IMG/VR virus record: IMGVR_UViG_3300021387_000087
DNA length: 64,000 nt
Reading direction: 5' to 3' (one strand)
Origin: a virus
Lineage: Duplodnaviria; Caudoviricetes
This document shows positions 1-64,000 of this stretch, one piece after another. Positions within the stretch are counted from its first letter, which is position 1. The number at the start of each line of letters is the position of its first letter. The notes beneath the pieces are model-generated. The model saw only the letters and a list, made by a program, of their open reading frames with translations, had not been told where the DNA came from and did not search any database. A program made the position numbers and the translations under genes.

Positions 1-597
1 GGGATCAACGCACAGACCTTTCAGAGTCAGACGAACAGTTGCCGGGAACTTGTCAGCGGAGTTAAGAATATCAACACCCTCTGTAACGTTCCTGTCAAAT
101 TTAACAACATACTGAGACTCAGCAGTATCTGTAGGAGCAGTCAGCTTAGTACCTGCCAGACCAAATTCAGTTGCAGAAGCGGCAGTACCCTGAGTATAAG
201 CTTTACCCATAGCACCGTTGGTGCCCAGAGCATTAACAGTAATACGATTACCAGCGACAAAACCATTCAGATCAACAGTAGTACCAGCCTTAACTGTGAT
301 AATCTTAGGCATAACAATGACGTTATCAGCGGTAGCAATATTAGCTTCGTTACCAGACTGAGCAGCCATAACGTTCAGGTTAAGCATAGCGTTGGTTGCA
401 GTAAACTCACCAGTTTTTGCGTTCCAGAAGCGCTTAATCAGTGTACCGTCTTTATCAACGGCATCACGGGACTCAGCAGAAATTTCAATCGAAGCCTCGG
501 AAAGCTGAGTCAGGACATAAAGAGGCGTACCATCAAACTTTTCGGCATAGCCCATGGAAATTCTATCGATAATTAAATCACCAAGTTTAAAAGCCAT
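1..597 (-). CDS. Putative major tail tube protein (3' end runs off the window)
   Basis: Open frame from ATG at 597 (MAFKLGDLIIDRISMGYAEKFDGTPLYVLTQLSEASIEISAESRDAVDKDG...) after an AGGAAGG RBS. It follows the neck genes. It is missing from the ORF track, presumably because it has no stop in the window. Confidence 0.7.
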   Translation of the reverse strand, partial: MAFKLGDLIIDRISMGYAEKFDGTPLYVLTQLSEASIEISAESRDAVDKDGTLIKRFWNAKTGEFTATNAMLNLNVMAAQSGNEANIATADNVIVMPKIITVKAGTTVDLNGFVAGNRITVNALGTNGAMGKAYTQGTAASATEFGLAGTKLTAPTDTAESQYVVKFDRNVTEGVDILNSADKFPATVRLTLKGLCVDP

Positions 598-624
598 AGT
601 AATTACCTTCCTTTCTTATAATAT

Positions 625-1479
625 TTATTTTTTATCTTTTGCAATTCCCCTATCATATTCGTGTTTAATTTCACGCATGAAATTGAATTGCTCTTTATCT
701 ACTTTAGAAACATCAGCAAAGCCAGAATATGACCCATGTAAAAGTGCACTCGTAGATTCAATAATCTGTAATCTTTGTACACTATCCATAAATTCATAAT
801 ATCCAACCTGTTTTAATTCTTGCTTGTTATATTTGAAACCGGGATGATTTAAACATCCAGATATAAGTGGCAGAAGATAAGATGTAGAACTTTTATCTTC
901 ATCTTTTCTAGCATTTAATTTCATTTCTTCTTCTTCAATCATCCACTCTTTAGTAGTACGATCTTTGGCTTTTTCTATTTTGGGAAACATATTGAAAGTG
1001 CTTCTTAAATAATAAACAATCACATTATAACTATCTTCATCTAACTCGAAATCATTTTCAGGATTATAGAGGGTCGAATTTCGCAAGACTTTGATAATAT
1101 CTGTAATTCCCTTCTCATCAATATTTGTCCAATTTTCTTCAGGCAGAGTATATATTTCGAACTTAGAAAAATCCAAGTCTCCAAAAATCAATCGGGTCTG
1201 CTCTATACTCAAAGTTCTGTAAAGAATCATAAACAACTGATAATCATTTAAAAAAGTCCAATCAATATTCATATCTTTCCAAAGAAAAAGCCTGTAGCTA
1301 GTAGGATTAGCTGTAAATACATTTAACATCGTCCAGAAACTGGATTCACCATATTGTTTATCGTACTCTAATATATCTCCGATGGTAGGTTGATGAATGG
1401 TAATGAAATCATTAACTTTAAAATCATCTCCGTAGAATAATTGAAGCTGAGTAATATTAGAATTGACTGAAGTTGTCAT
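625..1479 (-). CDS. Hypothetical virion morphogenesis protein
   Basis: Long ORF between neck genes and tail tube; start at MTTSVN overlaps the upstream stop. Confidence 0.5.
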   Translation of the reverse strand: MTTSVNSNITQLQLFYGDDFKVNDFITIHQPTIGDILEYDKQYGESSFWTMLNVFTANPTSYRLFLWKDMNIDWTFLNDYQLFMILYRTLSIEQTRLIFGDLDFSKFEIYTLPEENWTNIDEKGITDIIKVLRNSTLYNPENDFELDEDSYNVIVYYLRSTFNMFPKIEKAKDRTTKEWMIEEEEMKLNARKDEDKSSTSYLLPLISGCLNHPGFKYNKQELKQVGYYEFMDSVQRLQIIESTSALLHGSYSGFADVSKVDKEQFNFMREIKHEYDRGIAKDKK

Positions 1480-2080
1480 AGTTATTATTCGTGCCCATAT
1501 GCCCATTAACGACATTGGGTGCTTTCATAAAGAATCTCATTCTACGGATATAATATTGTGCGTCAATAATCATAGGCTTATCTTCATAGCATCTGAGTTG
1601 TCTACCTAATGCGTTTGTCCAGCAGAGTAAATCACGAACGATATAACTAAGCAAGTCAGTGCGTGCTATACCATACTCAGTATCCATATCATCTTCATGA
1701 ACGACACAATATACTTCGATAAGCTCATTCTTAACAGCTTTACCACCACGATCGTATCTGTCTGTTTGATCCCATATATCAAACATTATAAAATTAAGCA
1801 CTTCCTTCTGTACCCCGTTTAATTTAATCCAAGGCACAATCTGGTCATGCTTAATCGCTTCATTATAATCTAATATTTCCTGACGTTTCTTTAATTCTTC
1901 TTCTGTAGGATTATCTTTATCCTTATATTTATTCAGGGGTTTAGGCTGTTTAGCACCTAATACCTCTTTGAGATCTGGGTCTTCATTAAATATTTTCATA
2001 AGTTCATCTTTTTTATAAATGATGTCGTTATTATGTCGATTGTCCAAATCTCGTTTTATATTGGCTATATCTCTTTTCAT
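1457..2080 (-). CDS. Putative tail terminator/neck protein
   Basis: Gene order; 207 aa with RTDLLSYIVRDLL segment. Confidence 0.45.
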   Translation of the reverse strand: MKRDIANIKRDLDNRHNNDIIYKKDELMKIFNEDPDLKEVLGAKQPKPLNKYKDKDNPTEEELKKRQEILDYNEAIKHDQIVPWIKLNGVQKEVLNFIMFDIWDQTDRYDRGGKAVKNELIEVYCVVHEDDMDTEYGIARTDLLSYIVRDLLCWTNALGRQLRCYEDKPMIIDAQYYIRRMRFFMKAPNVVNGHMGTNNNYDNFSQF

Positions 2081-3342
2081 CCTATTACCTCCACATCCAT
2101 GGTAGAGCGGCTTTCACCATCCAAATCAGTAACAGTAAGAACAAAAGTATGCCCAATTAAAGTAGATGCTTTCTTAGGATGAATTGAAATGATATTATCA
2201 TCAATTTTATCCATCACCATTAATCTATCTAAACGATTAATTTCAACATCCGTTAATCCATCATTGTCTTTTAATTCTAGTTTCCATTCTGACTTTCTAT
2301 TGGGATCAATAACCTGTTCTCCACCAACAGTTCCTGTATAATATTCCGCAACAAAATAATATGTACCATTCAATTGCAATTTGTTATAATCTGTATCCCT
2401 AATACTTTGGTCAACATAATCAATTTCTAATTCACCATTATCATTAACATGTGCCGTATAAATGTAACTGGTAAGTGTGCTTTCTTGAGGCTCCGCTTCA
2501 GGAATAATGATTTGCGTTTCGCCTGTATCATCATAATAATTACAAATCAAAAGTTCACGATTATCACGTTTTTCGTCCCACTCATCCTGTTTAAGAGTTA
2601 AATTAATAACGCCCATAGGGTTAAGGTCAACTACTTTTGTAATTTCATAAACTTTGGGATTGATTTTATTATGTGACATAACAAAACGTTGCTCATACGA
2701 CATATATCGAGTGTCACAAAGATTGTATTTTTTTAATCCCTCGTCACCATAAAGGTAATGAGTATCGGGCACCCAACCATTCGTAACGTTATCAAGACCA
2801 ACTGTATAATCAGCTGCCCAAACACCGCTTGTATATGAATTAGCGTTTCTTGAACATCCGATAATATGCATCAATTCCATTTTTCCATGAACCTTACACA
2901 TCCACTTAAAATCCCAGTTACATTTTAAAATATTATATCTAACAAACTGTGCTTCATCATTCCGATTAACAATCATCCACAATTTATCCATATCAAACCC
3001 TTCATCTTTAAAAGGGTCGTCAGGTTCATATTCTTCAAAACCAATTTCATCATTCGTATCATTAGGTATAAATACATATACTCCAATTGGATAATGGACT
3101 TTAGGTCTAAATTGCAGATAATAATCCACGGCATCTTTTAATATTGATACGGTAGCATGTTTGGAATATTTGGCATCTTCATAATGCCAACCATTTTCAG
3201 GGTCAAGTATATATACACGTTTGTATCCTGTGTCACCAGTAAAGGCAGCATTCATTATCATATCAGACTGATTACGTCTAGCTTGTGATAAGTTTTTACC
3301 TCTACTGGTCAACATTGATTTATACATATCCTGTGTAATCAA
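2077..3342 (-). CDS. Putative head-closure protein with C-terminal beta-rich extension
   Basis: Position after adaptor genes; 421 aa. Confidence 0.45.
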   Translation of the reverse strand: MITQDMYKSMLTSRGKNLSQARRNQSDMIMNAAFTGDTGYKRVYILDPENGWHYEDAKYSKHATVSILKDAVDYYLQFRPKVHYPIGVYVFIPNDTNDEIGFEEYEPDDPFKDEGFDMDKLWMIVNRNDEAQFVRYNILKCNWDFKWMCKVHGKMELMHIIGCSRNANSYTSGVWAADYTVGLDNVTNGWVPDTHYLYGDEGLKKYNLCDTRYMSYEQRFVMSHNKINPKVYEITKVVDLNPMGVINLTLKQDEWDEKRDNRELLICNYYDDTGETQIIIPEAEPQESTLTSYIYTAHVNDNGELEIDYVDQSIRDTDYNKLQLNGTYYFVAEYYTGTVGGEQVIDPNRKSEWKLELKDNDGLTDVEINRLDRLMVMDKIDDNIISIHPKKASTLIGHTFVLTVTDLDGESRSTMDVEVIG

Positions 3343-3348
3343 ACCACA

Positions 3349-3678
3349 TCACTCCACGCCAATTTTATCAACGAGATTATGTGCGTCTAATACAAATTTT
3401 CTATATACTTGATAATCAAACTGCTCATTACAAGATTCCCGATAAGCAGCTTGCAATTTACAACAAATATCTATTATTGGCTCAGGATAGCAGAGCAATT
3501 CATTTAGCCCATCTATCTCCTTCATGAGATTCACAAAATATTTTGGGAAATCTACACTTTCATAATTTTGTGCGGTTTTCGGATCTTTATAGAGAAGTAG
3601 CCAAAATAATTTTTTATGGAGTTTACTTTTGAATTCAGCAACTTGTGCATCACTGAATTTACCGTAGAGATATTCCAT
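3349..3678 (-). CDS. Hypothetical head-tail region protein
   Basis: Translationally coupled ORF in the structural operon. Confidence 0.5.
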   Translation of the reverse strand: MEYLYGKFSDAQVAEFKSKLHKKLFWLLLYKDPKTAQNYESVDFPKYFVNLMKEIDGLNELLCYPEPIIDICCKLQAAYRESCNEQFDYQVYRKFVLDAHNLVDKIGVE

Positions 3679-4244
3679 TAGGACTCACCACTCCTTAGTC
3701 TGGATGAATATGAGGTGCCATCAATATATGAATTATTAGTTAAACCACGATCTCTGATAAGTTTTCTTTGTAAATAAATTGCTTTATCTAAAACTTCATT
3801 ATTTACAGCAGTATGATTAGCTTGTGCATAAAATTTCTCTGCGCTAGTACCATACATCTGTGTAAGATTCACGGTACTAAACACCAACGGCATAAGCCAC
3901 TGTACAATCATTCCATACCCAATAACATCTGCAATAAATATCTTATCTAAAGATTCATTAATTTCTCTTACTAATTCATATTCAATATGTCCTTCAACAA
4001 TAACAGGTTCGCCTGTTTCTTCATCCACAACAACTTCACCATCTTCGTCCAGCTTTTCAGTTGGATCATTAATGGTAATGTTGTTAAACAGTCTGCTTAC
4101 ATAAGGGTCACTAACAGCGGAATAAATTAAACCCCATAAAAATTCATTCCGATATTCATCTGTGATATCTTCTGTAAACAAATTAAGTATCTCCCCCTTC
4201 CGAAGAAAGGAGGAGATTAATTCGTCATATGTAATAGTAGGCAT
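3678..4244 (-). CDS. Putative head-tail adaptor
   Basis: Position downstream of the capsid gene; GGAGG RBS. Confidence 0.45.
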   Translation of the reverse strand: MPTITYDELISSFLRKGEILNLFTEDITDEYRNEFLWGLIYSAVSDPYVSRLFNNITINDPTEKLDEDGEVVVDEETGEPVIVEGHIEYELVREINESLDKIFIADVIGYGMIVQWLMPLVFSTVNLTQMYGTSAEKFYAQANHTAVNNEVLDKAIYLQRKLIRDRGLTNNSYIDGTSYSSRLRSGES

Positions 4245-4264
4245 TGGACTACCTCCTATTCACA

Positions 4265-4846
4265 TTATTCTGTATCGCTATTTAGCCCAGTCAGAATAGC
4301 CAAGTCAGTGCCCCAAGCACCATCTAAAGCCCTGATAGTAGAAATGCTATCAAGTTCACCTGTTCTGACCATGTCAGCAGCAACACTCTTCATACTATCT
4401 ACAACGCCAGCGGGCAGATTAGGAAGAATTGCCTGAACTTCCCTTACAGGTCTTTTAAGTAAAGCCTTTAAATCCGATACCGGATAAAGATTCTCATAGA
4501 ACTGCTTTAATTTAGGAAACTCATTAATAAAGTCCTGATCTTCGACAATAATCATAGGACGGAAGAGTAGATTAGTGCCAGCACGTACTTCTGCTACCAA
4601 ATCCTGATATTCAATACCAATTGTGTCATTTCTACCCAAAAACGTGTAAATCATATTAGTTCTTTTGCCAAGAAGATGTGTTTTACCAACAAGTACAGAC
4701 TTACAAGGAATTCTGTCATCAGATGCAAACTTCCTCTTTTCTGAGACAGTCTTCTTTGTTTCTACAACTTCAGGCTCAATCACAACATTCTCAGCAATTG
4801 TAGGTGCAGGTGTAATAACCTGCGTTTTCTTAGCACTTCTTGCCAT
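4265..4846 (-). CDS. Hypothetical protein directly downstream of the major capsid gene
   Basis: 193 aa ORF with AGGAG RBS. Confidence 0.55.
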   Translation of the reverse strand: MARSAKKTQVITPAPTIAENVVIEPEVVETKKTVSEKRKFASDDRIPCKSVLVGKTHLLGKRTNMIYTFLGRNDTIGIEYQDLVAEVRAGTNLLFRPMIIVEDQDFINEFPKLKQFYENLYPVSDLKALLKRPVREVQAILPNLPAGVVDSMKSVAADMVRTGELDSISTIRALDGAWGTDLAILTGLNSDTE

Positions 4847-4884
4847 AATTCTTTACTCCTTTTAAATCCAATATTTAATTATTA

Positions 4885-5988
4885 TTAGGCGGGAAGAGTC
4901 CACATACCGAAATAACGACCAAGCTGAACGCCCACGCCGAAGCCACGGGTCATTTCATACTTCATAACGTCATCCCAACGACCGTTCTCTTCACCCTTCT
5001 CGGTGACCTGATAAATCTCGGTCTCACCCTGATCAACGACCTTGACAAACTTATCCTCGATAACAGGCAGAATAAGTAAAATCTTATCATCAAAAGCTTT
5101 CTGAGTCAGGGACTTATCCAAATAACGCTGAGGAATCTCAACCAGCTCAGTTCCCTCGTAAGTACCAAGTCTACCAGTATTAGCAACAGACTCCTTCTGA
5201 GACTGTGCTCTCCAGTCAACATCAGTCAGAGCGTTCAGTTTCTTCAGAGCAGTTTTAGTACCAACAATAATAGCTTCACACCCATTAATGGTTTCGACTT
5301 CTGTGATAATCTCATCAAAAGTATCTTTAACCAAAGTGTTATTACCAATCAGAGTAGGAGAAGCGGGAAGCTTCTTATAAGCATCGCCAAATGCCGCATA
5401 AATCTGATTAATAAGTTCAGTCTGGAATGCCTTAGCAACTGCATTCACCAGTGCAGCCCAATCTTCTTGACCAACAAGATAACGATCAATCTGTGCGCCA
5501 ACAGCAGCACCATAGACTTCCTGCTTAACAGTAAATCTTTCGCCCCTGCCAAGTCTCTGGAGTACGAAATCATGATGCTGACCAGAAACCTTAGCAACAC
5601 TCAGAAGAGTGTCATCCTCAGTTACGAATTCAATAATATCATCATTGGCGATAGAACGTCTGTCAACATACTGCATGAAGAAATCGTTCTCACGAAGTCC
5701 TTCCTCAATCTTCAGATCAACAACTTCCTCGATAACTTCAAACAGCTCTTCGCCGTGCTTACGCATTGCACGATGCAGAGTGCGTTTAGTAGGCTTCTCT
5801 TCATGAATATCAAGAATCTGATAAACGAATTTTCTCAGCTTATCATTAGCTTCCTGCTTACCAATAACCTTGCCATCATCAACAATATCATTGCCCATAG
5901 CAAGATCAAACATCAGATTGCGAACAGACTCATAAGGAGTCTCCGCAAAGATATTTCTAAGGTGTTCAGTAGAAAATACTTTAATCAT
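4885..5988 (-). CDS. Major capsid protein (SPbeta YonB-like position)
   Basis: 367 aa, follows protease/scaffold and decoration genes, highly-expressed-type codon usage. Confidence 0.8.
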   Translation of the reverse strand: MIKVFSTEHLRNIFAETPYESVRNLMFDLAMGNDIVDDGKVIGKQEANDKLRKFVYQILDIHEEKPTKRTLHRAMRKHGEELFEVIEEVVDLKIEEGLRENDFFMQYVDRRSIANDDIIEFVTEDDTLLSVAKVSGQHHDFVLQRLGRGERFTVKQEVYGAAVGAQIDRYLVGQEDWAALVNAVAKAFQTELINQIYAAFGDAYKKLPASPTLIGNNTLVKDTFDEIITEVETINGCEAIIVGTKTALKKLNALTDVDWRAQSQKESVANTGRLGTYEGTELVEIPQRYLDKSLTQKAFDDKILLILPVIEDKFVKVVDQGETEIYQVTEKGEENGRWDDVMKYEMTRGFGVGVQLGRYFGMWTLPA

Positions 5989-6016
5989 ATCGCTTTATCC
6001 TCCTTTCTATAGTCTA

Positions 6017-6478
6017 TTACGCTGCAACGACATACTTGCCGTCTGCAAAAGATACTGTCTTGCCAACAGCGGGTATACCTTGGAATCCCTCGACAGACAT
6101 CTCAAAGATATCGCCCTTAACCAGAGAATAACCCTTAACAACATCACCAGTCTTATTCACCCATGCTTTAGGATTTTCGGTCTGAGGAATATCATAAGGA
6201 GTAATTTCAGGCATCAGAATCCAAAGCGCCTCTGTAGCTTCAGTAACTTCAACATACCAATTACCATTAGCGGCCTGCTCAACAATCTTACCCGCAAAAG
6301 TAGGAGCAGCCGCCTCTTTATAAGTACCAAGTTTAATGTAATCGCCACGACCAACCAGTTCACCATTATCGTGATCAGCAGTCAGTTCGATATCAAAAAT
6401 GTGTCCACCACCATTAGCTGCAAGCAGTCTGGAAGGGAACGCTTCGTTATGTGTAAAAACAAAAGCAATATCAATCAT
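6017..6478 (-). CDS. Putative capsid decoration/stabilising protein
   Basis: 153 aa beta-rich ORF between scaffold and capsid genes. Confidence 0.55.
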   Translation of the reverse strand: MIDIAFVFTHNEAFPSRLLAANGGGHIFDIELTADHDNGELVGRGDYIKLGTYKEAAAPTFAGKIVEQAANGNWYVEVTEATEALWILMPEITPYDIPQTENPKAWVNKTGDVVKGYSLVKGDIFEMSVEGFQGIPAVGKTVSFADGKYVVAA

Positions 6479-6512
6479 AACGTTTAACTCCTTTCTTAAA
6501 ATTTAATAAATA

Positions 6513-8165
6513 TTAGTCAAAGAGATTTCCATATCTCTTGTTGCTATCAGCAGATTTTCCCTCAGGAACTCTAAATAGAGAGAACTTGTGCTGATTAGTG
6601 TCCTTTGCGACATGCGTCTTTTTGCTATTGGATTTAGCATAAGAAAGCAGAAGAGCATCGCATTTAGCTTGAATTTCATCAGCAGAATATTCAGAAGCCT
6701 TTGCTTTGATTTCTGCAAATTCGGCAGAACCAGAAATATCATTCCAATCTTCAGAATTAATAATTGCTTCTTTACGAGAATCTTCTTCGGCTTGCTGATA
6801 TTTAGCCAATTCATCAGACATAGCAGAATACTTAGAACGCATATTCTCAATTTCAGCTTCCTCAGTATCTGTTACATAAATTGCATGAACAGGTATTCTG
6901 TCACCCTTGAGAGAGAAGACGCCAGCACGTTCGCCATAAGACTGACGATAAGCACTACCAGCCCAAATGTCTACCATTACAAGTTCTTTATCATAAACAA
7001 TTACATTGTAATAAGTGTTATCAGCCTCAGAATAAGCATCATTAACCAGAGTAGAAAGCGCATAAATTTTATCATTCAGAGACACAGCAAATTCTTTGCC
7101 ATTAACACTATAGGCGATAGAGTTGTCAATCTTTTTAACTGGTTCATCATCATCTTGTGCACCATCTTCACCTTCGTCCGCTTCAGGTTCAGGATCTGTT
7201 TCAGGCTCTTCGGGTTCTGCTTCTCCCTCAGAATCATCACCTTCAGCACCCTCATCTCCAGATTCAGGATTATCTTCAAAATTCGATTCAGGAGTAGGAT
7301 CAGCTTCAGCATTACCAAACATCTCTTCGAATTTAGCTTTCAGCTCTTCATCTGTCAGATTATCATGCTCAAAAGTGATATCTTCAGCAGTCACATTGTA
7401 CTGCTCCAACAGTTGCTCAAATAAGCCCATATCATCTTTTCCTCCTTTCATAGAATTTTGATCTATCTCAAATGTGGCTTTATCCACATTGAAATTTAAT
7501 AAAGATATATTAGCACCTTCCATGGCTGGCTCTACTGTCGAACCATCTTCATAATATCCAAGGATAGTAATTCCTTTAAACACAAAATCATCAATATTTA
7601 AAATCTTTTCCTTGGCATCATATGAAAAATCATAAACATCAATTTCTACAGATACAGGACATTGACCGTCCGCATCCATAAGAATTTCAGGTGCTTTTGT
7701 GTACCCCTCATAAAGATAAGCATCTGTTTCAATATATTCTTTATCTTTATCAGCATCATATACTAATTCTGGTTTAGCATCGGTAGGAACATGACCTACA
7801 GGAATCTCATCATAAACAATTTCCCCATTTTCACCCTCGTGCATTGCATGCCAACCAAAAACATTTTTCTGCTCTCCATCAATCTCAAGCTGATGGATAT
7901 ACGCTAAAATAGGTCGATTCTTAATACTTTTTAAGTTCTTTTTCATAGAACTGTAAGTAATCTGACTTCTATTTCTATTTTTACCTACGTGAGCAGCTTT
8001 TAAATGCGCTTTTACAAGACCATCTTTATCTGTATCTTTATTAAAAGATAGAGATCCCTCAAGCCCGATAGCCACAAATGAGCCACCAAATTCGTCTTTA
8101 GAAAACTTCAGATTACTTCCTTTATTTACCAGATAATCATAAAAAGCGTCTATACTAATAAACAT
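6513..8165 (-). CDS. Prohead protease-scaffold fusion (YonD-like)
   Basis: HVGKNRNRS, VSVEI, GITILG and EPAMEGA protease-type motifs, then an acidic linker and coiled coil; GGAGG RBS before ATG 8165. Confidence 0.75.
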   Translation of the reverse strand: MFISIDAFYDYLVNKGSNLKFSKDEFGGSFVAIGLEGSLSFNKDTDKDGLVKAHLKAAHVGKNRNRSQITYSSMKKNLKSIKNRPILAYIHQLEIDGEQKNVFGWHAMHEGENGEIVYDEIPVGHVPTDAKPELVYDADKDKEYIETDAYLYEGYTKAPEILMDADGQCPVSVEIDVYDFSYDAKEKILNIDDFVFKGITILGYYEDGSTVEPAMEGANISLLNFNVDKATFEIDQNSMKGGKDDMGLFEQLLEQYNVTAEDITFEHDNLTDEELKAKFEEMFGNAEADPTPESNFEDNPESGDEGAEGDDSEGEAEPEEPETDPEPEADEGEDGAQDDDEPVKKIDNSIAYSVNGKEFAVSLNDKIYALSTLVNDAYSEADNTYYNVIVYDKELVMVDIWAGSAYRQSYGERAGVFSLKGDRIPVHAIYVTDTEEAEIENMRSKYSAMSDELAKYQQAEEDSRKEAIINSEDWNDISGSAEFAEIKAKASEYSADEIQAKCDALLLSYAKSNSKKTHVAKDTNQHKFSLFRVPEGKSADSNKRYGNLFD

Positions 8166-8178
8166 GATTACACCTCCT

Positions 8179-8367
8179 TTATAAATGCACCGTTCTTGAA
8201 AAGGTACATTTATCAACAGGAATAGTGCTATATTTTCCGTCTTCAAAACGACCTATATTCACAAATACAAACTGACTTCCTTCTTTTTCCATTTCGGGAT
8301 AACCAGCCTGTCTAAGCATTTCAGCTACCTCTGCATCAGAGGTTTTAATAAACGGCATTTTTTCCAT
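8179..8367 (-). CDS. Small hypothetical protein
   Basis: 62 aa with AGGAGG RBS between portal and protease. Confidence 0.55.
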   Translation of the reverse strand: MEKMPFIKTSDAEVAEMLRQAGYPEMEKEGSQFVFVNIGRFEDGKYSTIPVDKCTFSRTVHL

Positions 8368-8381
8368 TGTTAAACCTCCTT

Positions 8382-9983
8382 TTATCCATTTGACCTGTCT
8401 CTTTTCTCCCTAGTTGCTTCTCCATCGTCCGTAAGTGACCCATCATCAGACTCTGGTCTACCAACCTCACCATCACTATTACCAGAAGACGTATGACTAG
8501 ATGCAAGAGGACTATTAAACTTATCAGACAGACCAAGAATATTTTCTTCAAGATAATTAGTAGCCAACGACTCGTATTCACTAATACCACTTAATGTATT
8601 AAGTGCAAGTTTTACAGGAAGACCATAAGTGCCATTTTCTAGCAACTCTTTCCTAAAGTCCTCTTTTGTATAAGCACTAATAGGGAAGAACACTACTTTA
8701 CAAGGTGCGCTCAGATTATAAGTTGCATATCTATTAACCCATCCTTGAGTCTGTCCAAGTAAAGAACTGATTGCCAATTCTGTATCAACCTTCATTGCCA
8801 GTTTCAGACCAGTTGTACCTGTAATAGATATACTATTCAATACCTGTCCACCCATACCAGAATTAAGTACATTTTCTGTAGCTTTAGTCACCTTATTACT
8901 ATTAGTAGTAGCATCATTGTCACTAAAACCAATGGTATTTAATTTTCCGGGCACGATAACGGCAGAAGTGTAATCTGGCAATGCTTCTTCACACATTCTA
9001 TTAAAATATTGGATAATTATTTCGGGATCTACCTTCCAATCATCAATATTTTTACTTCCTGCTATTGTTTCCATTTCTATCCAAATTAATTTATAAATGT
9101 CTTGTTCATCTGCAATGGCTTGAAAATCTTTAACATCCTCTAAATTAATTAACTCAGCAAATAAGCCAGAATAATATGGAACAATCACTTTCCAATCTTC
9201 TATATTTAATTTTAAACAAACAGTATATTCTTCTGGAAATACTTGCCATTTAAAATCATCACCGCCAGATTGATATTGGCGATACATTGATTCAAAAGGT
9301 TCTCCCCAATATTCCAGTAGATAGTTATACGTGCCTGTAAAATATGACATATCCATGGCAAATGCAAAATCACCAGTAGGAAATCTACCCGCAATCTTAC
9401 AATAGTCTGGATCAAGCGGAAGAATAAATAATCCATTATCATCGTCATAATAAGCACAACCATAAAATACATCTTGAAGAAAACAAATAAGATATATCAT
9501 CAAGAATTTTTGCTGAAGGTCAAGACTGTCAATAAACTTAGCTGTTTCAGCATATTCTTTTAATATTTTCTTGTCATTTTGTGTATTAGCAGTTACATCA
9601 TAATTAGGAATAATACGCCTTGCATCTAATTCAAACATAGTCGCATTATAATTGATAAGTTTCTTGTACATTTGTGATCGATAATAAAGATACCAAGAAA
9701 GATTCCTTAAATTCTTTTCATTATTACCAATATTTTTTAAATAAGAAAGAAGTTTGCCTTTATCAAAAGTAGGAATGGCTTTTCTTGTGTTTTTTGTCAC
9801 ATCTGTAATTTGCTTGAATGAATTTTGAGCTGCTTCAAAATTCTTTAATTTATTGTAATTATCATTATAAAAAGACTGTAATTCAGAAACCGTCTTTTCA
9901 CCATGTTGAGTATTTATTAACTCTCGTGCCGGAGTTGCATTCGACACATTGCGATTTTTTCTTCTTTTACGTGCCATAAGCAC
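8382..9983 (-). CDS. Portal protein (YonE-like)
   Basis: 533 aa between terminase and protease; C-terminal GRP motif. Confidence 0.8.
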   Translation of the reverse strand: MLMARKRRKNRNVSNATPARELINTQHGEKTVSELQSFYNDNYNKLKNFEAAQNSFKQITDVTKNTRKAIPTFDKGKLLSYLKNIGNNEKNLRNLSWYLYYRSQMYKKLINYNATMFELDARRIIPNYDVTANTQNDKKILKEYAETAKFIDSLDLQQKFLMIYLICFLQDVFYGCAYYDDDNGLFILPLDPDYCKIAGRFPTGDFAFAMDMSYFTGTYNYLLEYWGEPFESMYRQYQSGGDDFKWQVFPEEYTVCLKLNIEDWKVIVPYYSGLFAELINLEDVKDFQAIADEQDIYKLIWIEMETIAGSKNIDDWKVDPEIIIQYFNRMCEEALPDYTSAVIVPGKLNTIGFSDNDATTNSNKVTKATENVLNSGMGGQVLNSISITGTTGLKLAMKVDTELAISSLLGQTQGWVNRYATYNLSAPCKVVFFPISAYTKEDFRKELLENGTYGLPVKLALNTLSGISEYESLATNYLEENILGLSDKFNSPLASSHTSSGNSDGEVGRPESDDGSLTDDGEATREKRDRSNG

Positions 9984-9988
9984 CCTCC

Positions 9989-10549
9989 TTAAATTATTCT
10001 ATTATTTCTTGTGCGTCCTCTTCTAATAGGAAGACTATATACAAGTTGTTCTACATCTGACATAGTAGGTTTTAATTGTAATTCTAATTGTTTCATACAC
10101 CAGTAATTATATGAAAGAGAAGAGTAACGGTCTTTTCTGTTACCTTTTGTCTCAAACACTTTCAACTTACCATCTTTATAATAGCCTTTTAATTTTACCA
10201 ATTCAAAAATAGCGGCAGACGTTTCTGCATATGATTTAAGCAATTCGCCTTTTTCATATACAGTTAATTTCTTATACCCCTTGAATTCTTTAGAAAGATA
10301 TATTTCCGCATCATTCTCAGATACTAAGAAATCAACATTACCATTTTGAATTGCGTTACGAAGTAAAAGACAATATATACTGTTAGAATCAGCTGATGCT
10401 TTTACAGAATAAACAACTTTTTTAGCGTCACGAACTTTACAACGCTGTGCCATTTCATCATTATTACAGCAAGTTAATGCTTTATAAGTGTTCCCTGTTT
10501 CAGGATCATATTGGTCTTTTATAATATAGTCGTACACTCCTAGACCTAC
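9989..10549 (-). CDS. terL: Terminase large subunit, exon 2 (nuclease domain)
   Basis: Begins VGLGVYD and contains RKDRYSSLSY; joins exon 1 in frame to give IDTNG|VGLGVYD. Confidence 0.88.
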   Translation of the reverse strand, partial: VGLGVYDYIIKDQYDPETGNTYKALTCCNNDEMAQRCKVRDAKKVVYSVKASADSNSIYCLLLRNAIQNGNVDFLVSENDAEIYLSKEFKGYKKLTVYEKGELLKSYAETSAAIFELVKLKGYYKDGKLKVFETKGNRKDRYSSLSYNYWCMKQLELQLKPTMSDVEQLVYSLPIRRGRTRNNRII

Positions 10550-11773
10550 CATTTTGTTAACTTATAGGTTTTTTATCCTATAATTCTATTAGTTTTTATT
10601 CCTAATAGTTCAGCATATTTTTTTATCTATTTTTTTAATCTTTTCTAAAAACTCATAATACTGTTTTTTGACGGTGTGTCTTTTTCCATACATTGAATGA
10701 AATTTTTTATGACATTCTTTGCATAATGTCACTCCATTATTCACATCATATCTTTCATCTATATAATCTTTAAAATTATTTAAATGATGTGCTTCTAAAA
10801 TAACAGTACCATGACGCCCTTTATAATTTTTCGCCCCACAACATTGGCAAGTAAAATGATCACGAATAAAAACATCACGTCTAAATTCTCGATACTTAGG
10901 ATCATAACGTTCTATACGTTCTGTTTTTCGTGCATCCCCTTTCCAATTAGAGCCTAGTTCCCCTTTATGAGTAGCCGAGTAAAGAATTCCGTAATTTGGA
11001 ACCCCATATTTTTCTAAACAAGTTTTTGTCGCTTTTGCACGAACTTCCTCATTTTGTATAGAATAAGGAACCCCATATTTTTCAAGATTTGTTTTTCTGA
11101 TTTTTTCTTGTATTTCTTTATTCGCAAAAGGATTTTCAGAACCATATTTCTCTAAATTGGTTTGTTTAATTTTGTTTTTTACAGATGGTATCTGCCAACT
11201 ACTAGTCACACCATATTTATTAAATAAAGCATCTTGCGATTTTTGTGTAATACATTCAAGATTATTACAACAGTCTAATTTTATAATCCCCTCTTCATTA
11301 CATTTACGCCAAGTGCAAAATTTAGTAAAATATTCACGACCGCAATAATCGCATTTTAATTTAATTAATACTTGACTATATGGTGACAAATCATGCACTT
11401 TCACATCAAATTCGTCACCCATATTAGTATAGCAATAGCCTTTCTGTTGATACTGTTTTATGTTTCTTGGATTCCATTTCATTTTTACGGTTTCACTCAA
11501 TAACATTTTTCTTACCTCTCTTTCTTTGTAAAATTGAGGTAAGATAAATATTAAATTTGTAATTCTTTTTACTAACTCACAAGTTAACCTCTTAAAAAAT
11601 AGATAGAGCGGTCTCGTGGAGAGGTTATATTCTATTATAAATAGTTTCACTCTCTATGCGTTGCCCCTGACTATATTTTTACATATAGCCTTCGGTTCGA
11701 GTTGGCATTACAGCTTTCTCGCTTAATTCCGCTCTTTACATTTTATTATCACTAATAAAAGCGGCATAAGTTT
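10550..11773 (-). mobile_element. Group I self-splicing intron (1224 nt) in terL
   Basis: 5' exon ends in U with a P1 pairing CGGU/GCCG; intron ends in G; GAGCGG/CCGCTC and GCATA/TATGC pairings fit P3/P7; two 3' hairpins fit P9; removal restores the reading frame. Confidence 0.88.
10610..11506 (-). CDS. Intron-encoded HNH homing endonuclease
   Basis: RDHFTCQCCG...LEAHHL...NGVTLCKECHKKFH, preceded by repeated KxxxTNLEKYG units and an N-terminal CDYCG zinc motif. Confidence 0.88.
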   Translation of the reverse strand: MLLSETVKMKWNPRNIKQYQQKGYCYTNMGDEFDVKVHDLSPYSQVLIKLKCDYCGREYFTKFCTWRKCNEEGIIKLDCCNNLECITQKSQDALFNKYGVTSSWQIPSVKNKIKQTNLEKYGSENPFANKEIQEKIRKTNLEKYGVPYSIQNEEVRAKATKTCLEKYGVPNYGILYSATHKGELGSNWKGDARKTERIERYDPKYREFRRDVFIRDHFTCQCCGAKNYKGRHGTVILEAHHLNNFKDYIDERYDVNNGVTLCKECHKKFHSMYGKRHTVKKQYYEFLEKIKKIDKKIC

Positions 11774-12991
11774 ACCGTTGGTATCAATTACCATATATGT
11801 ACAATTATATTGATAAAAATATCTCATTACTATCAGACCCAATTCGTCTGCGGTTAATCCTTCAAATGTTTGCCCAAAAACAAAATGAGCCTTATATTTT
11901 GTGTCTGTCGTTCTTATAGCATTATTAATATATATAGCAGAAGCGTCATTACGCTTCTTTTTCGTAGAAGCCATTAATGCTATATCAACTGATAAAATTC
12001 GTTCACCATTTTTAGGCGGTGGTGGCACAGGATTGTCTTTAGAATAAAACTTTAGAGGTAATAATCCTTTTTTATTTACTCTTAACCGTGTAGCTTCATC
12101 AAAACTAAACACACCCCCCTCATTGTCGCCATACCAAAAACAGTCATCTTCCATATGAAAAGCAACTTCATCAAAATCATCTTCTGACATACGGTCTTCA
12201 ACTTCGTCTCTCATCAGCAAACCTTCAAGAATAGATATTTGATATGGAAGACCACAAACAAAATATTTTCTTTTAGGATTAATAAAGTTTTTGAAATATG
12301 CCAAAAATTTATCATATCCCCAACTTGACTTTAGCCAAGCAGAAGACATATATATTTCTTTATTACGCTCTTGAAGATGAGAATATTCTGGTTTACTAAG
12401 GTAACCCGGTGATCGAGGGGCTTTTAAAAATTCACGAATAACACTATCAATAATACGTTTATCTGTTTTAACATATTCATCCACTATAATAATATTACAG
12501 TGAGCAGAACGAGCGTTATCAGTACTAGTAGTTATTTTAATCCAACTATCATTCTTAAAATATACAGAGCCATCATTTTGTCCAATACTTATTTTAGCTA
12601 TTTCATTTCTTAAAAAACTGCTTTGAGGACAAAACTCATCTCTAATTTTCAATAGCGATTCAGCAGCTTGTTTTAATACAGGAGCAGTTATTATAACTTT
12701 AGAACCGGGATATAAAATACAATATATTACTGCCACGAGTGCAACTAACATTGTTTTTCCCTGACCTCTTGCGGCTAAATAAAGTACATAATTATTGTGC
12801 ATCATTGCCCATAATAATAATTCTTGAAACCATCGCAGACGAATGGTTTTAAATTGTAATACATCCTTTACAAATCTTTGAGGATTTGCTCTATAATAAC
12901 CAGCACGCCAAGCGATGGTATTCATTAATTTTTTATGCTTTTCTTCTTTAACTTCATCTATGCTTCTGGTTTCTTCTATGAATTCAGCCAT
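11774..12991 (-). CDS. terL: Terminase large subunit, exon 1 (ATPase and start of nuclease)
   Basis: Walker A AARGQGKT, Walker B IIIVDE, nuclease LSVDIA; spliced product 592 aa. Confidence 0.9.
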
Positions 12992-14088
12992 TATTCATCA
13001 TCCGATGCAAATTCTTCGTTCATTTTATTTCCGAAGATTTCATCAAAAATAGCTTCCGTATCGTCATCCTCACTATACTCAGGACGCTTTACAGTTAGCT
13101 TACCGATAAAGTTTTCATAAATAGAAGAAAAAGCATTTTTAATATTAAGCATCTTAACAAGATGACCTTTGAAGAACACATCTATTAACAAACCAATTTT
13201 ATCAATATCAGCCCACTCACCCTCAGGTTCAGGAATTGGTTTTTCCATTTCCCAAGCTTTAATCAATTCGCCAAAACTTTTCTGATCAGTCATTGCATCT
13301 GTAGAGTTTTGAGTAGGTTTAATACCTAAACTTGTCATAATATCTTGACAAGATTTAATAGCATCTTTAGGGTCTGACCCCTCTTTAGCTAATTGTCTTG
13401 CCCTCATATCCTGTATACATAATTGCTCAAACAACACCTCTTGCGCTTTTGCTTCAGCAGGATATCGAGATACCCAATCTTCGTAAGCGCTTTCCAACTG
13501 ATATAATTCTTCAGACGAGTAAGCGCCAAACCTTTTACGTCCACGTTTAATTATTTCTTGGTCTTCATCTATAATTTCAATTTTATCTGGCCTTGACACA
13601 GAATACTTTTCACCATATTCTGAATTTTCCCATGTCTTACCTTTATAAGCTGGAAGACTATTAATCTGAGACATATACCTTTGAAATGGCATCATCTTAG
13701 ATTTACCAGATTCGTTCGATTCTTCATTATTGTATGAATTAACACAACTGATATATAAACTTTCAATAAAAGGTTTATCCATTTTTCGCAAAACTCTTTG
13801 TACAGATATTTTTGTTTCTTTAGGAGGATCTGTGGGTTTTTCTATATTTTCAGCTTCTCTAAAAACACATTCTTTACATATAGGATAATATCCATGTATT
13901 GTATTTCCATCTGCGTAGAAGTTTTCTTTCTTAGCTGTTTTTAATCGTCCACAAGAAGGACATACCAAATCATCACATTTTGTGATTCTTGTATAGCGTT
14001 CTGCAAGAGCATTATATTCGTTTCGCAAATCGCCTATTCTCATTTTTTTTACAGTATCTTGGCTCTTAACCTCACGAAGATAAGCCAT
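12991..14088 (-). CDS. Zinc-finger protein, putative terminase small subunit (YonG-like position)
   Basis: CPSC...CKEC; coupled directly to the terL start. Confidence 0.5.
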   Translation of the reverse strand: MAYLREVKSQDTVKKMRIGDLRNEYNALAERYTRITKCDDLVCPSCGRLKTAKKENFYADGNTIHGYYPICKECVFREAENIEKPTDPPKETKISVQRVLRKMDKPFIESLYISCVNSYNNEESNESGKSKMMPFQRYMSQINSLPAYKGKTWENSEYGEKYSVSRPDKIEIIDEDQEIIKRGRKRFGAYSSEELYQLESAYEDWVSRYPAEAKAQEVLFEQLCIQDMRARQLAKEGSDPKDAIKSCQDIMTSLGIKPTQNSTDAMTDQKSFGELIKAWEMEKPIPEPEGEWADIDKIGLLIDVFFKGHLVKMLNIKNAFSSIYENFIGKLTVKRPEYSEDDDTEAIFDEIFGNKMNEEFASDDE

Positions 14089-14144
14089 GCAATCACCTTC
14101 CTTTTTTATCACTTTAATCCGTCAAAAGTTAGTTACATAAGAAA

Positions 14145-14220
14145 TAGCAGAGACAAGATTTGAACTTGTGACCTCCAGCTTATGGGGCTGGCGAGATAGA
14201 CCGAACTTCTCCACTCTGCG
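14145..14220 (-). tRNA. tRNA-Met(CAT), initiator-like acceptor stem
   Basis: Cloverleaf CGCAGAG.../CTCTGCT-A, anticodon arm CCAGC-CCCATAA-GCTGG, T arm ACAAG-TTCAAAT-CTTGT; no encoded CCA. Confidence 0.85.
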
Positions 14221-14230
14221 ATATAATAAA

Positions 14231-14257
14231 GAAGAGACACGCTTACACGTATCTCTT
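14231..14257. terminator. Hairpin, possible terminator/processing site before the tRNA
   Basis: GAAGAGAcACG...CGTaTCTCTTC inverted repeat with a T-rich tail on the minus strand. Confidence 0.4.
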
Positions 14258-14262
14258 CCTAT

Positions 14263-15486
14263 TTATAATATAATTTTATATGATTCATTATGACCATAAA
14301 TATGATGAAAACCAAAAATCTTAACTGCTGGTTTATTGCCTTTAAAAATACTATCCGCATAAGGATCACACCCTACAAAACTTGGACATACCAAAATCTC
14401 AGTATCATGGCAGCATCCTTCAGAGCCACTGATTTCTTTACTGGTATGCGTATGCCCAATAATCAGATAATCAACCATCTCATCCTGTTTAGCAGACAAC
14501 ATACTCAAGGCATTTTCAAAACTCTTAATCTGATGTCCATGCATTGCAATTACGTTGAATCCAGTCACATCAATTTTAGTAAACCATTCACCTTCTTTAG
14601 GCGTATAAACTGTAATTCGCTCATTTGGTAAACATAAGTCTTCAATATAATGTCCAATAATATACTCTACATCTTCATCCATTAACTCATTAGGTTTTGT
14701 ACCAAGCACTCTAAGCTGAGAATGATTTGATGAGCCTACATGATAGTATTTAATATAAGTATGTTTAGACAATTCTGTTAAGAATGCGGCTACAGTTTTA
14801 GATACTTCAACAACAGCAGCCACCATAGAGGAATCATTAATCTTTAAATCATTGGCATGAATGAGACCTTGAACAAAATCACCCAAACCAAGTACTGTTA
14901 GTTCTTTAACCTTATGAGAGCGAATAAAGTTCACGATATCCACAACCAACAGATCAAATCTATCTTTCATAATATCCAATGAATATTCATTAGTTAAAGA
15001 TGTAAACTTTGCACCTGCATGAATATCTGCAAGACACAAAACATATGTCTCTTCACTGTCATCACTTACTTGAATAGCATTAAACTCAGGCACAGGAATA
15101 GTCTGAGCCAAGCTATGAACTTGTTCAAAGAACAATTCCCTACGAGCCTGTTCTCTATCAATCCTGTTGCGTTCAATGTTTAATGTCTGTATTTTAATTC
15201 TTTCACGTCTCAATTCTTCAAGTTGTTTCCGAATATTAGGATCGTATTCTGCATCTGAAACCATAGCACTAAACACATTGTCATAATATCTTTTAGCGGT
15301 AGAAATTTGACGTCTATAAGTATCACTGTTTTTCCATTGGCTTTCATCTGTATATAACTGGGCATTTACTATATCAGCCACGTCTTTCCATGAATCAATC
15401 AGCCCGTCACCAATATAATGCCCGATTCTCCAAATATATTGTTCTTCTGATTCAGTGGGTAATTTATTTAATAATTGTTTATCCAT
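14263..15486 (-). CDS. Calcineurin-like metallophosphoesterase (YonJ-like)
   Basis: DIH, GD, NH, HGH and GHTH motifs after an N-terminal coiled coil. Confidence 0.8.
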   Translation of the reverse strand: MDKQLLNKLPTESEEQYIWRIGHYIGDGLIDSWKDVADIVNAQLYTDESQWKNSDTYRRQISTAKRYYDNVFSAMVSDAEYDPNIRKQLEELRRERIKIQTLNIERNRIDREQARRELFFEQVHSLAQTIPVPEFNAIQVSDDSEETYVLCLADIHAGAKFTSLTNEYSLDIMKDRFDLLVVDIVNFIRSHKVKELTVLGLGDFVQGLIHANDLKINDSSMVAAVVEVSKTVAAFLTELSKHTYIKYYHVGSSNHSQLRVLGTKPNELMDEDVEYIIGHYIEDLCLPNERITVYTPKEGEWFTKIDVTGFNVIAMHGHQIKSFENALSMLSAKQDEMVDYLIIGHTHTSKEISGSEGCCHDTEILVCPSFVGCDPYADSIFKGNKPAVKIFGFHHIYGHNESYKIIL

Positions 15487-15495
15487 ATATTATCC

Positions 15496-16137
15496 TCATT
15501 CAAAAATATAAGTTAATTCAACATCCTGCCCAATAATCTTATCTACAACACCCAAGTCCTTACCCTTATCAGCAAAGAAGTAATATTCCTTGTCAAAAGT
15601 CTTATCATAGAACTCTGGATCAATCTTGGTTACAGACAAAATCATTTTCTTGATTCTTTCCTCGGTATAGTCATTAAAAGCAATGAAATCTTTAACCTTA
15701 GAATTAGAACCAGCAATATCAATGGTTCCGTCATGCTGAAGGAATGTTGTATTTTCAAATGCAATTCTGTCATGCCCGTTAATATAGATATAGTAAGCAG
15801 CCGATGCTACAAACCCCATACCTACTGTTCTAATAGGTGTCTTAGATTGTTTAATAATATCAATAAAAAACAATGTACTAAATAAGTCACCACCACAACT
15901 ATTAATAAGGATAGTAATAGGCTTCCTTAAATCAGGGGTGATATTCTTATCCTCTTCATTCCACTTCAAAATACGAATAGCATAGGATTCAATAATAGTA
16001 CTATCAATATCTTTATTAAAAATCAGAACCCTTTTACCCGTATAAAATTTCATTAATTCATCGTATACATCTGCACCCATTTCTTCAATATAAGAAAATT
16101 CATTTCCCACTTCAGGGAGTAATGCAAGTTCAGCCAT
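15496..16137 (-). CDS. ClpP-family protease
   Basis: INSCGGD, VASAA (Ser) and LQHDG (His) motifs. Confidence 0.8.
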   Translation of the reverse strand: MAELALLPEVGNEFSYIEEMGADVYDELMKFYTGKRVLIFNKDIDSTIIESYAIRILKWNEEDKNITPDLRKPITILINSCGGDLFSTLFFIDIIKQSKTPIRTVGMGFVASAAYYIYINGHDRIAFENTTFLQHDGTIDIAGSNSKVKDFIAFNDYTEERIKKMILSVTKIDPEFYDKTFDKEYYFFADKGKDLGVVDKIIGQDVELTYIFE

Positions 16138-16161
16138 ACACGTTTCCTCCTTTTAATTCCT

Positions 16162-16968
16162 TTAATCGAACAGATCAGCAAACATTTTAGAAGTTTCACT
16201 TCGCACGTCCTCGGTGAGATATACACACGCGAAAAGTGGATTTCCTTTAAGTTTTTCGCACATGCGTAATAAAGGATTAAACTCAGTACTATCTAATAAT
16301 GACTGTTTATAATCCCCCGAAAAATATATCTTACTATTTGTGCCCACTCTTGTTCCTACTAATTTAATTTGCTTTTCTGTCAAATCCTCTGCTTCGTCAC
16401 AAAGCATAACTGTTTCGTTATAAGTAGTGCCCTTCATATAATAAAGAACATTAGCACTAAGTATTTCTTGTCTAACAAGCTTTTCATATTCAATTTCACC
16501 ACCATCTAATTGTTGGATAAATGGTGTTAAAAACATTCCAATTTTATCTGACATATCACCGGGCAAATAACCAATTTCCTTACCCTCACCCCAAGCTTCT
16601 CGTACACAAAGTATTCTTGCTTGAGTTCCTTTTTCCTGAACACGATAAAGCCCCATTTTGGTTGATAAAAACGATTTTCCACTTCCATATGTGCCTAATA
16701 TAGCGACAGCAGTAATATCATCATTATTTAGTGCATCAAGCGCACACCGTTGTTCAGCGTTCTTACCTTTGATATATTTACTATTAGGAAGTTTAAGACC
16801 AACAAACTTATCACCTGTGAATCTCATTTCTGACTCTTGCCCAGTATCCGTATTTTTAATAATGGCATATTCATTAATACACCAATTTTTATAATTTTCA
16901 GGAGAAAGCATCGCATTTATATATTCAGTATCTCCTTCGATTCTTTTATAACCTTTGTAAAATTCCAA
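16162..16968 (-). CDS. phoH: PhoH-family ATPase
   Basis: GTYGSGKS, IGYLPG, DEAEDL, TRVG, GDYKQ. Confidence 0.85.
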   Translation of the reverse strand: MEFYKGYKRIEGDTEYINAMLSPENYKNWCINEYAIIKNTDTGQESEMRFTGDKFVGLKLPNSKYIKGKNAEQRCALDALNNDDITAVAILGTYGSGKSFLSTKMGLYRVQEKGTQARILCVREAWGEGKEIGYLPGDMSDKIGMFLTPFIQQLDGGEIEYEKLVRQEILSANVLYYMKGTTYNETVMLCDEAEDLTEKQIKLVGTRVGTNSKIYFSGDYKQSLLDSTEFNPLLRMCEKLKGNPLFACVYLTEDVRSETSKMFADLFD

Positions 16969-16990
16969 AAGAATCCTCCTTTATAATTAA

Positions 16991-17021
16991 GAAAGGAGTC
17001 AGCATAAAACCGACTCCTTTC
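16991..17021. terminator. Rho-independent terminator-like hairpin
   Basis: GAAAGGAGTC...GACTCCTTTC inverted repeat after the six-gene cassette. Confidence 0.6.
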
Positions 17022-17029
17022 AATAATAA

Positions 17030-17572
17030 TTACTGTTGTTCCAATTTATCTATACATTGCTGGAGCGCTCTACGCTCTTTCTCAGATGAAACATTGTCCA
17101 TCATATCTTCAAGCTTTCCAATCATGCGTTCTTTTTCAGAATCACGACTTACATAACGCCCAGTCCTTGCGCTACGTCCTCTGCGTTCAGAATATTCATT
17201 ATCCTGAGACGCATCATAGGCACCTGCATAAGCACCATCATAAGCGTGATTATATGTATTATTCATTTGATCCATTGACATTCTATAAGAATTCCCCTGA
17301 TGGCTCATATCATTGTTATGATACATAAACCAAGGATAATGATTAGAATTACCACCCATGTTATTATAAGAACCACCTCTGTGACTCATTTCATATTCTT
17401 CGCTACCACCAGACTCTTTCATAGCCTTTTCTGTCTCCATGTCAAGCATAATAGCAGACGCTTTATACAGACTATCAAGTTCCTGAGGAGTAATATCACC
17501 TTTCTTCAGAATCTTACAAATCTGATCATCAAGGAGTTCTTTGAGTTGATCATAATGTTTAGAAAGTCCCAT
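17030..17572 (-). CDS. Hypothetical cassette protein (Tyr/Asn/Gly-rich middle, RGRSARTGRYVSRD motif)
   Basis: ORF with AGGAGG RBS; last gene of the cassette. Confidence 0.6.
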   Translation of the reverse strand: MGLSKHYDQLKELLDDQICKILKKGDITPQELDSLYKASAIMLDMETEKAMKESGGSEEYEMSHRGGSYNNMGGNSNHYPWFMYHNNDMSHQGNSYRMSMDQMNNTYNHAYDGAYAGAYDASQDNEYSERRGRSARTGRYVSRDSEKERMIGKLEDMMDNVSSEKERRALQQCIDKLEQQ

Positions 17573-17588
17573 ACTCTTATCCCTCCTT

Positions 17589-18044
17589 TCAAGCCGTCCT
17601 AACAATAGTCATATTAGCATTTTGTAACGTAATTACAGGAGCCGGGGTAACAATTGTATCAGTTGAAGCGGGTACCGCCCTTAAAGCTACCGTGTAGCAA
17701 CAACCGCGAGGAACTGTAATAATAGCCGTACTTGTTACATTCCCGAATTGTTCAACAGCCGCAGGAGTATAAATAGCTTTACTGGTAGAACGTGCTTCTC
17801 CATTTACAGATAAAGAGACCGCAATTGGAGTTACAGTTGCACCCTCAGGAAGGGCGATATTACCATTAAAAACTACTTGATATCTAGCAAAGCAATTAGG
17901 TGTGTTACCGCGCAGGATAAAAATCCCAGTTCCGTCCTCGTGTATTACATTTCCACGATTACAAGGGATAGACGAGTCAAAAATTGCAGCCTGATTCAAT
18001 AACACAGACTGTGCATTATCGTAGAGATATTCTGCCATAATCAC
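17589..18044 (-). CDS. Beta-sandwich protein, possibly BclA C-terminal/C1q-like
   Basis: Beta-strand pattern YQVVFNGNIA...VSLSVNGE...TMTIVRTA-type terminus; contains CC. Confidence 0.4.
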   Translation of the reverse strand: MIMAEYLYDNAQSVLLNQAAIFDSSIPCNRGNVIHEDGTGIFILRGNTPNCFARYQVVFNGNIALPEGATVTPIAVSLSVNGEARSTSKAIYTPAAVEQFGNVTSTAIITVPRGCCYTVALRAVPASTDTIVTPAPVITLQNANMTIVRTA

Positions 18045-18051
18045 ACCTCCA

Positions 18052-18861
18052 TCAGCCTACACCACAGCCACATCCACAAGTACCATAATTCTGTGTGCAA
18101 CAATTTGGATTGGGCACGACATAACAAGGACGAGGGGTAGGATTGAGATACTGTTCCAGAGCGGTTGTCTGAGCTTCATTATTAGCCAGAATAGCCGCAG
18201 TCTGAGCACCCTGAGATGCAGCCAAATTAGCCATTGTAAGCTGTCTTTCAAGATCGGCAATACGCTCATTTTTAGCATCAATCTTATCTTGGCACATAGT
18301 ATCAAGAATACGCTGAATACCAGCATTCTGATTCTGAAGAATATCACGAACGCCATCATTAAAGGCTGTCCTGTCAGCACAAGCTTCTGTCTGCACAACA
18401 TTTTGAAGGTTAGCGGATGCTAATCTATTCTCACAGCAGCAGTCTGCAAATTGAGATGCAAGCTGATTAATTCCTTGAGTTACAACGGTTTGAGCCGCAA
18501 ATGCTTGATTCATATTAGCCATTTGACGAGCAGTAGCAGCGGTTTCTGCATTAGCAAAACCTGCGCTCACGCCAGCAAATCCATTACAAAGTTGAGTAGA
18601 TAAGCCAGAAATACCAGACTGAATTCCAGAAACGCCAGACATAACAGCAGACTGATCAAAACCACGCTGTACCTCTGCGCCCATAGAGCCGCCACCATTT
18701 CCGTAGCCACCCCAGCCGCCATTTCCAAATGCGAACAGGAATAATAATATAATCCACCATCCGTCAGAGCCGCCCCAGCCCATGCCAGAGCCACCGCCAT
18801 ATCCACCCATCGGGGTTACAGGCATAACCATATCGTTACCATTTCCATCTGTTAAAGCCAT
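18052..18861 (-). CDS. Gly-rich, Cys-rich protein with one hydrophobic segment and coiled coil
   Basis: GGG-rich N-terminus, WWIILLFLFAF, DCCCEN, C-terminal CCTQNYGTCGCGCG. Confidence 0.65.
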   Translation of the reverse strand: MALTDGNGNDMVMPVTPMGGYGGGSGMGWGGSDGWWIILLFLFAFGNGGWGGYGNGGGSMGAEVQRGFDQSAVMSGVSGIQSGISGLSTQLCNGFAGVSAGFANAETAATARQMANMNQAFAAQTVVTQGINQLASQFADCCCENRLASANLQNVVQTEACADRTAFNDGVRDILQNQNAGIQRILDTMCQDKIDAKNERIADLERQLTMANLAASQGAQTAAILANNEAQTTALEQYLNPTPRPCYVVPNPNCCTQNYGTCGCGCGVG

Positions 18862-18979
18862 ATTACTTTTGCCTCCTTGAGATTAAGAATTTGATTGTTT
18901 GTAATATTTAAAACCTTTTGCGCAATGGTTTTTAACGAATATAATTAAATCCTGTTATTCCCTGTTTATCTATTTTTAA

Positions 18980-19198
18980 TTAAAATCTATTATTCATCAT
19001 ATTTTGAATCTGTGTAGCCATTTGTGATAACTGATTAAATTGTTCTTGAGACATTTTTCCGCTATTTAAAAGTTGTTGCACTTGCTGTTTTGGATTGCCC
19101 TGAAAAGTCTGTCTAAACTGATTTAATTGAGCTATCATACTCATCATTGAGTTTTGTGGTTGTATACCACCATTTAAAATATTAAAAAGCGGATTCAT
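18980..19198 (-). CDS. Small Gln/Asn/Met-rich protein
   Basis: 72 aa, NPKQQVQQLLNSGKMSQEQFNQL. Confidence 0.65.
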   Translation of the reverse strand: MNPLFNILNGGIQPQNSMMSMIAQLNQFRQTFQGNPKQQVQQLLNSGKMSQEQFNQLSQMATQIQNMMNNRF

Positions 19199-19596
19199 TA
19201 TTCAATCTCCTTTCGAGTGACAAAGCCTGCCAAAATTTCTTTCAATTCATCTTTTGTCACATATTGAGAATTAACTGTCTGTACAGCTTCCGCAGAAGTA
19301 GTATTCTGTGCCGTCCGCTCTGTATAATCAAAAATTCTTAGTGGCAAAGGAACGCCACTATTGTCTGCTGTTTTTATATAAAAAACACTATTTTCACTGT
19401 CCATCAACATTACGCTTTTACCCGGAGGAACAACCCATGATTTAGCACCCGCTTCACCTTGTACCCAAATCACACCACTATCGTTAGTTTGAGCGGGTTG
19501 AGGCTGAACCACTGGAGTTATAGTTTGTTGAGGAGCATAACTATATTGTGGATACATTTGTTGATAAGTTGCTGGAAATCCATTATTATAAGCCAT
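19198..19596 (-). CDS. Hypothetical cassette protein (Q/P/Y-rich N-terminus)
   Basis: WVQGEAGAKSW...LMDSENSVFYIK; coupled to neighbours. Confidence 0.65.
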   Translation of the reverse strand: MAYNNGFPATYQQMYPQYSYAPQQTITPVVQPQPAQTNDSGVIWVQGEAGAKSWVVPPGKSVMLMDSENSVFYIKTADNSGVPLPLRIFDYTERTAQNTTSAEAVQTVNSQYVTKDELKEILAGFVTRKEIE

Positions 19597-19980
19597 TTAA
19601 TCTTCCCTTCTCCAATAATAAATTGGAACTTCATCTCCCGAATCCCAAGTATCAAAATAATTTCCACCTTCACCTACTGCGATAACATGTGTTCCAGTGG
19701 CTAAAATACCTGTTAATTGAGGATTGTCTGCACAAAATTGCCTAACCGTATAACAATCTGGACATGTGTCAGGAATAATATATCTCCTAAATCCATGCTC
19801 AAATAAATACCGCCCCCAAACATCGTTTGAGGACGGCATATCACGCATAGCGTAACCTTGTAGCATTATTCCTATATAGGTATCATCCCATGATTGATTC
19901 ATGGCTTTTGAAATTGCACGTATTACGCAATCTCCAACTAATTTCCGATCAGGATTTGGATTAAAATTAATATAACTCAT
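19597..19980 (-). CDS. Putative papain-fold (C39-like) cysteine peptidase
   Basis: GDCVIRAI (Cys), THVIAV (His), YFDTWDS (Asp). Confidence 0.5.
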   Translation of the reverse strand: MSYINFNPNPDRKLVGDCVIRAISKAMNQSWDDTYIGIMLQGYAMRDMPSSNDVWGRYLFEHGFRRYIIPDTCPDCYTVRQFCADNPQLTGILATGTHVIAVGEGGNYFDTWDSGDEVPIYYWRRED

Positions 19981-19986
19981 ATCAAT

Positions 19987-21549
19987 TCACCATTTATCAA
20001 TACCTGCAAGAACATTAATTTCCTTCTGGACTACATCGTACCAATTACCCAAATTTTTGCGCCTGTTCTTGCCGTTACCATATCGTTTTACGATAGAAGA
20101 ATTGCCATTAAGCAAACCTTCCGCAATTTTATAAACCCAGTTTACTTTTGCTTGAACTTCTGTTGCGTTATAACCCGCTTTAGTCAACTTAGTAAACCGT
20201 TCTGTACCATCAACTGCGCCTTTCCCGAATTTTCCTTGATATACTTGCTGAACAATGTCGGGGGTTACTTCTTTAAAAACAACAGGCACGACAGCAGTTT
20301 GCTTTTGATCTGTTTGTTTATCAATTATTTTTTCTTCGGTAACAATCTTCTTACTACCAGAAGAATCTACAATATATTCAATATCGAAAGCGATTTCATT
20401 ATTAACGCATTCAAGAATACCATTCCATGGATAACTATAGTACATTCTTAAATGACTTTCGCCACGACCATATTTCTCATCGTATTCTCCAACTTGTTTC
20501 TGATCACCTTGTTTACCACCAGTAGCAGTGCCTTTCTCATTAATACTGAATTCCATTAATACATCGGGTTCTGCACTAAGGCACATAGCAGTATGACAAG
20601 TTTCATTTAAATAAACATCACCCATTTGAGCGATAAATGACATGGGACGCCATTTAAAATTACCCGTTCCAGTCATACATTTCCTCATATTGCCTGTATA
20701 TGTTGCACCACCACAGCTAATTCCAGCAGCTTCAAATGCGGATATAACAGCAGAAGAGCAATCTCTATCACCAGATTTAATGGTATACTTTCTTCCATAA
20801 ATATCAATTGTTTCTGTTCCTTTACCCCAACGTTTATCCATGTCTTGCGTGTAACCATGATCTTTATGAGTACAAAGATGTTTCATAATTAACATGGCAA
20901 CTTCTTTTTTATATACATGATAAACCTTTTTCACAGGCTCAGTAGTTGAACCTTTTACAGCATTTTCAGCTTTAGTATAAAAAGGTACATACCAGACAGA
21001 TTCATCTACATTACCCGCAATACCCGGAATATGCGCTCTAGAAGTAAACTGCCATCCATCCATAGAATAAGACGGCTTATATTTAATTTCTTGTTTGCCA
21101 GAATTTGTTCCATAAGCTGGAATCCATCTACGGCATTCAAATCCTTTTAAAGGATCACGCCAATAAGCCTGACCTGCATATACACCAGAATTGTTACCAA
21201 ATTCTTTTAGCCACGCAGTAGCCGCTTGTTTATTTAAATGACGCAAATTCCATTCTTCTAAATCAAGCCAATGTGAAACAGGATGGTATTCTTTAGTAAC
21301 CCTTTTCTCATGCTCAATTTCACTTTTGATTTGATTAGTACTTCCAGCATAAGAATACAAATATGTTCCATAGGGGATACCATATTTTTCACATTGCTCT
21401 ACATTATATTTAAAATATTTATCATCCTGTCGTGACGAATTGTCTCCATATCCAGTGCGCAGAATCGCACCGTCAATGTAATCCTTAACACGCTTCCAAT
21501 CAATTTTTCCTTGATGCTCAGACACATCAATAATTCTCTGCTCAGCCAT
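19987..21549 (-). CDS. Endolysin: GH25 muramidase + Cys/His amidohydrolase + CW_7-like binding repeats
   Basis: IDVSEHQG, WLDLEE, WQFTS; DRDCSSAV...HTAM; GKFGKG..R...L...GY...VQ..VN repeats. Confidence 0.85.
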   Translation of the reverse strand: MAEQRIIDVSEHQGKIDWKRVKDYIDGAILRTGYGDNSSRQDDKYFKYNVEQCEKYGIPYGTYLYSYAGSTNQIKSEIEHEKRVTKEYHPVSHWLDLEEWNLRHLNKQAATAWLKEFGNNSGVYAGQAYWRDPLKGFECRRWIPAYGTNSGKQEIKYKPSYSMDGWQFTSRAHIPGIAGNVDESVWYVPFYTKAENAVKGSTTEPVKKVYHVYKKEVAMLIMKHLCTHKDHGYTQDMDKRWGKGTETIDIYGRKYTIKSGDRDCSSAVISAFEAAGISCGGATYTGNMRKCMTGTGNFKWRPMSFIAQMGDVYLNETCHTAMCLSAEPDVLMEFSINEKGTATGGKQGDQKQVGEYDEKYGRGESHLRMYYSYPWNGILECVNNEIAFDIEYIVDSSGSKKIVTEEKIIDKQTDQKQTAVVPVVFKEVTPDIVQQVYQGKFGKGAVDGTERFTKLTKAGYNATEVQAKVNWVYKIAEGLLNGNSSIVKRYGNGKNRRKNLGNWYDVVQKEINVLAGIDKW

Positions 21550-21578
21550 AAGCATCCCCTTTCTACATACTAAAAATG

Positions 21579-21608
21579 CCCACCACACCTATGACAGTGT
21601 GATGGGCT
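21579..21608. terminator. Hairpin after HU gene
   Basis: GCCCAcCACAC...GTGTGaTGGGC with a T-run on the minus strand. Confidence 0.5.
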
Positions 21609-21642
21609 ACATCTATATCAGTATTTAATTGTCAAAATTTAA

Positions 21643-21918
21643 TTAATTTGCAGCTTCTTTAAGAGCCTTACCAATCTTAACAGACACCTTCTTCTTGGCG
21701 GGAATCTCAATAGTCTCCCCAGTCATAGGATTGCGTCCAGTCCTTGCGGCAACATCCTTAACAACAACGGTCATACCGTTAGTCAGCTTCAGATCCTCAT
21801 GTGCTTTAACACAATCAAAGATAACGGACTCCACAGCATTAACAAATGCCTTAGTGTCCACCTTTGTAAAACCAGACTTTTCTGCAACCTTTGAAATAAA
21901 TTCCTGCTTGTTTACCAT
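21643..21918 (-). CDS. hup: HU-family DNA-binding protein (YonN-like position)
   Basis: MVNKQEFI...AARTGRNPMTGETIEIPAKK. Confidence 0.92.
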   Translation of the reverse strand: MVNKQEFISKVAEKSGFTKVDTKAFVNAVESVIFDCVKAHEDLKLTNGMTVVVKDVAARTGRNPMTGETIEIPAKKKVSVKIGKALKEAAN

Positions 21919-22100
21919 AATTTTTCTCCTTTACTTCTTTTGTAATCTTTTTGTTTCTTGTATCTAAAAGCTTATATGATATCATATAAACTTCCTTTCA
22001 TATATATCCAGATATTTGAACTAATCAACATTCAAAAAAACTAATGATTTACTTGCTATTTTAAAACATGTAAAATATTCGTTGTAAAAATTAATTATAT

Positions 22101-24743
22101 TTAGTCACTTTTAAAACATTGCAAGAACTGTTCTGGATTTAAAGTATATAAAACTTTCAATAGAATTGCTCTATTGTTATGAGTTTTACTTGTAGGAGCG
22201 CCACCAATATTTTTTATATTCTGTGTAATAACAAAAGCTCTATCTATTAAATAAGACATAAGCCCTATATATTTCTTTCCAAATTTAATTTCTCTAATAT
22301 CAGCTATTAATTGATCGAAATCATTGCGTAATAATAAAATATCTTCTTGAGAATCGTTATCGCCTTTCCGATTATATTGGTCTAATTTAAAACTATACTT
22401 TTCAATTAGTTTTTCAACTTTTCTGTTATTGTATTTTGTATCATTATCATAATGTTTTATAAAAAAATGCTCCATCAGAATTGGTTTAACATAATCTGCT
22501 AAAGTTGGATTAATGTTCATATTATAAAGAACATTCATCGGACAACGTATAGATCCGTTATATTTATCAGCACTAATATTTAACGAACCCATGCCATTGC
22601 GTTTATTATTATATTTCTGAATAGGCTTAAAAAATATCGGGTAACCATTGGCTTTAATATTTAAGTCTCTTTGAATTCTTTTTGTCTCTTCATTTAAATC
22701 AATATCATAAGCACGCTTACTTGAATCTATATATATTTGTGCAAGAACAGATAATATACTTACATAATCTTGATATTTTTTATCTGGAAAGGTATAAGAG
22801 TAGGAAAGTGCTATTTGCGCTAAATTAGATGATAACCCTATTCCCATTTGTGAAGACATTAACTTGTTGTCTATATTTGATAAATCTAAAGCCGTATTTT
22901 TATAACGTGTTGTATCTTTGGGAATATTGTTTTTTATTGTGGGAAATTGTAGTTGGCAATTTCTTGCATGAGAAACTATTGCGGATTGATTTGTAACATA
23001 AATTGTATCTCCGTCCATATCTGAGCCATTGTTTCTCTCTTCGAATACAGTTTCTCGCATATTTATTGCTATGCAATTTTTCCCTAAATAGAAATATTTT
23101 TTTATCCTCCAGTCCAAACGATTTTTCAAATAACCCATATTATTGGGACTATTAAAAGGACTCCTCATTTCACACAATAATTCCCCGTCTTCAAATCGTT
23201 CACTATAACATTGAATCGCTAATTCTTCCTGCTCAAACGTAGGATCATCTTCGGGCTTTTCTCCTACGGCAAACATTAACTCAGCATAAGGCGAACCAAC
23301 TATTGTCATATTATCGCCATTATTGATTATCCGTCCTGTCTTACTCATTTTTACATAAGACTTGATGATATTTGAACGCCGTTGTCTAAAATAACTAGAC
23401 CTTACAAAATCTTTATTGTGCTTTACCAAAGCCAATAGCACATCATAATCATTAGAAAAATTAACACCACGCCTTAAATAATCTAAAAACACATTGTCAT
23501 CAGTTTTTAATTTATATATATAATCCTTAGTACATTGGACAATACTCTCCATAATTTCTTCAGACATACAATTAACATGTTGATAACTCATCTTCTGGAC
23601 ATTACCCAATTTAGATTTTTTGGCAGTTTTTACAATCCCGAAATAACTATCATTATCTTCGATAACTCGTTTACACCAATAATCATAGTTGATTCGACCA
23701 TTCTTAAACTTAATCCACTTCATAGCCGATTCGTGACAAATGATTTTTACATCTTTAGCATAATGCTCATGACCAAATATATCTGTCAATTTCCACGTCT
23801 CATAATCAATCCCGTGTTCAGCAGCGTAATCTCTAAAAAACCCCTGAATGTCGGTATCAAAACATGCCATCTTGCAAAAATGATTTCTAAGAAGAACAAA
23901 ACCGTTAATTTTTGGGAACTGTTCACGAACAAAATTATGATCAATCAATCCTTGCCCATCAAACATTGAATTGCTAATCTTAGCATTTTCACGCTTTACT
24001 GCATGTACGTGCCCATCTTCACCTTTTTCAATACTTATAATATCTTTAAAGCAATAAGAGTCATAATCATCAAGTACCAATATATCATAAGGATTAACCT
24101 TAATTTTCCCAATAATTGTACTCGTAGCCAGAGAAGAATAGGCTTCAGCTTCAACCAATAGCGGATTTTCATACTCATTAAGATCAATCCCCATATAAAG
24201 ATATTCTTTAGCTACATCGTACAATTCCTCTCTAATAAAATCTACAGTCCCCTTTTTAGCTTTGCCCGGTGTCCTGAACAGTCTTTTGTAATGAATCGTT
24301 TGTGATTCTTTACCTTTGCGAGCAGGAGGATAAGTAACATCTACACCTTCTGTGTAAACTTTATCTCTCGCTTCAGCACGATTATATCTAACATATTTGT
24401 CTTGATTTACTTCAGCCCTCGTTAGCAACTCATTAAAGTATTGTAGCTTTTGTTCTTTTTCCTCTTCACTTAATTTGTCGTTTTTCTCTGTATCTTTAAT
24501 ACATTTTTTAATATGTGCTTTTTCTTGTTCGTAGCTTCTTGTACCGTATTTAAAATCAAGAACAATTACATCTCTGGTTGAAGTATCTCTATAAATATCC
24601 AACCCATGTTTCTTCATATAATCTAAAAACAGACTATTACAAAGCATAGCGTCCGTCATATCAATATAATCACGGACGCCAGCATTCTTCTCTAAAAGGC
24701 TTCCAACAACGATGTTTTTAATCTTTATTCCGTATTCGCCCAT
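22101..24743 (-). CDS. YonO-like single-subunit two-barrel DNA-dependent RNA polymerase
   Basis: 880 aa; FDGQGL, LRNHFCK, RSPFN and catalytic GSDMDGD (DxDGD); sits next to HU as yonO-yonN do in SPbeta. Confidence 0.85.
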   Translation of the reverse strand: MGEYGIKIKNIVVGSLLEKNAGVRDYIDMTDAMLCNSLFLDYMKKHGLDIYRDTSTRDVIVLDFKYGTRSYEQEKAHIKKCIKDTEKNDKLSEEEKEQKLQYFNELLTRAEVNQDKYVRYNRAEARDKVYTEGVDVTYPPARKGKESQTIHYKRLFRTPGKAKKGTVDFIREELYDVAKEYLYMGIDLNEYENPLLVEAEAYSSLATSTIIGKIKVNPYDILVLDDYDSYCFKDIISIEKGEDGHVHAVKRENAKISNSMFDGQGLIDHNFVREQFPKINGFVLLRNHFCKMACFDTDIQGFFRDYAAEHGIDYETWKLTDIFGHEHYAKDVKIICHESAMKWIKFKNGRINYDYWCKRVIEDNDSYFGIVKTAKKSKLGNVQKMSYQHVNCMSEEIMESIVQCTKDYIYKLKTDDNVFLDYLRRGVNFSNDYDVLLALVKHNKDFVRSSYFRQRRSNIIKSYVKMSKTGRIINNGDNMTIVGSPYAELMFAVGEKPEDDPTFEQEELAIQCYSERFEDGELLCEMRSPFNSPNNMGYLKNRLDWRIKKYFYLGKNCIAINMRETVFEERNNGSDMDGDTIYVTNQSAIVSHARNCQLQFPTIKNNIPKDTTRYKNTALDLSNIDNKLMSSQMGIGLSSNLAQIALSYSYTFPDKKYQDYVSILSVLAQIYIDSSKRAYDIDLNEETKRIQRDLNIKANGYPIFFKPIQKYNNKRNGMGSLNISADKYNGSIRCPMNVLYNMNINPTLADYVKPILMEHFFIKHYDNDTKYNNRKVEKLIEKYSFKLDQYNRKGDNDSQEDILLLRNDFDQLIADIREIKFGKKYIGLMSYLIDRAFVITQNIKNIGGAPTSKTHNNRAILLKVLYTLNPEQFLQCFKSD

Positions 24744-24763
24744 GCATCTTTAGCCTCCTTTAC

Positions 24764-25981
24764 TCACAACATTTGCAGTTTCTCAACTTGCTCTTTTAAA
24801 GCAGCCACAAACAATTTAATTTCGTATTCAGTCGTATTTCTATCCATACTAATACGAATCGTATTATTAATCTCTTTGTCTGTTAAACCAATTTCCTTCA
24901 ACACTTTACTCGGTTTCTTAACTCCTGCATGACAAGCACTACCAGCAGACACTTGACAACCCTCAAAAATATCCAAATTAGTTATTAGCTGTTCATTGTC
25001 AATTCCATTAAAAGTAACATTAACGATATTTGTCAATCCGTTATAGGGGCTATTAATCTTTATGTCATATCTTGTCATTAGGAAATCCAACAAAAGACTT
25101 CTACATCTTTTCAAATTCCTATTATCTTCATCAATAGTCTTATACGCTTGATCCATAGCCCGACCCATCATAACAATAGAAGGAGCGTCTTCAGTGCCAG
25201 ACCGCATTCCTTTTTCCTGACCACCACCATGCAGAAGCGGATTAATTTCAATGCCATTTCTTACATACAAAAAACCAACCCCATGAGGTGCGCCGAACTT
25301 ATGACCAGACACCGACATCATATCAATACCCATATCTTGTACGTCAATCTTCATATGCGTAAAAGCTTGAACTGCATCTACATGCAACACTCCATCATAC
25401 TTGTGTACAATTTTACTAATTGTCTTAATATCATTAATTGACCCAATTTCATTATTCGCCATCATAATTGACACAAGAATTGGATATTGTTTAACATTTG
25501 GCGTATAACGAATACGTTCTTCCAAAGATTCTAAATCAACCGTACCGCTATTATGACATTTCACTATATTCACACTATTGGCAATACTCATTTCATAAAG
25601 CCATACAGCAGGATTAATAACAGAAGGATGCTCAAGACTTGAGACAAAAATTGATGGTGTTAAACGATAATAATCAAACATCTTAGAAGACCCACGAGGA
25701 GCATTCCAATGATGATACTTCTCACAACACCACCCCTTAATCGCTAGATTATTGGCTTCTGTACCTCCAGATGTAAAGATAATCTTATCGCCATCCTGAC
25801 CATTAATACACTTCAAAATATCCTGTCGTACATCCTCAATAGCCTGTCGTGTCTTCATCGATCCCTGAGAGATAGAAGAGGGGTTCCACCAATATTCCCT
25901 ACATAAGGAGCCATACTCCTGTATCATTTCTTCCTCAGGCTGCATTGTAGCAGCGTTATCAAAATAAAGTGATGCTGACAT
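24764..25981 (-). CDS. iscS: Cysteine desulfurase (IscS/NifS family)
   Basis: YFDNAAT, FTSGGTEANN, EHPSV, HVDAVQ, SGHKF (PLP Lys), SAGSAC (catalytic Cys). Confidence 0.92.
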   Translation of the reverse strand: MSASLYFDNAATMQPEEEMIQEYGSLCREYWWNPSSISQGSMKTRQAIEDVRQDILKCINGQDGDKIIFTSGGTEANNLAIKGWCCEKYHHWNAPRGSSKMFDYYRLTPSIFVSSLEHPSVINPAVWLYEMSIANSVNIVKCHNSGTVDLESLEERIRYTPNVKQYPILVSIMMANNEIGSINDIKTISKIVHKYDGVLHVDAVQAFTHMKIDVQDMGIDMMSVSGHKFGAPHGVGFLYVRNGIEINPLLHGGGQEKGMRSGTEDAPSIVMMGRAMDQAYKTIDEDNRNLKRCRSLLLDFLMTRYDIKINSPYNGLTNIVNVTFNGIDNEQLITNLDIFEGCQVSAGSACHAGVKKPSKVLKEIGLTDKEINNTIRISMDRNTTEYEIKLFVAALKEQVEKLQML

Positions 25982-26423
25982 TTATTCACCATACCTTTCT
26001 ATATATTTTTTAATCCCCAAGAGGGATTTGTTTAACATCACAGAATTGTTCGAATAACTCTCCATTGCTAATTGCCTCTTGCATTCTTTCATCTATTGCA
26101 CTCATCAAAAAATTAAATGTCATATGTTTATTAGGACTCCAAACATACTTATAATTCCATTTATCTACAATAGGATACCCAAAAGGATTAGGCTTCCATT
26201 TTTGCTTTAATCCTTCGACAAAAGCAATATATTCATCAACCATTTCTTCTTCGACCTTTCAATTCCAATATCCAAGCCTCAAACATTCCCTCTTCAACAT
26301 CTTTACACCATCCAATCCTATGGTCATAATAATACAGTCCGACCTGTTCACCTTTGCGCCTTACCTGATAATTACCAGATTCCATACAAAAATCATAACC
26401 ATCCAGTTTCGTTTCAAACCAAG

Positions 26424-26777
26424 TCATTCCTCAACCTCCACAGTGTATAATGGTTTTTTAAAATCATGTACAGATGTAAAATGCATATCTATATCTAAAT
26501 ATCGATTCGCTACAATTCTATATATCTTGTCTCCATTATGATTATAAGTACAATAATCATCTTGATTAACTTCTATCTGTATATCAGATTCAGCAATAAC
26601 TTTAGAAGTAAATACCATACCATTCATTTTCAGTTTCAAATAAAATGGCTTATTCTCATTAATATCAATAGCGCTCATATCAAAATACGAAGTGCCACAA
26701 TAAGGACAAGTATTTAATTCTGTTTTGTACGGTGCCCCGCAGTTAGGACAATTTCTTTGACTCATTTTCAACCTCAT
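26424..26777 (-). CDS. Zinc-ribbon protein
   Basis: CPNCG...CPYCG at the N-terminus; coupled to the radical SAM gene. Confidence 0.6.
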   Translation of the reverse strand: MRLKMSQRNCPNCGAPYKTELNTCPYCGTSYFDMSAIDINENKPFYLKLKMNGMVFTSKVIAESDIQIEVNQDDYCTYNHNGDKIYRIVANRYLDIDMHFTSVHDFKKPLYTVEVEE

Positions 26778-27663
26778 TCCGAATCACTTGAAACATCTCA
26801 TCAACAGTTTTATTTCCAATAGGATAATGGATTTCCGACAGACTACTTCTTGCAAACGTCCCATTTACCAAATCAATATAAAACGTAATAGTGCCATCAT
26901 CACCCGCATAAAACATTTCCCAATCTTCATCAGAAAGTTTATCTCTCATATGAAGTTGCTCAAGTGCAAGATTATCAAAAGATACAACGTCAAAATGATC
27001 TGTCAATCGCATAATATCCTGTTCAAGAAAATAAATCTTGGATTCAATATTATACATATGATCCTTATAAAAATTATTGCCACGACCTTTATGTTTATAT
27101 CCCAAAATAAGAAGTTTTAGTCCCTTATCCATCATATATTTAATATCGGTTTGTTTAACAACACCTGCAATTACATGAATAATGGCATTAGGATATTCTT
27201 TAACAGTATCAATAAATCCCTCTTCGGTAGGATTAACTAAAGAAATACCAATTCCCTTAATCAAATCCATTTTATATAGAAACTTAATAAACTGCTGACC
27301 ATACTCACTCATAAAATGTCTCTGATTAATTGTTGCATTGACAAACACATTCTGGGCTTTCATGGTATATAAAAATTCCATCAAATCGGGGGGTGTAGGA
27401 AACTGAAGATTAATCGCAAGTTCTGTATAAGGATGCATGGTATGCAGAAATTTCCAACTTGTTAAATCACCATGCTTACCAGTAGGAGAGCATCCCGCAT
27501 AGCAAAATTCACATCCATTATCGCAACACTGCGAAATTTGAATATCACAGGATTCTGAGAAATCATAATAGAAATCATCATCATTTGTTACGTGAAATTT
27601 TGTTCCATCATCAAAAATTGTGGTAATTGTATTACCATTCTTATATGTAGCAAGTTCTTTCAT
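26743..27663 (-). CDS. Radical SAM protein
   Basis: CDNGCEFC (CxxxCxxC); no obvious C-terminal SPASM cysteines. Confidence 0.88.
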   Translation of the reverse strand: MKELATYKNGNTITTIFDDGTKFHVTNDDDFYYDFSESCDIQISQCCDNGCEFCYAGCSPTGKHGDLTSWKFLHTMHPYTELAINLQFPTPPDLMEFLYTMKAQNVFVNATINQRHFMSEYGQQFIKFLYKMDLIKGIGISLVNPTEEGFIDTVKEYPNAIIHVIAGVVKQTDIKYMMDKGLKLLILGYKHKGRGNNFYKDHMYNIESKIYFLEQDIMRLTDHFDVVSFDNLALEQLHMRDKLSDEDWEMFYAGDDGTITFYIDLVNGTFARSSLSEIHYPIGNKTVDEMFQVIRNEVENESKKLS

Positions 27664-27672
27664 TACATCTCC

Positions 27673-27972
27673 TTAATGATCTTCTTTTGCATAGCTTATA
27701 CCAACTACTTTATCGCCATGGTCTGTAGTATAATGCTTTATTTCATAGTCTGCTTCTTCGTCAAAATAACTATCTCTATAGCGCCAACTTTCTAACTCTT
27801 TCTCTGTCAGACCTTGTATACTAACCCATTTTTCATCCCATATATCCCATTTATAATTATCATCTTCATCCATCTTCATTAATGCGTCATATTCTTTTTT
27901 TGGCATAATTATTAACGAATGCGAGAGGGATGAATTAGTTTCCCAAACACCGTATCTTATATTCTTTTTCAT
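27673..27972 (-). CDS. ETNSSS-motif protein 4
   Basis: MKKNIRYGVWETNSSLSHSL. Confidence 0.75.
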   Translation of the reverse strand: MKKNIRYGVWETNSSLSHSLIIMPKKEYDALMKMDEDDNYKWDIWDEKWVSIQGLTEKELESWRYRDSYFDEEADYEIKHYTTDHGDKVVGISYAKEDH

Positions 27973-27987
27973 TTTATTTTAACCTCA

Positions 27988-28401
27988 CTACTCTGAAATA
28001 TACTGTGAAACAGCAACTACAACATCGCCACTAGGAGTCGTTAATTCTTTTATAATACTATCGCCTACATCGTCATCTGAATGTGCAAAACGGGCATACT
28101 GAAAACGATTCGCATAAAAATCAAAAATTTCATTATCAGTTAAATCAATGAAATCTTTACTCTTTTCCCAACGACCCGATTCATAATCTTTTTTAAACCA
28201 AGAGTTTTCTCTACCCTGTTGAATAATATCTTTTTTAGAAATCCATTCATTATTCCATGTATCCCAAAACCAATCGGGATCATATCGTTTTTTATCAGCT
28301 TCTCGCTCTTGTTTAAGATAATCTTCTTTAAGCATAAGAGTGAGTGTATGCTGACTACTTGAATTTGTTTCAAAAGTCTTATATCTAATTTGTGTTTTCA
28401 T
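27988..28401 (-). CDS. ETNSSS-motif protein 3
   Basis: MKTQIRYKTFETNSSSQHTL. Confidence 0.75.
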   Translation of the reverse strand: MKTQIRYKTFETNSSSQHTLTLMLKEDYLKQEREADKKRYDPDWFWDTWNNEWISKKDIIQQGRENSWFKKDYESGRWEKSKDFIDLTDNEIFDFYANRFQYARFAHSDDDVGDSIIKELTTPSGDVVVAVSQYISE

Positions 28402-29452
28402 TAAGCACCACCTGTCTATTCACATCAGCAAGAAACTTGTTAATCCTATCATAATCAGGATTAGCAGGAAGTTCCGTATGTTCTTTCCAGTATTCTAATT
28501 TACTCTCTAAATCATCTACAATATCATAAAACTCTGGAAGTGGATGATCCTCGTCATCAAGGTACTTGCCATTCCTGATATCCATAAGAAAATCGTGTTC
28601 TTTCGCACGATATGTAATAATCTCACCTTTTTCAAGAATATCAAAACACATCAGATAAAGCCGTACCAGATGCATCATATGCTTTCCAAGTTTGCCACGT
28701 TCAATCGCTTTACGATTCCGCGCACCAATTTTTGCATATTCTTTAACAATTGCAACCATTTCTGACCACATAGACTTATAATCTCGAAGCGGATAGTGCT
28801 TCAAGTTAACATCCATGAAAATCTCAGTGTCGTAATCAGGATTTACCGCTTCATCAATATATAATTTAATTGCATCTTCTGGATATTCAAAAAACTTTGT
28901 AGGAAAAGTATATTTGGCATTTTCAATACTACGCAGAATAAACTCTTCACGCTTAGTCTGTTCCATAGTTCTAGCGGCACGGTTTTCGAGCCTACGAAGC
29001 TGTGACGAGGCATAACCGCCAAAAGAATGAATAGCACGCTTAGAAAGAAACATATCCCTGTTATCAATCAAAGCCTGACCAATATCTGTCACATAAAAAT
29101 ACTGCCAAGGCTCAAGACCAAGAATTTCAATTGTATTAGGATTGCAATTGGAGAGAAGATTAACAATTTTCTCAAGAGAATAAACAGTAGTATCTGTTTC
29201 TTCATTTACAACTTGCTCAAATCCCTTACGAGTAAGAATGTCCTCTGCGCTATGAGTAGCCACACCACGCACATCGATATCACTATTTTCATTATTGGTG
29301 CCATAGGCATAGCTGCCACCAAGTCCCAGAAGAACAATATTGTCGCCCAAAGGCTTTTCCCGCAAAAACTTGTATCTTTCATCTTCATACAACGCTGTTT
29401 GAATATCTTCTACAACCATTGCGATTTCTAAATCATCTGCTGTTCTAATCAT
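28385..29452 (-). CDS. Pol-beta-superfamily nucleotidyltransferase (RlaP/YcgL-like)
   Basis: GGSYAYGTNNENSDIDVRG, NPNTIE, KHMMHLVRL. Confidence 0.85.
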   Translation of the reverse strand: MIRTADDLEIAMVVEDIQTALYEDERYKFLREKPLGDNIVLLGLGGSYAYGTNNENSDIDVRGVATHSAEDILTRKGFEQVVNEETDTTVYSLEKIVNLLSNCNPNTIEILGLEPWQYFYVTDIGQALIDNRDMFLSKRAIHSFGGYASSQLRRLENRAARTMEQTKREEFILRSIENAKYTFPTKFFEYPEDAIKLYIDEAVNPDYDTEIFMDVNLKHYPLRDYKSMWSEMVAIVKEYAKIGARNRKAIERGKLGKHMMHLVRLYLMCFDILEKGEIITYRAKEHDFLMDIRNGKYLDDEDHPLPEFYDIVDDLESKLEYWKEHTELPANPDYDRINKFLADVNRQVVLNENTN

Positions 29453-29944
29453 TTAATCACACCTTGTCTCCAATCCAACATATTTATTAAAAATAAATTC
29501 AACACACGCTTGAGAATCCCAAAGACTTACTATACAATTATCATCACACCAACCACCATCCAGCTGTTGATGATCAAAATAATCATAAGCTTCTTCCCAT
29601 TTACATTCATCTACTTTAACACCACGACATAACACGCCGTTATGTTTTGTTACATATTTCCCAAATGCTTCATTAAAATAGTTTATAATATATCCTTTAT
29701 CCTCAATCTTTTCTATATCAAAGTTATAATAAGCATACAACCATGTCATGATATATTTTAATTTTGTTTTCTGATTAAAGAACTGAGCCTCATCCTTGCC
29801 AAAATACTGATCCAAAGTGATATGCACATAACCATCTTCATGGATTTTCATATGACATTTTTCTAATCCTCTTTTACTAAAACAGAAGCTATGCACACTA
29901 CTGCTATTAGTCTCCCAAACATTACTCCGAATCTGTGTCTTCAT
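29453..29944 (-). CDS. ETNSSS-motif protein 2
   Basis: MKTQIRSNVWETNSSSVHSF; DHQ motif. Confidence 0.75.
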   Translation of the reverse strand: MKTQIRSNVWETNSSSVHSFCFSKRGLEKCHMKIHEDGYVHITLDQYFGKDEAQFFNQKTKLKYIMTWLYAYYNFDIEKIEDKGYIINYFNEAFGKYVTKHNGVLCRGVKVDECKWEEAYDYFDHQQLDGGWCDDNCIVSLWDSQACVEFIFNKYVGLETRCD

Positions 29945-30770
29945 CTATCCAATCTCCATTTTCATCAAAATCTTCGGGATGCTTTTCTTTATATAATTCC
30001 CAATCATAAGACCCCTCTTTTGGGTATTTAATCTGAATTGCGTTTTTATCCACAATTCCAGCTTCTAACATAGTGCCAAAAATATCACACTCATCGCCAT
30101 CTACGATAACCACGATATCTTTACGAATTAAGTAATCCTCAAGAGTGATATTATATTTTTCCAGAAATCGTTGAAAAAGTCCTACACTCTGATGATCCAC
30201 GCTTCCGAACTTAGGTACCTCTAACCAGATTTCTTCCTGCTTACGACCAGAATTACAGATTTCTTTATAATAAGGTTCTGAATCCTTATTGTAATAACTC
30301 CAGTTTCCATTGCGAACCAAATCATCGTATGGAACTTCTTCATAAGTTGTATAATCCTGATTCAAATCATCTGTTACAGTGTCTGAATATACACGAAATC
30401 TCTCTGAATCCATGTATGGTTCTACTTTGTCAACTCCAATTAGTTTCTTTAAAAGTGGCTCAAATACCTCATGAAATGTATTTTCACCTCGAATATAACT
30501 CTCTAAGCTATAACAACTTCCGCACATAGAAGCCAAAGCATAAGATAGCTTATCCCGAAAAGATGTAAGAACATCGAACTCTCTACCGAATTCTTTATTA
30601 CAATCGTGCATCAACTGAAGAGTGTGCTTATCTTTATTCCAATCCTCATCAAGATAATACTCATCTCGAATTTCTTTCTGAGTCATTGTCTGACGCTTTT
30701 TCATAATCAAAAGACTGTGCATTGATGAAGAATTAGTCTCCCAAGCCCCTTTTCTTACCGTCATTTTCAT
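29922..30770 (-). CDS. ETNSSS-motif protein 1
   Basis: MKMTVRKGAWETNSSSMHSL; DHQS motif. Confidence 0.75.
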   Translation of the reverse strand: MKMTVRKGAWETNSSSMHSLLIMKKRQTMTQKEIRDEYYLDEDWNKDKHTLQLMHDCNKEFGREFDVLTSFRDKLSYALASMCGSCYSLESYIRGENTFHEVFEPLLKKLIGVDKVEPYMDSERFRVYSDTVTDDLNQDYTTYEEVPYDDLVRNGNWSYYNKDSEPYYKEICNSGRKQEEIWLEVPKFGSVDHQSVGLFQRFLEKYNITLEDYLIRKDIVVIVDGDECDIFGTMLEAGIVDKNAIQIKYPKEGSYDWELYKEKHPEDFDENGDWIDEDTDSE

Positions 30771-30921
30771 AAATAAAATCTCCTTTTAATTATATATTCT
30801 TTATTCATCCATCTAATCATTATCACATCTTTACAGGGATAAAAACGTGGTTTGATATACCACAATAGCCTGTCAAGTTCTTTACAAATATCTTTCATAT
30901 TATCACCTCACAACTATATAT

Positions 30922-30949
30922 AGTATATCAAACCACACAAAAATGTCAA
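30922..30949 (-). promoter_or_regulatory. Sigma-A-type promoter upstream of the ETNSSS/radical SAM operon
   Basis: TTGACA-16 nt-TATACT with extended -10 TG. Confidence 0.65.
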
Positions 30950-30952
30950 TAT

Positions 30953-31333
30953 TTAATTATCACTTTCTACAACTTTCTTTTTCTTTCCCGATCTTTTCAG
31001 TTTAATCTCTTCTTGACGAGCAGCTTCTTCAATGGCTCTCATATCACGATTAAGACGTCCAAACACACGAGCATACCTTCTATGCTCATTAGGATCTTTA
31101 TATGTTTTCTCTTCACGTCTTGCACGCTCTGTCGCCCATTCACGACTATCTTTCTCAAAAGGGTTTTTCTGATAAGAATAAGTCTTACCGTCTTCTTTAC
31201 GTTTCGCAAATTTTGCCATACGCTTCTCATGACGCTTCTGTTTAATTGCTTTATTAATTGCACGCTGACCACGGGACTTATAACCTTTGCACCACTCATT
31301 ATGTTTCTTATTAGGTTTACTCATCTTTATCAC
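30953..31333 (-). CDS. Lys/Arg-rich hypothetical protein
   Basis: 126 aa, very basic, GAGG RBS. Confidence 0.55.
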   Translation of the reverse strand: MIKMSKPNKKHNEWCKGYKSRGQRAINKAIKQKRHEKRMAKFAKRKEDGKTYSYQKNPFEKDSREWATERARREEKTYKDPNEHRRYARVFGRLNRDMRAIEEAARQEEIKLKRSGKKKKVVESDN

Positions 31334-32261
31334 CTCTCATATCAACAATAGGAGTAGACCCGCCCTGAATCTGAGGTACAGTTCCATTCCACTTTTCAAT
31401 TTTTTTACTTTCAATTAGTTCAGATGTCAGTGAACCCGCAACCTTCTTATTTGCTTCAGCTTCAGCTTCAGCAGCAATTCTTTTGGCTTCCGCTTCACCC
31501 TCAGCCTTAATCTTTGCCTTTTCAGCATTAATTACAGCAGTTTCTTTATCCTTTTCAGCCTGAATAAGAGCAACTTCTTTTTCTTTTTCAGCTTCTACAG
31601 ATGCAGTCTGCTTATTAATTTTAGCTACCTCAAGTTCCTGTTGAGCCTGAATCTTTTTCTGAATTGCTTTGTCGGTTTCCTTATCTACATTAACATCAAT
31701 TAGAGACGCACTTTCAATAATAATTCCATAAGGTTCAAACTTCTGCTGAAGATATTCAGTAAGAGCAATATTAACCGCTCCACGCTGTTCACCAATAATT
31801 TCTGTCATATAATATCTAGGAGTCACTTCTTTAGTCCAAGACATTACATTAGGTCTAATAAATGTACGGAGAACATCTTTACCAGAACGTCCTTTGAACC
31901 TTGTAAAAATCTCAGCAACTCGCTCTGGATCATATCTATAAGTAAATGTCTCATCAACCCTCAGACCCTTGCCATCCTTCGAAGGAGCCTCAAAACTATC
32001 ATCACCCTCAGAATCTCCATCGTCTCCAGCAGTAAGATAAGACTGCTCAATACCGATAGAATAAAGAGTAATTTTCTTAGTAGGTGAAACAATGTGCCAA
32101 CCCTGAGAAAGAGTCTTATCATCAATCCCACCATTCATCTTGTACACAACACCTACATAACCCGCAGGAATCCGCTCTGTACATTTAAAACCACAAATAA
32201 TAACAATAGCAATTACAATTGCTGTAAAAATACCACCAATAGCACCTTTCATCTCTTTCAC
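31317..32261 (-). CDS. SPFH/prohibitin (band 7) membrane protein
   Basis: N-terminal TM, IPAGYVGVV, AEGEAEA coiled coil, KWNGTVP. Confidence 0.88.
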   Translation of the reverse strand: MKEMKGAIGGIFTAIVIAIVIICGFKCTERIPAGYVGVVYKMNGGIDDKTLSQGWHIVSPTKKITLYSIGIEQSYLTAGDDGDSEGDDSFEAPSKDGKGLRVDETFTYRYDPERVAEIFTRFKGRSGKDVLRTFIRPNVMSWTKEVTPRYYMTEIIGEQRGAVNIALTEYLQQKFEPYGIIIESASLIDVNVDKETDKAIQKKIQAQQELEVAKINKQTASVEAEKEKEVALIQAEKDKETAVINAEKAKIKAEGEAEAKRIAAEAEAEANKKVAGSLTSELIESKKIEKWNGTVPQIQGGSTPIVDMRGDKDE

Positions 32262-32675
32262 TCCTTTTTATCCAAACTTCTTTTAATATCATTCCACATA
32301 TCTAAAAGCACATCTCCAATAATTGGGAAGAAAATATTTAATGCTCCCCAGAGAAAGATAGCAAATAGAATCACCAAAAATACAAATACTGGACTCATTC
32401 TAGATTTCCTTTACTCATTTTATTCCAATCTTCCAATAACTCACCGCTCAAGTCATATATATAAAAGAATCTTGACCATGACCCAAAATCCTGAATAATC
32501 ATTGGATTCCCATTTTTATCTTTATCAAAAATCCAATTATAATAATAAGATTTAAAATTGATTTCTTTTAAATATTGATTCTCTAGTTCAATCAATTCTT
32601 TAGATGTATCAGCCTCACCATAATAGTCCAGTGTCTGGTCTCTCGTATTATATGCATTTCTTCCTATATATAACT

Positions 32676-33170
32676 TCATTTAATCCTTAGCCCCCTTGTC
32701 TGAACCAGATGTGCCACACCATCAAGAGCAACGCCAGCTTTAAGGTCTTCCTTTAATAGCTTCTTGTCAACCGTAGGGTCAGCTGGTTTCAAATACTTCT
32801 TAGGAATTTTATCAATATCAACATCTACCACAACACTCGCAGGATTATTCTGAATATTGAAAGAGAAGAGTGGTGTCTTAATTTTTGTCTTACCCATCAA
32901 TTCCATGGCTCCTTGAAGAGATTTCTTCATACGGTCAGCTTTATGTTTAAAAACCTTTCCTTTTTCTGCAAATCGTTTAGATTCAGTATCACAAGCTTCA
33001 GCATCGTGTTCAAGCTGTCTAATTAATTTTGCATAACCATCTGCTTTATCCTCAATAGCACCATCAAGTCCCTCAAGTGTATCTATAAAAACTTCCTCTT
33101 CGATATCTGGGTCTTCAGCCATTTCCATAAGCATCAGCCAGTCATTTGTAAGTTCGTACAATGTAGCCAT
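32676..33170 (-). CDS. Siphovirus Gp157-family protein
   Basis: MATLYEL...DTLE...KIKTPLFSFNIQNNP. Confidence 0.85.
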   Translation of the reverse strand: MATLYELTNDWLMLMEMAEDPDIEEEVFIDTLEGLDGAIEDKADGYAKLIRQLEHDAEACDTESKRFAEKGKVFKHKADRMKKSLQGAMELMGKTKIKTPLFSFNIQNNPASVVVDVDIDKIPKKYLKPADPTVDKKLLKEDLKAGVALDGVAHLVQTRGLRIK

Positions 33171-33786
33171 TAAACATCACCTTCTTTCAATGTAGCTTCG
33201 TCTGCAATCTCTTTTACCTTAGGATCAAGATAAATATATACTTCCTTTTCAAGTTCAGATACTATTTCATCTAGATTGAAGAGTTTAAAACCATACACCA
33301 GATTAGCGACAAAAAGTACGAATATCATAATAACCTTAATAATCATTTTAATCTCCTTATTCAATAATAATATGTTTATCTGGATGTTCCATTATATCTT
33401 TAATTATATCTTCTTGACGAATACGAGTACAATCATATATCTTCAGCCAAGTGACAGTTTCTTTAAACTTTGTTTTCGCCTTACGCCGATTCGGTGCCAG
33501 TACATAATAGACTGGTTTATTTTCATTGTTTGGTCTGTAATCGGCTGTAATTGCAAAGAGGCATTGGTCTTCATATTTAGCCATTTCCCGTATTATCCTT
33601 TAAACTATCCAATATTCTTCTCCGCATTCAGGACATATGACAGTTAAACCAACTGTCTCATCGGTTATCATATCTCTTACTCTTCTAACATCATTTACCG
33701 TATAAATAAAAACAAGACCGCAGTTTTTGCATTTCTTTTTGTGATTTTTAATTTTAATATCTATCATAATTTTAATATCTGTCATT

Positions 33787-34404
33787 TTATACCTCTTCAT
33801 TAATAATATTCATCTGACAAGACTTCATTGTCATCAATGCTACTCTATGAAGTTCTGGGGTGGTACCTGCGCAACACGATGCATCAATAGTGATTTCTGC
33901 TTCGGGGAATGCCTGACGAAGTGCAAAAGCATTAGAGACTACACAAATATCAGTGCAAACGCCTATCAGCTCAAATTCAAGGTCTTCTCCTTTATAATCC
34001 AAAGGAACATACATATCCAAAAATGAATTCAAAAGATCAACCACTGTTCTCCAAACATTACCCTCAATTGCGAAATTTCCTTTAACAATAGTATTGTATC
34101 CTTCTTTTCCTTTAATCCACGGATGTCGTCCAGTCGCATGAACAGTATCTAGAATATCTTTCACAATATCCAACCCTCTATTACTTTGACAATGCGGAAC
34201 TGGTAAATAACGTCCTTCTCTTGTTTGCGGATAATCATCTTCATCATGCATATCCATCGTAAAAATTAAACGGTCATAATCTTTAACCTTAATCTTCTCA
34301 ACGACCTTTGGTACAATTGCCTGTGCTTCTGGAGTACCAAGAACGCCACTGATGAAATCATTTTGCATATCAATTACCATTAGAATTTTCTTTCTTTTGT
34401 TCAC
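33787..34404 (-). CDS. Isochorismatase-family cysteine hydrolase, nicotinamidase (PncA)-like
   Basis: IDMQNDF, DMH, PHC, GVCTDICV; overlaps the end of cas12f. Confidence 0.82.
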   Translation of the reverse strand: MNKRKKILMVIDMQNDFISGVLGTPEAQAIVPKVVEKIKVKDYDRLIFTMDMHDEDDYPQTREGRYLPVPHCQSNRGLDIVKDILDTVHATGRHPWIKGKEGYNTIVKGNFAIEGNVWRTVVDLLNSFLDMYVPLDYKGEDLEFELIGVCTDICVVSNAFALRQAFPEAEITIDASCCAGTTPELHRVALMTMKSCQMNIINEEV

Positions 34405-35767
34405 TTTTCTTTTTACTCCCTTCGTCTTCTTTAATAAAATTTTGTGACATCGCTATATTTCTAGCAGCATTAAAATCTGCATTAATATATTTTTGATTGC
34501 TATAAATTTTATGACAGATACACTCTGGATTGGTACAAATAAACTCTTTTTGCGTTTTCCGAAGTCCCCTTTCACCACAGACAGAACATGTCTGGGACGT
34601 GTATTTTGGATTAATCTTTCTCACTTCAATCCCGTGTATAGCAGCCTTATACTTAATCTTTTCTTGTAAATCATAATAAGACCAATTCCGCAGAATCATT
34701 TTTGAATGTTCATCATCTTTTACATGACCATATTTATCACGACCAAAGCCCGACAAATCTTCTATATTAATATATTTTGCTCCATTCTTGACTGCAAAAT
34801 CTACTACTCTGCGACTAACCATATGAGAATATGTTTGGACAAAATTTTTCTCCCGCTTTTTCAAACGATCTAATGCACGAAGTTTTTTCTGTCTACCATG
34901 ACCGCCTTTACTATCTTTCAATGCATGCTGTAAACGTCTTCTTTCATTCTGTATCTGAGTTCTAATTCGTAAGAACTCATCTGCGCTTCCAATAGCCAAA
35001 CGTTTATAGTAGTCATTATTTAATGCGCACATTGCAGGAACCGCTTGCCCCAAGTCTACGCCTAATACGACATCTTCATTCAAAGCAGTTTCAACTTTTG
35101 GCACTTCTAATGTAAGATTGATAATAATCTTTGTTCCTTTGATTTCTATTGTGCTACCACCAACTTTATATTCTTCTGTAAAAATTCGTTTAAAAACTTC
35201 CCGCTGTTCTTTACTACGATAAGGATTCCCAAATCGAAACTTAAAAGTAATATTGTTACAAAACTTAATAAGAACTTCTGGCTTCATATCATTTTCCAAA
35301 GCTTCAAAAAGTTTTGCTGGAGTTTCATAATTATGATAGATACCATTATCATCTTTTTTAGTGCCACGAAGTGCAACAAAATTTACATGTACAATTAAAG
35401 GATTGTTGCTTCTGTAAGTTGGTAATGAGATACGCCCATACATCAAACCCTTTTTACAAGCATTATCAAAATCTTGCTTAACTTTTCTACTTGCAGAAGC
35501 TGCAATTGGTAGACCCACAGGAAATTTTATATCTTTTGTATATCCACTGCCCTTTTTACTATTGGTAACTCTCTGAAACAAATTATTTAATTCTTTTCTA
35601 TCTTCCAATGACATTTCATAAGACTTTGCCATAAATAAATGAGATATATATTCATTCATAGCTTTATTTTGTGCTTCAATGCCCTGTTTTAACCATGTAT
35701 ATACTCTATTAATTTCTTCTTTATCTCCAACTACTTGAAGTTCATATTTTCTTGTTAAATTTGGCAT
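34370..35767 (-). CDS. cas12f: Cas12f-family (type V-F, C2c10-like) RNA-guided nuclease, 465 aa
   Basis: RuvC-I GVDLG, RuvC-II IEDLS, CSVC zinc finger, RuvC-III NADFNAARNIA; GRISLPTYR, GGHGRQKKL and LRNWSYYDLQ segments recall Cn/AsCas12f1; 36 bp from a CRISPR array. Confidence 0.88.
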   Translation of the reverse strand: MPNLTRKYELQVVGDKEEINRVYTWLKQGIEAQNKAMNEYISHLFMAKSYEMSLEDRKELNNLFQRVTNSKKGSGYTKDIKFPVGLPIAASASRKVKQDFDNACKKGLMYGRISLPTYRSNNPLIVHVNFVALRGTKKDDNGIYHNYETPAKLFEALENDMKPEVLIKFCNNITFKFRFGNPYRSKEQREVFKRIFTEEYKVGGSTIEIKGTKIIINLTLEVPKVETALNEDVVLGVDLGQAVPAMCALNNDYYKRLAIGSADEFLRIRTQIQNERRRLQHALKDSKGGHGRQKKLRALDRLKKREKNFVQTYSHMVSRRVVDFAVKNGAKYINIEDLSGFGRDKYGHVKDDEHSKMILRNWSYYDLQEKIKYKAAIHGIEVRKINPKYTSQTCSVCGERGLRKTQKEFICTNPECICHKIYSNQKYINADFNAARNIAMSQNFIKEDEGSKKKSEQKKENSNGN

Positions 35768-35803
35768 TATTAATTCCTTTTACTTTTATTTATACCCGTA
35801 TAT

Positions 35804-36163
35804 ACTTCAATTCATACCATATATAAATTAAATCAATTTGATCCGGGATGATTCCATTGTAGACTATGCTTCAATTCACACCTATGTACAAATTGAATCC
35901 TTTTACATAATAAAAGGGACAGCCCACAACCACGCTTCAATTCATATTTGTATACAAATTAAGTCATCGTCCAACCATAACGCGAATCATGGTCAATCTG
36001 CTTCAATTCACGTCTACGTACAAATTGAATCCTGCCTGATCCACCATCAGAGCATACTTTTCCCATACTTCAATTCATACCTGCCTACAAATTGAATCAT
36101 AGAGAACAAATTTGCCTGACAAGGATGGTAAGCTTCAATTCATACCTACGCACAAATTGAATC
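35804..36163 (-). CRISPR. CRISPR array: 6 repeats (31-32 bp), 5 spacers (33, 34, 34, 35, 33 bp)
   Basis: Repeats at 35804-35834, 35868-35899, 35934-35965, 36000-36031, 36067-36098, 36132-36163; plus-strand consensus RCTTCAATTCAYRYYTRYVYACAAATTGAATC; the most degenerate copy is next to cas12f, which suggests minus orientation. Confidence 0.92.
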
Positions 36164-36345
36164 GGCAAATATCAACTATAACCCCTTATATATACGACTT
36201 TTTTTATTCAATTTGTATGTATGATGATTTATTGAGTGGATCAACTCCCTCAACTTTCGGACGTGAAGCCGCCCGTAATACTTTAATAGTATTAATTTAT
36301 GGTGCGAACATACTTAATATTCTCTGTTCACTTTATGTTCGCACT
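36164..36345 (-). ncRNA. Leader/tracrRNA-like region with anti-repeat and hairpin
   Basis: Inverted partial repeat ATTCAATTTGTATGTATGATGATTTATTGAGT starting at 36206; 11-bp hairpin GTGCGAACATA/TATGTTCGCAC at 36302-36344. Confidence 0.65.
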
Positions 36346-36889
36346 GTTTTTTTTATTCTTTATTCCCCATAATCTCATTCCAAATTTCTACATACTCATC
36401 ACCAAGCTGATGACAGAACTGACTTAATATATATTCTTCTTTAATATATCTGCTTTCCCAACGCTTTAAGTTTTCTAACCAATTAGTTAAAGAATCAGTA
36501 GAATTAACCCCTAACATATAGTTATTAACACCATACTGGAAAGTCTTATAAGCAGATTCATAACAACACTTCACGCTAAGCAAATCGTAGCACTTGCTTT
36601 TAATAAACTCTTTAAGTCTTTCTTCGCTAATCATTTAATTACCGCATGCCTTTCTTCTTTTTATAAAGCCGATTAAGTTCCTGCTCGTACATCTTTCTTT
36701 CAATCGGAGATTTACTGTACTTAATACGTTTTTTTAAATCAGATACTGAATATTCGATATCAGGTGGTTTGAGCGCTTCCATAATGTCCTTAAGTTTTGT
36801 ATTAGTATCTATCAGTGTCTGAATCAAGTTTCTCATTTCGGCTTCCATGTTGTTAATACCTCGTGTTTAATTATCAATTGTCAAAAACT

Positions 36890-36917
36890 ATTATAGCGAA
36901 CTTTAGTGTAAAGTCAA
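36890..36917 (-). promoter_or_regulatory. Sigma-A-type promoter upstream of two small ORFs and the CRISPR-cas12f locus
   Basis: TTGACT-16 nt-TATAAT. Confidence 0.6.
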
Positions 36918-37246
36918 GAGGTTTTTACTCTTCTTCATCGTCTTCGTCCAACTCGTCATCTTCAATATATGCAGGATATTCTTTATTAGTTGCTACTACA
37001 TCATCTTCGCCTTCTTTGTTCTTGCGAACCCTAAAAATAACAGAAGAGGGATCACTATCAAAAACCAACAAATCCAATGCGTTTATATCTTTTTTAGGCG
37101 GTTTACCAGTACGGAAGGGGTACAAAGCGCACCCCTTTACTGTACAATTTTTTGAATTAGAAGGACTCAGTGAACATTGTCTACATCTTGCAATAGCAGC
37201 TAGTCTCCAAGTTAATTTTCTAAAAGGTTTCTTTTCATCTGCCATA

Positions 37247-37783
37247 TTAGTCCCAATCCTCCGGCCATTCTTTACCTTCTAATTTATACACTGTCTTCCA
37301 ATAATCTCTAGTTGGCTCTAATGTCTGGAAACAATAAGGCACTTCTTCTGATTCTTCAGGCATCTTGAACTCTCCGTCAGGAATAATCAAACGCCACACA
37401 TATTCTGGTTTTTCAGCATATCCATTAATATACTGAAGATGCTTATCCACACGCAAATCTGCACCATCGCTAAACATTCCTTTAAGAATCATACCGTCTT
37501 CTAACTTTAACTGACCTGAAGCAATCTGACGAGCAATTTTTTCAAATAGAAAACTATAAGCATCTGGAGCATCAATTACAATTTGCAATTCATATGACCC
37601 ATATTTATCTAAACCATGAGTGTGAGCATCACACATACCATTAATAAATTCTCTCTTTTTAGACATCTGCTTTTTAGTTTTCGGATCATAATCAGTTACC
37701 CAATGCACAGTATAATCTACTTTCTTCAACTTATTACTCATACTTATTCCTCCGATCATTAATCTCCATAATCTTACTAGCAA
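37247..37783 (-). CDS. Hypothetical protein (DAHTHGL motif)
   Basis: ORF; likely start MSNKLKK after GGAGG. Confidence 0.55.
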   Translation of the reverse strand: MLVRLWRLMIGGISMSNKLKKVDYTVHWVTDYDPKTKKQMSKKREFINGMCDAHTHGLDKYGSYELQIVIDAPDAYSFLFEKIARQIASGQLKLEDGMILKGMFSDGADLRVDKHLQYINGYAEKPEYVWRLIIPDGEFKMPEESEEVPYCFQTLEPTRDYWKTVYKLEGKEWPEDWD

Positions 37784-37976
37784 TATTTAATCTGAACCCC
37801 GCAAAGGGTGGAAGAGTAGTGCCATAGTAATCCTGCATAAATGTCATAGGATTCGCATGCCACCTCTTAATCATCTCTTCCTTGCTTTGCTCCAATACAT
37901 ATTCTTTTTTAAATATAGACAAAAAGAAATATTTAATCCTGTTAATCAATCTTTTCCTGTAACATTCAACATTCAT
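37734..37976 (-). CDS. Small protein resembling the terminase N-terminal segment
   Basis: RWHANPMTFMQDYYGTTLPPF versus terL YYRANPQRFVKDVLQFKTIRLRWF. Confidence 0.4.
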   Translation of the reverse strand: MNVECYRKRLINRIKYFFLSIFKKEYVLEQSKEEMIKRWHANPMTFMQDYYGTTLPPFAGFRLNIASKIMEINDRRNKYE

Positions 37977-37985
37977 TGTAACAAA

Positions 37986-39341
37986 TTAACTCCATTTAAT
38001 TTTAACATTATTTTTCTTGCATGCTTCCAACACTTTAGACCATTCATACTTTTTAAAAGTAGTAAGTACTCTAATAACGCCAGCATTATCACCCCAAGCA
38101 CCCTTTCCAATTTCTTTTGCAAGAACATCAAGACTAACTTTCTTTCTGCGATTAACTTCATCAACGGCACCCTGACCCATTTGTCGATAATCTCCAAGCG
38201 CTTTAGCACGAGCGTCACCAGACCCAAAATATCCATTGATAATCGCGGCTGCAAAAGCATATTTCAAAGCCGTCTTATCTTTATTTAAAATATTAACTCG
38301 GTTCTGAATCGCTTTAGCATTATTGGCACCAAACAAAGCGGTAAGAGTATTACTGCGCTGAGGGTCTTTACCATAAGCACCAGCAAACACCTTGCATGCG
38401 TATGCCGTAGTTTGGATCAAATTAAGCTGCTTATTAATAGCCTTATACTTAATCCACTTAATCTTAGTAAGACTCTTTTCTGCATAAATAGAAGCATAAC
38501 CTTCATCATAAATATCACATGTAATATTTCCATACAAATAATTTCCAAGCACTCGGCAACCAGCTGTATTAAATCTATTAATAACCATTGTGCGCCCAGA
38601 ACTTTTATAACTGCTATGATAATCCAACAGACCATACTTAGCGCCCATAGCTTTACAAAACGCTAAACTGCTTGCATCCTGATCTCCATGCCACTGTACA
38701 TGTACAAAATCAGGCTTTAGCGGATTCTTTCCATATCGTTCAATAAACTGATTATTCGCTTCTTTTGCGTTATCACCACCACCATAATAAGTCCATGTGC
38801 GACCATGAATATCTGTCAGAGTAAACAACGTACCAAGAGATGTATTATTTACATAATGATGCGAATCTACTTCTTTCAGCTTCTTATAATTAGACCTAAA
38901 AATTACATTGCATTTAATATTGCCAACTTTGAAACCATCACCTTCTGTAATATAATGAACATTCTCTTCACCACATTCTGTGATACACTGCTTGCGAATT
39001 TTATCTATATAATTCGCACGACCTTTAAGAGAAGAGTGATACAAAAATGGCTCTTTAGATGGAAGATAAAAAGATTTTACTTTAAACGCCTTTGTATATC
39101 TTGTTGTATCCCCCATATGGTCTTCATGTGGATGTGTAAATACAACAGCATCAACTTCTCCAGATTTAATAATAGATTGATACGCTTTTAGTGCATCACA
39201 ATCCGCACTACCAGTATCAATAATTACACAATGTGCAACATTACCTTTATCATCATATTCAATAATTGCAGTACTACTTCCCGACTCTTCAGAATGATAC
39301 TTAAAAAGTGACGGTTGAAAAATACAAAATCTCTTACTCAT
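37986..39341 (-). CDS. Metallo-beta-lactamase-fold hydrolase (ComEC/Pce-like) with C-terminal CW_7-like repeats
   Basis: IIDTG, THPHEDHMG, NNTS, GGD, WHG; GAYG/GYFG/GAWG repeats. Confidence 0.75.
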   Translation of the reverse strand: MSKRFCIFQPSLFKYHSEESGSSTAIIEYDDKGNVAHCVIIDTGSADCDALKAYQSIIKSGEVDAVVFTHPHEDHMGDTTRYTKAFKVKSFYLPSKEPFLYHSSLKGRANYIDKIRKQCITECGEENVHYITEGDGFKVGNIKCNVIFRSNYKKLKEVDSHHYVNNTSLGTLFTLTDIHGRTWTYYGGGDNAKEANNQFIERYGKNPLKPDFVHVQWHGDQDASSLAFCKAMGAKYGLLDYHSSYKSSGRTMVINRFNTAGCRVLGNYLYGNITCDIYDEGYASIYAEKSLTKIKWIKYKAINKQLNLIQTTAYACKVFAGAYGKDPQRSNTLTALFGANNAKAIQNRVNILNKDKTALKYAFAAAIINGYFGSGDARAKALGDYRQMGQGAVDEVNRRKKVSLDVLAKEIGKGAWGDNAGVIRVLTTFKKYEWSKVLEACKKNNVKIKWS

Positions 39342-39834
39342 TTCTTAACTCCTTCGCTTTACGTTTGCTATACTCTAACTGTAAATACATTCTTACAGTA
39401 TCAATTGATCCCATCTTATTAGTGAGTTTATTTTCGATCCATGGATGCAATGGCTGTACTAAATCTTTAGATTCCCAAAAACCTATAATTGGCTTCTTTA
39501 AAAGCCACGCAAACATAATCTCCTGACATGTACCGACAGACTGCGCAGCCTTATTAAGATTCACAATAAAATAATCACAATTAATTATCCCGTATAAATC
39601 ATATACATGTCCCAACTCTTGCGTCTCTTTATCTTCATCTTCTGCATCAAAAACAGTAGGATCGATAATGTAATATGTTCCTTCAAAATGGTCGATAAAA
39701 TATTTACGCCAATTTTTCTGTTCTAATTCAGATAATCCAGTCATGGCGCCAGATAAGAATATTACTGGCATTGACCATCGACAATGAGAAGAAGATAAAC
39801 TATAATCCTCTACCAGTTCATCCAATCTATTCAT
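39334..39834 (-). CDS. Nucleoside 2-deoxyribosyltransferase-like protein
   Basis: FLSGAM, WR, IDP, D, SVGTCQEI, KPII. Confidence 0.7.
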   Translation of the reverse strand: MNRLDELVEDYSLSSSHCRWSMPVIFLSGAMTGLSELEQKNWRKYFIDHFEGTYYIIDPTVFDAEDEDKETQELGHVYDLYGIINCDYFIVNLNKAAQSVGTCQEIMFAWLLKKPIIGFWESKDLVQPLHPWIENKLTNKMGSIDTVRMYLQLEYSKRKAKELRNE

Positions 39835-42711
39835 TCGTCACCTCGTGTTATATCTTCCATAATAACTATAGCGACTACTGTCATAATCAAACCTCCACAT
39901 ATAAATCCAATTAAGAAAGTCATTCTTTATTCTCCCCCGACACATATTCTTCAGTCTCAGCTTCTTGTAATTCAGCCAGATACATATCAATAGCAGTAAT
40001 TAACTGTTTCCGTGTTACATCTCCCTCAATGATATGCCCACGAAGAAAACATAAGATCTCTTCGACATGCCATTGAGGAACATAAACATTCCTATTCGCT
40101 TTCTCCATTTATCCTATCTCCAATCTCTGCAACCATCTTATACATACTTCCAGTCAGTTGTAGCAATACATTTAAAGCTTGAATCGTTTTATATTCGGAC
40201 GTATTCCAAGCGTTCGCTGTTGCTTTCTGAATCTGATCATACGCATAATCCATATCTTTCTCATACTGTGAAATGTAACTCATTGTCTACATCCTCTCCG
40301 AAATACCCGTTCCAATAAGCAATTGCGTCTTTCAGCCTATTAAATTTAAAAGACTCCATCTCTTTATAATCGTCTTCAAGACACTCTCCGATAACAATCT
40401 GATACCAAGCATCATCCTTTGACAAATCAAAGCAGAAAGATAACGTTGCCTCAAAATATCGATTATCTCTTTTATATCGATACCAACATAAGTTCCGCTC
40501 TTCATCACAATATTTAAAATCTTCAAATTTCAACATAATCCATTCCTTTCTGCCTCGGCTTCTGCACGCATATCATACGCAATTTTTAATGCCTGTTCTG
40601 GAGTGTCCGCATATATGACAAAAAATCCGGGGTATTCCATTACAGAATGATCATATCTATCATAAATACCGATAACATCAATTTGTACATCAGGTTTATT
40701 TTCAAAAGTAAAATCAACAGTGTAACGTATCTTTTTTGTTTGAAATTGCTTAGTATCATATGGTTTATAAGTAGCACTGTTTTCATACATAGTCGCATGC
40801 CGATTTATAGTATCACATAATAACTGTGCTTCTTCCTCGGTCTCAACAACAGCTACGACACCCCTATCACTATAACGCCCTTCTTCAATTACATATACTA
40901 TCATATTTAATTACCTCTTGTCAAACCATAAAACATAAGGATATGCCTCGTATGCTGGATCATCAATAGACATATCTTCACGCCATATACTTATAGGCAC
41001 TATATCTTCTCCATTATGAAATGCCCCATATCCAGTTGTTTTATTATATCTATTTGGATTACTCTTAACCATAGTTACAAAAATATGAGTACAAATAACT
41101 CGTGCAGCAGGATTTTCTGCTTCAATACGTTTGATAGATTTCATAAACGCCTCATTTAATTAAAAAAATCTAAAATGGTTTTACTACCGTCTAAATGCCA
41201 AAAACGTATAACCATTCCATCCTCCCAATGGCTACTTGGTGAAACTGCAATCGAAGATGTGATTATACCATCTAAAAAAATATTATCACGTTCATCCATT
41301 ACCACACCATGTAATACATTTTTAACAATCAAACAATCTCCATCAGTATAAACTATATTTTTAGTCCACTCATTAGTAGTATTATTTACATTATTTGTAC
41401 TCCCCCAAACATCAAAAGTGCAACAATTACTTTCTCTATGAATGTGCACATTTTCATATTGAGTTTGAAGATTATTTATAGTTTGCCTTATTTCTTCATT
41501 TGTCATATAAACTCCTACCTCATTTTTTCATAACTTCTGCATAAGCCCTTCTGACTTCCTCATCAGATACAGGGGACATACCTGTGAAATCATATCCACG
41601 TCCGCATGTGAAGTCGTCTGTACTAAGAGCACAACCTGCACAACACCAATGTCTCTTACAAAATTTATTTAAATACTGACGCATAACTTCTTCAACGCTG
41701 ATTGGCTTCTCTTCTTCTTTCTGCGTCTGCTCTTCTTTTTCTTTCTGCGCTTGTTCGTATGCACGAATCTCTTCGATGACTTCAGAAGCGGTAAATCTCA
41801 TGAAAAAATCCATTCTCATAATTCCTTCACCGAAAATTTCCCTGAGAGTGGTTAGGTCGTACTCCCAAATCTTCCTTGCTGCCTCCCATGCTAAACCAAG
41901 TCCCTGCTGAAAACCTTCATGATATCCGAAGCCATATGCTTCTTCATCTTGTGGCACACATGATTCTCTCAGATCTTTTTGCCCCTTTTCATATGCCTCC
42001 TTCCTGACCTGTTCAAGGTCAGGTTCAGTGTAGGGCTTACCCAATGCAATCGTCACATATGGGTCTCCATTTTTAATCGCCGCCTTGTAAAGCGTCTCCC
42101 TATCTTTTAATTCGACTATATACTTTCCCATACTCACTCCTCTCTTAAAATTTTATAAGCCATAAAAGGGATACCCCATATCGGACATGTGCCAATTAGT
42201 ATAATTTGAATCAATACTAAAATCGGCAACGAACCTATACAAAAACAAAAATCAAAAAGTGGAATATCAATACCATTGTTTATACAATCCCACCGATTTT
42301 TATACCATGCTTTAAAACTATCCATGCTTCTCACTCCTAACGTTCAGTGCAACGATAATACACATAAAAAGCCAACCGATAAAGAATCCCACTACTAGTC
42401 CAACGAATAATCCAGCTATAAAAAATGCAACAATAGGTGTCATACTCTCACTCCTTTAAATTTAAAATTACCATATACACGATTGTAATAATTGTTGCGA
42501 GAATAAAAGATATAACCACATCAAAAATAACAGCCCCAAGGATATAATTTACAAGCGTCCACATCCCATTTACTCCTCTCCATCCTCTTCATCAAAGTCT
42601 GATTCTTCATCTAATTCTTCATCCATTGCTTCAAGCAGGTCTCCAATACCCTCATCAAGATCATAAACATTCAGCCGCTTGTAAATCATTGTGTCTTCTC
42701 GTGTTCTCATA

Positions 42712-45524
42712 TTACTCCTCTCTATGGATCATCCTTGCACCACAGTTAGGGCAGAAGTTATTCGGTATTATGTCCCCTTCCCTGTCTGTATTGCAGAAGT
42801 ACGTGCCACACCTGTTGCACCTCCTATGATGCCCATCATGTATCCATTCCCCATGTACAACAGGAACAACATTTACGGCAGCAATATCTTCCAAATCACT
42901 TGCAATACTGTGGGCTACTTGATCTCTTCCATATTCATAATCATCCAAACAAAAACTATCTATTTTAACTTCGTAAGATTCCGCAATATTTACCGCATCC
43001 TCTCTACGGATATATTCATCACTCATATTTTTACTCCTAAACAGATAAAAGCAATTACTATACTTATGGACAAAAAATACCAATTGTTAAAATAACACAT
43101 ATTAATTTGAACGCCCATGAATCTAACATAATTGTTTTTACTCCTTATACATCTTTGCTCCACAGTTGGGACAGAAATACCTTCCAGTGTCATATCCGTA
43201 TTGTATTTCCTTACAAGCAGAACATTCCTGCCCACTTCCTGTGTCTCTCCAATATGCATGTACAACAGGAGCAACATCGGCAGGTGGCAGTCTAACTAAC
43301 ATTTGAAATTGCCACGGGAAACCCTGTACCTGTCCTTGTTCTGCTAATCGTATCGCATCCCCTCTGTGAATATATTCATCAGCCATACTCACTCCTTTTA
43401 ATCTTATAAACAAGCAAACGACCAAAATGCAAATGCGAATAGTATTCCGATAACCAAAATCACATCTCCCATTTTTAGTTACCCCTCTCTGCTTTCTGCC
43501 AAACTACAAAAGTCTCTATCGGGATCATAAAAAGTCTGGTCTAAATCGCATATTTCAATCGGCATCGAGTCCATACATCTATGCGCCCTGAAATATTTGC
43601 AATTTCTACAGTGTATCACATGTGCTACATCGGCAGGTTCAAGAGCTTTGATTCTGCTTGCCGACCTTGCTTGCCCAGCTCTGAACGAATGCGTTCTATT
43701 TTCTGTAGAATCCTGTGTTGCCGCATCTATCGCATCATCTCTACGGATATATTCGTCAGTCATGCTTACTCCTTATACATCCTTGCTCCGCAACACGGAC
43801 AAACTCTTTCTTCATAATCAACAATTTGTCCACATCGATTACATTTGTAAGAATAGTCATTATACCTTTTATCATCATCGGTATATTTTCCACGTATCCA
43901 TTTTCCTTCGCTATATCCGTATGTATCAACTACACAATCATCACCCATTATCATCCTCCGCTTCTGGTGGCTGATTCATGATCCACCCCTCTCTTGCATA
44001 AACTCGCTTACCGCATTTGGGACAGTATTCACGCTGGTTATTCTTTAAATCACTTTGAAACCTTGTGGATACAGGGTTGTACCAAGGTGTCTCGTCTCCG
44101 CAGTATGGACAAACCGTATAGCCGAATCCATAACGAAAAACGTCTTTCCATCTGGCATAGTTGCTCATGCTTCATCCTCCTCTTCATCCTCAATCTCAAT
44201 CTTCTCAATCACCAACGGTAAAAGCAGTGGACAAGTAAACCCTATCAGGACAGCGAGGAATATATCGGATATATCTCCTTTTACTTCCAGTTTCATGATT
44301 CTTTCTCCGCTTCAGCATCCTAACCTGACAAATATCTGTTCTTTTTTGTGCGGTTCTTTACGTTTGCCATAGTCGATATTCCACTTTGTCACAGGGACAC
44401 TGTAATTGTCTTGCCCGAAACTTTTCAGACTGATTTCCAATTCTGCACCTGTTAGACTTAGTTTTTTGCACCAGTCATAAAATTCCTGTACTGTCATGCT
44501 TCATCCTCCGCATCATCTTCTGGCATTTTTCGGCAATTCCAACAATAGACCATTTTATAGTCCTCGCCATAATGCTCGTATATAAATCGTTTTATGCGCT
44601 TCTTGTTCGGTTCACCATTTTTTCCAAGCACGAATACATCACCATAACTTCCGATGTATTCAACTACTAACTGACCACCGCAATGAGGACAACGATTAGT
44701 ATTCTCACTCATTCTTTGTCCTCCTGATATGGTCGGTAAATATCAGTTCTATCCTGTCCGCACCAGAGTTTTCTCCCATCTTCTGTCTCGATGGTAACTA
44801 CGCCATCGTTGAACCTATATCCTGCTACAATTTTCCCCTTTTCCCATTTGCCATTAAAATACATTTCTGCTGGCTGTCCAACAACAAGCGGAAACGGCTT
44901 TTCTTGAGTCTCACGCTCCTGATTTTCCAGTGCTTTGATAGCCATGTTGCGTGCTTGCATAAATTTATCAAAAATCCTTTTGTTTTCACGAGGGGGGTTA
45001 ATTACACGTAAAATGTCGATTGCTTCTCTGTTCGTCATTGTACCACTTGTCATTGTGTCACCTCCCTGATTTTGAAAACACGACCGCTGTGATGTATCTC
45101 AGTTTCTTTTCCTTTTATTCCTGCCGCCTTTACCTCTTCCCAGAACTGGTCGTATCTTTCTCTAAATTCCAGTGCGGAGATAGCCATACGGAACATTTCC
45201 TTTGTCTCTGATTCCGGCATCACGTATATACGGTTTTTAAACCATTCAATTACTTCTTTAATCTCCATTCTTACTCCAATCAATTTTCTGCCCACACCAC
45301 GGACAATAATCGTGTATTCTTTGCAAATCCCCACCACAATAACCACAAGGAATAATAACACCATCATGTATATCCATTTCTGGTTGCATAGGCTTCATTG
45401 GAGTTTGTTTCTCCAAAGCCTCATCTATAATTTCAATGGCTTCTTCAATTTCTTCTGTAGATGGTCTTAAATTATGCCATGCAAGACATCCTACTATATC
45501 TAATGCTTCATTTGGTTTCATCAC
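42712..45524 (-). repeat. Cluster of small zinc-ribbon paralogues
   Basis: 42712-43083, 43138-43425 and 43479-43763 share DEYIxRxDA and V(A/V)(P/H)V(V/I)H; these and 43766-43954, 43941-44168, 45258-45524 carry CxxC pairs, most ending CPxCGx(K/R). Confidence 0.7.
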
Positions 45525-46630
45525 ATTTACCCCTTATTTAATAACTATCTCTTACTCTATATTTCCACGTAACCCGTATAGTACCATATCTTTCAATATA
45601 ATCGTCTTCTGTAACTATCTTTAAATAAACAGTGCGCCATGTCACGCCATGTTTAAAATCATTATGTTCTTTCTGAATACGAGCGACAATTTTCTCAGCA
45701 ATCGCCATAGCTAGTTCTTTATCAGTTGTATCAATATAGAAATCAAATATGTCTGTAAAATGATAATGTTCATAATCTACACGAATGCCATCCACCATTA
45801 ACACCAAGCCTGTCGGAACTATAATGTCAGGTGGAATATAAAATTGAATATCATTTACTTTAGTATCATGTTGCATATACATTTCCCTCATTTTCATCTA
45901 TATCACCATAATAAATTGGTTTCCAACAAACTACATCATAGTCACTTGAGTCCCAGCAACCTACAACATCATCATAAAAATCTACAATAATAGGATATTC
46001 ATAATGCCTCTCATCACATCTTTTAACAATATAGTCCCCAGACTCTGGTGGATCATCATAATGCCATTTACTTGCTTCAAGCATTTTAATTATATTTTCT
46101 TGTGTAGTAATCACATCTCTTAAATCCAATCCCATATCTCCGGGCTGATATGTAGAAAACACTTTCTTAACCACATCTATCATTATATCATTATTCATTT
46201 AATTTTCAACTCCTATTTTACAAATAGCCAGCCCAAAATACATATTACAGCAGCAATAATTTCAACTATATGTCCTAAAGCAATTCCTGAAAGAAAATAC
46301 GGATGTTCAGTAAAAAGTTGCTCATCTGTTTTTGATTTTTCCCATTTCTTAATTATTGGAACAATTATAAAATTTAAGCAAAGTTCATATATAATAATAT
46401 ATATTGCAATTATTTTCATTGTTGCCATTTTTATCTCCTTTGATAACGTCCAACTGATCCATCTTCAAATTCAATCATTATATATTCAGGATATTTACGT
46501 TCCTTATAATATTTATGCCCTATAATTTTTTTAGGAAGGATATGCGCCGCTTCACATTTTTCTGCAATAAGGCGATCTCTATATACAATCCCACAGATTT
46601 CGCATTGATATTGATTAAGTTCTTTCATAT

Positions 46631-47344
46631 TTACCACCTTATAATAACCCACGGCTGATTGTACTGATTTCCTGTCTGCACATCATAGCCCAATTCTTTA
46701 AGTTTTTTTATCTGAAGAGCGGTCAATGATCCTTCAAAAGAATATTCAAATTTCCCCTGTTTTGCGCATTCTTCCATCCGTTCTACCATTTCTCCGATAT
46801 GAGAATCAATAAATTTTTCTGCTATTTCTCGCATCATGGCAGCTGTTTTAAAACTCATATTTTCACCTCACCAACCAATCTTTGTATAAATTTTATCACT
46901 TATTCGTTTTGTATGTATTGTGTATCGTTTATTCCATAATATGTGTTTAGTTAAATCGTCTAATTCACCTTGAAACGCATAATAAAAAGCGCCCTGTTTA
47001 GCGCATTCTATTATATTTTGAGCGAGTTCATCATCAATATCGCATGATCCAACATATTTTGCCGCCATCTCATGCATCTTCTCCGCAGACTCTAAAATCA
47101 TTACAATACCTCACCATTCAATCATAACCCAATGAACATCACCCCGACCTTGTGTTACTACATATCCCAATTCTCGTAGTTCTTTTATGGTTTCATCGTC
47201 CACATTCGCAGTTTGATAATAGTACCGTCCTTTTAAAGCGCATTCTCTTATATTTGCCAAAATAGTTAAAGTACCATACATAATAGACATTACATCTGCC
47301 ACGACATGTGCTTTATCTGCTGTCATCTGTTTAACTTCCGTCAT
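46631..47344 (-). repeat. Three tandem ~76 aa paralogues (family A)
   Basis: Shared (T/S)A...ECAxxG...Lxxx(G/R)Y...IxW-stop pattern. Confidence 0.75.
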
Positions 47345-47683
47345 CTCTCAAACTCCATTTTTAATTCAAATCTATTTGACTTTAGTATCATATCCCAATT
47401 ATCTTCAACAACTGGCTTAATTACATGTACCTGCTCTGGTGTTAAATGACGATGACTATAATCCCAATGAAATAAGAATCCATGTTCTAAGAACGTGACG
47501 CTTTGAATTTCAACCCATCCCATTTCAAGAAGCTTTCGTTCGGTATCTGGTTCCCAAGGTTCCCATAAACCATACATTAATTTCCATAAATCATCAGCAA
47601 GTGCCAGATGCTCCATATAATCACATGGGTACCAATCACCGTTCGGCGCAAGCCATCCTGTATCTAATTTATTAAAAACTTGT

Positions 47684-48187
47684 TTATTCAACGTGTACAT
47701 TCTTTTCTATATTCTCCTTAACCCATTGATCACTTTCTTCTTGTTTCGCTGCTAAATCTCGCTGTAACATTTTAATCAGATCAGCTTGAGTTTCTGTCCG
47801 CTCCATTTCTTCTTCCTGTTCTTTGTAGCGTTTAATAAATTTTCTATATTTGCAATAATCAATATATGTTTTAAATGAAATACTGCGATATTTATAATTC
47901 ACACTAAATTCATTTAACCCAAAATTTTCTGGCATTACAGTATATAGGGGATAGAATTCTTCAAATGTCAATTCAGGATAGTCCCAATCCTTTATTTGAC
48001 ATTCCCAATCATGTATAGAATTATTGAGCGCAATCGTTTTAATTATTATTAGAGCAAATAAGCCCAACAAAAGAAGCCATAACCACCACAATTTAATTCC
48101 ACAACAAAAAAGAATAAAAAAAGCAAAAGCGAATTCTAAAAGATATAATATACAAAAAATTATTTTTCGTCTCATATTAACTCCCAT
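47684..48187 (-). CDS. Membrane protein, paralogue of 50347..50790
   Basis: Two TM segments; FYPLYTVMPENFGL versus FIKLYNIMPEDFAL. Confidence 0.65.
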   Translation of the reverse strand: MGVNMRRKIIFCILYLLEFAFAFFILFCCGIKLWWLWLLLLGLFALIIIKTIALNNSIHDWECQIKDWDYPELTFEEFYPLYTVMPENFGLNEFSVNYKYRSISFKTYIDYCKYRKFIKRYKEQEEEMERTETQADLIKMLQRDLAAKQEESDQWVKENIEKNVHVE

Positions 48188-48646
48188 TTAACAATGAATA
48201 TACTGTCTAGCTTCTGGATACCACGTACAATTATAATAATAATTAATAGCTTCTTCTTTTGTCATAAAAAAATGGATGCCGGGTGCACATTCATGCCAAC
48301 GATTCTCATCAAAATTTGGAACAGACACTTCCTTGCCTATATGATATTTGAAAAAATGATCATAGAATGACATAGCATGTTCTCTTTTTTGACCACCATC
48401 TTCTATAAATAATGTAATATCTAATACTTTTGCTTTATCACATCTACATTTTCTGCCACAGGCACTACTACGTTTGGCGTCCGCTGGTATTTCAAGTGTA
48501 ATAATACAGGGGGTAAGTTTGTGACAATAATCATGACCTACTTTATAACCAATAAACGATCCTTTTTTAGGACAAACCATTGGGAGTATTGATATCTTAT
48601 CTCCCTTACCCACACTTATTATCTTATTAAAAATATATTCTGCCAT
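48188..48646 (-). CDS. DUF5758-like protein
   Basis: IGYK...LEIPADAKRSSACGRKCRCDKAKVLDI...ECAPGIHFF. Confidence 0.7.
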   Translation of the reverse strand: MAEYIFNKIISVGKGDKISILPMVCPKKGSFIGYKVGHDYCHKLTPCIITLEIPADAKRSSACGRKCRCDKAKVLDITLFIEDGGQKREHAMSFYDHFFKYHIGKEVSVPNFDENRWHECAPGIHFFMTKEEAINYYYNCTWYPEARQYIHC

Positions 48647-49486
48647 TTAATTTACCTCATCTATTTCTCGCTCAGGAAGCGCCAACAACTGTGAAATTGG
48701 CATGTTACGATATGACTTTTTTATGCTATCTCCTTCGAAACAATAATTACAATCCCATTTTATAAGGCAATATCTGCAAGGAAATCCCCCATCAGATTTA
48801 TATTTATTATGAGCATATTCACACAAAAAACAGCAATCTCGTATATTCTCGTCAGGAAAATGTTCTCGGCACCATTTTCGTTTATATAGCTCTCTTTCAA
48901 AACTATTGGGAGTGTCACCTAGTTCCTGTTGCATATCAGTCCACATTTGTCTGTGTAGTTTTAACGCTTGCTCTCTTGTCAATTCCATTATTTTTCACTC
49001 CAATCTAATTTCTGTCCGCATTTTGGGCAATGTTCAAATTTATATATCATATATGTCTGACAATTGGGACACAATGGGTCATTACTATGCCAAGACGGAT
49101 CATAAGGACGAGCCGCCTCTAATTTCCTTAATTCATCAAAGCTATAAGCGTATCCGTGAACTGTTTTATTTTTTTCAGACTGCACAACTTCAAAATAGAA
49201 GGGCGCTTCATCACGATCAAGTTCTAAATAAATACGATGATTATCTCCCAATTGAATATTAATATATTTGTCTTCAATAAATTCAGCCGCCTGTTCTGAT
49301 GTTAATTTAATTTTCATTTTTAATCCTCTGGTGTCGTAGCCGCTATTAATACTCCTACAAACTGTATACAAAAACCAATTATTATTGGAAAGCAAGAAAC
49401 AAATATAGTTCCCGTCAAAATAATATTGCCTACAGTCCACGCAAATATAAGAATAGCTATTATCATTTCTATATATATACGTTTCA

Positions 49487-50119
49487 TTATATCAACTCAC
49501 TTTCATAATAATTAATCGCTTCTTGACGCTCCATGAAAAAATGAATACCACCACTGCACACAAAACGTCTGTCATTATCATAATGATCACAGCATACCCA
49601 TTGTCCCTTTATATATATAAATGTTTTATCATAATATGAAACTACAACTGTTTCTTTTGCGGGCGTCCCGTCTATATGCAGAATATCTAATACCTGAGCA
49701 CCTTCACACCTACATTTACGAGAGCCAAAACCAGATGTACGCTTAACCCCATCTGGAATACGAAGCTTGACCAAACGTGGTGTACTATAAACTTGACCAT
49801 GACACACTTTCCATCCAATAATATCGCCCTCGGCAGGACATGTCATAGGTACATATGGAATATGTGTATCAAAATCACAGTCAAACAGATTCGCTTTAAA
49901 AGTGCCATTGAATTCACAATTTATAAAAGTACATCCATTAAATATAGATAAAGTACTTTCTGTGAAAGTGCATTGTTCAAAACGGCAATATATAAACACA
50001 TTTGATACTGCATGTATTTTACTGAAATCTACTTCTTTAAAAATACAATCAGTATATGTTACCGAAAAAGTAAATGTAGTCATGGTAACACCGCAAAAAG
50101 TCTTATCTCTAATTTCCAT
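49487..50119 (-). CDS. Pentapeptide-like repeat + DUF5758-like protein
   Basis: N-terminal CxF five-residue repeats; IGWK...RKCRCEGAQVLDI...CSGGIHFF. Confidence 0.7.
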   Translation of the reverse strand: MEIRDKTFCGVTMTTFTFSVTYTDCIFKEVDFSKIHAVSNVFIYCRFEQCTFTESTLSIFNGCTFINCEFNGTFKANLFDCDFDTHIPYVPMTCPAEGDIIGWKVCHGQVYSTPRLVKLRIPDGVKRTSGFGSRKCRCEGAQVLDILHIDGTPAKETVVVSYYDKTFIYIKGQWVCCDHYDNDRRFVCSGGIHFFMERQEAINYYESELI

Positions 50120-50346
50120 TAAATTTAATTCTCCTTATAATTTAAACGTATGACAGCCTGTCATTATATCATAGAAAAATTCTTTTGCCCAAACAGCAGT
50201 AGGCTGATTATTTGCACCATGATATTGAATCCGTGCAAGATGATCTTTGTTATGTTCATATTCTCTAATTTGAATTATTTGTTGAACTGGAATTGCTACA
50301 CGAATGTTTGTATTTGCGTCAGTTACCATTAAAAATTTGTACTTGC

Positions 50347-50790
50347 TCATTTAATTACATGCTCCTTTACAAATTTATCTATTTCATCCTGTTGCTGTGT
50401 TAATCCACGCTGAAGCTCGCTGATCAATGCCGCCTGTCGCTGAAGCTGTTCTTGTTGGGTTGTGCGTTTCTCAATATTTTTATAAAAATGCCGATATCGC
50501 CAGTAATCGGGGAATGTTTTAAAATCCGTAAGTATGTGTTTATAATGAATATCGTATTCGCTAAGTGCAAAATCTTCTGGCATTATATTATACAATTTAA
50601 TAAAAGCACGATAGGAGAGTTTTGGGGTCGTTGAACTGACCTGACCCCACCAACTACAAAAATAATATAAAATAATAGTATCAATTACCCATATACCAAT
50701 TGCTAATAAAACAATAAGAGGATTATTTACTTTAATTATCAATGTAACGGGCACTATATAAAAGAATATCATTGCTATAATTGTAATCAT
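50347..50790 (-). CDS. Membrane protein, paralogue of 47684..48187
   Basis: Two TM segments and the shared soluble domain. Confidence 0.65.
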   Translation of the reverse strand: MITIIAMIFFYIVPVTLIIKVNNPLIVLLAIGIWVIDTIILYYFCSWWGQVSSTTPKLSYRAFIKLYNIMPEDFALSEYDIHYKHILTDFKTFPDYWRYRHFYKNIEKRTTQQEQLQRQAALISELQRGLTQQQDEIDKFVKEHVIK

Positions 50791-50805
50791 TTATTTTTAC
50801 CGCTC

Positions 50806-52298
50806 CTACCACTCAATATATGTTACATAACCACTGTCTGTCCAAGATGATGAATCCGTATCTATTGTATAACCAAGGTCTTCAAATGTGCTTTTTACAA
50901 AAGGGGAAAGCATGTCATAATATTCACACGATGTTTCACCTTTAAGAACGGCTTCTCCAATTTTATTATTAACGGCTTCGATCTCATCCTTATAACGATA
51001 TATTATTGAATATTCTCGTGCCTTTTTTGCACTGTACAGTTCGTTCATAAATTACCTCGCTGACTTTTACCAAGAGATCAGTGTCATACAGCCGTCATCA
51101 GACAAAATGGTCGGCTGCACCTTTACTGAGCAACCCTGTCTTTGCAGTTTTTTCTTGGTGTCTTTAGACACACGCTCATAAATAGTAACATTTGTCTTAC
51201 CTGCTCTAACAGCCTTTTCGATTTCATCCTGCATCATTTTAAGTTCTTTTTCTGTATTTTTCATTTAATTATATTCTCCTTTACCAACTAATTTTTGTAG
51301 TATAACCGTTGTCAATCCATGAACATTCTTCAATGGTCACTCGATAACCCAGTCCCTCAAGTTTGTTTTTTGCGTAATTAGAAATACGGTCATAAAATAT
51401 AGTTTGCATATCTCCACAATCGACTGCTCTAATAATTACTTGATCAATAGCACGAATTTCATCCTTATATGCACTTTCTTCTGCGAGTTCACGCGCCTGT
51501 TTTGCTGTCCACATTTAAATCAACTCCTTTGCCCCAATTAATATATGTAATGTAACTGTTAATAATACGAACATTATAGCCCATGTCTTTTAATATCTGT
51601 TCAGCGGCTTCACTGATTTCTTCTTTGATCAGACAAGATGACGTGTGCATTTCTGCCGCAGTTCTAATTGTGTCTTCAATATATTTTAATTCTTCTGGAT
51701 AAGTACCTTGTGCAATACTGCGTGCATCTACTGCTGATATCATTTTATTTACCTCCAACTACCATTTAATTTTTGAAACAGGTTGAAGTCGAAGAATATC
51801 GCAAGGAATCCAATCCTCGGTTATTGTGTAGCCATTTGATTCATATTCTTTCTGAACATCAGGAGGAAGTACATCTTTAAATATATATTCCCGTTTCCCC
51901 TGACAAGCAGCTATCATGATTCCTTTATCAAGATTGGATTCCATACTATATATTTTCTGTGCCAATTCTGCCGTTATCATTTTAACTACCCCCAACTACC
52001 ATTTAATATATGTTATATAACCACGAAACTCTCCATCAGGTGCAAAATCTGTCTGCTCATATGTCGTATAACCTAATGTTTCAAGCCTGTCCTTTATATA
52101 ATTAGAAATACGACTATGATAACAGATATACATCTTGCCTTTGTCAACAGCTTTATTTATTTCTTCTTCGATTGTCATCAGTTTATTTGACTCATTATTT
52201 GCGAGTGTTGCCAGTTCTCTTGCACGCTGTGCTGTTATTAGCATTTCGCTCACCCTCCTTTTTAAACGTATCATATAATAAAAGACGCCCACTGTCAA
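50806..52298 (-). repeat. Six tandem small paralogues (family A)
   Basis: 50806-51048, 51067-51264, 51281-51514, 51489-51758, 51759-51995, 51996-52298; most share (T/S)AxxA, IxxA...G, G(Y/C) and IxW at or near the C-terminus. Confidence 0.78.
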
Positions 52299-52316
52299 TA
52301 CTATATTTAATTATCA

Positions 52317-53315
52317 TTAGTCACGCCTGATATACGTATCCGCACACAATTCTATTAACGGCTGTTTGATCGGCTTACTTGTTGCCAGCGCCCAGCTATT
52401 AGCCCATGCCATCATCATTTGGTTCAATGATACCCCCGCCTCTTCAAGCTTGCGTGTGTCACGCTCAATCTGCCGTGCCATCCCTTCCTTAGTAAATATA
52501 ATCTTAATGCAGTCAAATATCTGAAGATTTGGGTCTGCTGACAAATGGTGTAAGCGGTATAACTGTGCCGCACACTCTTTATAAAAGCGGTCATATAGAT
52601 CAGACCTGAATATTAACTGTCCCAGATTATCCAGTCCCAGTCGATCCAACTCAGTTCGCCTCACCCCCAGTATAATATCCGCTTCATCATCACTGGCAAT
52701 TCGCGTTACCCCAAACTCTTTAATAAGGAAGCAATCTGAATAAATAATAAAAGACTGCTGCTGAAGACGAGTCAGTGCACGCCTGAATATATTATTTAAT
52801 TGTGAGTACGACTGACGGAAGAATGTCTGTATATTATATTGGATAACATCTTCAGGCGGCTTCCCAAACGGGTAGAGTGGCGTCAGATCAACCGTGGCTG
52901 GAAATTGGGCAGTTTTGTGAGAAAGTGACAGGTATTCAGGACTGACCATATTAAGCTGCTCCCACCATTTTTTACGACCCAGAACGGCTGTGTTATTTTC
53001 CTGTTGGAGAAGATAATTTAATAATAGAATTTTAATTAATTTGTCATATTTAGTACTACGCTCGTCTGGCAGAGGTTGAGCATAGATTTCAGTTATGTAA
53101 TAGAGACAGTCCTTAGGATCATAAATAAAGGACGCAAACTGAGATAGACGTCTGTTAAATGCTGTTCTGGAGTTGCCCCTTAAGTTTGATTGGTCAAATA
53201 TCCGACAGATTTCGGTAGAAGAGTAAATGGTATCCGGTGTCAGATTTTGGACAGTTTCTTGTGTAATGTTATAATCTTTCATATTTTTACTACTCCTTTC
53301 GTTTGTATTGTACAC
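52317..53315 (-). CDS. Hypothetical protein, first gene of the leftward transcript, possibly DNA-binding
   Basis: About 321-332 aa; AAAGGAG RBS before MKDYN; adjacent to the palindrome and DnaA boxes. No family recognised. Confidence 0.55.
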   Translation of the reverse strand: MYNTNERSSKNMKDYNITQETVQNLTPDTIYSSTEICRIFDQSNLRGNSRTAFNRRLSQFASFIYDPKDCLYYITEIYAQPLPDERSTKYDKLIKILLLNYLLQQENNTAVLGRKKWWEQLNMVSPEYLSLSHKTAQFPATVDLTPLYPFGKPPEDVIQYNIQTFFRQSYSQLNNIFRRALTRLQQQSFIIYSDCFLIKEFGVTRIASDDEADIILGVRRTELDRLGLDNLGQLIFRSDLYDRFYKECAAQLYRLHHLSADPNLQIFDCIKIIFTKEGMARQIERDTRKLEEAGVSLNQMMMAWANSWALATSKPIKQPLIELCADTYIRRD

Positions 53316-53361
53316 ATCTGAAGATGTATCACAAAATTATATAATTTAATTAGTGTTTTTA

Positions 53362-53487
53362 TTTGTACATTCAAAAAGTCCAATGTTTTCAGTAGGGGGT
53401 ATACAAAATTTGAATATAGGAGAGTATTTACTATATTCATTTTTCGTATACCCCCCCCTGATTTTATTGGGTTTTTTGAAGGTCAAA
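53362..53487. repeat. Long imperfect palindrome
   Basis: GGGGGTATAC..TGAATATAG / CTATATTCA..GTATACCCCC core, extended by TTCAAAAA..CCAAT..TCAG / CTGA..ATTGG..TTTTTGAA. Confidence 0.8.
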
Positions 53488-53593
53488 TTGTACTACAATT
53501 TTGGGGGTCAAAAGGGGCTGTAAAACATTGGGTAAAATGAACTAGATAATTTTAACAGAATGTACAATATGAGTCCCCTATTCCCATGATGTT

Positions 53594-53622
53594 AGTATAG
53601 CAGATATGTGTCAAGGTGTCAA
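53594..53622 (-). promoter_or_regulatory. Consensus sigma-A promoter for leftward transcription
   Basis: TTGACA-17 nt-TATACT with extended -10 TG. Confidence 0.75.
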
Positions 53623-53666
53623 GTGATAGTTAAAATATCGGCATTTGTCGGAATTAAAGATGGGGA

Positions 53667-53705
53667 TGTGGATCATGTGGATAATGTGGATAAGTATGTG
53701 GATAA
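53667..53705 (-). promoter_or_regulatory. Four tandem DnaA boxes
   Basis: TGTGGATCA (1 mismatch), then TGTGGATAA at 53676, 53685 and 53697 (reverse complement TTATCCACA). Confidence 0.75.
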
Positions 53706-54846
53706 AATTAAATAATTTATTGGGAAATGAGAAATAGAGCGTATGGGGATAAAACTGGTAGGGGGAAGGGGGTATGTAAATTGATTAGTGGTTTTGATTT
53801 TATTGTGGAATAGAGGTGGAATGGAATCGGTGGTGTGTGGATGAAGGACATTCCCCTGGGATCCAGTCCTGGAGCGGGTTAGCGGTTACAAATACCCCCC
53901 TTTAAAACTCGTGTAAATTATGATTTAAGTTAGGTTAGAAATATGGTGTAATAATAGTGTAAAAAGAATTTTCGCACGAAAAAGGCACGCGGTTCGTGCA
54001 CGTGCGAAAAAACGTTTTGCGGACTGCATGCCCTGCATGCACTCCAAACACATTGAACACAACCCTAACGCGTGCGCTTGTTACGAGAACGCAAGCGCAG
54101 TAGCCATAGACAAGCCTAACACGCTTGTTAAATATTCATTGCTATAGGAATGAACGCGTTATATAGGGACTACAATTGAAACACGGCAGGCAGTAGCCGT
54201 AAAAGGACTATTGAAACAAGCGCATAGAATCACGTGATAGTAACGCGCATGATAGATAGAACCGTTCAATCCATACTGCGCAGGCATGCAATGCAAGACA
54301 GTTACTTTACTAACGCGGTTGATGCATCCATTTTTCCGAACGCAAAACCGCCAACTCACGCGCAGGTTAGACGCGCAGTCCATAAACGGCTACAGCCATA
54401 CGACAGTGGGAATAGCACTGTAAAGCCCTATCTCGACAGGGCGGTTTACACGTTCGAGACTTCATAATTTATTCGCTTATGTTATACGGCAGAAACACTG
54501 CCTATGCATACGCAGGATAGCTGATTTAAAACATAGTGACTTGTAACACGGTAAAACGTGTGCGGACGGTAAAACGTCCTAACTATAATTTTAGATTTTG
54601 CCCTGCGATTAAGGAATAAGCGCGTACACGGTATGATTGTATTCTGTGCAGACTCATTAACCTATAGCCATACGGCAGGATACAAACATACGCGTTAAAC
54701 GTGAACACTTAATAGTACGAAGTACATGTTAAAAGTATCATGTATGTATTGAATAGTAGTTATTCAATCTGTACATGATACTTTTAAAGTATCTGAAAAA
54801 CTATCATTATTTTATTTTTAGCGCACTGCGCAGGAAGGAAGGTATC

Positions 54847-55509
54847 ATGGGTATCAAAAAGAACATTGTCAAGGCTATGGCTACTACTAATTTTAATGCT
54901 ACACTTTTCACTTATGCGGAAAATATCGAAACTATCCGCACTAATGCGTCTATCGAATTGGATATTCTCGCACAGTGGGACGCGGATCACAACTATGCAG
55001 ATACTGTGCGTGCAGGTCTGAAAAAGCACGCAACCATTGAGCAGAAAAAGCGTGCAGAAGATATCAAAATTGCACGTGCAGAATATCGTGAGTCCCTGCC
55101 GTATGCGGATATTATCCGCGGACTGAACGCGGACTGTGCAAAAGCGGTTACTGCACTGTGTGGCGCGAAAAAGTCTGCACGCTATGCACTTGTTGAAACT
55201 GCATACAATGAGTATGTCAAGACGGCAGGCAGTTTTTCCGCAACACATAATAGCTTCGAGACAGCACTCGGAAACATCCTGCTTAATGCGGACGGTCTTA
55301 ATCTGCGCACTGACGCAAAAACTGCACGTAATATGGCAGGCAGGCTTGCTAACATGTTCGGCGTTTCCTGCGCGTCTACTACTGCACTCGGAAAAGGTAC
55401 GGACGTTTCCGGTCTGTCTGTGCTTACGCTTGCACAGTTTAGAAAACTGCTTGTGCGCGGTCTGTCTGCGCTTGCTGTTTCTGGTACTGTTGATATTTCT
55501 GCACAGTAA
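54847..55509 (+). CDS. Hypothetical Ala-rich protein, first rightward gene
   Basis: AGGAAGGAAGG RBS before MGIKKN; followed by a terminator-like hairpin. Confidence 0.7.
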   Translation: MGIKKNIVKAMATTNFNATLFTYAENIETIRTNASIELDILAQWDADHNYADTVRAGLKKHATIEQKKRAEDIKIARAEYRESLPYADIIRGLNADCAKAVTALCGAKKSARYALVETAYNEYVKTAGSFSATHNSFETALGNILLNADGLNLRTDAKTARNMAGRLANMFGVSCASTTALGKGTDVSGLSVLTLAQFRKLLVRGLSALAVSGTVDISAQ

Positions 55510-55544
55510 AATACTGACACGCACAAATTAATTGCGGGCAAATT

Positions 55545-55586
55545 AAAACCCACGAACCACGCGCAAAGTGTAGTTCGTGGGTTTTT
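55545..55586 (+). terminator. Terminator-like hairpin
   Basis: AAAACCCACGAAC...GTTCGTGGGTTTTT. Confidence 0.65.
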
Positions 55587-56526
55587 GTATGTTCACAATT
55601 AACCACAATAACTTTAAGGAAGGAAGGTATAAACTATGTTACACGAACTTGAAAACATGACATTATGCGAGTATAGGATCAACGCTATGGATGTCTTGCG
55701 CGATTATAAGCCCTATGTGCCCGCGCCCGTCTGGGAGTCCGCATATATGGACATTATCATGGCTTTTGATGAGTCTACTATCACACGCGCCCTGACTACA
55801 TGCCGTAATGCACTTTGATTGATACCCGCGCCCGCTACGAGTTAACAATCTCATTTTAAGGAAGGAATGTATTATGTTTAATTTTTTTGATTGTGTTCGA
55901 TATCCCATTATGTCAGGCAGGATCATTCTGTCTGGAGACAATGTAGCAGAGTATCTCCGTCTGGAAATTCGCAATTTCCAGTGGGGCATTTAATAAAGGG
56001 GGGATCCATATGTCTATTTCTAAAAGCACTTGTGAGTCCGCGATTGCACGCACTATCCGCGCACTTAGTCCGCTTTGCGGAAAGACGTTTTCTGTCAAAG
56101 ATACGAGTGATCCGTTTTATGGGGTCTATGAGTATACCATTACAGCCACGGGCAAGGACATGTCCGCGCATGTTTTGCCCTACCTGTCAGACATGCGAAT
56201 GTTTGACTACGATGAGGATTATTGGACAAAAAAGTTCGGTGAGTCCGTGCCTCATCTTAAACCACGCAAGAAGTATGTGATTCAGATTCACGATACGTTC
56301 TGCTATCGCTTTAAACAGGGTATGGTAGTAGACGGTTATCTTCTCTAAAAATGTCCGCACTATCGGACTCCGTCCGTCCATTTGGTGTATGCTTTATGGT
56401 CTGGCGTGATAGCGGTTCGACTCCGTAAAGTGCAATCGCGCACATTGTGCGCAATATCCGTTTAATGTGAGCACACTGTTTTGGCGTGCTTTTTTAGTGC
56501 CCGAAAATTCGGGGAAAGGAGTAAAC

Positions 56527-57165
56527 ATGTCATTCGAATTTGGTCAGGATGTAGTATTCACAGAGTTAATGCTTTATGCTCCCATGGATATTTTAGAGCA
56601 GATTGCAGAAGCACAGAGGGAGTCTATCCTTGCGGACATGCAGGAAGAAGACGCCGAGATTTTCGGGGAGTCTGTCCCTGTCCACACTGGACGCAAGCTG
56701 TCCCGCAAACAGCGCCGTGCTGCCCGCCGTGTTCAGAACGCACGACACAAACAGTCTGACCGCAAGCACGGCAAGCGCCACGGGGACAAATATCTGGAAT
56801 CCCTGTCCCGCAAGAAGTATCTGGAAGCGGATAACTATGATCATCCGACTTTCAGAGTGGAAAAGGGCAAGCTGCGCCCTATTAAAGACGTGAAGCGTGC
56901 ACGGGAAACGGCAAAAGCTCATGATGCATTGGATATTTCCCGTGTGGAACGTCTGACCGCTTCTGTGCTTGCCCACATGTCGAATCACGTTTTCATGTGG
57001 GATGAACAGATTGTCTGGGATCTGACGGAAGCCCTGTGTGAAGAATACAGACAGGTGTTTCCTGACGATTCTTATATTTGCGTTTATGGAAAGCATGTAT
57101 ACCTGTACATGCAGTACATGGACGGAAGCATTATGGTGGATGAACGGCGCTATACCCTGCGATAA
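56527..57165 (+). CDS. Hypothetical protein with acidic N-terminus and basic middle
   Basis: AAAGGAG RBS before MSFEFG. Confidence 0.6.
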   Translation: MSFEFGQDVVFTELMLYAPMDILEQIAEAQRESILADMQEEDAEIFGESVPVHTGRKLSRKQRRAARRVQNARHKQSDRKHGKRHGDKYLESLSRKKYLEADNYDHPTFRVEKGKLRPIKDVKRARETAKAHDALDISRVERLTASVLAHMSNHVFMWDEQIVWDLTEALCEEYRQVFPDDSYICVYGKHVYLYMQYMDGSIMVDERRYTLR

Positions 57166-59234
57166 CGTTTGATCCATCATAGCCGACACACAAACAGACG
57201 TAAACAGAAATTGTTTGTGTGTCGTAATGTAGGATTAAACACACTCAAAAAGGAAAGGGGATTACCATGTTTAAGTTTTTTGAAGTATCAAGCATCAATG
57301 AAACAGAAGCTCGTTTTCTGGTTCATGTCCCGCATAAATCTGTCCCTGCAACGGAAACAGAAGTGTTTTTCTGTGGTCATCTCCTGCGCAGATACGGAAA
57401 TGACTGGGAAATTGATGGAGAATATTCCCTCTGTACTCCAGACGGGCAGGAGTGTTTTGAGGTTCATTTGGATAAAGAAAAGGAAACATATGAGATTGAC
57501 TTCTTCAGTTTCCATAAATAATCCACTGTTTCTACAGCCATAGACGTTGTACGAAGTCTAAAAGGCAAACGGACTTCGTACAACGGAATGGAAGTATAAA
57601 CACGTCACACAAAAGAAAGGAGATTACCATGTATCATTACGGATACGAGTCTGAACCGAAAATGATTCAGGCAATCGCACATATAGTGCGCACGAAAGGA
57701 TGTGTCGTAGAACACATGTTAGAGTGTGGCAAGGGAGTCATGTCTCTGAACGGATTCCGTGTGGAGACGTTTTACAACAAGGAAATGGGATTCTATTTCC
57801 TGTGCGACTAAGTGAAAGGAGCAACGCAAATGAAAAGAACAAAACAGGCACAGGCAATCGTGAATTCCGTTAATGAGTATCTGCGAAACAACCACGTCAA
57901 AACGGAAAGCGATCCTGTGTTCGTGGTCATGTCACACGCCCTGATTGAAGCGAAGTGCTATCAGGGGTTCAACTATTTCACTACTGACGGAAGACTGTCT
58001 GGTGGTGAGAATGAGAAGTTCGACCACTTGAGATTTTATTAAAAGGAGTACGCATGAAAAAGGCAAACGAAGAACATCCCGTTCACATTGTCTTATGTGA
58101 CCATTCAAAGAATGCACGCAAGGTAAGCATGTTCGCACAGAAAACAGAAAAATATGCCCCGACTCCTGTTTTCAAAAACGGAAACATCGGAGAGTTTCAA
58201 GGATATATCTTTGTTCCTGAATATGCAGTTTGTCATGGCACATGGAATGAAAGGAGATCATTATGGCAAACAAAAATGTAGAAGTAACCCGTATTCGCTA
58301 CGGTATTCACAGTATCGTTAAAGTAACCTGCAAGGGATACAAAGACGAAACTGTATATCAGGGTGCGTATCTCGTAACTATCCTGACTGTAGATAATCCC
58401 GAAAGCGAAATCATTCAGCAGATTCTGGATGATATTAAGGGAATCAAAGGGATTGACGGAAAGCCCCGCATCAATACTGTCACAATGTATACGGAAGACG
58501 ATTATGGCGAACGCCATATCTTCTTTGACATGGATGATTGCGAGTCTGTAATTTTTGGAAAGGAAGGTGAGAATAAATGACCAGAGAAGAGAAAATAATT
58601 CAGGCAAACCGTGACTATGAGGAAGCTAAACAGCTTCTCAATGTCCAGTATGCTGAAAAATTTGGGGAACTTCCCGTATCTGAATGCGGGGAAGTATACG
58701 CAAAAGATGTTCTCGCCCTGAATGAATGGGCTGAGAACGAAAGCAAACGAATATTAAATGAGTGGGCTAATAAAGTAGTCCACGCCTAAAGGAAAGGAGA
58801 TACCATGTCCACAAAGGAAATCCGCAACGCAACCATTAACGAATACCGCTGGCTGTACAGAATCGCCGTGAATAATGGAGACTGGTTCATGGCTGAGTAT
58901 TATGACAGCCTGATCGAAGAACTTGGAGAGGAGAAAGAGAAATGATTATCATGTATGAAATCTATTACAAATTTCCGGGAGATAATTTCAAAGAAACCCA
59001 CTATCACAGTCGTGTATTGTACAGGGAAACGGCTGTTTTTATATGCGACAAATTGAAAGCTGAGGGTAAAAAGCCTTGGTTCCAGTTAGTGAAAGTCGAG
59101 TTCTAATCAGATTCCACGCACACAATCCACAAGAGAACGTAGAATGGATTGTGTGCGTCAATGTGAAGAGAACTCTTCACAAGAGAAAATTATTTAATTT
59201 AGTTTAAGGGCATAACCCCAGAAAGGAAAACACT

Positions 59235-60446
59235 ATGGCAAACTTTGGAAACATCATCAATCTCAGCAGCAACAACGCAAACGCAAATGTAGAAAGAGTA
59301 GAGGGAGAAGTTATGAGCACACCGATCATCATGGGCAACGCAAATGTATTTCAGGCACCTATGAGTAAACCTGTAACCATTCCGACAATTATTGTTCCTG
59401 AAGACAAACAGCTTGAAGCAAAAATGCTTCTGGAGCAGTTGAAGCAAGACTGGCAGACCGCAAGGCAAACAAGCGGTATGTACGGAATGTACAGAGACCG
59501 CACGATTCTGACAACACATTGGGATTGGGAGAACAGAAGAGATGTCACTCTTGTTGGTGCACCTGTTCCTGAGGGCATGAAAGATCTGGATATGGTACGT
59601 AAGTTGTGCGACCATGATTGGGACGTAGAAGAGAATCCTATCTCTGATAATTACGGAGAACTCGCAGGATTCAAGTCCATTCGCAGATCTGACCATATCA
59701 AAGGAAAAGACGGACGTGGTCTTCTTCATGTTGCCAACGGAAAGTACACCTGCGTAACAAATGAAACCTTTTATAAGTTCGCTCAGGAACTGATCAACTT
59801 CGGTTTTAATTGCAGAAATGGCGGCACGTTCAATGACGGACAGATGCTGTTTCTCAGCATGAAGGCAGATGGATATCAGATTTGCGGTGAACCATTCGAG
59901 AACTATGCAGTGCTGTCCAACTCCAACAACGGAATGAAACCATTTGCACTGTATTATACAGATGTCCGTATCATCTGCCTGAACACTTATATGTGCGCAA
60001 CACAGGCAAAAAACGCTGTATTCAGTGTGCGTCATACCGCCAACGCAGATTGGTATATTGAAGCCGCTGTTGAAGCAATGAGGGTGCAGAATGATCATAA
60101 ACTGGAGTTCAAGCGAAACATGGAAGCGTTGGCAATGAAGCCTGTGCAGGATGCGGATGTTTGGGAAATGGCAAAGGCAGCTTTCCCCATCAAAAAGGGA
60201 GATGAAAATAAGGTGCGTGCTCTCAAATCTACTATGGACGCACGAAATGAATTCATGTTCCGCTATATGGAAGCACCCGACCTTGCAGAACATCATGGAA
60301 CTGCTTATGGGGCACTTGGTGCGGCTACCGATTATGCCGACCATAGGGAAAGGAAAGCTACAAAGAACAGCGAAAGCAATCAGTTCAGGGATATGCTCGG
60401 ACGTCCTACATTCGGAGCATGGGCATATGACTATCTGACCCGCTGA
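59235..60446 (+). CDS. DUF932-family protein
   Basis: GGTFNDG, LSNSNNG, VRIICLNT, VRHT, GTAYGALGAATDYADH. Confidence 0.78.
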   Translation: MANFGNIINLSSNNANANVERVEGEVMSTPIIMGNANVFQAPMSKPVTIPTIIVPEDKQLEAKMLLEQLKQDWQTARQTSGMYGMYRDRTILTTHWDWENRRDVTLVGAPVPEGMKDLDMVRKLCDHDWDVEENPISDNYGELAGFKSIRRSDHIKGKDGRGLLHVANGKYTCVTNETFYKFAQELINFGFNCRNGGTFNDGQMLFLSMKADGYQICGEPFENYAVLSNSNNGMKPFALYYTDVRIICLNTYMCATQAKNAVFSVRHTANADWYIEAAVEAMRVQNDHKLEFKRNMEALAMKPVQDADVWEMAKAAFPIKKGDENKVRALKSTMDARNEFMFRYMEAPDLAEHHGTAYGALGAATDYADHRERKATKNSESNQFRDMLGRPTFGAWAYDYLTR

Positions 60447-60576
60447 CGCAAACCAATGTCCACTATTATTAACCAATATCCACGTTGTGTTAATAATAGT
60501 GGACATTAATTAAAACTAAATAAAGCAAAACAAAAATTAAAATAAACTTTTTAAAAGAGAAAGAGAGGATTTCATT

Positions 60577-61533
60577 ATGATGTTCAATTCCACAAACAAC
60601 GCAACCGTTCTTGACATGACCGCTATTCTTTTCAACACAGTTATGACCAATGTCCAGAAAATCGGAGAGGATTCTTTTATAGCATCTATCCCGATGGCAC
60701 TTCTGGATTATGATTCTGCTTATCAGAGACAGGCAAACCCCAACAGAATCAAAAAACTGTCTGATGGATGGAAGAAAGGTCTGTGTGGTATGCCGCAGGT
60801 ATCCCCTCACACTGAGGAAAATAAATTCTATGTATATAATGGAGCACATAGAATTCATGTTCTTGCAAATCAGGGAAAAGATTCTGTTGTCTGTGAAGTT
60901 AATATGGACTTCATTAACATGTCCCCTGAAGAGAGACAGAAAGCAGAAGCAGAATTATTTGCGGCACAGTACGATTGTGTTGATCGTCTGACATCTGTAC
61001 AGAAGCACAGAGTTAATGTTCTTCTTGGTGTACCCGCAAATGTATATGTACATAATCTGTGCCTGAAATACAATATCCACGATGGTACAGATGAATTAGA
61101 AGAACAGAGAACTGGTGCCCGTTCTAAAGCGGCAAATACACTGACGGGATTATGGGCAGCGATTGCTATCGCCCAGAAAAAGAGAAATCATTTAGACGAT
61201 GTATTCAAAACAATTTGTTCTTGTGGATGGAATGAGGGATACGATGGTTTTAAAGCCTGTGTTATTCAGGCATTGGAAACCGTTTTTGTGAATCATCCCG
61301 ACAGAAAACATGAAATTATGAAAGCTATGCATGATTGGATTAGGCAGAACGGAGATGATAAGCCGGGTATTCCTGAAAAGGTAATTGAAGCTGGAGCTAC
61401 AGAAAAATATAATGGGTGGTCAACAAAATCCGCACAAATGGCATTGTATATTGAAGATTATTTACACACAGCAATCGATTTGCCTTATACCTATACTGGT
61501 AGAACAGAATTAAATCTCGTGAAAGGAGCATAA
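60577..61533 (+). CDS. ParB/Srx-like N-terminal domain protein (DUF6551-like)
   Basis: YQR and YNGAHR motifs, EAELF. Confidence 0.6.
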   Translation: MMFNSTNNATVLDMTAILFNTVMTNVQKIGEDSFIASIPMALLDYDSAYQRQANPNRIKKLSDGWKKGLCGMPQVSPHTEENKFYVYNGAHRIHVLANQGKDSVVCEVNMDFINMSPEERQKAEAELFAAQYDCVDRLTSVQKHRVNVLLGVPANVYVHNLCLKYNIHDGTDELEEQRTGARSKAANTLTGLWAAIAIAQKKRNHLDDVFKTICSCGWNEGYDGFKACVIQALETVFVNHPDRKHEIMKAMHDWIRQNGDDKPGIPEKVIEAGATEKYNGWSTKSAQMALYIEDYLHTAIDLPYTYTGRTELNLVKGA

Positions 61534-61701
61534 TATGAAAGAGATAATTAAACACATTGCAACGGAACTTGACTACAGAAACGAATTCACCACAAAGGAA
61601 TTCGTTCTGTATTCAATTCTCACTACAGTATGTCTGGTGATTGCTTGCTGTGGTGAGACTATTGTTAACATGATGTAATTAAAAGCGAAAGGAGATTTAT
61701 C

Positions 61702-62157
61702 ATGACCAACGCAAACACAATCGCAGTTTTTGACGCAACTATTTTCACACACCTTGCCGATCATCTGAACGAGGGAAGACAGAATCCCGTAGTCATAACC
61801 ATGAGGGAAATCATGGCGGCACTTATGGGCGAAGAACTTCTGGAAGATATTCCAGACGAGCCTATTCAGGTTATCGTCACTAATGAGGCAAACAGATTCG
61901 GTGCAGTCAATATCTATAACGAAGACTGCATCAGACAGGTGCAGGAAAAGTTGCACGCAAATAACTTCTATGTTCTGCCCAGCAGTAAGCACGAAGTTAT
62001 TTGTATCCCTACTGAGGGAATTGAAATTAATGATCTGCTAACTATGGTAACAGAAATCAATCAGACGCAGGTTAGGGAAGAAAATCGTTTGGGCGATTTC
62101 GTCCTGTATTATGACGGAGACACAAGACAGCTTGTTAAAGTAGCTGAGAATATTTAA
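61702..62157 (+). CDS. DUF5688-like protein (C-terminal portion)
   Basis: VTN...FGA, FYVLPSSKHEVI, MVTEIN, VLYYD. Confidence 0.7.
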   Translation: MTNANTIAVFDATIFTHLADHLNEGRQNPVVITMREIMAALMGEELLEDIPDEPIQVIVTNEANRFGAVNIYNEDCIRQVQEKLHANNFYVLPSSKHEVICIPTEGIEINDLLTMVTEINQTQVREENRLGDFVLYYDGDTRQLVKVAENI

Positions 62158-62875
62158 TCCCAGATAAAGCGCACAACAACAGAAAGGAAGTATGTTGTGC
62201 GCTTCAATGTAGGATTAAATTATTTTAAAAAAGAAAGGAGCAACAAAATGACAGCAGACAATTTAATCAAAGCGTGTGCAAGTCCTGTCGATATTCTCAT
62301 CGTAGAGTTTGAAAACGGAACAAGTGAAGAGTACGATCTCTGGAATACAGAGGAATGTACAAAATCTATGCAGTATCAATATAAAAAAATCGATGCATTT
62401 GACATGTATGACACCGATCAGGGAAAAACTTTACAGGTCTGGCTTTAAAGAAAGGAGATAATTAAATGGGAGCAATCATCAGAACGCCTGACGGAAAGCA
62501 GTCCGCATACATCACACTGTCCGATGCCGTGGCAAAGGCAAAGGAACTTTGCGGAGACGAACTTGTTGATTTCATTCTGGAAGAGACAAGCGAAGCAGGA
62601 TACAACGAAGATGCAAAAGCACTGTCTCCTGTAATGCCATTGATTGAGGCAGCTTGTTTCTGGGATTCAATCCCGACAGGTGACGAACCGAGTGAAGCAG
62701 ATAAGGAATACAGCATTGCTGAAGGATATCAGTCAATGCTTATTGAAATCCGTGACATCATTGATGAACGGATTATGCCTCTGATTGAGGGAAGATTAAA
62801 CAGACAAAAATTAAGCGAAGCTGTTTCAGACATCCGTAAGATCTCTGTCAACTGGTAAAAGAAAGAGAGGTAAAC

Positions 62876-63358
62876 ATGAAAGTATATAAATACAATTCCG
62901 TCCTGAACGAAAACAGAATTCCTGTTATGGTTCAGGATAAAACAGTTTCCTACAAGGTAGACAATCGTAGGAAATTTGAATGCACATCAGATATGTATAA
63001 TCTTGGTCGTGCGTTAAATCTGCACAATATGCCTGACGAATATGTATATTGTGCATGCTTTGATTGCCGCATGCATCTAATTGGCTTCTTTGAAGTCAGC
63101 CACGGAAGCGCACTGTGTAGCTTGGTTGACAAGAGAAGCGTGTTTCAGAAAGCACTTCTTTTGAATGCGGTATATATCTGTTTAATGCACAATCATCCAT
63201 CAGGTGATGTTGACCCGTCAAGGGAAGACATTGAGATTACAAAAGTAATTAAAGCAGCCGGGGATATGATTGGCGTTGGTCTGATCGATCATATAATTGT
63301 AGGTGATGGCTATTATTGCTCTATGAGAGAAAACGGAAGCACGAATGATATTTTTTAA
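62876..63358 (+). CDS. RadC-like JAB domain protein
   Basis: E...HNHPSGDVDPSRED...LIDHIIVG. Confidence 0.88.
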   Translation: MKVYKYNSVLNENRIPVMVQDKTVSYKVDNRRKFECTSDMYNLGRALNLHNMPDEYVYCACFDCRMHLIGFFEVSHGSALCSLVDKRSVFQKALLLNAVYICLMHNHPSGDVDPSREDIEITKVIKAAGDMIGVGLIDHIIVGDGYYCSMRENGSTNDIF

Positions 63359-63378
63359 GAAAGGAAGAGGTAATTAAA

Positions 63379-64000
63379 ATGGCAATTATTAGAAACAAAA
63401 ATGCGACTCCCGAAAATCAGCTTCCTATGTACACTGGATATCTTGATGAAAAGACTCATATTCACGTCATTGACGGTAACAGTGAGATGGGCAAGGGAAT
63501 TTATCATTATTCCACTCTTGCGGGATGCAATATTTTCATCAAAGCAGACGGAACTATTATGACAGATATTCACGGAACATGCGGAGATTTTTGTAAGCAT
63601 TGCGAAAAGATTTGCTACGCAAGAAAATATACAATGCGTAACCATATAGGATGCATGCCCGCTTATATTGACAACACTCTGCTTCTCCGTGGAGATAGAG
63701 ACAAGTTCTTCAGGGAACTGGAAGATTTCTTCTACTACAATGTGGTTAGCGTGTTCAGAGCACACGTAAGTGGTGAGTTTCTGGATTATGATCACTTGAA
63801 GAGATTTCTTAAACTCGCCACAAGACATCCTGAAACGCAGTTCTACTTCTATACAGAAGCAGAAGTGTTCATAGACAAGGCAGAAGATGAGGGACTTCTT
63901 CCACTCAAAAATGTTGTGCCGTGGATTTCTGTGCCGACCTGTGAAATGGATAGACCGAACCCTCGTAACCACAGACGAGCATACATCGATGACGGAAAGC
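63379..64000 (+). CDS. GP88-like protein (3' end runs off the window)
   Basis: Open frame from ATG 63379: TCGDFCKHCEKICYAR, FRAHVSGEF, FYFYT. Confidence 0.65.
   Translation, partial: MAIIRNKNATPENQLPMYTGYLDEKTHIHVIDGNSEMGKGIYHYSTLAGCNIFIKADGTIMTDIHGTCGDFCKHCEKICYARKYTMRNHIGCMPAYIDNTLLLRGDRDKFFRELEDFFYYNVVSVFRAHVSGEFLDYDHLKRFLKLATRHPETQFYFYTEAEVFIDKAEDEGLLPLKNVVPWISVPTCEMDRPNPRNHRRAYIDDGK

Follow-up and report, generated by a model that had tools for sequence, protein, structure and literature searches.

Serine-tagged protein paralogues and a radical-SAM enzyme in large phages: a candidate system for modifying an N-terminal loop

Several described systems pair one radical-SAM enzyme with substrates that share a short recognition motif. 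RiPP maturases act on several precursors that carry a conserved N-terminal recognition stretch, and anSME/AtsB serves many divergent paralogues with a short invariant Ser/Cys motif near the N-terminus. In glycyl-radical enzyme activases such as PFL-AE, which are small and have no auxiliary clusters, a loop of a folded protein enters the barrel. Peptide-in-barrel complexes have been solved for SuiB-SuiA (5v1t), anSME with peptide (4k38/4k39) and ChlB-ChlA (9gm3). The phage locus analysed here combines a single radical-SAM enzyme with several paralogues that carry a serine motif, so that its closest logic is that of anSME with its many sulfatases, or of a RiPP maturase with several precursors. 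We consider it probable (roughly 0.6) that the enzyme is one maturase for several folded protein substrates bearing this motif, hereafter the tag.

The locus lies in a 64-kb stretch of viral DNA (64,000 nucleotides; IMG/VR record IMGVR_UViG_3300021387_000087), which we call the window. The four ORFs with a common N-terminal motif that a preliminary description had reported are all present on the minus strand. Tagged protein 1 (282 aa, 29922..30770) is the long form of class A, with the ETNSSS tag, KLSY, DHQS and a C-terminal extension; its start overlaps by 4 nt a 43-aa ORF (30767..30898) with a weak match to phrog_6171 (E 7.7e-4). Tagged protein 2 (163 aa, 29453..29944) is the class A core form with the N-terminal tag, and tagged proteins 3 (137 aa, 27988..28401; TTPSGDVVVA close to the C-terminus) and 4 (99 aa, 27673..27972; tag variant ETNSSL, TTDHGDKVVG) are divergent members of class B. 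The surroundings of the array were also as first reported: a Pol-beta nucleotidyltransferase of the RlaP family (355 aa, 28385..29452; PF10127, 6.3e-24; phrog_388, 1.8e-54) sits amid the paralogues, and the genes for a radical-SAM enzyme with the CxxxCxxC loop C47/C51/C54 (306 aa, 26743..27663; phrog_16999, 5e-31) and a zinc-ribbon protein (117 aa, 26424..26777; PF13248, 8.4e-07) lie downstream, overlapping by 35 nt. A NifS/IscS-like cysteine desulfurase (405 aa, 24764..25981; PF00266, 2.5e-61) is encoded further along the same strand. As for the promoter proposed for the array, a site does precede it on the minus strand (TTGACA-16-TG-TATACT, 30949-30922) and is the best sigma-70-like site of the region, matching the consensus at 11/12 positions; this is a consensus match only, however, and such sites are no commoner in the region than in its shuffles.

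All four paralogues start with MKxx(I/V)Rxxx(W/F)ETNSS(S/L)xH(S/T). Translating the 64-kb window in all six frames yields ETNSS exactly four times, once in each tagged ORF and always at residue 11. The shared tag is not a recent DNA copy, because the first 60 nt of the paralogues are identical at just 31-39 of 60 positions in pairwise comparison and their Ser codons differ (TCT TCA TCA; AGC AGT AGT; TCA AGT AGT; TCA TCC CTC). Among 136 distinct N-termini, R6 was conserved in 100%, S16 in 97% and H18 in 97%, and in 97 of 107 homologues the tag Glu was residue 10 or 11. In protein 2, the positions invariant across 102 homologues were R6, E11-S15, Y64 and the C-terminal D163. The AF2 model of protein 2 had a pLDDT of 80, and the tag was its sole poorly placed part (residues 1-12, pLDDT < 50), which fits the expectation for a free tail.

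When the tag was removed and the ORFs from 80 related loci were grouped, two classes were recovered: class A (110 ORFs), with KLxY and DHQ, includes window proteins 1 and 2, and class B (52 ORFs), with a TTPSGDxVVAFGYYGYD-type C-terminus, includes the divergent proteins 3 and 4. The two subtypes originally proposed from the window are thus real and general. The bodies of the two classes showed no detectable similarity and have the tag alone in common. The class A body keeps K61, Y64, H125, Q126 and the C-terminal Asp invariant, so that the tag could be an active-site loop of its own protein; the smallest class B proteins (95-100 aa) retain little beyond the tag and a single C-terminal motif. 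For the four window proteins and the 102 homologues, no match was found in Pfam, NCBIfam, PADLOC, PDB sequences or PDB folds (best fold score, Z 2.9), and the sole match was phrog_28997, annotated 'unknown function' (E 7e-4). The closest Atlas clusters of protein 1 were viral hypotheticals. A profile search (E <= 1e-3) placed 2152 clusters at 50% identity in the family, and the libraries and literature searched held no mention of it or of its pairing with the enzyme.

The preliminary description had named a lack of co-occurrence between tag and enzyme as a result that would speak against a link. The association, which extends over hundreds of phages, proved near-obligate in both directions. 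Of the 81 tag-centred sources, 70 have the enzyme gene alongside, nearly always directly downstream in the same orientation; of the 80 enzyme-centred loci, 78 contain one to five tagged ORFs. All five records tested that had no nearby copy encode the enzyme elsewhere on the contig. In bacterial genome assemblies, the pair was found in 39 of 47 loci, most of the others being cut contigs. No other gene family at these loci was common to more than 19 of them, and minimal modules of a single tagged gene plus the enzyme occur (L019, L043, L052, L055 and L057); one such module, gp130 with gp128, is that of the cultured Microcystis cyanophage Ma-LMM01. Furthermore, four natural fusions carry a class A tagged domain N-terminal to the enzyme (P0209, P0210, P0214 and P0217), although all four are single-member clusters and may be read-through or assembly errors. 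The conserved core is therefore the tagged protein or proteins together with the radical-SAM enzyme. The tag family was also found in Prevotella Lak megaphages and in phages that bin with Clostridia assemblies from rumen and gut, and the system lies on a 1.37-Mb Agrobacterium rubi contig as well, where the 17 kb read held no recognised phage gene; IMG/VR contains more than 480 relatives of the enzyme.

In the enzyme family, C47, C51 and C54 were invariant among 22 diverse homologues, with a longer first spacer in two members. These three are the sole conserved cysteines of the family alignment, and auxiliary-cluster cysteines are accordingly absent from it. The window enzyme gave zero PF04055 matches even at E <= 1, but the family member P0217 passes the gathering score (34.2 vs 29.5), the Agrobacterium homologue has a precomputed PF04055 match, and the enzyme profile found weak radical-SAM matches among PDB sequences over positions 24-130 (best E 0.006). 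The SAM-binding GGE-type motif after barrel strand 2 reads GGGNPL in the family, NGND in several relatives and, in degenerate form, NLQFP in the window copy. The AF2 model (pLDDT 93) is a partial TIM barrel preceded by three strands (3-9, 12-17 and 22-25) that lead directly, with no helices, into barrel strand 38-42; this N-terminal element lacks the three helices that, with three strands, make up the winged helix-turn-helix of an RRE, and its likeness to an RRE is confined to the predicted pairing of strands. Foldseek returned 33 matches at E <= 1e-3, nearly all radical-SAM enzymes (top VIA Z 16.8-11). RiPP maturases (SkfB, SuiB-SuiA, CteB, ChlB-ChlA and EpeE) were the best structural matches at Z 13-17, with SkfB at 16.8 (rmsd 4.4, 274 aligned), SuiB at 15.9, EpeE at 14.0 and ChlB at 13.8, followed by anSME at 12.9 (Foldseek 2.8e-4). 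The modelled fold is thus closest to peptide- or protein-modifying radical-SAM enzymes.

We predicted a complex of the enzyme with protein 2, a 4Fe-4S cluster and SAM in three runs, with three controls. The complex scored 0.82 versus 0.19 for the best of the 3 controls and passed a mark that 58 of 80 complexes of solved structure reach, as do 2 of 110 mismatched pairs; this score is the model's own confidence, obtained with alignments and riding ligands of our own that depart from those of the tool's calibration. Because peptide-in-barrel structures of related enzymes have been solved, some of the pass may be owed to resemblance to them. The three runs agreed in at least 75% of contacts, with a partner pLDDT of at least 75. 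The predicted contacts of protein 2 come from residues 1-21 alone, which are placed in the enzyme barrel. On the enzyme side, residues 19-31 and the barrel strands at their C-terminal ends form a 52-residue interface, which takes in 16 of the 27 columns that are invariant in the enzyme family. The structure prediction for a paralogue with the enzyme that had been called for earlier came out in favour of contact through the tag.

These observations suggest a model in which the enzyme would recognise the tag (R6, F/W10, E-T-N-S-S-S and H18) on one to five divergent folded proteins. Tag residues 2-6 would form an added beta-strand on the third strand of the enzyme's small N-terminal sheet, a predicted pairing that we liken to the binding of RiPP leader peptides by their maturases, and this pairing would thread E-T-N-S-S-S-x-H into the barrel mouth, next to the 4Fe-4S/SAM site. 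In this position a residue of the tag segment would lose a hydrogen to the 5'-deoxyadenosyl radical and end up post-translationally modified. The early suggestion that the tag is a radical-SAM target is favoured by the co-occurrence, the fusions, the fold of the enzyme and the predicted complex that involves residues 1-21 only; most likely, the tag is gripped and chemically modified by the enzyme. What the analysis shows is the co-occurrence, the fusions, the fold class of the enzyme and the predicted interface; the status of the tag as substrate rather than handle, the residue modified, the chemistry and the role are inferred. We hold more loosely, at somewhat less than even odds, that in many large phages, Lak megaphages and Ma-LMM01 among them, a phage-specific radical-SAM enzyme puts an as yet undescribed post-translational modification, possibly a protein-derived catalytic group, on the invariant Ser-rich N-terminal loop of a large family of folded proteins that match no PDB fold, perhaps in company with the RNA-repair and counter-defence genes of these phages.

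The system also departs from each described relative. The phage enzyme has no SPASM/twitch auxiliary-cluster cysteines, which sets it apart from RiPP maturases and from all of its near structural neighbours that oxidise or cross-link peptides. Its N-terminal element consists of three strands in place of the winged helix of RRE-bearing maturases. The putative substrates are folded proteins of 95-365 aa, unlike RiPP precursors, with the conserved stretch itself predicted to lie in the active site. Conserved cross-link partners of a known kind, such as Cys or Lys/Trp, are absent. Compared with anSME, the motif is ETNSSSxH rather than the sulfatase motif (C/S)xPxR, the tagged proteins show no sulfatase/alkaline-phosphatase fold, and the two auxiliary clusters that anSME requires are missing. 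PFL-AE is a weaker structural match (Z 9.4); the tag has no conserved Gly for a stable radical and is N-terminal, whereas the radical domain of the PFL-AE substrate is C-terminal.

Outside the core, the genes for the nucleotidyltransferase, the zinc ribbon and NifS are additions specific to particular lineages. Zinc-ribbon homologues were found in only 7 of 81 sources; NifS is a frequent accessory, which 20 of the 148 distinct loci have in their flanks. The NifS-like gene passes PF00266 (208 bits), and because its TIGR03402 score (308 bits, 6.6e-92) is below the equivalog cut-off of 530.75, we assign it to the family without an exact subtype; it probably supplies sulfur to the Fe-S cluster of the enzyme. 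RNA-repair genes (PNK-like kinase, RNA ligase and RlaP) are present in the flanks at 48 of the 148 distinct loci, in 27 cases no more than 1.5 kb away, and other phages have RNA ligase and PNK-like genes beside the module. That the embedded nucleotidyltransferase NMPylates a serine of the tag, as the preliminary description had proposed, now seems highly improbable. Its position is in keeping with such a role, since it lies mid-array in the window and in L001-L003, and in L086 and L102 it directly precedes the array. However, the gene passes the PF10127 RlaP threshold (85.5 bits, cut-off 23, residues 38-175) and has the G[GS]...DxD Pol-beta core (GGS...SDIDV), and RlaP is reported to add NMP to RNA 3' ends (PMC12776372); in that work, the only biochemical study found, RNA was the only substrate among E. 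coli macromolecules. Furthermore, RlaP occurs in the flanks of only 19 of 148 distinct loci (absent from ~87%), and its slot in a 61%-identical relative (L004) is filled by a NUMOD-type, homing-endonuclease-like gene. RlaP would then be an RNA-repair gene inserted in the array in this lineage, and its link to the module may be positional only.

Other readings of the tag must be set against modification by the enzyme. The tag might be a docking handle: the tagged proteins would be interchangeable adaptors or specificity subunits whose N-terminus plugs into the enzyme, completing its active site or bringing a different substrate held by the body (a small molecule, nucleotide or RNA). The co-occurrence, the fusions and the predicted interface are also compatible with this, the invariant polar residues of class A suggest a ligand site, and the flanking RNA-repair genes agree with it. 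We nevertheless regard it as unlikely: the positions of the tag under strongest conservation carry small polar side chains and are placed in the barrel mouth, where related enzymes hold their substrate, the shortest class B proteins offer scarcely more than the tag and their C-terminal motif, and we know of no N-terminal plug subunit of a radical-SAM enzyme. Less likely again is that the tagged proteins are enzymes in their own right and share with the radical-SAM enzyme only a small-molecule or nucleic-acid pathway, with ETNSSSxH as a beta1-loop active-site or phosphate/metal motif and no contact between them. Loops that bind nucleotides or phosphate typically show a conserved motif right behind an N-terminal strand, E11, H18, D124 and H125 of class A could bind metal, and the loci sit amid nucleic-acid metabolism genes; yet two unlike bodies with only the tag in common fit a shared active site poorly, the monomer model leaves the tag unplaced, and the tag stands alone at the interface of a predicted complex that passes its controls; fusions exist as well. 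Finally, self-cleavage is classically seen at Ser-Ser and Asn-Ser bonds, and an 11-residue N-terminal peptide ending in hydrophobic-x-Glu on divergent paralogues resembles the T4 capsid-targeting sequence. The tag could on these grounds be a processing or sorting signal independent of the enzyme, either a self-cleaving N-S/S-S site (pyruvoyl or Ser) or a capsid-targeting peptide cut by a prohead protease after (V)(F/W)E, in the way that T4 internal proteins are cut at (L/I)xE. This seems very improbable, as it leaves the near-obligate enzyme link and the fusions unexplained, conservation peaks after the putative cut (T12-S16, H18), unlike in targeting peptides, and the system also occurs on the Agrobacterium contig. 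To account for the data, the favoured reading requires neither autoprocessing nor the heteromer-assembly motif that the preliminary description had also offered.

The tagged family is large and, as searched, has no name, Pfam model, solved relative or literature mention. The hypothesis that it is modified is directly testable with one gene pair from a cultured phage. If the tag is modified, this would be a new protein-directed radical-SAM reaction that does without the auxiliary clusters of its nearest relatives and acts on folded proteins instead of peptides. It could also bring to light a protein-derived cofactor, or a class of phage effector proteins, not described before; a counter-defence role of the system itself is a guess from the neighbouring genes.

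The window is phage DNA, with genes for portal and terminase proteins, a Mu Gam-like protein, an exonuclease and an endolysin of the GH25/CW_7 type. Near-identical proteins are encoded by metagenomic contigs some 156-159 kb long, and DNA near-identical to the window was found in bovine-gut metagenomes from several studies. A promoter-like site (30949-30922, minus strand), the best of the region, precedes a tightly packed minus-strand array in which adjacent genes either overlap or are separated by no more than 28 nt. The array encodes, in order, a 43-aa ORF, tagged protein 1 (282 aa, 29922-30770), tagged protein 2 (163 aa, 29453-29944), an RlaP-type nucleotidyltransferase (355 aa, 28385-29452), tagged protein 3 (137 aa, 27988-28401), tagged protein 4 (99 aa, 27673-27972), a CxxxCxxC radical-SAM protein (306 aa, 26743-27663; here, the enzyme), a zinc-ribbon protein (117 aa, 26424-26777), two small ORFs, a NifS-like cysteine desulfurase (24764-25981) and an 880-aa protein (22101-24743). 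Short contigs of a bovine-gut RNA library span parts of the array; such libraries can contain DNA, so transcription is not inferred from them. The 880-aa protein matches phrog_8308 (function unassigned, 3.8e-79), gave no match in Pfam and NCBIfam searches, and contains a DMDGD motif, which we take to resemble the loop that binds metal in RNA polymerases of the YonO or two-barrel type.

Elsewhere in the window, a TnpB/IS605 OrfB-like protein is encoded at 34370-35767 on the minus strand (Cas12f1-like TNB domain, 4.1e-17; OrfB_IS605), and its gene is adjoined, inside the phage genome, by an isochorismatase-family gene (33787-34404). A lone phage-encoded tRNA-Met with a CAT anticodon lies at 14144-14221 on the minus strand. 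Over 52000-64000, the GC fraction climbs from about 0.34 to 0.40-0.46, and near 52 kb the GC skew changes sign and the coding strand appears to switch, which may mark a phage module boundary. CW_7 cell-wall-binding repeats occur in two minus-strand products (37986-39341 and 19987-21588); one of them is an endolysin of the GH25 family and the second a protein with a metallo-beta-lactamase fold. These repeats point to a Gram-positive host, which fits the finding of related loci in Lachnospiraceae and Clostridia assemblies.

The common start MKxx(I/V)Rxxx(W/F)ETNSS(S/L)xH reported in the preliminary description is present in all four tagged proteins, and the window's six-frame translation contains ETNSS exactly four times. 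Beneath this stretch, the DNA varies at synonymous sites among the four paralogues, so the tag peptide is maintained by selection rather than freshly copied. The two subtypes that had been proposed were borne out as well: when the tag was removed, homologues from related loci split into two body classes. Class A, which includes proteins 1 and 2, carries KLxY, DHQ and a C-terminal Asp, while class B ends in a TTPSGDxVVAFGYYGYD-type motif and has proteins 3 and 4 as divergent members. In 97 of 107 homologues, the tag Glu is the tenth or eleventh residue. Among 102 class A sequences, R6, E11, T12, N13, S14, S15, Y64 and the final residue D163 are invariant, and S16, H18, K61, L62, H125 and Q126 are nearly so. 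Two assignments for the tag motif, a flavodoxin-like phosphate loop and a 2H-phosphoesterase HxT/S pair, were dropped, since the fold search shows neither and the spacing is unsuited.

The family is large. A protein 2 profile retrieved 2152 clusters (50% identity) at E<=1e-3 and 387 at 1e-10, none with a name or a Pfam domain. The tagged proteins had no match in Pfam, NCBIfam or PADLOC, and a profile search of PDB sequences returned 0 matches. When the class A model was compared with PDB folds (Foldseek, VIA), nothing exceeded Z 2.9, and a BFVD search with it returned uncharacterised viral proteins only. An Atlas fold search with the protein 2 model gave one borderline match, at TM 0.53 over 115 aligned residues, to a viral cluster of 261 aa that carries a Tad2-like annotation (PF11195, Thoeris anti-defence). 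Searching 50,697 GenBank phage records with protein 2 by tblastn gave no match, probably owing to divergence and low-complexity masking; in these records the family was recovered via the motif adjoining the enzyme gene. Full-text literature searches for ETNSSS, phage-encoded radical SAM, and gp130/Fe-S oxidoreductase of Ma-LMM01 returned nothing relevant, and neither gp128 nor gp130 is mentioned in the paper on the Ma-LMM01 transcriptome.

The preliminary description had tied the tagged proteins to the radical-SAM family, and this association held from both directions. We retrieved 80 viral loci centred on protein 2 relatives and counted 81 sources; the enzyme is present in 70 of the 81, nearly always immediately 3' on the same strand, and is the only gene family common to most of these loci, where the genes typically run long A, short A, B, enzyme. 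Five of the records lacking an adjacent enzyme were checked, and all five have a copy elsewhere on the contig. In an independent set of bacterial genome assemblies, the enzyme lies alongside in 39/47 loci, the exceptions being mostly cut contigs. Conversely, one to five tagged ORFs were found at 78 of 80 enzyme-centred loci. The smallest modules consist of a single tagged gene and the enzyme. The pair is also present in Lak megaphages (enzyme, then four tagged genes), in Ma-LMM01, a cultured phage of Microcystis (gp130 paired with gp128, which bears the annotation 'Fe-S oxidoreductase'), and on an Agrobacterium rubi contig of 1.37 Mb (enzyme and four tagged genes). In addition, four proteins, each a single-member cluster, fuse a class A tagged domain to the enzyme family; as single-member clusters, these sequences lend modest support to the pairing. 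A separate arrangement was seen at loci L014, L018, L020, L090 and L091, where one tagged protein of ~161-164 aa stands beside NifS and the neighbourhood contains no radical-SAM gene; two of the records were checked, and in both such a gene lies elsewhere on the contig.

The window copy of the enzyme has no Pfam match of its own, and its AF2 model (pLDDT 93) consistently matches radical-SAM enzymes. C47, C51 and C54 are retained across the family, usually together with a GGGNPL motif, which is degenerate in the window copy. The best matches of the model act on peptides or proteins (SkfB, Z 16.8; SuiB, 15.9; EpeE, 14.0; ChlB, 13.8; CteB, 13.0; anSME, 12.9; PqqE, 12.8), with Viperin (13.7) and BlsE (13.1) ranking amid them. 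Only a three-stranded sheet, residues 3-25, precedes the barrel, and auxiliary-cluster cysteines are lacking. We performed one controlled complex prediction, of the enzyme with protein 2, a 4Fe-4S cluster and SAM. It scored 0.82, against 0.19 for the best of three controls; the mark attained is one reached by 58/80 solved complexes and 2/110 mismatched pairs in a benchmark from whose calibration our own alignments and the riding ligands deviate. At least 75% of the contacts agree between runs, and the partner pLDDT is at least 75. Protein 2 is predicted to touch the enzyme via residues 1-21 only, with tag residues 2-6 paired to enzyme residues 21-25 and the remaining tag set against the C-terminal ends of the barrel strands; of the 27 residues invariant across the enzyme family, 16 belong to the predicted interface of 52 residues. 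In the AF2 model of protein 2 alone (pLDDT 80), the sole badly placed part comprises the residues that contact the enzyme in the complex model. Peptide-bound structures of related enzymes exist, so the pass may in part reflect likeness to them and to that extent not be independent evidence.

The simplest account, to which we assign a probability of roughly 60%, is that a single radical-SAM maturase would act on several folded proteins sharing the tag. The same one-enzyme, several-substrates logic applies to anSME with its sulfatases and to RiPP maturases with several precursors. With neither an auxiliary cluster in the enzyme nor a conserved Cys in the tagged proteins, the established routes (thioether, Lys-Trp, formylglycine and Cys-dependent epimerase) are not directly transferable. 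A contact confined to the tag would also suit a docking handle for adaptor subunits, a distinctly less probable reading beside the predicted placement of the tag against the barrel ends. One tag carried on two body classes argues against the tagged genes and the enzyme gene encoding independent enzymes of one pathway, a reading that we regard as improbable. A self-processing or capsid-targeting signal would involve the tag by itself; the enzyme accompanies it at most loci, and we consider this proposal very improbable.

Least probable of all is that RlaP NMPylates a tag serine. The nucleotidyltransferase is a clear RlaP (Pfam), and according to a 2025 preprint, RlaP appends one or two NMPs to the 3' ends of RNA, aiding tRNA repair (PMC12776372). 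Of 148 distinct loci, only 19 have RlaP within their flanks. In three close relatives (L001-L003), it lies directly 5' of the enzyme, and proteins 3 and 4 are missing. Bovine-gut contig joints with flanks of 24-48 nt skip about 27647-28424 (proteins 3 and 4) in three runs and about 28418-29452 (the nucleotidyltransferase) in one; these joints, short in their flanks, hint that variants lacking proteins 3 and 4, or lacking the nucleotidyltransferase, may occur naturally, in agreement with the gene layout of L001-L003. In a 61%-identical relative (L004:5587-6729), a treble-clef/NUMOD homing-endonuclease-like gene occupies the RlaP slot, suggesting that this slot may be a hot spot for mobile inserts. 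In another phage (L086:4068-7240), an RlaP gene lies immediately 5' of a tagged-domain/radical-SAM fusion gene, which is followed by genes for a nucleoside 2-deoxyribosyltransferase-like protein and a split DNA polymerase of family B. NifS was found in the flanks of 20/148 loci, and zinc-ribbon homologues in 7 sources. The nucleotidyltransferase, the zinc ribbon and NifS are not core to the module.

The general maturase/substrate logic is already known; the tagged family, its fold, the auxiliary-cluster-free enzyme clade and their pairing are absent from the libraries and papers searched. RNA-repair genes (PNK-like kinase, RNA ligase, RlaP) lie in the flanks of 48 of the 148 loci, a count without a background rate, and within 1.5 kb in 27, and this neighbourhood is a lead to the biology of the module.

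Follow-up and report, generated by a model that had tools for sequence, protein, structure and literature searches.

A gene for a small RuvC nuclease beside a short CRISPR array, in a phage locus without adaptation genes, raises the questions whether the two work together, which RNA guides the nuclease, at what it is aimed and how the array could receive its spacers. The window, i.e. the whole 64-kb stretch of DNA analysed here, is phage DNA, as it encodes portal, terminase and endolysin; the phage measures about 156 kb and comes from an animal gut (cattle). GenBank phages have no DNA match to the window, and their best protein match is 34-39% identical. We regard the locus as very probably a phage-borne type V-F (Cas12f1-like) CRISPR system that is guided by a tracrRNA and likely aimed at related phages and mobile genetic elements. 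With it, the miniature Cas12f nucleases gain a phage clade that is well-defined, abundant and uncharacterised.

The Cas12f protein and its locus

All elements lie on the minus strand and follow one another as in the preliminary description of this DNA: a sigma-70-like promoter (36890..36917, TTGACT-16-TATAAT, 11/12 consensus), two small ORFs of 93 and 69 aa with unassigned function (36353..36848), a scaffold with an anti-repeat, the array, cas12f, and an isochorismatase-family gene whose ORF overlaps the cas12f 3' end. The promoter is the sole strong candidate upstream of the cassette, and small ORFs, scaffold, array and cas12f probably form a single transcript that starts from one promoter region. 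A promoter and terminator scan found none bounding a separate tracrRNA, which counts against a tracrRNA-guided Cas12f. The two small ORFs are present in 94%-identical siblings, while a 217-aa ORF occupies their place in 85%-identical ones. Across siblings the cas12f locus is syntenic and in the same position, and the cassette stays beside cas12f in all of them. Two syntenic sibling genomes have no recorded Pfam family of Cas1, Cas2, Cas4 or TnpA within 10 kb upstream or downstream, in agreement with the absence of such genes noted earlier. Loci of type V-F1 (former V-U3, c2c10) usually lack cas1, cas2 and cas4.

The cas12f gene (34370..35767, minus strand), supported by its ORF, profile matches and alignment, encodes 465 aa. 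The three RuvC residues recognised at the outset, D238 (GVDLG), E336 (NIEDL) and D431 (NADFN), are invariant across 18 homologues. The same holds for C394, C397 and C411 in the zinc finger, whose fourth cysteine is C416. The best curated family match is NCBIfam guided_TnpB (160 bits); Pfam Cas12f1-like_TNB is matched at 4e-17 (62.5 bits, cut-off 26.3) and Pfam OrfB_IS605 below threshold. Two other identities were rejected, Cas12f2 (NCBIfam NF049972) with 98.4 bits against a curated cut-off of 450, and Cas12p 'hacker' with a match of 2e-8 only. The sequence search of the PDB returned Al3Cas12f (3e-65), CnCas12f1 (2.5e-63) and RhCas12f (7e-48, full-length); its best 14 matches are Cas12f only, and ISDra2 TnpB has no match at E<0.01. 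An AF2 model (pLDDT 75.9) was submitted to Foldseek, which placed CnCas12f1 first (1e-27), with Al3, As, Sp and Os Cas12f next; all matches down to 7c7l_A (6.5e-18) are Cas12f or dCas12f, and the TnpB matches begin at 4e-15 and extend to 1e-9. By sequence and modelled fold, the protein groups with the solved Cas12f proteins Al3Cas12f, CnCas12f1 and RhCas12f, with TnpBs ranked below them, in support of the Cas12f1 type proposed earlier. The dN/dS of cas12f is 0.04-0.15 against four siblings, which indicates strong purifying selection.

CnCas12f1 (PDB 8HR5; V-F1), top in the fold search and second by sequence, represents a group that has the RuvC triad, the TNB zinc finger, the small size and a tracrRNA-dependent guide (here predicted) in common with the window system. 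The two differ in that structural alignment gives an identity of only about 30% and that, by sequence, the first 160 residues cannot be aligned; moreover, tracrRNA and array precede the gene in the window and follow it in CnCas12f1-type loci, the window repeats are unrelated, and the window locus resides in a phage. Al3Cas12f, OsCas12f and RhCas12f (PDB 9NZO-9NZT), which comprise the best sequence matches, come from bacterial or metagenomic loci and were characterised as genome editors (PMC13186708); phage context, an upstream cassette and I-C-like repeats, all features of the window, are not described in that work. The TnpBs of ISDra2 and ISFba1 (omega/reRNA) share the RuvC-TNB core fold and, likewise, a guide scaffold with a pseudoknot just before the guide. 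In contrast to these, the locus has no transposon or fused guide, but an array with exchangeable spacers and a separate scaffold.

Array and scaffold

The array (35804..36163, minus strand) consists of six hairpin-forming repeats of 31-32 nt and five spacers of 33-35 nt, the most degenerate repeat being closest to the gene. Repeats 1-6 are located at 36163-36132, 36098-36067, 36031-36000, 35965-35934, 35899-35868 and 35834-35804, and the last one ends 36 nt from the cas12f ATG, the spacing given in the preliminary description. It is the single periodic array in the 64 kb, and the tracr-like element is likewise single. Conservation is confined to the ends on which pairing depends; the centres drift and differ in all six repeats. 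Each repeat can fold on itself into an 11-12-bp hairpin, kept by compensatory and wobble changes, whose stem reaches within 2 nt of the repeat 3' end. This hairpin buries part of the tail predicted to form a pseudoknot, so that the bound RNA may have either form; like the divergent centres, this is a point against the tracrRNA-guided reading. A leader (36164..36205) ending in ATATTTGCC separates the first repeat from the anti-repeat; it is identical in sibling L092 and different in L001. A metagenome scan for the window repeat yielded three single hairpins that are unrelated and have no Cas12f beside them.

Upstream of the leader, on the same strand, the anti-repeat (36206..36227) contains ACAAAUUGAAU, which pairs perfectly with AUUCAAUUUGU at the repeat 5' end. 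Further upstream lie hairpin 2 (36231..36254, UUGAGGGA...UCCACUCAA, helix 3 in the covariation analysis) and then hairpin 1 (36258..36275, also recovered by covariation), which has the loop GCUUCA and could pair through it with the complementary repeat tail UGAAGC in a predicted pseudoknot. Two more predicted hairpins (36276..36344; folding z = -5.75) are conserved in siblings and may represent the 5' portion of the tracrRNA. The same scaffold is found upstream of arrays in 72 of 87 related phage loci, with 127 cassettes in total. Hairpin-1 loops match the tails of their own repeats (0/2000 permutations equally good) and track 11 different tails across the scaffold family; siblings with the loop ACUUCA have repeats ending in T only (8/8). 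Pairing holds in 91.7% of cells across 27 diverse cassettes, compared to 74.5% when shuffled and 33-45% when slid, and compensatory changes affect 5/6 pairs of hairpin 1, 5/6 of the pseudoknot and 8/9 of the repeat:anti-repeat helix. A counterpoint comes from five sibling lineages, in which the anti-repeat pairs with its own repeat no better than with the repeats of the others. Judged by covariation, the element first described as leader/anti-repeat is a real tracrRNA-like scaffold, with two hairpins and a pseudoknot that keep their pairing across the 27 cassettes. The family combines one effector with cassettes of unrelated repeats, the loop of each scaffold being matched to its repeat. No Rfam family matches the cassette. 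In a size-fractionated RNA library, a 165-nt contig carries the scaffold of a relative, possibly by carry-over of DNA.

In the proposed mechanism, scaffold and repeat would make two contacts: the hairpin-1 loop GCUUCA would pair with the last six repeat bases UGAAGC directly before the spacer, and the anti-repeat with the 5' portion of each repeat. The nuclease Cas12f, presumably a dimer as in its solved relatives, would be guided by the spacer to DNA beside a T-rich 5' PAM, where the intact RuvC site would make the cut. Competing phages of close kinship and other mobile elements are its likely targets.

Targets and alternative readings of the locus

The single protospacer detected belongs to spacer 5 of L001, an 85%-identical sibling phage. 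It is located at 53385..53421 (plus strand, including the 5' flank GTTTTC) inside an inverted repeat with 53-nt arms (53367-53483), and matches positions 53391-53421 of the window with 31/34 (E 8e-13). TTC stands at its 5' edge, and site and flank are conserved in 7 sibling loci. The match behind GTTTTC fits a T-rich 5' PAM and a use of phage against phage, as the preliminary description had envisaged; it lends that use direct support from sequence, the activity itself being inferred. As the guide of one sibling matches the genome of another, these phages probably turn the Cas12f system on each other. Al3Cas12f uses T-rich PAMs and a guide RNA of 129-156 nt (PMC13186708), which agrees with the GTTTTC flank and the 70-135-nt scaffold predicted here. 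With a scaffold predicted by covariation and a natural protospacer pointing to a T-rich PAM, a test in the manner of genome editors can start directly.

The search for targets of the window's own five spacers, also suggested earlier, turned up nothing convincing in GenBank phages, PLSDB plasmids, IMG/VR or the window itself, which counts against the system's proposed use. Comparisons of the array to GenBank phages and PLSDB plasmids gave chance-level matches of 24-34 nt only (E 0.07-4), exact 20-mers of spacers 1-4 have no match in IMG/VR, and self-targets above 15 nt are missing from the window. For spacer 5, an IMG/VR match of 20/33 in two near-identical contigs, with the flank CCTGTG and without extension, was judged to be due to chance. 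Siblings have no spacers in common, but different sets at the same place, and more distant relatives display turnover at the leader end. The window array with all five spacers is unchanged in a bovine-gut sample of 2025, the samples being 12 years apart, and its lineage is therefore without visible turnover, which likewise counts against the proposed system.

Compact type V systems of phages include Cas12p 'hacker' (bioRxiv 10.1101/2025.01.20.633832) and Cas12r of Thermus Lalka phages (bioRxiv 10.64898/2026.04.20.719267). Like the window system, Cas12j/CasPhi, Cas-lambda, Cas12p and Cas12r are encoded by phages, have short arrays and lack adaptation genes, and a role in conflicts among mobile elements has been proposed or shown for them; unlike it, they belong to other Cas12 lineages.

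The evidence was also weighed for readings other than a tracrRNA-guided Cas12f. If the protein were a TnpB of transposon type (IS200/605 or IS607), served by an omega-RNA and not guided by the repeats, the generic guided_TnpB family as best curated match, the sub-threshold OrfB_IS605 match and the label 'transposase' given to relatives by PHROGs and source annotations would find their explanation. Yet solved Cas12f proteins lead in sequence and fold searches alike, by over 10 orders of magnitude, scaffold loop and repeat tails covary, and the overlap of the cas12f 3' end with the next ORF leaves no space for a 3' omega-RNA. The transposon context named beforehand as the contrary outcome is likewise missing: sibling flanks hold neither TnpA nor serine recombinase families and the position is fixed and syntenic, which makes a TnpB extremely unlikely. 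A frozen or decaying relic with a fixed guide set, no longer adaptive and maybe non-functional, is about as remote. Non-identical repeats, an array identical over 12 years and spacers without targets would suit it, but not the strong purifying selection on cas12f, the conservation of the pairing ends of repeats with drifting centres, the entirely different spacer sets of siblings or the leader-end turnover in distant relatives.

Very improbable, too, is a viral mini-array serving the host's own type I (I-C-like) effector, with cas12f adjacent by accident. Viral mini-arrays using host Cas proteins are known (PMC11656645), and the 32-nt repeats, the 33-35-nt spacers, the tail GUGAAUUGAAGC and the hairpin formed by every repeat are in line with this idea, as is the existence of bacterial GTCGC...GCGTGAATTGAAGT arrays, one of which shares its genome with Csd1/Cas8c. 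Against it stand the adjacent hairpin-1 loop, whose sequence complements this very tail and covaries with it even between 94%-identical siblings, the presence of the cassette beside cas12f in all siblings, and a stem extending to within 2 nt of the 3' end, as opposed to the bacterial layout of a hairpin plus an 11-nt handle; still, the array may serve both Cas12f and a host type I system. The remaining reading holds that crRNAs dispense with a tracrRNA, the repeat hairpin being the handle as for Cas12a and Cas12j, and that the upstream element has no role beyond that of a leader or regulatory RNA. Cas12j has no tracrRNA. The 11-12-bp hairpin maintained in 6/6 repeats and an anti-repeat without lineage-specific co-evolution among siblings speak for such crRNAs, whereas a scaffold with two covarying hairpins, conserved although the repeats of the family differ completely, and a loop that follows 11 different tails speak against them. 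Since all solved relatives use a tracrRNA (PMC13186708) as well, we consider this reading improbable and retain the tracrRNA-guided Cas12f.

Possible source of the spacers

Arrays of the relatives fall into distinct types. Most relatives possess 36-nt GTTTTAGA...CAAAAC repeats, 30-nt spacers and an ATTTGAG leader end, with the look of type II-A, and the window clade possesses 32-nt repeats ending in GTGAATTGAAGC and 33-35-nt spacers, with the look of type I-C. Arrays of type I-C have 32-nt repeats with the tail ...GTG(G/A)ATTGAA(A/G)(C/T) and spacers of 33-37 nt, and the PAM of this type is TTC. Repeat length, spacer length and tail of the window clade fit this type, and for this reason the host may load spacers; the stem layout differs from that of bacterial I-C repeats. 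Taken together, repeat and spacer geometry and spacer diversity suggest a loading of spacers in trans by the host. A Pectinatus genome with an array of the same repeat tail was discarded as a candidate, with no Csd1 found and no cas genes in the 8-kb flank.

A further-reaching version, which we put forward as a rather doubtful idea, is that each cassette imitates the array type of its host and is loaded by the host's Cas1-Cas2, own adaptation genes being unneeded. Equally tentative is its corollary, a switch of the window clade from a II-A-like to an I-C-like array, with scaffold loop and anti-repeat changing in step. Were it true, type I-C acquisition would supply TTC-flanked spacers in a polarity suited to a Cas12f with T-rich PAM. 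Matched loops and host-like array geometry render the spacer source of a phage CRISPR system without adaptation genes directly testable. Spacer loading in trans by the Cas1-Cas2 of another system has been demonstrated experimentally for type IV-A3 plasmids (bioRxiv 10.1101/2023.06.23.546257) and for VI-B with II-C (PMC8092290). Type IV-A3, VI-B and the window system all combine an effector and an array without adaptation genes, and their spacers vary between close relatives.

The cas12f locus, its phage and its effector

Within its 64 kb, the window contains one periodic array and one scaffold element, and both belong to the cas12f locus. Following the minus strand, this locus comprises a sigma-70-like promoter (36917-36890; TTGACT-16-TATAAT, 11/12), two small ORFs of 93 and 69 aa located between promoter and cassette (36353-36848), a non-coding stretch of ~190 nt, an array of six 31-32-nt repeats and five 33-35-nt spacers (36163-35804), a 36-nt gap with a ribosome-binding site (35768-35803) and, overlapping an isochorismatase-family gene at its 3' end, the 465-aa cas12f ORF (35767-34370). 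The preliminary description had given the same ORF, array and minus-strand order, and is correct in every detail checked. The small ORFs, which have no Pfam match and could be accessory or regulatory proteins, are present in siblings (close relatives of this phage) at 94% identity; siblings at 85% possess an unrelated 217-aa ORF instead. The final repeat runs straight into the cas12f 5' UTR and start codon (35768-35803); the guide of a crRNA from this repeat would equal the gene's own leader, with GAAGT at the PAM position.

Portal, large terminase, endolysin and exonuclease genes identify the window as a phage. Nearly all genes lie on one strand, the GC content is 36%, and a tRNA-Met (CAT) gene is located among the phage genes (14144-14221). 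The identical protein sequence is also found on contigs of up to 156 kb. Sequencing runs containing the window's DNA derive from animal gut, largely bovine, and the array is unchanged in a 2025 bovine sample from a study other than that of the probable source sample. Close siblings (85-98% protein identity) are syntenic phage genomes of ~160 kb with the gene at the identical position, between an MBL-fold/CW_7 gene and a group of isochorismatase, Sipho_Gp157 and Band_7 genes. In two of these siblings, the families annotated up to 10 kb from the gene in both directions include no Cas1, Cas2, Cas4 or TnpA, which agrees with the earlier statement that cas1/2/4 and tnpA are missing nearby. The protein database holds 2,759 homologues (E<=1e-3), many at 55-60% identity, and at least 97 viral contigs in IMG/VR encode relatives at 40-58%; the closest match among GenBank phage records reaches only 34-39%.

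In family searches the protein matches Cas12f1-like_TNB (4e-17) and a generic RNA-guided TnpB-family model (160 bits), and passes none of the subtype-specific family cut-offs. Among solved structures, with molecule names taken from PMC13186708 and from entry titles, the best sequence match is Al3Cas12f (9NZO/9NZR; 3e-65, residues 165-447), followed by CnCas12f1 (8HR5; 2.5e-63), RhCas12f (9NZP; 7e-48, almost the entire length), OsCas12f, AsCas12f, SpCas12f1 and Un1Cas12f1. Cas12p follows far behind at 2e-8, and no match to ISDra2 TnpB falls below E 0.01. A fold search with an AlphaFold2 model (18 homologues, mean pLDDT 75.9) agrees with this ranking of solved relatives (CnCas12f1 1e-27, other Cas12f 1e-25 to 1e-18, TnpBs 4e-15 to 1e-9). 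The Cas12f1-type effector proposed in the preliminary description stands, with Cas12f placed above TnpB by sequence and fold searches. Homologues of 54-85% identity all retain D238, E336, D431, R403 and the cysteines of the zinc finger. The RuvC-III motif is NADFN, a form of the derived TnpB/Cas12 clade (PMC10691335), and comparison with the gene of four siblings gives pairwise dN/dS values of 0.04-0.15. These matches, invariant residues, motif and dN/dS mark the gene for the 465-aa protein as an intact member of the Cas12f nuclease family under selection.

All features tested assign the system to the Cas12f1-type V-F group, with putative dimerisation and cleavage. It differs from the characterised members in being carried by a phage, in placing scaffold and array together ahead of the gene as a single cassette, apparently co-transcribed with it, in a repeat type unrelated to that of its nearest relatives, and in repeats that have drifted individually. 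Since adaptation-less arrays are common in small type V systems (PMC10691335) and phage-borne type V systems are already known, it is not a wholly new kind of system; its most interesting aspects are the code that matches loops to tails and an array geometry resembling that of hosts.

Scaffold RNA and its predicted pairing with the repeat

Relatives at 60-64% identity carry the array downstream of the gene, with entirely different repeats. Despite these different repeats, one and the same element of ~60 nt lies upstream of every array on the gene's strand. It is present in 127 copies in 72 of 87 loci, upstream of the gene, downstream or both, and consists of hairpin 1 (CGGnnn, 6-nt loop, nnnCCG) and hairpin 2 (GUGAG...CUCAC, where one A is bulged), followed by a linker rich in A and then the anti-repeat. 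That the scaffold is read on the gene's strand follows from G-U wobbles in hairpin 1. In the window, hairpin 1 (36275-36258), hairpin 2 (36254-36231), anti-repeat (36227-36206) and leader (36205-36164) follow each other on the minus strand, preceded by two extra predicted hairpins that are conserved in siblings (36344-36276, same strand); over the full 146 nt the folding z-score is -5.75. In the general Cas12f guide design of published structures, the repeat portion of the crRNA is bound on its 5' side by the tracrRNA 3' end, with a pseudoknot adjoining the guide; the window's layout matches this design. In a size-fractionated RNA library from bovine gut (run X20), one 165-nt contig covers a relative's scaffold (window 36246-36278) with an anti-repeat of the type of loci L090 and L094, too little to claim expression.

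The hairpin-1 loop is complementary to the final 5-6 nt of the ensuing repeat, and loop and tail change together: ATTTTG with CAAAA, ATTTTA with TAAAA, ATTTGG with CCAAA, ATTTGA with TCAAA, ATGTGA with TCACA, ATTTCG with CGAAA, ACTTTG with CAAAG, CCTTT with AAAGG, ATTCAG with CTGAA, ATTTCA with TGAAA and, in the window, GCTTCA with TGAAGC. For 28 distinct loop/tail classes, none of 2,000 permutations equals the observed complementarity. Among the closest siblings, lineages with an ACUUCA loop have repeats ending in T only (8/8), and GCUUCA lineages mostly in C. In an alignment of 27 diverse cassettes, 91.7% of the pairing cells of a four-helix structure including the pseudoknot are paired, against 74.5% when shuffled and 33-45% with partners slid by 1-3 columns, the structure having been drawn by eye from the sequences used to score it. 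Compensatory changes occur in five of six pairs of hairpin 1, five of six of the pseudoknot, three of seven of hairpin 2, whose remaining four do not vary, and eight of nine of the repeat:anti-repeat helix.

The anti-repeat of the window's clade (ACAAAUUGAAU plus extension) pairs with the extreme 5' end of the repeat, whereas in most relatives it pairs with the segment immediately before the tail. The minimum-energy cis fold of scaffold and first repeat uses this anti-repeat duplex. All six repeats also form, each by itself, a hairpin of 11-12 bp (-5.4 to -11.3 kcal/mol), and their differing centres are wobble or compensatory changes inside it, which explains six non-identical repeats. As this hairpin covers part of the UGAAGC tail, self-folding and scaffold pairing would be mutually exclusive. 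Among five sibling lineages, the anti-repeat fits its own repeats no better than those of others. Given the competing hairpin and the lack of lineage-specific anti-repeat pairing, the pseudoknot is the best-supported contact between scaffold and repeat.

Spacer targets and origin of spacers

The search with the window's five spacers (S1-S5), proposed in the preliminary description, was run and yields no convincing target among phages in GenBank, among plasmids, in IMG/VR or within the window. A 20-nt exact match of the PAM-proximal part of S5 in two near-identical IMG/VR contigs (L124:8394-8413, L125:4334-4353) has neither T-rich flank nor extension and is probably due to chance. A match does exist for a spacer of another phage: the fifth in the array of L001, a sibling with 85% protein identity from a cow-rumen assembly, agrees with window 53391-53421 at 31 of 34 positions (E 8e-13); all mismatches are at the far end, and GTTTTC is the 5' flank. 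This protospacer lies in an imperfect inverted repeat with 53-nt arms (53367-53483), which could be an origin or regulatory hairpin; it sits between genes, in a gap of ~840 bp ahead of a 332-aa ORF, and is conserved in sibling phages. Site and flank are retained with 1-3 changes in seven loci of three further sibling lineages. The single GTTTTC-flanked protospacer fits a 5' PAM rich in T, of the kind that PMC13186708 describes for Al3Cas12f, and the match itself fits phage-against-phage use, a role put forward or demonstrated for further type V systems of phages and for viral mini-arrays (PMC11656645).

Five sibling lineages have no spacer in common; a more distant group with near-identical genes shares trailer-end spacers and differs at the leader end, and every array has a degenerate repeat at the end distal to the scaffold. 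From these features, spacers are, to judge by the arrays, exchanged or acquired with polarity, though no adaptation genes adjoin. That the host's machinery loads them into the phage array is rather unlikely in our estimation; loading in trans has precedent in other systems. Most relatives have a leader ending in TTTGAG, 36-nt GTTTTAGA...CAAAAC repeats and spacers of 29-30 nt, which looks type II-A-like; in the window's clade, repeats of 32 nt end in the tail GTGAATTGAAGC and alternate with 33-35-nt spacers, a geometry that resembles type I-C arrays. When species genomes were scanned for this tail, true bacterial arrays (GTCGC...GCGTGAATTGAAGT) came up, including one in a genome that encodes Csd1/Cas8c. 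The single protospacer carries TTC, which is the type I-C PAM. The phage repeat has another stem layout than these bacterial repeats, which counts against host loading. An array of Pectinatus cerevisiiphilus (L101:3198-4600) has at least nine repeats GTCGCTCTCCATGTGGAGAGCGTGAATTGAAGT; cas genes are absent from its 8-kb flank, and the genome has no Csd1 match. In related phages, second cassettes of loci L022 and L031 (spacers C and J) hold overlapping spacers from one target in opposite orientations, which suggests repeated sampling of one site with orientation not fixed.

Multiple and possibly mosaic cassettes

A single cas12f is flanked by three scaffold-array cassettes with tails CTGAAC, AAAGG and CAAAAC in L045:1700-3710 and likewise in L047 and L050-L054. 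The AAAGG and CAAAAC cassettes match their own hairpin-1 loops, and hairpin 1 differs in the CTGAAC cassette upstream, where the match is only weak; these sequences suggest that one effector may serve several orthogonal guide classes. The window's leader (36164-36205) is one base apart from that of sibling L092 (L092:9563-9607) yet different from that of L001 (L001:1281-1322), despite 98% identity between the L001 and L092 proteins; the cassette appears to be mosaic or recombining.

What the first reader, a model, noticed from the sequence alone, without database searches (positions are those of the whole stretch)
36132..36238. Anti-repeat inside the leader could fold with the first repeat into a natural single guide
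Seen: 42 nt from repeat 6 lies an inverted, nearly full-length repeat copy. On a minus-strand transcript, ACAAAUUGAAU pairs perfectly with the repeat's AUUCAAUUUGU (11 bp), and pairing continues with wobbles and bulges to UCAAU/AUUGA. Inference: tracrRNA and pre-crRNA are one transcript, an arrangement between TnpB omega-RNA and the split tracr/crRNA of Cas12f. The same segment may also act in trans on the other repeats.
Basis: partly seen in the sequence, partly recalled or inferred. Interest (0 to 1): 0.75.

Follow-up and report, generated by a model that had tools for sequence, protein, structure and literature searches.

The report
Cas12f tracrRNA abutting its CRISPR array
The inverted repeat copy is the pairing end of the helper RNA (tracrRNA) of a phage-borne miniature CRISPR nuclease, Cas12f: an ordinary part of a known system, unusual only in sitting directly in front of the array, so helper and guides are probably made as one precursor transcript.

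Summary
The 11-mer ATTCAATTTGT occurs five times in 64 kb (0.10 expected): four times in repeats and once inverted at 36206, 42 nt from the leader-proximal repeat.

The segment is the 3' anti-repeat of a ~140-nt Cas12f1-type tracrRNA (36345-36206, minus strand). It lies upstream of, and on the same strand as, a six-repeat array and an intact 465-aa cas12f.

A covariance model of its core finds 219 copies next to homologous genes, all on the gene strand. Pairing is 96% against 74% in shuffles, and 12 of 15 pairs show compensatory changes.

The stem-3 loop GCUUCA is complementary to the repeat's last bases, UGAAGC, which is the known Cas12f pseudoknot.

The architecture matches published, validated sgRNAs (Cas12f-MG119-2, Al3Cas12f).

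Co-transcription with the array is plausible: no promoter- or terminator-like site separates them, and relatives have linkers as short as about 10 nt. It remains unproven. The 42-nt linker is the best conserved segment (41/42 identical in a relative), so it is not a passive loop.

A functional, unprocessed "natural single guide" remains speculative.

The scan has already reported this phage tracrRNA-plus-mini-array layout on other DNA. This is a new member of a known kind.

The parts
36206..36345 (-). tracrRNA gene (~140 nt): stem 1, stem 2, stem 3, stem 4 and the 3' anti-repeat
   Evidence: The MFE fold shows all four stems. The covariance-model hit at 36198-36278(-) scores 64.6 bits, E 2e-22. 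Covariation is shown. Stems 1-2 are conserved, with compensatory changes, in L163, L162 and L003. The 5' end is inferred, not mapped.
36302..36344 (-). tracrRNA stem 1 (GUGCGAACAU...AUGUUCGCAC)
   Evidence: L162 keeps it through an A-U to G-C change. Read on the plus strand it mimics a terminator hairpin followed by T9; that reading was rejected.
36277..36293 (-). tracrRNA stem 2
   Evidence: pairs 72-84 and 75-81 show compensatory changes.
36258..36275 (-). tracrRNA stem 3 (CGGGCG-GCUUCA-CGUCCG)
   Evidence: helix 1 is 96.9% paired, and 5 of 6 pairs change on both sides.
36264..36269 (-). stem-3 loop GCUUCA: the second anti-repeat (pseudoknot, R:AR-1), complementary to the repeat 3' end UGAAGC
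   Evidence: Read directly. Across the family, 68 of 80 units pair their own loop with their own repeat tail, against a control mean of 7.5. The published equivalents in the Al3Cas12f and MG119-2 sgRNAs are; the PK concept is from PMC10097598.
36231..36254 (-). tracrRNA stem 4 (UUGAGGGAGUUGAUCCACUCAA, with an A bulge)
   Evidence: helix 2 is 96.0% paired, and 7 of 9 pairs change on both sides.
36206..36230 (-). 3' anti-repeat (R:AR-2 strand): ...AAAUCAUCAUACAUACAAAUUGAAU
   Evidence: Covariation with the repeats is seen between W and L163. Own-unit pairing is stronger in 49 of 50 multi-unit loci.
36164..36205 (-). 42-nt linker / CRISPR leader between anti-repeat and first repeat
   Evidence: It has no U-run and no sigma-70-like promoter by the scan. 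It is 41/42 identical in L163, making it the most conserved segment of the locus.
35804..36163 (-). CRISPR array, six 32-nt repeats in transcription order: 36163-36132, 36098-36067, 36031-36000, 35965-35934, 35899-35868 and 35835-35804 (degenerate), with five spacers of 33-35 nt
   Evidence: The repeat 3' end GAAUUGAAGC resembles the validated crRNA handle of SpCas12f1.
34370..35767 (-). cas12f (465 aa, P0001), with intact RuvC D238/E336/D431 and zinc ribbon
36890..36917 (-). best promoter-like site (TTGACT-16-TATAAT), upstream of two small ORFs (36848-36639 and 36634-36353), the tracrRNA, the array and cas12f
   Evidence: This is a consensus match only.

Best explanation
Window 36206-36238 is the 3' end of a genuine type V-F1 (Cas12f1) tracrRNA, about 140 nt long, transcribed from the minus strand (36345-36206).

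The tracrRNA has four stems and two contacts with each CRISPR repeat:
- the six-base loop of stem 3 (GCUUCA) pairs with the last bases of the repeat (UGAAGC), next to the spacer (R:AR-1, the pseudoknot).

The tracrRNA gene lies 42 nt upstream of, and on the same strand as, the six-repeat array, which runs straight into cas12f.

Inferred steps:
- The small ORFs, tracrRNA, array and cas12f are transcribed together from a promoter near 36917.
- In that precursor the tail can fold back on the first repeat in cis and pair with the later repeats in trans.
- Host RNases then trim the duplexes to the usual tracrRNA:crRNA pair, which loads a Cas12f dimer for DNA cleavage.

Shown: the sequence, its homology, its strand and the covariation.
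Not shown: co-transcription, processing and activity.
For: Protein:
- PDB Al3Cas12f (9NZO/9NZR) 3e-65 and 8HR5 2.5e-63.
- Pfam Cas12f1-like_TNB and NCBIfam guided_TnpB.
- The catalytic triad and zinc-ribbon cysteines are invariant in 21 homologues.

RNA:
- Covariance model R1 finds 219 matches in the window plus 99 homologous loci, all on the gene strand. The window's only match is 36198-36278(-), E 2e-22.
- 96.4% of cells are paired against 73.9% in shuffles; 12 of 15 pairs change on both sides; slid controls give 29-43%. Many G:U pairs would be A.C on the other strand.
- Pseudoknot covariation: 68 of 80 units against a control mean of 7.5.
- The anti-repeat pairs best with its own unit's repeat in 49 of 50 multi-unit loci.
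- The same order of elements (stem, short A-rich linker, UUGAGGG...CCACUC stem, anti-repeat, then the repeat 3' end) appears in the validated Cas12f-MG119-2 and Al3Cas12f sgRNAs (PMC13186708).

Co-transcription:
- No promoter- or terminator-like site lies on the minus strand between 36890 and 35489.
- The linker has no U-run.
- Relatives have linkers as short as about 10 nt.
- RNAalifold predicts the cis duplex in four relatives.
Against: - There are no expression data of any kind.
- The 42-nt linker is 41/42 identical in L163, while the tracrRNA stems are 71-88% and cas12f DNA 84% identical. That argues for a sequence-specific function, such as an array promoter or an integration leader. -10-like hexamers are present in the linker (TATATA/TATAAG here, TATAAT in L162, TATAAA in L003).
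- The phage may use promoters the sigma-70 scan cannot see.
- One tracrRNA serves five spacers, so trans action is needed in any case.
- Each repeat can also fold on itself (-5 to -11 kcal/mol).
- The position upstream of cas12f departs from the published rule that the array lies downstream of cas12 (PMC10691335).
Confidence: 0.8

Rival explanations
1. Separate genes, trans only. The tracrRNA and the pre-crRNA are independent transcripts. The conserved 42-nt leader carries the array's own promoter (and/or integration signals), and the tracrRNA acts on all repeats in trans exactly as in canonical Cas12f1 systems. The cis fold with the first repeat is an incidental result of proximity.
For: - The leader is 41/42 conserved in L163, more than any other part of the locus.
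- -10-like hexamers lie in the linker of W, L162 and L003.
- Bacterial relatives keep 55-180 nt between anti-repeat and array. Two Bacteroidales loci have a T-run right after the anti-repeat, i.e. a separate tracrRNA end.
- Published RNA-seq and RIP-seq of Cas12f1 systems recover separate tracrRNA and crRNA species (PMC8548392).
- One tracrRNA must serve five spacers here.
Against: - There is no U-run or terminator-like hairpin after the anti-repeat, so tracrRNA transcription should read into the array anyway.
- The scan finds no sigma-70-like promoter in the linker; the possible -35 (TTGAAT) is only 11-15 nt from the -10-like hexamers.
- Phage relatives with linkers of about 10-15 nt leave no room for a promoter.
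Confidence: 0.35
2. True natural single guide. The unprocessed tracrRNA-linker-repeat1-spacer1 RNA is itself the active guide, an omega-RNA-like molecule with a 42-nt loop in place of the tetraloop. This gives the leader-proximal spacer a privileged, processing-independent route into Cas12f.
For: - The topology matches engineered sgRNAs, in which the distal end of R:AR-2 is replaced by GAAA, and the omega-RNA, which has been called a 'natural sgRNA' (PMC10097598).
- The leader-proximal repeat gives the strongest duplex (-20.2 kcal/mol).
- In relatives most units hold only 1-3 repeats, each unit with its own cognate tracrRNA. That is easiest to understand if scaffold and guide work as one unit.
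Against: - There are no RNA data.
- A duplex of about 20 bp is a likely RNase III substrate.
- Repeat 3 pairs almost as well (-19.8 kcal/mol).
- Leader conservation points to another role for the 'loop'.
- The spacer 3' end would still need trimming from the downstream array.
Confidence: 0.25
3. The element is on the plus strand: a tracrRNA with a 5' anti-repeat (36206 onward) ending at the hairpin plus T9 at 36302-36355, as in Cas9 tracrRNAs.
For: On the plus strand, GTGCGAACAT...ATGTTCGCAC is followed by TGTTTTTTTTT, which looks like an intrinsic terminator.
Against: - All 219 model matches lie on the gene strand.
- G:U pairs are frequent in the stems.
- The A/T-run is absent in L163, L162 and L003, while the hairpin is kept as stem 1.
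- Validated homologous sgRNAs have the same polarity as the minus strand here.
- All neighbouring genes are on the minus strand.
Confidence: 0.02
4. The guide is tracrRNA-independent. Each palindromic repeat folds on itself (UUCAAUUUGU...AUGAAUUGAA) as a Cas12a/Cas12j-style crRNA hairpin, and the inverted copy is a leftover of array rearrangement.
For: Each repeat self-folds at -5.4 to -11.3 kcal/mol, with the variable bases in the loop.
Against: - The inverted copy is part of a conserved, covarying scaffold found at 219 sites.
- The anti-repeat and the pseudoknot loop co-vary with their own repeats.
- All characterised close homologues need a tracrRNA (PMC13186708, PMC8548392).
Confidence: 0.04

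Closest known systems
Type V-F1 CRISPR-Cas12f1 tracrRNA / sgRNA scaffold of the Clostridia-Bacteroidales clade (Cas12f-MG119-2, Al3Cas12f [PDB 9NZO/9NZR], CnCas12f1 [8HR5], RhCas12f [9NZP], AsCas12f1, SpCas12f1)
   Same: - The effector is homologous (3e-65 to Al3Cas12f).
- The tracrRNA has the same order of elements: a G-C-rich hairpin whose loop matches the repeat's last bases, a short A-rich joiner, a UUGAGGG...CCACUC hairpin, and a 3' anti-repeat. The crRNA handle is the repeat's 3' end.
- The tracrRNA lies upstream of, and is co-oriented with, the array.
- There are no adaptation genes.
   Different: - The gene order here is tracrRNA-array-cas12f rather than cas12f-tracrRNA-array (PMC8548392, PMC10691335).
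- The gap to the array is only 42 nt and has no terminator, against 55-180 nt in the bacterial loci read here.
- The R:AR-2 duplex is long, about 20 bp and covering most of the repeat.
- The repeats differ from one another in their middle.
- The locus is phage-borne.
TnpB omega-RNA (ISDra2), described as a 'natural sgRNA' (Nakagawa 2023, PMC10097598)
   Same: Both are colinear: scaffold, pseudoknot partner, stem (R:AR-2 equivalent), loop, crRNA-like strand, guide. Both may be a single transcript.
   Different: - The omega-RNA has a UUUA tetraloop, one guide and no repeat array. It overlaps the 3' end of tnpB at a transposon end.
- Here there is a 42-nt conserved linker, six repeats, no tnpA or IS ends, and the RNA lies upstream of the gene.
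Chimeric single guide RNAs / omega-RNA arrays of nuclease-dead dCas12f-sigmaE systems (PMC13472631; Altae-Tran 2023, PMC10691335)
   Same: They belong to the same wider Cas12f1 clade. The literature describes a tracrRNA and half-repeat fused back into one RNA, and tandem duplication of whole guide units. The phage relatives found here likewise carry tandem tracrRNA-plus-mini-array units.
   Different: - Those effectors have lost RuvC residues and their CRISPR arrays, and no tracrRNA-like species was detected.
- Here the nuclease is intact, true repeat-spacer arrays persist, and the tracrRNA and repeat are still separated by a linker.
Cas9 tracr-L natural single guide (Workman 2021, cited in PMC13472631)
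   Same: Both involve the idea of a naturally occurring single-guide fold that includes a tracrRNA.
   Different: It is a different effector family and polarity. tracr-L represses the cas promoter. No target of that kind was sought or found here.

Membership tests
Type V-F1 Cas12f1 tracrRNA | Encoded beside a Cas12f1-type effector (400-550 aa, RuvC triad, zinc ribbon) | tested here: met
   P0001 is 465 aa. PDB Cas12f hits reach 3e-65. Pfam PF07282 and NCBIfam NF040570 match. D238/E336/D431 and the zinc-ribbon cysteines are invariant.
Type V-F1 Cas12f1 tracrRNA | 3' anti-repeat complementary to the CRISPR repeat (R:AR-2 / stem 5) | tested here: met
   An 11-bp perfect core lies within a ~20-bp duplex at -20.2 kcal/mol. 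Own-unit specificity holds in 49 of 50 loci.
Type V-F1 Cas12f1 tracrRNA | Second contact: a pseudoknot between the tracrRNA and the guide-adjacent end of the repeat (R:AR-1) | tested here: met
   The loop GCUUCA faces the repeat end UGAAGC. Family covariation is 68 of 80 units against a control mean of 7.5. The concept comes from PMC10097598.
Type V-F1 Cas12f1 tracrRNA | Conserved multi-stem scaffold supported by covariation, on the crRNA strand | tested here: met
   219 model matches, all on the gene strand. 96.4% of cells are paired and 12 of 15 pairs change on both sides.
Type V-F1 Cas12f1 tracrRNA | Gene position between cas12f and the array | tested here: not met
   The order here is tracrRNA-array-cas12f. 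In 80 viral relatives, modules lie upstream only in 18, downstream only in 19 and on both sides in 37. Position is a habit of the family, not part of the mechanism.
Type V-F1 Cas12f1 tracrRNA | Expressed as a small RNA bound by a Cas12f dimer and required for cleavage | not testable with these tools
   This needs RNA-seq or RIP-seq and interference assays.
TnpB omega-RNA (single-transcript guide) | Scaffold and guide made as one RNA | not testable with these tools
   The only evidence is indirect: no promoter- or terminator-like site in the linker, and linkers as short as about 10 nt in relatives.
TnpB omega-RNA (single-transcript guide) | One guide at a transposon end, overlapping the 3' end of tnpB, with no repeat array | tested here: not met
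   There are six repeats and five spacers, the RNA lies upstream of the gene, and the neighbours are phage genes with no tnpA.
dCas12f chimeric single gRNA | Nuclease-dead effector, loss of the CRISPR array, scaffold fused directly to the guide | tested here: not met
   The catalytic triad is intact and the array is present.

The most novel reading that the evidence does not exclude
In this phage Cas12f clade the working guide gene is an omega-RNA-like cassette. The tracrRNA, a short linker, the first repeat and the first spacer are transcribed, and possibly used, as one RNA, making it a natural single guide for a nuclease-active Cas12f. The window's locus is such a cassette whose array has grown to five spacers. 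That would make these loci living intermediates of the omega-RNA to tracrRNA/crRNA split.
Probability: 0.25. Interest if true: 0.6.

Novelty: new member of a known kind. Interest (0 to 1): 0.35.

Why it matters
The locus gives a fully annotated, apparently intact miniature Cas12f system: nuclease, tracrRNA with both repeat contacts, array and likely promoter. A working sgRNA can be designed from it directly.

Beyond that, the locus and its many phage relatives are convenient material for an open question: how the single omega-RNA of TnpB became the split tracrRNA/crRNA of Cas12f (Jin 2025, cited in PMC13565253; PMC10097598). Scaffold and array are still adjacent and co-oriented, and probably co-transcribed, so a simple end-mapping or RIP-seq experiment could show whether a cis single-guide form exists in nature.

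The element itself is otherwise an expected component of a known system.

Tried and rejected
- **Plus-strand tracrRNA with terminator (36302-36355):** rejected. All model hits lie on the gene strand, G:U pairs are frequent, and the T-run is not conserved.
- **Rfam:** no match in 33000-38000 even at E <= 1.
- **Cas12p 'hacker' (phage miniature Cas12, bioRxiv 10.1101/2025.01.20.633832):** only a distant hit, 1.9e-8. It is not the family.
- **Spacer targets:** the array plus tracrRNA against INPHARED phages gave no spacer match. The first 20 nt of spacers 1-3 had no exact match in IMG/VR. Targets and PAM remain unknown; spacers 4-5 were not searched.
- **A strict regex for perfect stem 3:** it found only 6 units and was replaced by the covariance model.
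- **Supplements of PMC10090079:** no searchable sgRNA motifs.
- **Direct alignment of the published MG119-2/Al3 sgRNAs to the window:** not run, because sequence from a paper is not to be typed into tools. The comparison was made by eye.
- **RNAalifold's alternative pairing** of the stem-1 3' strand (GUUCGCAC) with the repeat tail: supported only by one-sided changes in four sequences. It is left open; stem 1 and the stem-3-loop pseudoknot are preferred.

Full report
**1. The observation**

The window holds six 32-nt repeats with a period of 65-67 nt at 35804-36163. Read on the minus strand, the consensus is GAUUCAAUUUGU-variable middle-UGAAUUGAAGY. The copy next to cas12f is the most degenerate.

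An inverted copy starts at 36206, 42 nt from the repeat at 36132-36163. The repeat finder pairs 36206-36221 with that repeat (16 nt, 88%) and with the repeat at 36000-36031 (94%).

The exact 11-mer ATTCAATTTGT occurs five times in 64 kb: four times in repeats on the minus strand and once on the plus strand at 36206. Dinucleotide-preserving shuffles give 0.10 expected, and 0 of 100 shuffles reach five.

The minus-strand RNA 36345-36099 folds to -65.8 kcal/mol (z = -4.4). The anti-repeat pairs with the first repeat in the minimum-energy structure.

**2. The neighbourhood**

- The ORF at 35767-34370 (minus strand, 465 aa, P0001) starts 36 nt after the last repeat.
- It matches solved Cas12f structures: Al3Cas12f 9NZO/9NZR at 3e-65, 8HR5 at 2.5e-63, and RhCas12f 9NZP over nearly its full length.
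- It also matches Pfam Cas12f1-like_TNB and NCBIfam guided_TnpB.
- D238, E336, D431 and the zinc-ribbon cysteines are invariant in an alignment of 21 homologues, so the nuclease looks intact.
- The neighbours are phage genes (Siphovirus Gp157, a CW_7-bearing hydrolase). None of the ten neighbouring ORFs scanned matched a Cas1, Cas2, Cas4 or TnpA family.
- The family is large: 2759 proteins at E <= 0.001, and more than 470 relatives on IMG/VR contigs of 7-380 kb.

**3. The inverted copy belongs to a conserved structured RNA**

In gene orientation, many relatives show the same layout immediately upstream of an array:
- a G-C-rich hairpin (CGGGCG-loop-CGUCCG here);
- a short A-rich joiner;
- a GUGAG...ACUCA hairpin with an A bulge;
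- an anti-repeat.

A simple motif for the second hairpin occurs 313 times on the gene strand and 15 times on the other strand in loci L001-L104.

I built a covariance model of hairpin 3, hairpin 4 and the anti-repeat from 13 hand-picked units. It finds 219 matches at E <= 0.01 in the window plus 99 loci. Every match is on the gene strand. The window's single match is 36198-36278 (minus), 64.6 bits, E 2e-22.

On the 100 distinct rows of the resulting alignment:
- 96.4% of cells form pairs, against 73.9% in column shuffles and 29-43% when partners are slid;
- 12 of 15 pairs show changes on both sides;
- the covariation score is 0.622 against 0.189.

The alignment is fitted to the model, so these numbers lean towards the structure. 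The slid controls and the variety of pair types still make the helices secure. G:U pairs are frequent and would be A.C on the opposite strand. Together with the strand of all hits, this settles the polarity as the minus strand of the window.

Further 5', stems 1 (36344-36302) and 2 (36293-36277) are shared with the closest relatives L163, L162 and L003 and keep pairing through compensatory changes. That gives a tracrRNA of about 140 nt (36345-36206). The 5' end is inferred, not mapped.

**4.

The six-base loop of stem 3 (GCUUCA, 36269-36264) is complementary to the last bases of the repeat (UGAAGC), directly next to the spacer.

Across the family, the loop changes together with the repeat tail: ATTTTA with TAAAAC, ATTTCG with CGAAAC, ATTCAG with CTGAAC, ATTTGG with CCAAAC, and so on. 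I defined the repeats independently of the loop. With that definition, 68 of 80 units have a loop 5-mer complementary to the last 10 nt of their own repeat. When loops are swapped between classes, the mean is 7.5 and the maximum 16 in 1000 permutations.

This is the pseudoknot called R:AR-1 in Cas12f sgRNAs. The 3' anti-repeat duplex is R:AR-2, or stem 5 (PMC10097598).

UCAAU is the 3' strand of stem 4, and the repeat tail is used in the pseudoknot. R:AR-2 in this locus spans repeat positions 2-24.

**5. Comparison with validated guides**

Supplementary Data 1 of PMC13186708 lists empirically confirmed sgRNAs.

- Cas12f-MG119-2 has a 5' hairpin, then GGGC-loop-GUCC, UAAUA, UUGAGGGU...ACCACUCGA and a short anti-repeat. 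A GAAA joins this to the last 15 nt of the repeat.
- Al3Cas12f has the same order. Its loop GUUGGA faces the crRNA end UCCAAC.

The window's RNA has the same elements in the same order. The repeat's end, GAAUUGAAGC, also resembles the SpCas12f1 handle GGAUUGAAAC. I made this comparison by eye, because sequence from a paper was not fed into the tools.

The element is therefore a Cas12f1 tracrRNA, and 36206-36238 is its pairing tail.

**6. One transcript or two?**

Evidence for one precursor:
- The strongest promoter-like site on the minus strand is TTGACT-16-TATAAT at 36917-36890. It lies upstream of two small ORFs that end 8 nt before stem 1.
- From there to inside cas12f, no promoter-like or terminator-like site is found on the minus strand.
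- The linker has an A-run, not a U-run.
- In relatives the gap between anti-repeat and first repeat is often only about 10-15 nt, which leaves no room for a promoter. A T5 run occurs in 10 of 147 units.
- RNAalifold predicts the cis duplex in all four close relatives.

Evidence against, or at least complicating:
- In L163, whose cas12f DNA is 84% identical and which shares no spacer with the window, the 42-nt linker is 41/42 identical. By comparison, the anti-repeat is 89%, stems 3-4 are 88%, stems 1-2 are 71% and the first repeat is 81% identical. A passive loop would not be the best conserved piece of the locus. It probably carries a signal, such as an array promoter or a leader for spacer integration. 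-10-like hexamers are present in it.
- In bacterial relatives the tracrRNA is 55-180 nt from the array. In two Bacteroidales loci it is followed at once by a T-run, suggesting separate transcripts there.
- Published RNA-seq and RIP-seq of Cas12f1 systems recover separate tracrRNA and crRNA (PMC8548392).

My reading is that a common precursor is likely here (about 0.6). A ~20-bp R:AR-2 duplex would most likely be cut, giving the ordinary two-RNA guide. An unprocessed, functional single guide is possible (about 0.25) but has no direct support.

The tail also pairs well with repeats 2, 3 and 5 in trans (-17.3, -19.8 and -18.2 kcal/mol). It pairs poorly with the two degenerate repeats (-13.0 and -11.6).

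**7. The wider family**

Among 80 viral loci, tracrRNA modules lie upstream of the gene only in 18, downstream only in 19 and on both sides in 37. Of the 104 loci scanned, 58 hold two or more modules and 34 hold three or more.

L079 is an example. It has four tandem units at 3870-4960, each a scaffold followed by one to three repeats, with its own matching anti-repeat and pseudoknot loop. Its best promoter-like site lies just before the second unit's scaffold.

The anti-repeat pairs better with its own unit's repeats than with those of sister units in 49 of 50 non-redundant loci (-14.05 against -10.36 kcal/mol). The loci are related, so the p-value is only nominal.

Most units carry 1-3 repeats. 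The window's six is at the upper end.

[quoted passage not shown] The re-fusion of tracrRNA and repeat into single guides is documented for dead Cas12f (PMC13472631). This scan's earlier notes already report the same cassette layout in phages on other DNA. My analysis reached it independently, before that look-up.

**8. Verdict**

The segment is a tracrRNA anti-repeat, co-oriented with the array and probably co-transcribed with it.
- tracrRNA-then-array is the order in the bacterial Cas12f1 loci read here and in published loci, so it is not a special intermediate.
- What departs from the published pattern is the position upstream of cas12f, the short terminator-less but highly conserved linker, and the long R:AR-2 duplex.
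- The element is a new member of a known kind. Interest is modest unless RNA mapping shows a genuine cis single guide.

**Limits**
- No expression data are available.
- Spacer targets were not found.
- No genome is held for the window.

Noticed in passing
window 36164-36205 (minus strand); L163 1939-1980: The 42-nt leader between anti-repeat and first repeat is 41/42 identical in a relative whose cas12f DNA is 84% identical and whose eight-repeat array shares no spacer. A junction motif ATATTTGCY|G (ATTTGAG|G in other subclades) precedes the first repeat across the family. It suggests an integration leader or a promoter, with spacer turnover despite the absence of cas1/cas2.
   Followed up: partly
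L079 3870-4960; also L058, L072-L077, L010-L027: Many phage relatives carry two to five tandem cassettes, each a diverged tracrRNA scaffold plus a one-to-three-repeat mini-array, on one or both sides of cas12f. Each cassette has its own matching anti-repeat and pseudoknot loop. 58 of the 104 loci scanned have two or more.
   Followed up: partly
window 35804-36163: All six repeats differ in their middle (positions 12-22) while both ends are fixed. The ends are mutually complementary, so each repeat can fold on itself (-5 to -11 kcal/mol). The repeat's 3' half (UAUGAAUUGAA) resembles the tracrRNA tail (UACAAAUUGAA).
   Followed up: partly
window 36302-36355: tracrRNA stem 1, read on the plus strand, is a 10-bp hairpin followed by T9 and looks like an intrinsic terminator facing the array. 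The T/A-run is not conserved in L163, L162 or L003. It might stop antisense transcription, or it may be fortuitous.
   Followed up: partly
window 36353-36634 and 36639-36848 (minus strand): Two small ORFs (93 and 69 aa) with no Pfam or PHROG match lie between the best promoter-like site and the tracrRNA, in the same apparent operon as the CRISPR module. They are candidates for regulators or anti-defence proteins.
   Followed up: no
A4 columns 42-49 with 228-235 (window 36302-36309 with repeat positions about 18-25): RNAalifold proposes that the 3' strand of stem 1 (GUUCGCAC) could alternatively pair with the repeat's GUAUGAAU (GUGCGAAG in L162). That would be a possible third tracrRNA-repeat contact or a switch. 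It is supported only by one-sided changes in four sequences.
   Followed up: no
L100 (Clostridioides difficile chromosome OX246690.1) 1594-1685 and 3469-3551: A bacterial chromosome locus, possibly a prophage, also has tracrRNA modules on both sides of the cas12f homologue. The two-sided layout may therefore not be confined to free phage contigs.
   Followed up: no

Follow-up and report, generated by a model that had tools for sequence, protein, structure and literature searches.

The window analyzed here is a stretch of phage DNA, 64 kb (64,000 nucleotides) in length, with genes for a portal protein, a large terminase, an endolysin, and an exonuclease. Its source is described as a large gut phage, and the window's nuclease allele also occurs on contigs as long as 156 kb, so that the phage is at least 156 kb long. 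None of the phages in GenBank is similar to the window. The minus strand presents, in order: a small open reading frame (36634–36353); a hairpin (36344–36302); a leader; a CRISPR array of six repeats; and an open reading frame for a 465-residue nuclease (35767–34370), which begins 36 nt past the end of the array. A sequence-only reading had proposed that the leader and array follow the type I-C format, having come from or mimicking a I-C array, so that the host Cas4-Cas1-Cas2 proteins can update it. All of the leader, repeat, and spacer elements that it quoted are found in the window sequence. (Labels L003 to L228 and G174 denote sequences fetched for comparison.)

The nuclease (34370–35767, minus strand) is a RuvC protein of the Cas12f/TnpB type. 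Residues D238, E336, and D431, along with the four cysteines of a CxxC...CxxxxC zinc finger (C394, C397, C411, and C416), do not vary among 24 aligned relatives. Two Pfam models match: Cas12f1-like_TNB, at 4e-17, and OrfB_IS605. Among the NCBIfam models, guided_TnpB matches at 9e-47 (160 bits, with a cut-off of 100), whereas Cas12f2 scores 98 bits, below its cut-off of 450; only the generic model is passed. The best relatives in the PDB are chains named Cas12f (3e-65), the nearest being 9nzo and 9nzr ("Cas12f"), 8hr5, and 9nzp. For relatives in IMG/VR and in metagenome contigs, a single-protein search returned one and two loci, and a profile search together with exact-protein look-ups found more. 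The array accompanies the nuclease gene in seven of seven fetched contigs, which represent three nuclease alleles of one 90% protein cluster.

The array itself (35804–36163, minus strand) was delimited from the sequence, from a repeat search, and from comparison of arrays. Its six repeats lie at 36163–36132, 36098–36067, 36031–36000, 35965–35934, 35899–35868, and 35834–35804. The geometry is as previously described (32-bp repeats separated by 33–35 bp spacers), with one small exception: the final repeat measures 31 nt, the other five 32 nt. The five spacers are 33, 35, 34, 34, and 33 nt. The repeats have fixed ends and variable centers. Four of the six end with ATTGAAGC and the other two with ATTGAAGT, and the 3' end ATGAATTGAAGC agrees at 8 of 12 positions with the I-C end GTGGATTGAAAT/C. 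At the other end, the repeat begins GATTCAATTT and lacks the 5' GTCGC of I-C repeats. The center is AT-rich, without the GC-rich internal stem; the repeat folds instead from end to end, each copy being able to form a hairpin of 11–12 bp whose pairing is kept by the variable center. All six repeats differ in their centers, which suggests that insertion is rare and the array old.

Upstream of the array lies the leader box (36302–36344, minus strand), delimited through folding and through host and phage comparison. Its inverted arms, GTGCGAAC(ATA) and (TAT)GTTCGCAC, enclose a loop that begins AAGTGAACA. The leader hairpin quoted by the sequence-only reading is present as the 44-nt string GTGCGAACATAAAGTGAACAGAGAATATTAAGTATGTTCGCACC at 36344–36301, and the core box ends 138 nt ahead of repeat 1. 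The predicted fold is an 11-bp stem (GTGCGAACATA and TATGTTCGCAC) with a 21-nt loop, at −14.1 kcal/mol; shuffled sequences average −3.6 kcal/mol (z = −5.8), and none of 200 is as stable. The box pattern occurs a single time in the 64-kb window, against an expectation of 0. A search of the leader plus array against Rfam matched no family. At the opposite end of the leader, the sequence ATTTGCC was found as described, at 36170–36164, directly abutting repeat 1.

The hairpin starts only 9 nt past the stop codon of the upstream open reading frame in the window (about 5 nt in L123 and L212). It might thus serve merely as a terminator or insulator for the upstream small open reading frames (36353–36634), or else as a promoter or regulatory RNA for the array and the tracr-like RNA described below, with no role in adaptation. 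The stability of the hairpin fits such a role, and by our own reading of the sequence, TTCGCA and TAAAGT, separated by 17 nt, could make up a weak promoter. However, no U-tract follows the hairpin, and a terminator scan that accepted only loops of 3–8 nt found none. Because of that limit on loop size, the case against a terminator comes mainly from conservation and phasing.

Conservation was assessed in a scan of bacterial genomes, one per species, for the pattern GTGCGAAC, 1–8 nt, AGTGAAC, 5–25 nt, TTCGCAC. The pattern is found at no fewer than 120 genome loci, whereas roughly 11 would be expected by our own estimate. Among the matches listed, most are from the Bacillota (Lachnospiraceae, Oscillospiraceae, Holdemania, Paenibacillus, and Bacillus), and a few are metagenome-assembled genomes labelled otherwise. 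The box is 42–43 nt long in nearly all of the listed loci, with the consensus GGTGCGAACCnnAAGTGAACATnAAAT..GGGAGnTTCGCACC. An array begins 104–140 nt downstream in about 100 of the 125 listed occurrences; to judge from the coordinates, most of the remainder are truncated where the fetched sequence ends. These arrays have canonical I-C repeats: GTCGC, a GC-rich stem, and GTGGATTGAAAT, with repeat lengths of 31–33 nt and a period of 64–69. The premise that Bacillota I-C leaders carry a box with TTCGCAC, put forward by the sequence-only reading, thereby holds for at least 120 genome loci, most of the listed ones lying before canonical I-C arrays.

One host locus, L036, displays the complete arrangement: genes for Csd2, Cas4, Cas1c (492 bits, with a curated cut-off of 385), and Cas2, followed after 9 nt by the box and after a further 137 nt by the array. 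Elsewhere the box need not adjoin cas genes. Each I-C cas gene is present in 41–44 of the 122 listed loci (8 kb each), and in some of these the box precedes an array without any cas gene in the fetched 8 kb. Moreover, several genomes have the box before more than one array. Together these observations indicate that the box is an element of the array, not of cas2.

Outside the core arms of the host box, which are fixed by the search pattern, the variable flanking and inner pairs form in only about half of cells. Across 123 listed host sequences, 76% of cells are paired, compared with 73.9% in shuffles. At this modest level, host covariation provides no strong evidence for or against RNA structure in the box. 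As a separate observation, when 399 Clostridia genomes were searched with the portal protein, one matched: G174, which has I-C Cas1c but lacks a homologue of the nuclease. This is a single case, with a leader box of variant sequence, GAGCGAAC..GGTTCGCT.

Alignment of the window with 90 host leaders, drawn from the matches listed, reveals a second conserved block, TTTTGC(T), which ends the leader (column identity 0.7–0.9). At the leader-repeat junction, the window reads ATTTGCC|G and the host consensus TTTTGCT|G. Further shared features concern spacing. Box-to-repeat distances in the host loci listed (n = 91) fall into clusters at 105, 116, 127, and 138 nt, and a few lie at 158. A period of 10.5–11 bp fits best (Rayleigh R = 0.63, n = 91 listed host loci); kinship among the genomes inflates any p-value for this statistic, but the discrete modes are plain. 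The window's distance of 138 nt falls on the host series. Among ten phage leaders the distances are 117, 119, 128, 129, 138, 138, 138, 141, 149, and 159 nt, nine of them no more than 2 nt off the host series, despite the presence of the tracr-like RNA between the two signals. In sum, the window leader shares the box, the phased spacing, and the TTTGC junction with I-C leaders, and it is confirmed as I-C in type; the contrary outcome foreseen in the sequence-only reading, a lack of similarity to such leaders, did not arise.

Phasing at about 11 bp points to a role for the box in duplex DNA, on one face of the helix. A preprint (bioRxiv 10.1101/2023.05.26.542337, crediting Santiago-Frangos et al. 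2021) describes subtype-specific, phased upstream motifs in I-E, I-F, and I-C leaders, which are brought to Cas1 by DNA bending. From the phasing, and from likeness to the I-E and I-F leaders, we infer a comparable molecular role for the box. A terminator or promoter, by contrast, has no need of phasing to the first repeat. In addition, the arms and the loop (21–27 nt, conserved) are kept over many host lineages, some of them at arrays where the fetched 8 kb contains no cas gene. With the U-tract also missing, the suggestion that the hairpin is only a terminator finds no support, and an exclusively terminator- or promoter-like function is quite improbable.

What fills the space between box and junction differs from host leaders, and indicates that the leader has a second job. 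Aligned leaders from seven phage loci (nucleases 52–94% identical to the window's) display a fixed order: the I-C box, stem 0, stem 1, stem 2, an anti-repeat, an AT-rich segment, and the TTGC junction. Across these seven leaders, the box arms and the junction vary little or not at all; in sister lineages with an altered loop box, AAGTCATCA or AAGTTATCA replaces AAGTGAACA. RNAalifold analysis of the seven leaders predicts 44 pairs, 19 of which include compensatory changes. On the window's minus strand, stem 0 (TAATACT...AGTATTA), which has compensatory pairs, lies at 36276–36294; stem 1 (CGGGCG and CGTCCG) at 36258–36275; and stem 2 (GTTGAGGGA...TCCACTCAAT) at 36231–36254, with compensatory changes such as GTTGAG/CTCAAT to GTCGAG/CTCGAC. 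There follow the anti-repeat (CATACATACAAATTGAAT, 36206–36223), recognized both by a repeat-pair search of the window and by RNAalifold as complementary to the 5' arm of the repeats, and the AT-rich, repeat-proximal segment (36164–36205), whose end at ATTTGCC is a junction of the I-C type by the host consensus, its TTGC being invariant in the seven phage leaders.

Both ends of the repeat appear to be engaged by this predicted RNA. At the 5' end, the anti-repeat and the 5' arm of the first repeat form the RNAalifold pairs 154–159/235–240 and 173–179/227–233, compensatory changes included. At the 3' end, the stem-1 loop GCTTCA (36269–36264) is complementary to the last six nucleotides of the repeat, TGAAGC. 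This loop covaries with the last two bases of the repeat, through three states: GCTTCA with TGAAGC in the window and L123; ACTTCA with TGAAGT in L128, L226, and the downstream array of L132; and GTTTCA with TGAAAC in L212, where the repeats end GAATTGAAAC. In L223 the loop is GCTTCA and the repeats end mostly in TGAAGT, leaving a G-U pair. Guide RNAs of Cas12f and TnpB as described have the same layout: several stems, a final anti-repeat/repeat stem, and guide-proximal pairing. The transcription direction set by the leader is also the right one. Covariation thus supports the view that the leader doubles as a gene for a predicted tracr-like RNA, a point absent from the sequence-only reading.

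Because the tracr-like RNA covaries with both ends of the repeat, the array most plausibly serves the phage nuclease. One could propose instead that it feeds host I-C Cascade, so that host interference is hijacked and the neighboring nuclease is unrelated to the array. Virus-borne mini-arrays dependent on host effectors have been proposed before, the leader and the 3' handle of the repeat are I-C-like, and an array upstream in L132 has a near-canonical I-C repeat. Against this stand not only the covariation but also the loss of the GC-rich stem-loop needed by Cas5c, along with the variability of the repeat center, and the constant company of array and nuclease gene (in all seven contigs, albeit from one cluster). 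Provision of guides to Cascade is accordingly an extremely improbable purpose for the array.

The repeats also carry traces of history. Those of L226 form a nested series: from trailer to leader, R5 comes first, followed by R3 and R4, by R2, and finally by R1. In the array of L128, derived states are common to the two repeats nearest the leader, and GAGTTGAAAT persists in the distal ones. Terminal repeats in two arrays have canonical I-C ends: GTGGATTGAAAT in L123 and GTGAGTTGAAAT in L128. Such nested series fit what would be expected if each insertion duplicated the first repeat, starting from a I-C repeat.

The starting point could have been otherwise: the repeat might derive from a duplicated terminal hairpin of the nuclease's own omega or tracr RNA, and might later have converged on the I-C length, ends, and leader in order to pass as a substrate for I-C Cas1-Cas2. 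(Such mimicry would differ from capture of a host array in history only, and not in present function.) The leader does contain a repeat-like hairpin, immediately ahead of the AT-rich segment; the anti-repeat is similar to the 3' arm of a repeat; and the repeats fold upon themselves. A survey of TnpB and Cas12 proteins (Altae-Tran et al. 2023), while it leaves the origin of arrays open between omega-RNA duplication and insertion beside or capture of a pre-existing array, leans toward array birth through omega-RNA duplication. Yet the oldest repeats of L123 and L128 are nearer to canonical I-C than are the newer ones, the upstream repeat of L132 is near-canonical as well, and a 43-nt box plus junction is too specific a combination for easy convergence. 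Mimicry therefore seems an unlikely route to the present locus, and capture of a host I-C array the better account of its past.

Two families of targets were found for spacers from sister arrays. Spacer 6 of L123 has its protospacer in the window at 53388–53421 (plus strand), within an intergenic palindrome: 31 of 34 nt are identical (53391–53421), and TTC (53388–53390) lies on the 5' side. Spacer 2 of L223 has only diverged homologues, one of them in the window at 33809–33846 (plus strand), inside an isochorismatase-family gene beside the nuclease gene. The window and L123 sites match this spacer at 28–29 of 35 nt (28 in the window), both with TTC on the 5' side; the corresponding flank in L226 is TTA. 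The isochorismatase-family gene is absent from the L223 phage itself. TTC on the leader-proximal side of the protospacer is the type I-C PAM, and it makes up 2.2% of the trinucleotides in the window. The expectation that protospacers would carry 5' TTC was thus borne out for these two families, one through a close match and the other through diverged homologues alone. The same flank could, however, arise if the nuclease itself prefers a T-rich PAM.

Other target searches were negative. The window's own spacers gave nothing significant in the INPHARED phages, and spacers 1–3 had no exact 24-mers in IMG/VR; nor did the target of L123 spacer 6. Two weak spacer matches, H28 and H33, were dismissed on inspection as partial or repeat-derived.

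Spacer content has turned over completely between lineages. Within one 90%-identity protein cluster, the spacer sets of four lineages are fully disjoint: the window with L221 and L222; L223 with L224; L226 with L228; and L128. Relatives with 85–88% identity, L123 and L212, also have entirely different spacers, and the leaders are nearly identical across all of these lineages. Conversely, the window's array is identical in three contigs that come from different samples and share the same nuclease allele. Partly overlapping arrays, with common trailer spacers and a different leader end, were not seen among the sister arrays compared; leader-polar growth, which the sequence-only reading had proposed to look for among related phages, is to that extent missing.

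This pattern, in which arrays are identical within a lineage and wholly different between lineages with no intermediates, is what would be expected of a fossil. An ancestral phage may have recombined with a host I-C array, after which box and junction persisted as a promoter or structural cassette, or simply by linkage; no spacers would be inserted, and arrays would differ through exchange of whole cassettes between phages. The heterogeneity of the window's repeats is in keeping with such a history, as is the degraded loop box of some lineages. So too are the mini-arrays of L201 and L202, which have two repeats each; the L201 spacer, at 17 nt, is of a length that I-C adaptation would not make. 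A fossil, however, would hardly have kept the arms, the junction, and the helical phase across nucleases 28–94% identical, given that the intervening sequence was replaced by a tracr-like RNA gene. Likewise, TTC stands beside both protospacer families, the nested series of repeats are consistent with step-by-step addition next to the leader, and spacer lengths remain in the I-C range. On balance, a capture event followed by loss of acquisition is somewhat unlikely.

A tblastn search of the 64-kb window with Cas1c, Cas2, Cas4, and Csd2 found nothing (best E-values, 0.66 for Cas4 and 0.41 for Csd2), and no homologues of Cas1, Cas2, or Cas4 were found in the fetched phage loci L121 to L215. With the I-C insertion signals on its array, and with no genes for spacer capture seen in these 64 kb of a genome of at least 156 kb, the phage most likely relies on host enzymes for new guides.

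We therefore return to continued supply by the host, which we consider the best-supported mechanism and regard as probable, if not strongly so. Under this model, the locus would be a phage-borne, miniature type V module of the Cas12f type whose array is built in the bacterial I-C format, and its leader would have two jobs. The first, retention of the I-C adaptation signals, is shown by sequence comparison, the putative signals being the box phased at 138 nt and the TTTGC junction, ahead of repeats and spacers in I-C format. The second, supported by covariation, is to encode the predicted tracr-like RNA, with its three stems, an anti-repeat that would pair with the 5' arm of the repeat, and a loop that would pair with the repeat's last six bases. 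The resulting crRNAs would load the phage's own nuclease and not host Cascade. During infection of a I-C host among the Bacillota or Clostridia, host Cas4-Cas1-Cas2 would recognize the phage leader and repeat, and would insert fragments flanked by TTC next to the leader. A 5' TTC PAM and a crRNA in which repeat precedes spacer would provide the right geometry for a Cas12 nuclease that requires a 5' PAM. The guides would presumably be directed against competing, related phages.

The evidence for updating by host Cas4-Cas1-Cas2, the central claim of the sequence-only reading, is circumstantial: TTC flanks, spacer turnover, conservation of the box across divergent nucleases, and the absence of cas1, cas2, and cas4 from the window all favor it, whereas the growth at the leader end that it foretells was not found among the arrays compared. 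The identity of the window's array in three contigs, the differing repeat centers, the lack of the I-C 5' GTCGC and GC-rich stem in the repeat, and the altered loop box of sister lineages also count against it.

More distant relatives of the nuclease place the locus in a wider setting. The box also lies beside nucleases only 32–37% identical to the window's (L201–L204), and among the loci listed in the host scan are four (L003, L007, L037, and L054) in which a nuclease 28–31% identical directly precedes the box and array. Other relatives in IMG/VR are accompanied by 25 arrays of a different format, with the junction ATTTGAG|GTTT, 36-nt repeats, and 30-nt spacers. This junction is a documented type II-A adaptation signal. 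Further relatives adjoin arrays with candidate I-B and I-E repeats. Tentatively, then, and with about as much doubt as belief, one may picture a single family of phage-borne miniature nucleases that has docked repeatedly onto whichever host adaptation modules were available (the I-C, II-A, and I-B- or I-E-looking formats), the tracr-like RNA co-evolving with the borrowed repeat ends.

If this is true, then many type V arrays that lack adaptation genes began through capture of a host array and not through omega-RNA duplication, and host Cas1-Cas2 is a shared resource that phages exploit in arming themselves against rival phages. For one lineage, the locus offers a concrete, testable answer to the question of where adaptation-less Cas12f and other type V arrays obtain their spacers. 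The elements open to test are I-C signals (box, phase, junction, and repeat length) on a Cas12f-type array, TTC-flanked targets, and a tracr-like RNA tuned to the borrowed repeat. In addition, the conserved, phased upstream box of I-C leaders defined here, seen mostly in the Bacillota, can be mutated in existing I-C integration assays. Compact nucleases with arrays that can be filled by a well-characterized integrase may also find practical use.

The closest precedent is the type IV-A3 CRISPR-Cas system of plasmids, whose array is extended in trans by host I-E Cas1-Cas2 (Benz et al., bioRxiv 10.1101/2023.06.23.546257) and whose leader and repeats resemble those of I-E (Pinilla-Redondo et al., bioRxiv 10.1101/780106). 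Both are systems of mobile elements without adaptation genes (here, none in the 64-kb window); in both, leader and repeats resemble an adaptation-competent type I system, the PAM is compatible, and the system is used in conflicts between related mobile elements. The phage system differs in that it employs a single Cas12f-type nuclease, its donor format is I-C, and its leader also encodes a tracr-like RNA. Moreover, acquisition in trans has been demonstrated for type IV-A3, whereas we infer it for the phage array.

Familiar type V-F (Cas12f) systems have the same miniature nuclease with RuvC and zinc-finger elements, an adjacent short array, a multi-stem tracr-like RNA with anti-repeat and guide-proximal pairing, and no cas1, cas2, or cas4. 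Unlike them, the phage locus has its array upstream of the gene, its tracr-like RNA within the leader, a leader and repeats of I-C format, and a nuclease that passes only the generic guided_TnpB model. The survey by Altae-Tran et al. (2023) likewise describes a Cas12f branch without Cas1, Cas2, and Cas4, and does not discuss leaders. In the literature searched, which did not include the primary leader-motif papers (Santiago-Frangos 2021; Buyukyoruk 2025), we found no description of I-C leader signals on a Cas12f-type array.

With native I-C arrays of the Bacillota and Clostridia, the phage array shares the box and its phased distance, the TTTGC junction, 32-nt repeats, 33–35-nt spacers, most of an ATTGAA-type 3' end, and the TTC PAM. 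It departs from them in having no I-C cas genes, in a repeat without GTCGC and the GC-rich stem, and in a mid-leader replaced by a structured RNA gene. Arrays carried by viruses are themselves not new: mini-arrays were reportedly described by Medvedeva et al. in 2019. Like the adaptation-less CRISPR loci of huge phages (Al-Shayeb et al. 2020, PMC7162821), the present locus joins a phage-encoded array without adaptation genes to spacers against related phages. Unlike either those loci or the viral mini-arrays, it is one in which the adaptation signals of a particular host subtype can be identified, conserved and in phase.

The isochorismatase-family (nicotinamidase-like) gene at 33787-34404 on the minus strand adjoins the nuclease gene, an arrangement shared by the window and the sister-phage loci L123 and L226. 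By spacer match, this gene is the target of spacer 2 in the L223 and L224 phages, which themselves lack it; therefore, the spacer 2 guide strikes rival phages and spares its own genome. The window site that spacer 6 of L123 matches forms one of the two arms of a long palindrome in an intergenic region (53391-53460; arms GGGGGTATAC...GTATACCCCCC). The second arm is a weaker match to the same spacer, at 27/34 nt, and is flanked by ATC.

In the L123 array, the first repeat (L123 1323-1370) contains an internal 14-nt duplication, for a total of 46 nt, and is followed by a short spacer of 24 nt. This arrangement could stem from an insertion at the leader end that went wrong, or from slippage during replication there.

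Also encoded in the window (37986-39341, minus strand) is an MBL-fold protein of 451 aa that carries CW_7 repeats. L223 begins with a homologue, for which the precomputed Pfam annotation gives a weak match to Anti-Pycsar_Apyc1; for this reason the protein is a candidate counter-defence enzyme, one that may degrade cyclic nucleotides.

Distant relatives of the nuclease likewise lie beside I-C-type leaders. On four MAG contigs (L003, L007, L037, and L054), sampled from goat, sheep, and other sources, an I-C-type leader box and an array come immediately after a TnpB/Cas12f-like gene whose product is 28-31% identical to the window nuclease. Three of these (L007, L037, and L054) have non-canonical repeats (GTTGCAACACGCGC..CTTGAAGG) and a GC-rich loop variant of the box. 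Downstream of two further distant relatives are an I-C box, a tracr-like region (a predicted guide-helper RNA), and a TTTGC(C/A) junction (L201 3640-3900; L202 3540-3800). Just two repeats follow the junction at each locus, and the spacer between those of L201 is 17 nt long; these loci have the look of fixed guide units, not of arrays that are still growing.

An I-C locus with a variant leader box, GAGCGAAC..AGTGATAT..GGTTCGCT, occurs in one Clostridia genome (L218; G174:C2) that also has a related portal gene. Its repeats end in GTGAGTTGAAAT, as do the oldest repeats in the array of the L128 phage. The I-C box is present also in MAGs labelled archaeal, Pseudomonadota, Lentisphaeria, Anaerolineales, and Synergistales (L041, L049, L004, L037, L060, and L067), including a MAG labelled Methanomassiliicoccus (L041 and L049). 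Either the I-C module could truly have spread across these taxa, or the contigs could have been binned wrongly. Finally, one 'viral' contig (L121; IMG/VR 3300045988_183103) combines the I-C box and an array of GTCGCACCCCGCACGGGGTGC-type repeats with a homologue of Csd2, the I-C Cas7; such a contig belongs to a phage carrying genes for I-C effectors or else is a piece of host DNA.

Beside other nuclease relatives, in many cases at both ends of the gene, lie mini-arrays (IMG/VR loci L135, L138-L158, L163-L177, and L196-L197) that combine the type II-A junction ATTTGAG|GTTT with repeats of 36 nt and spacers of 30 nt. They share the orientation of the adjoining gene, so that a PAM placed as in II-A systems would not be on the side where a 5'-PAM nuclease needs it.
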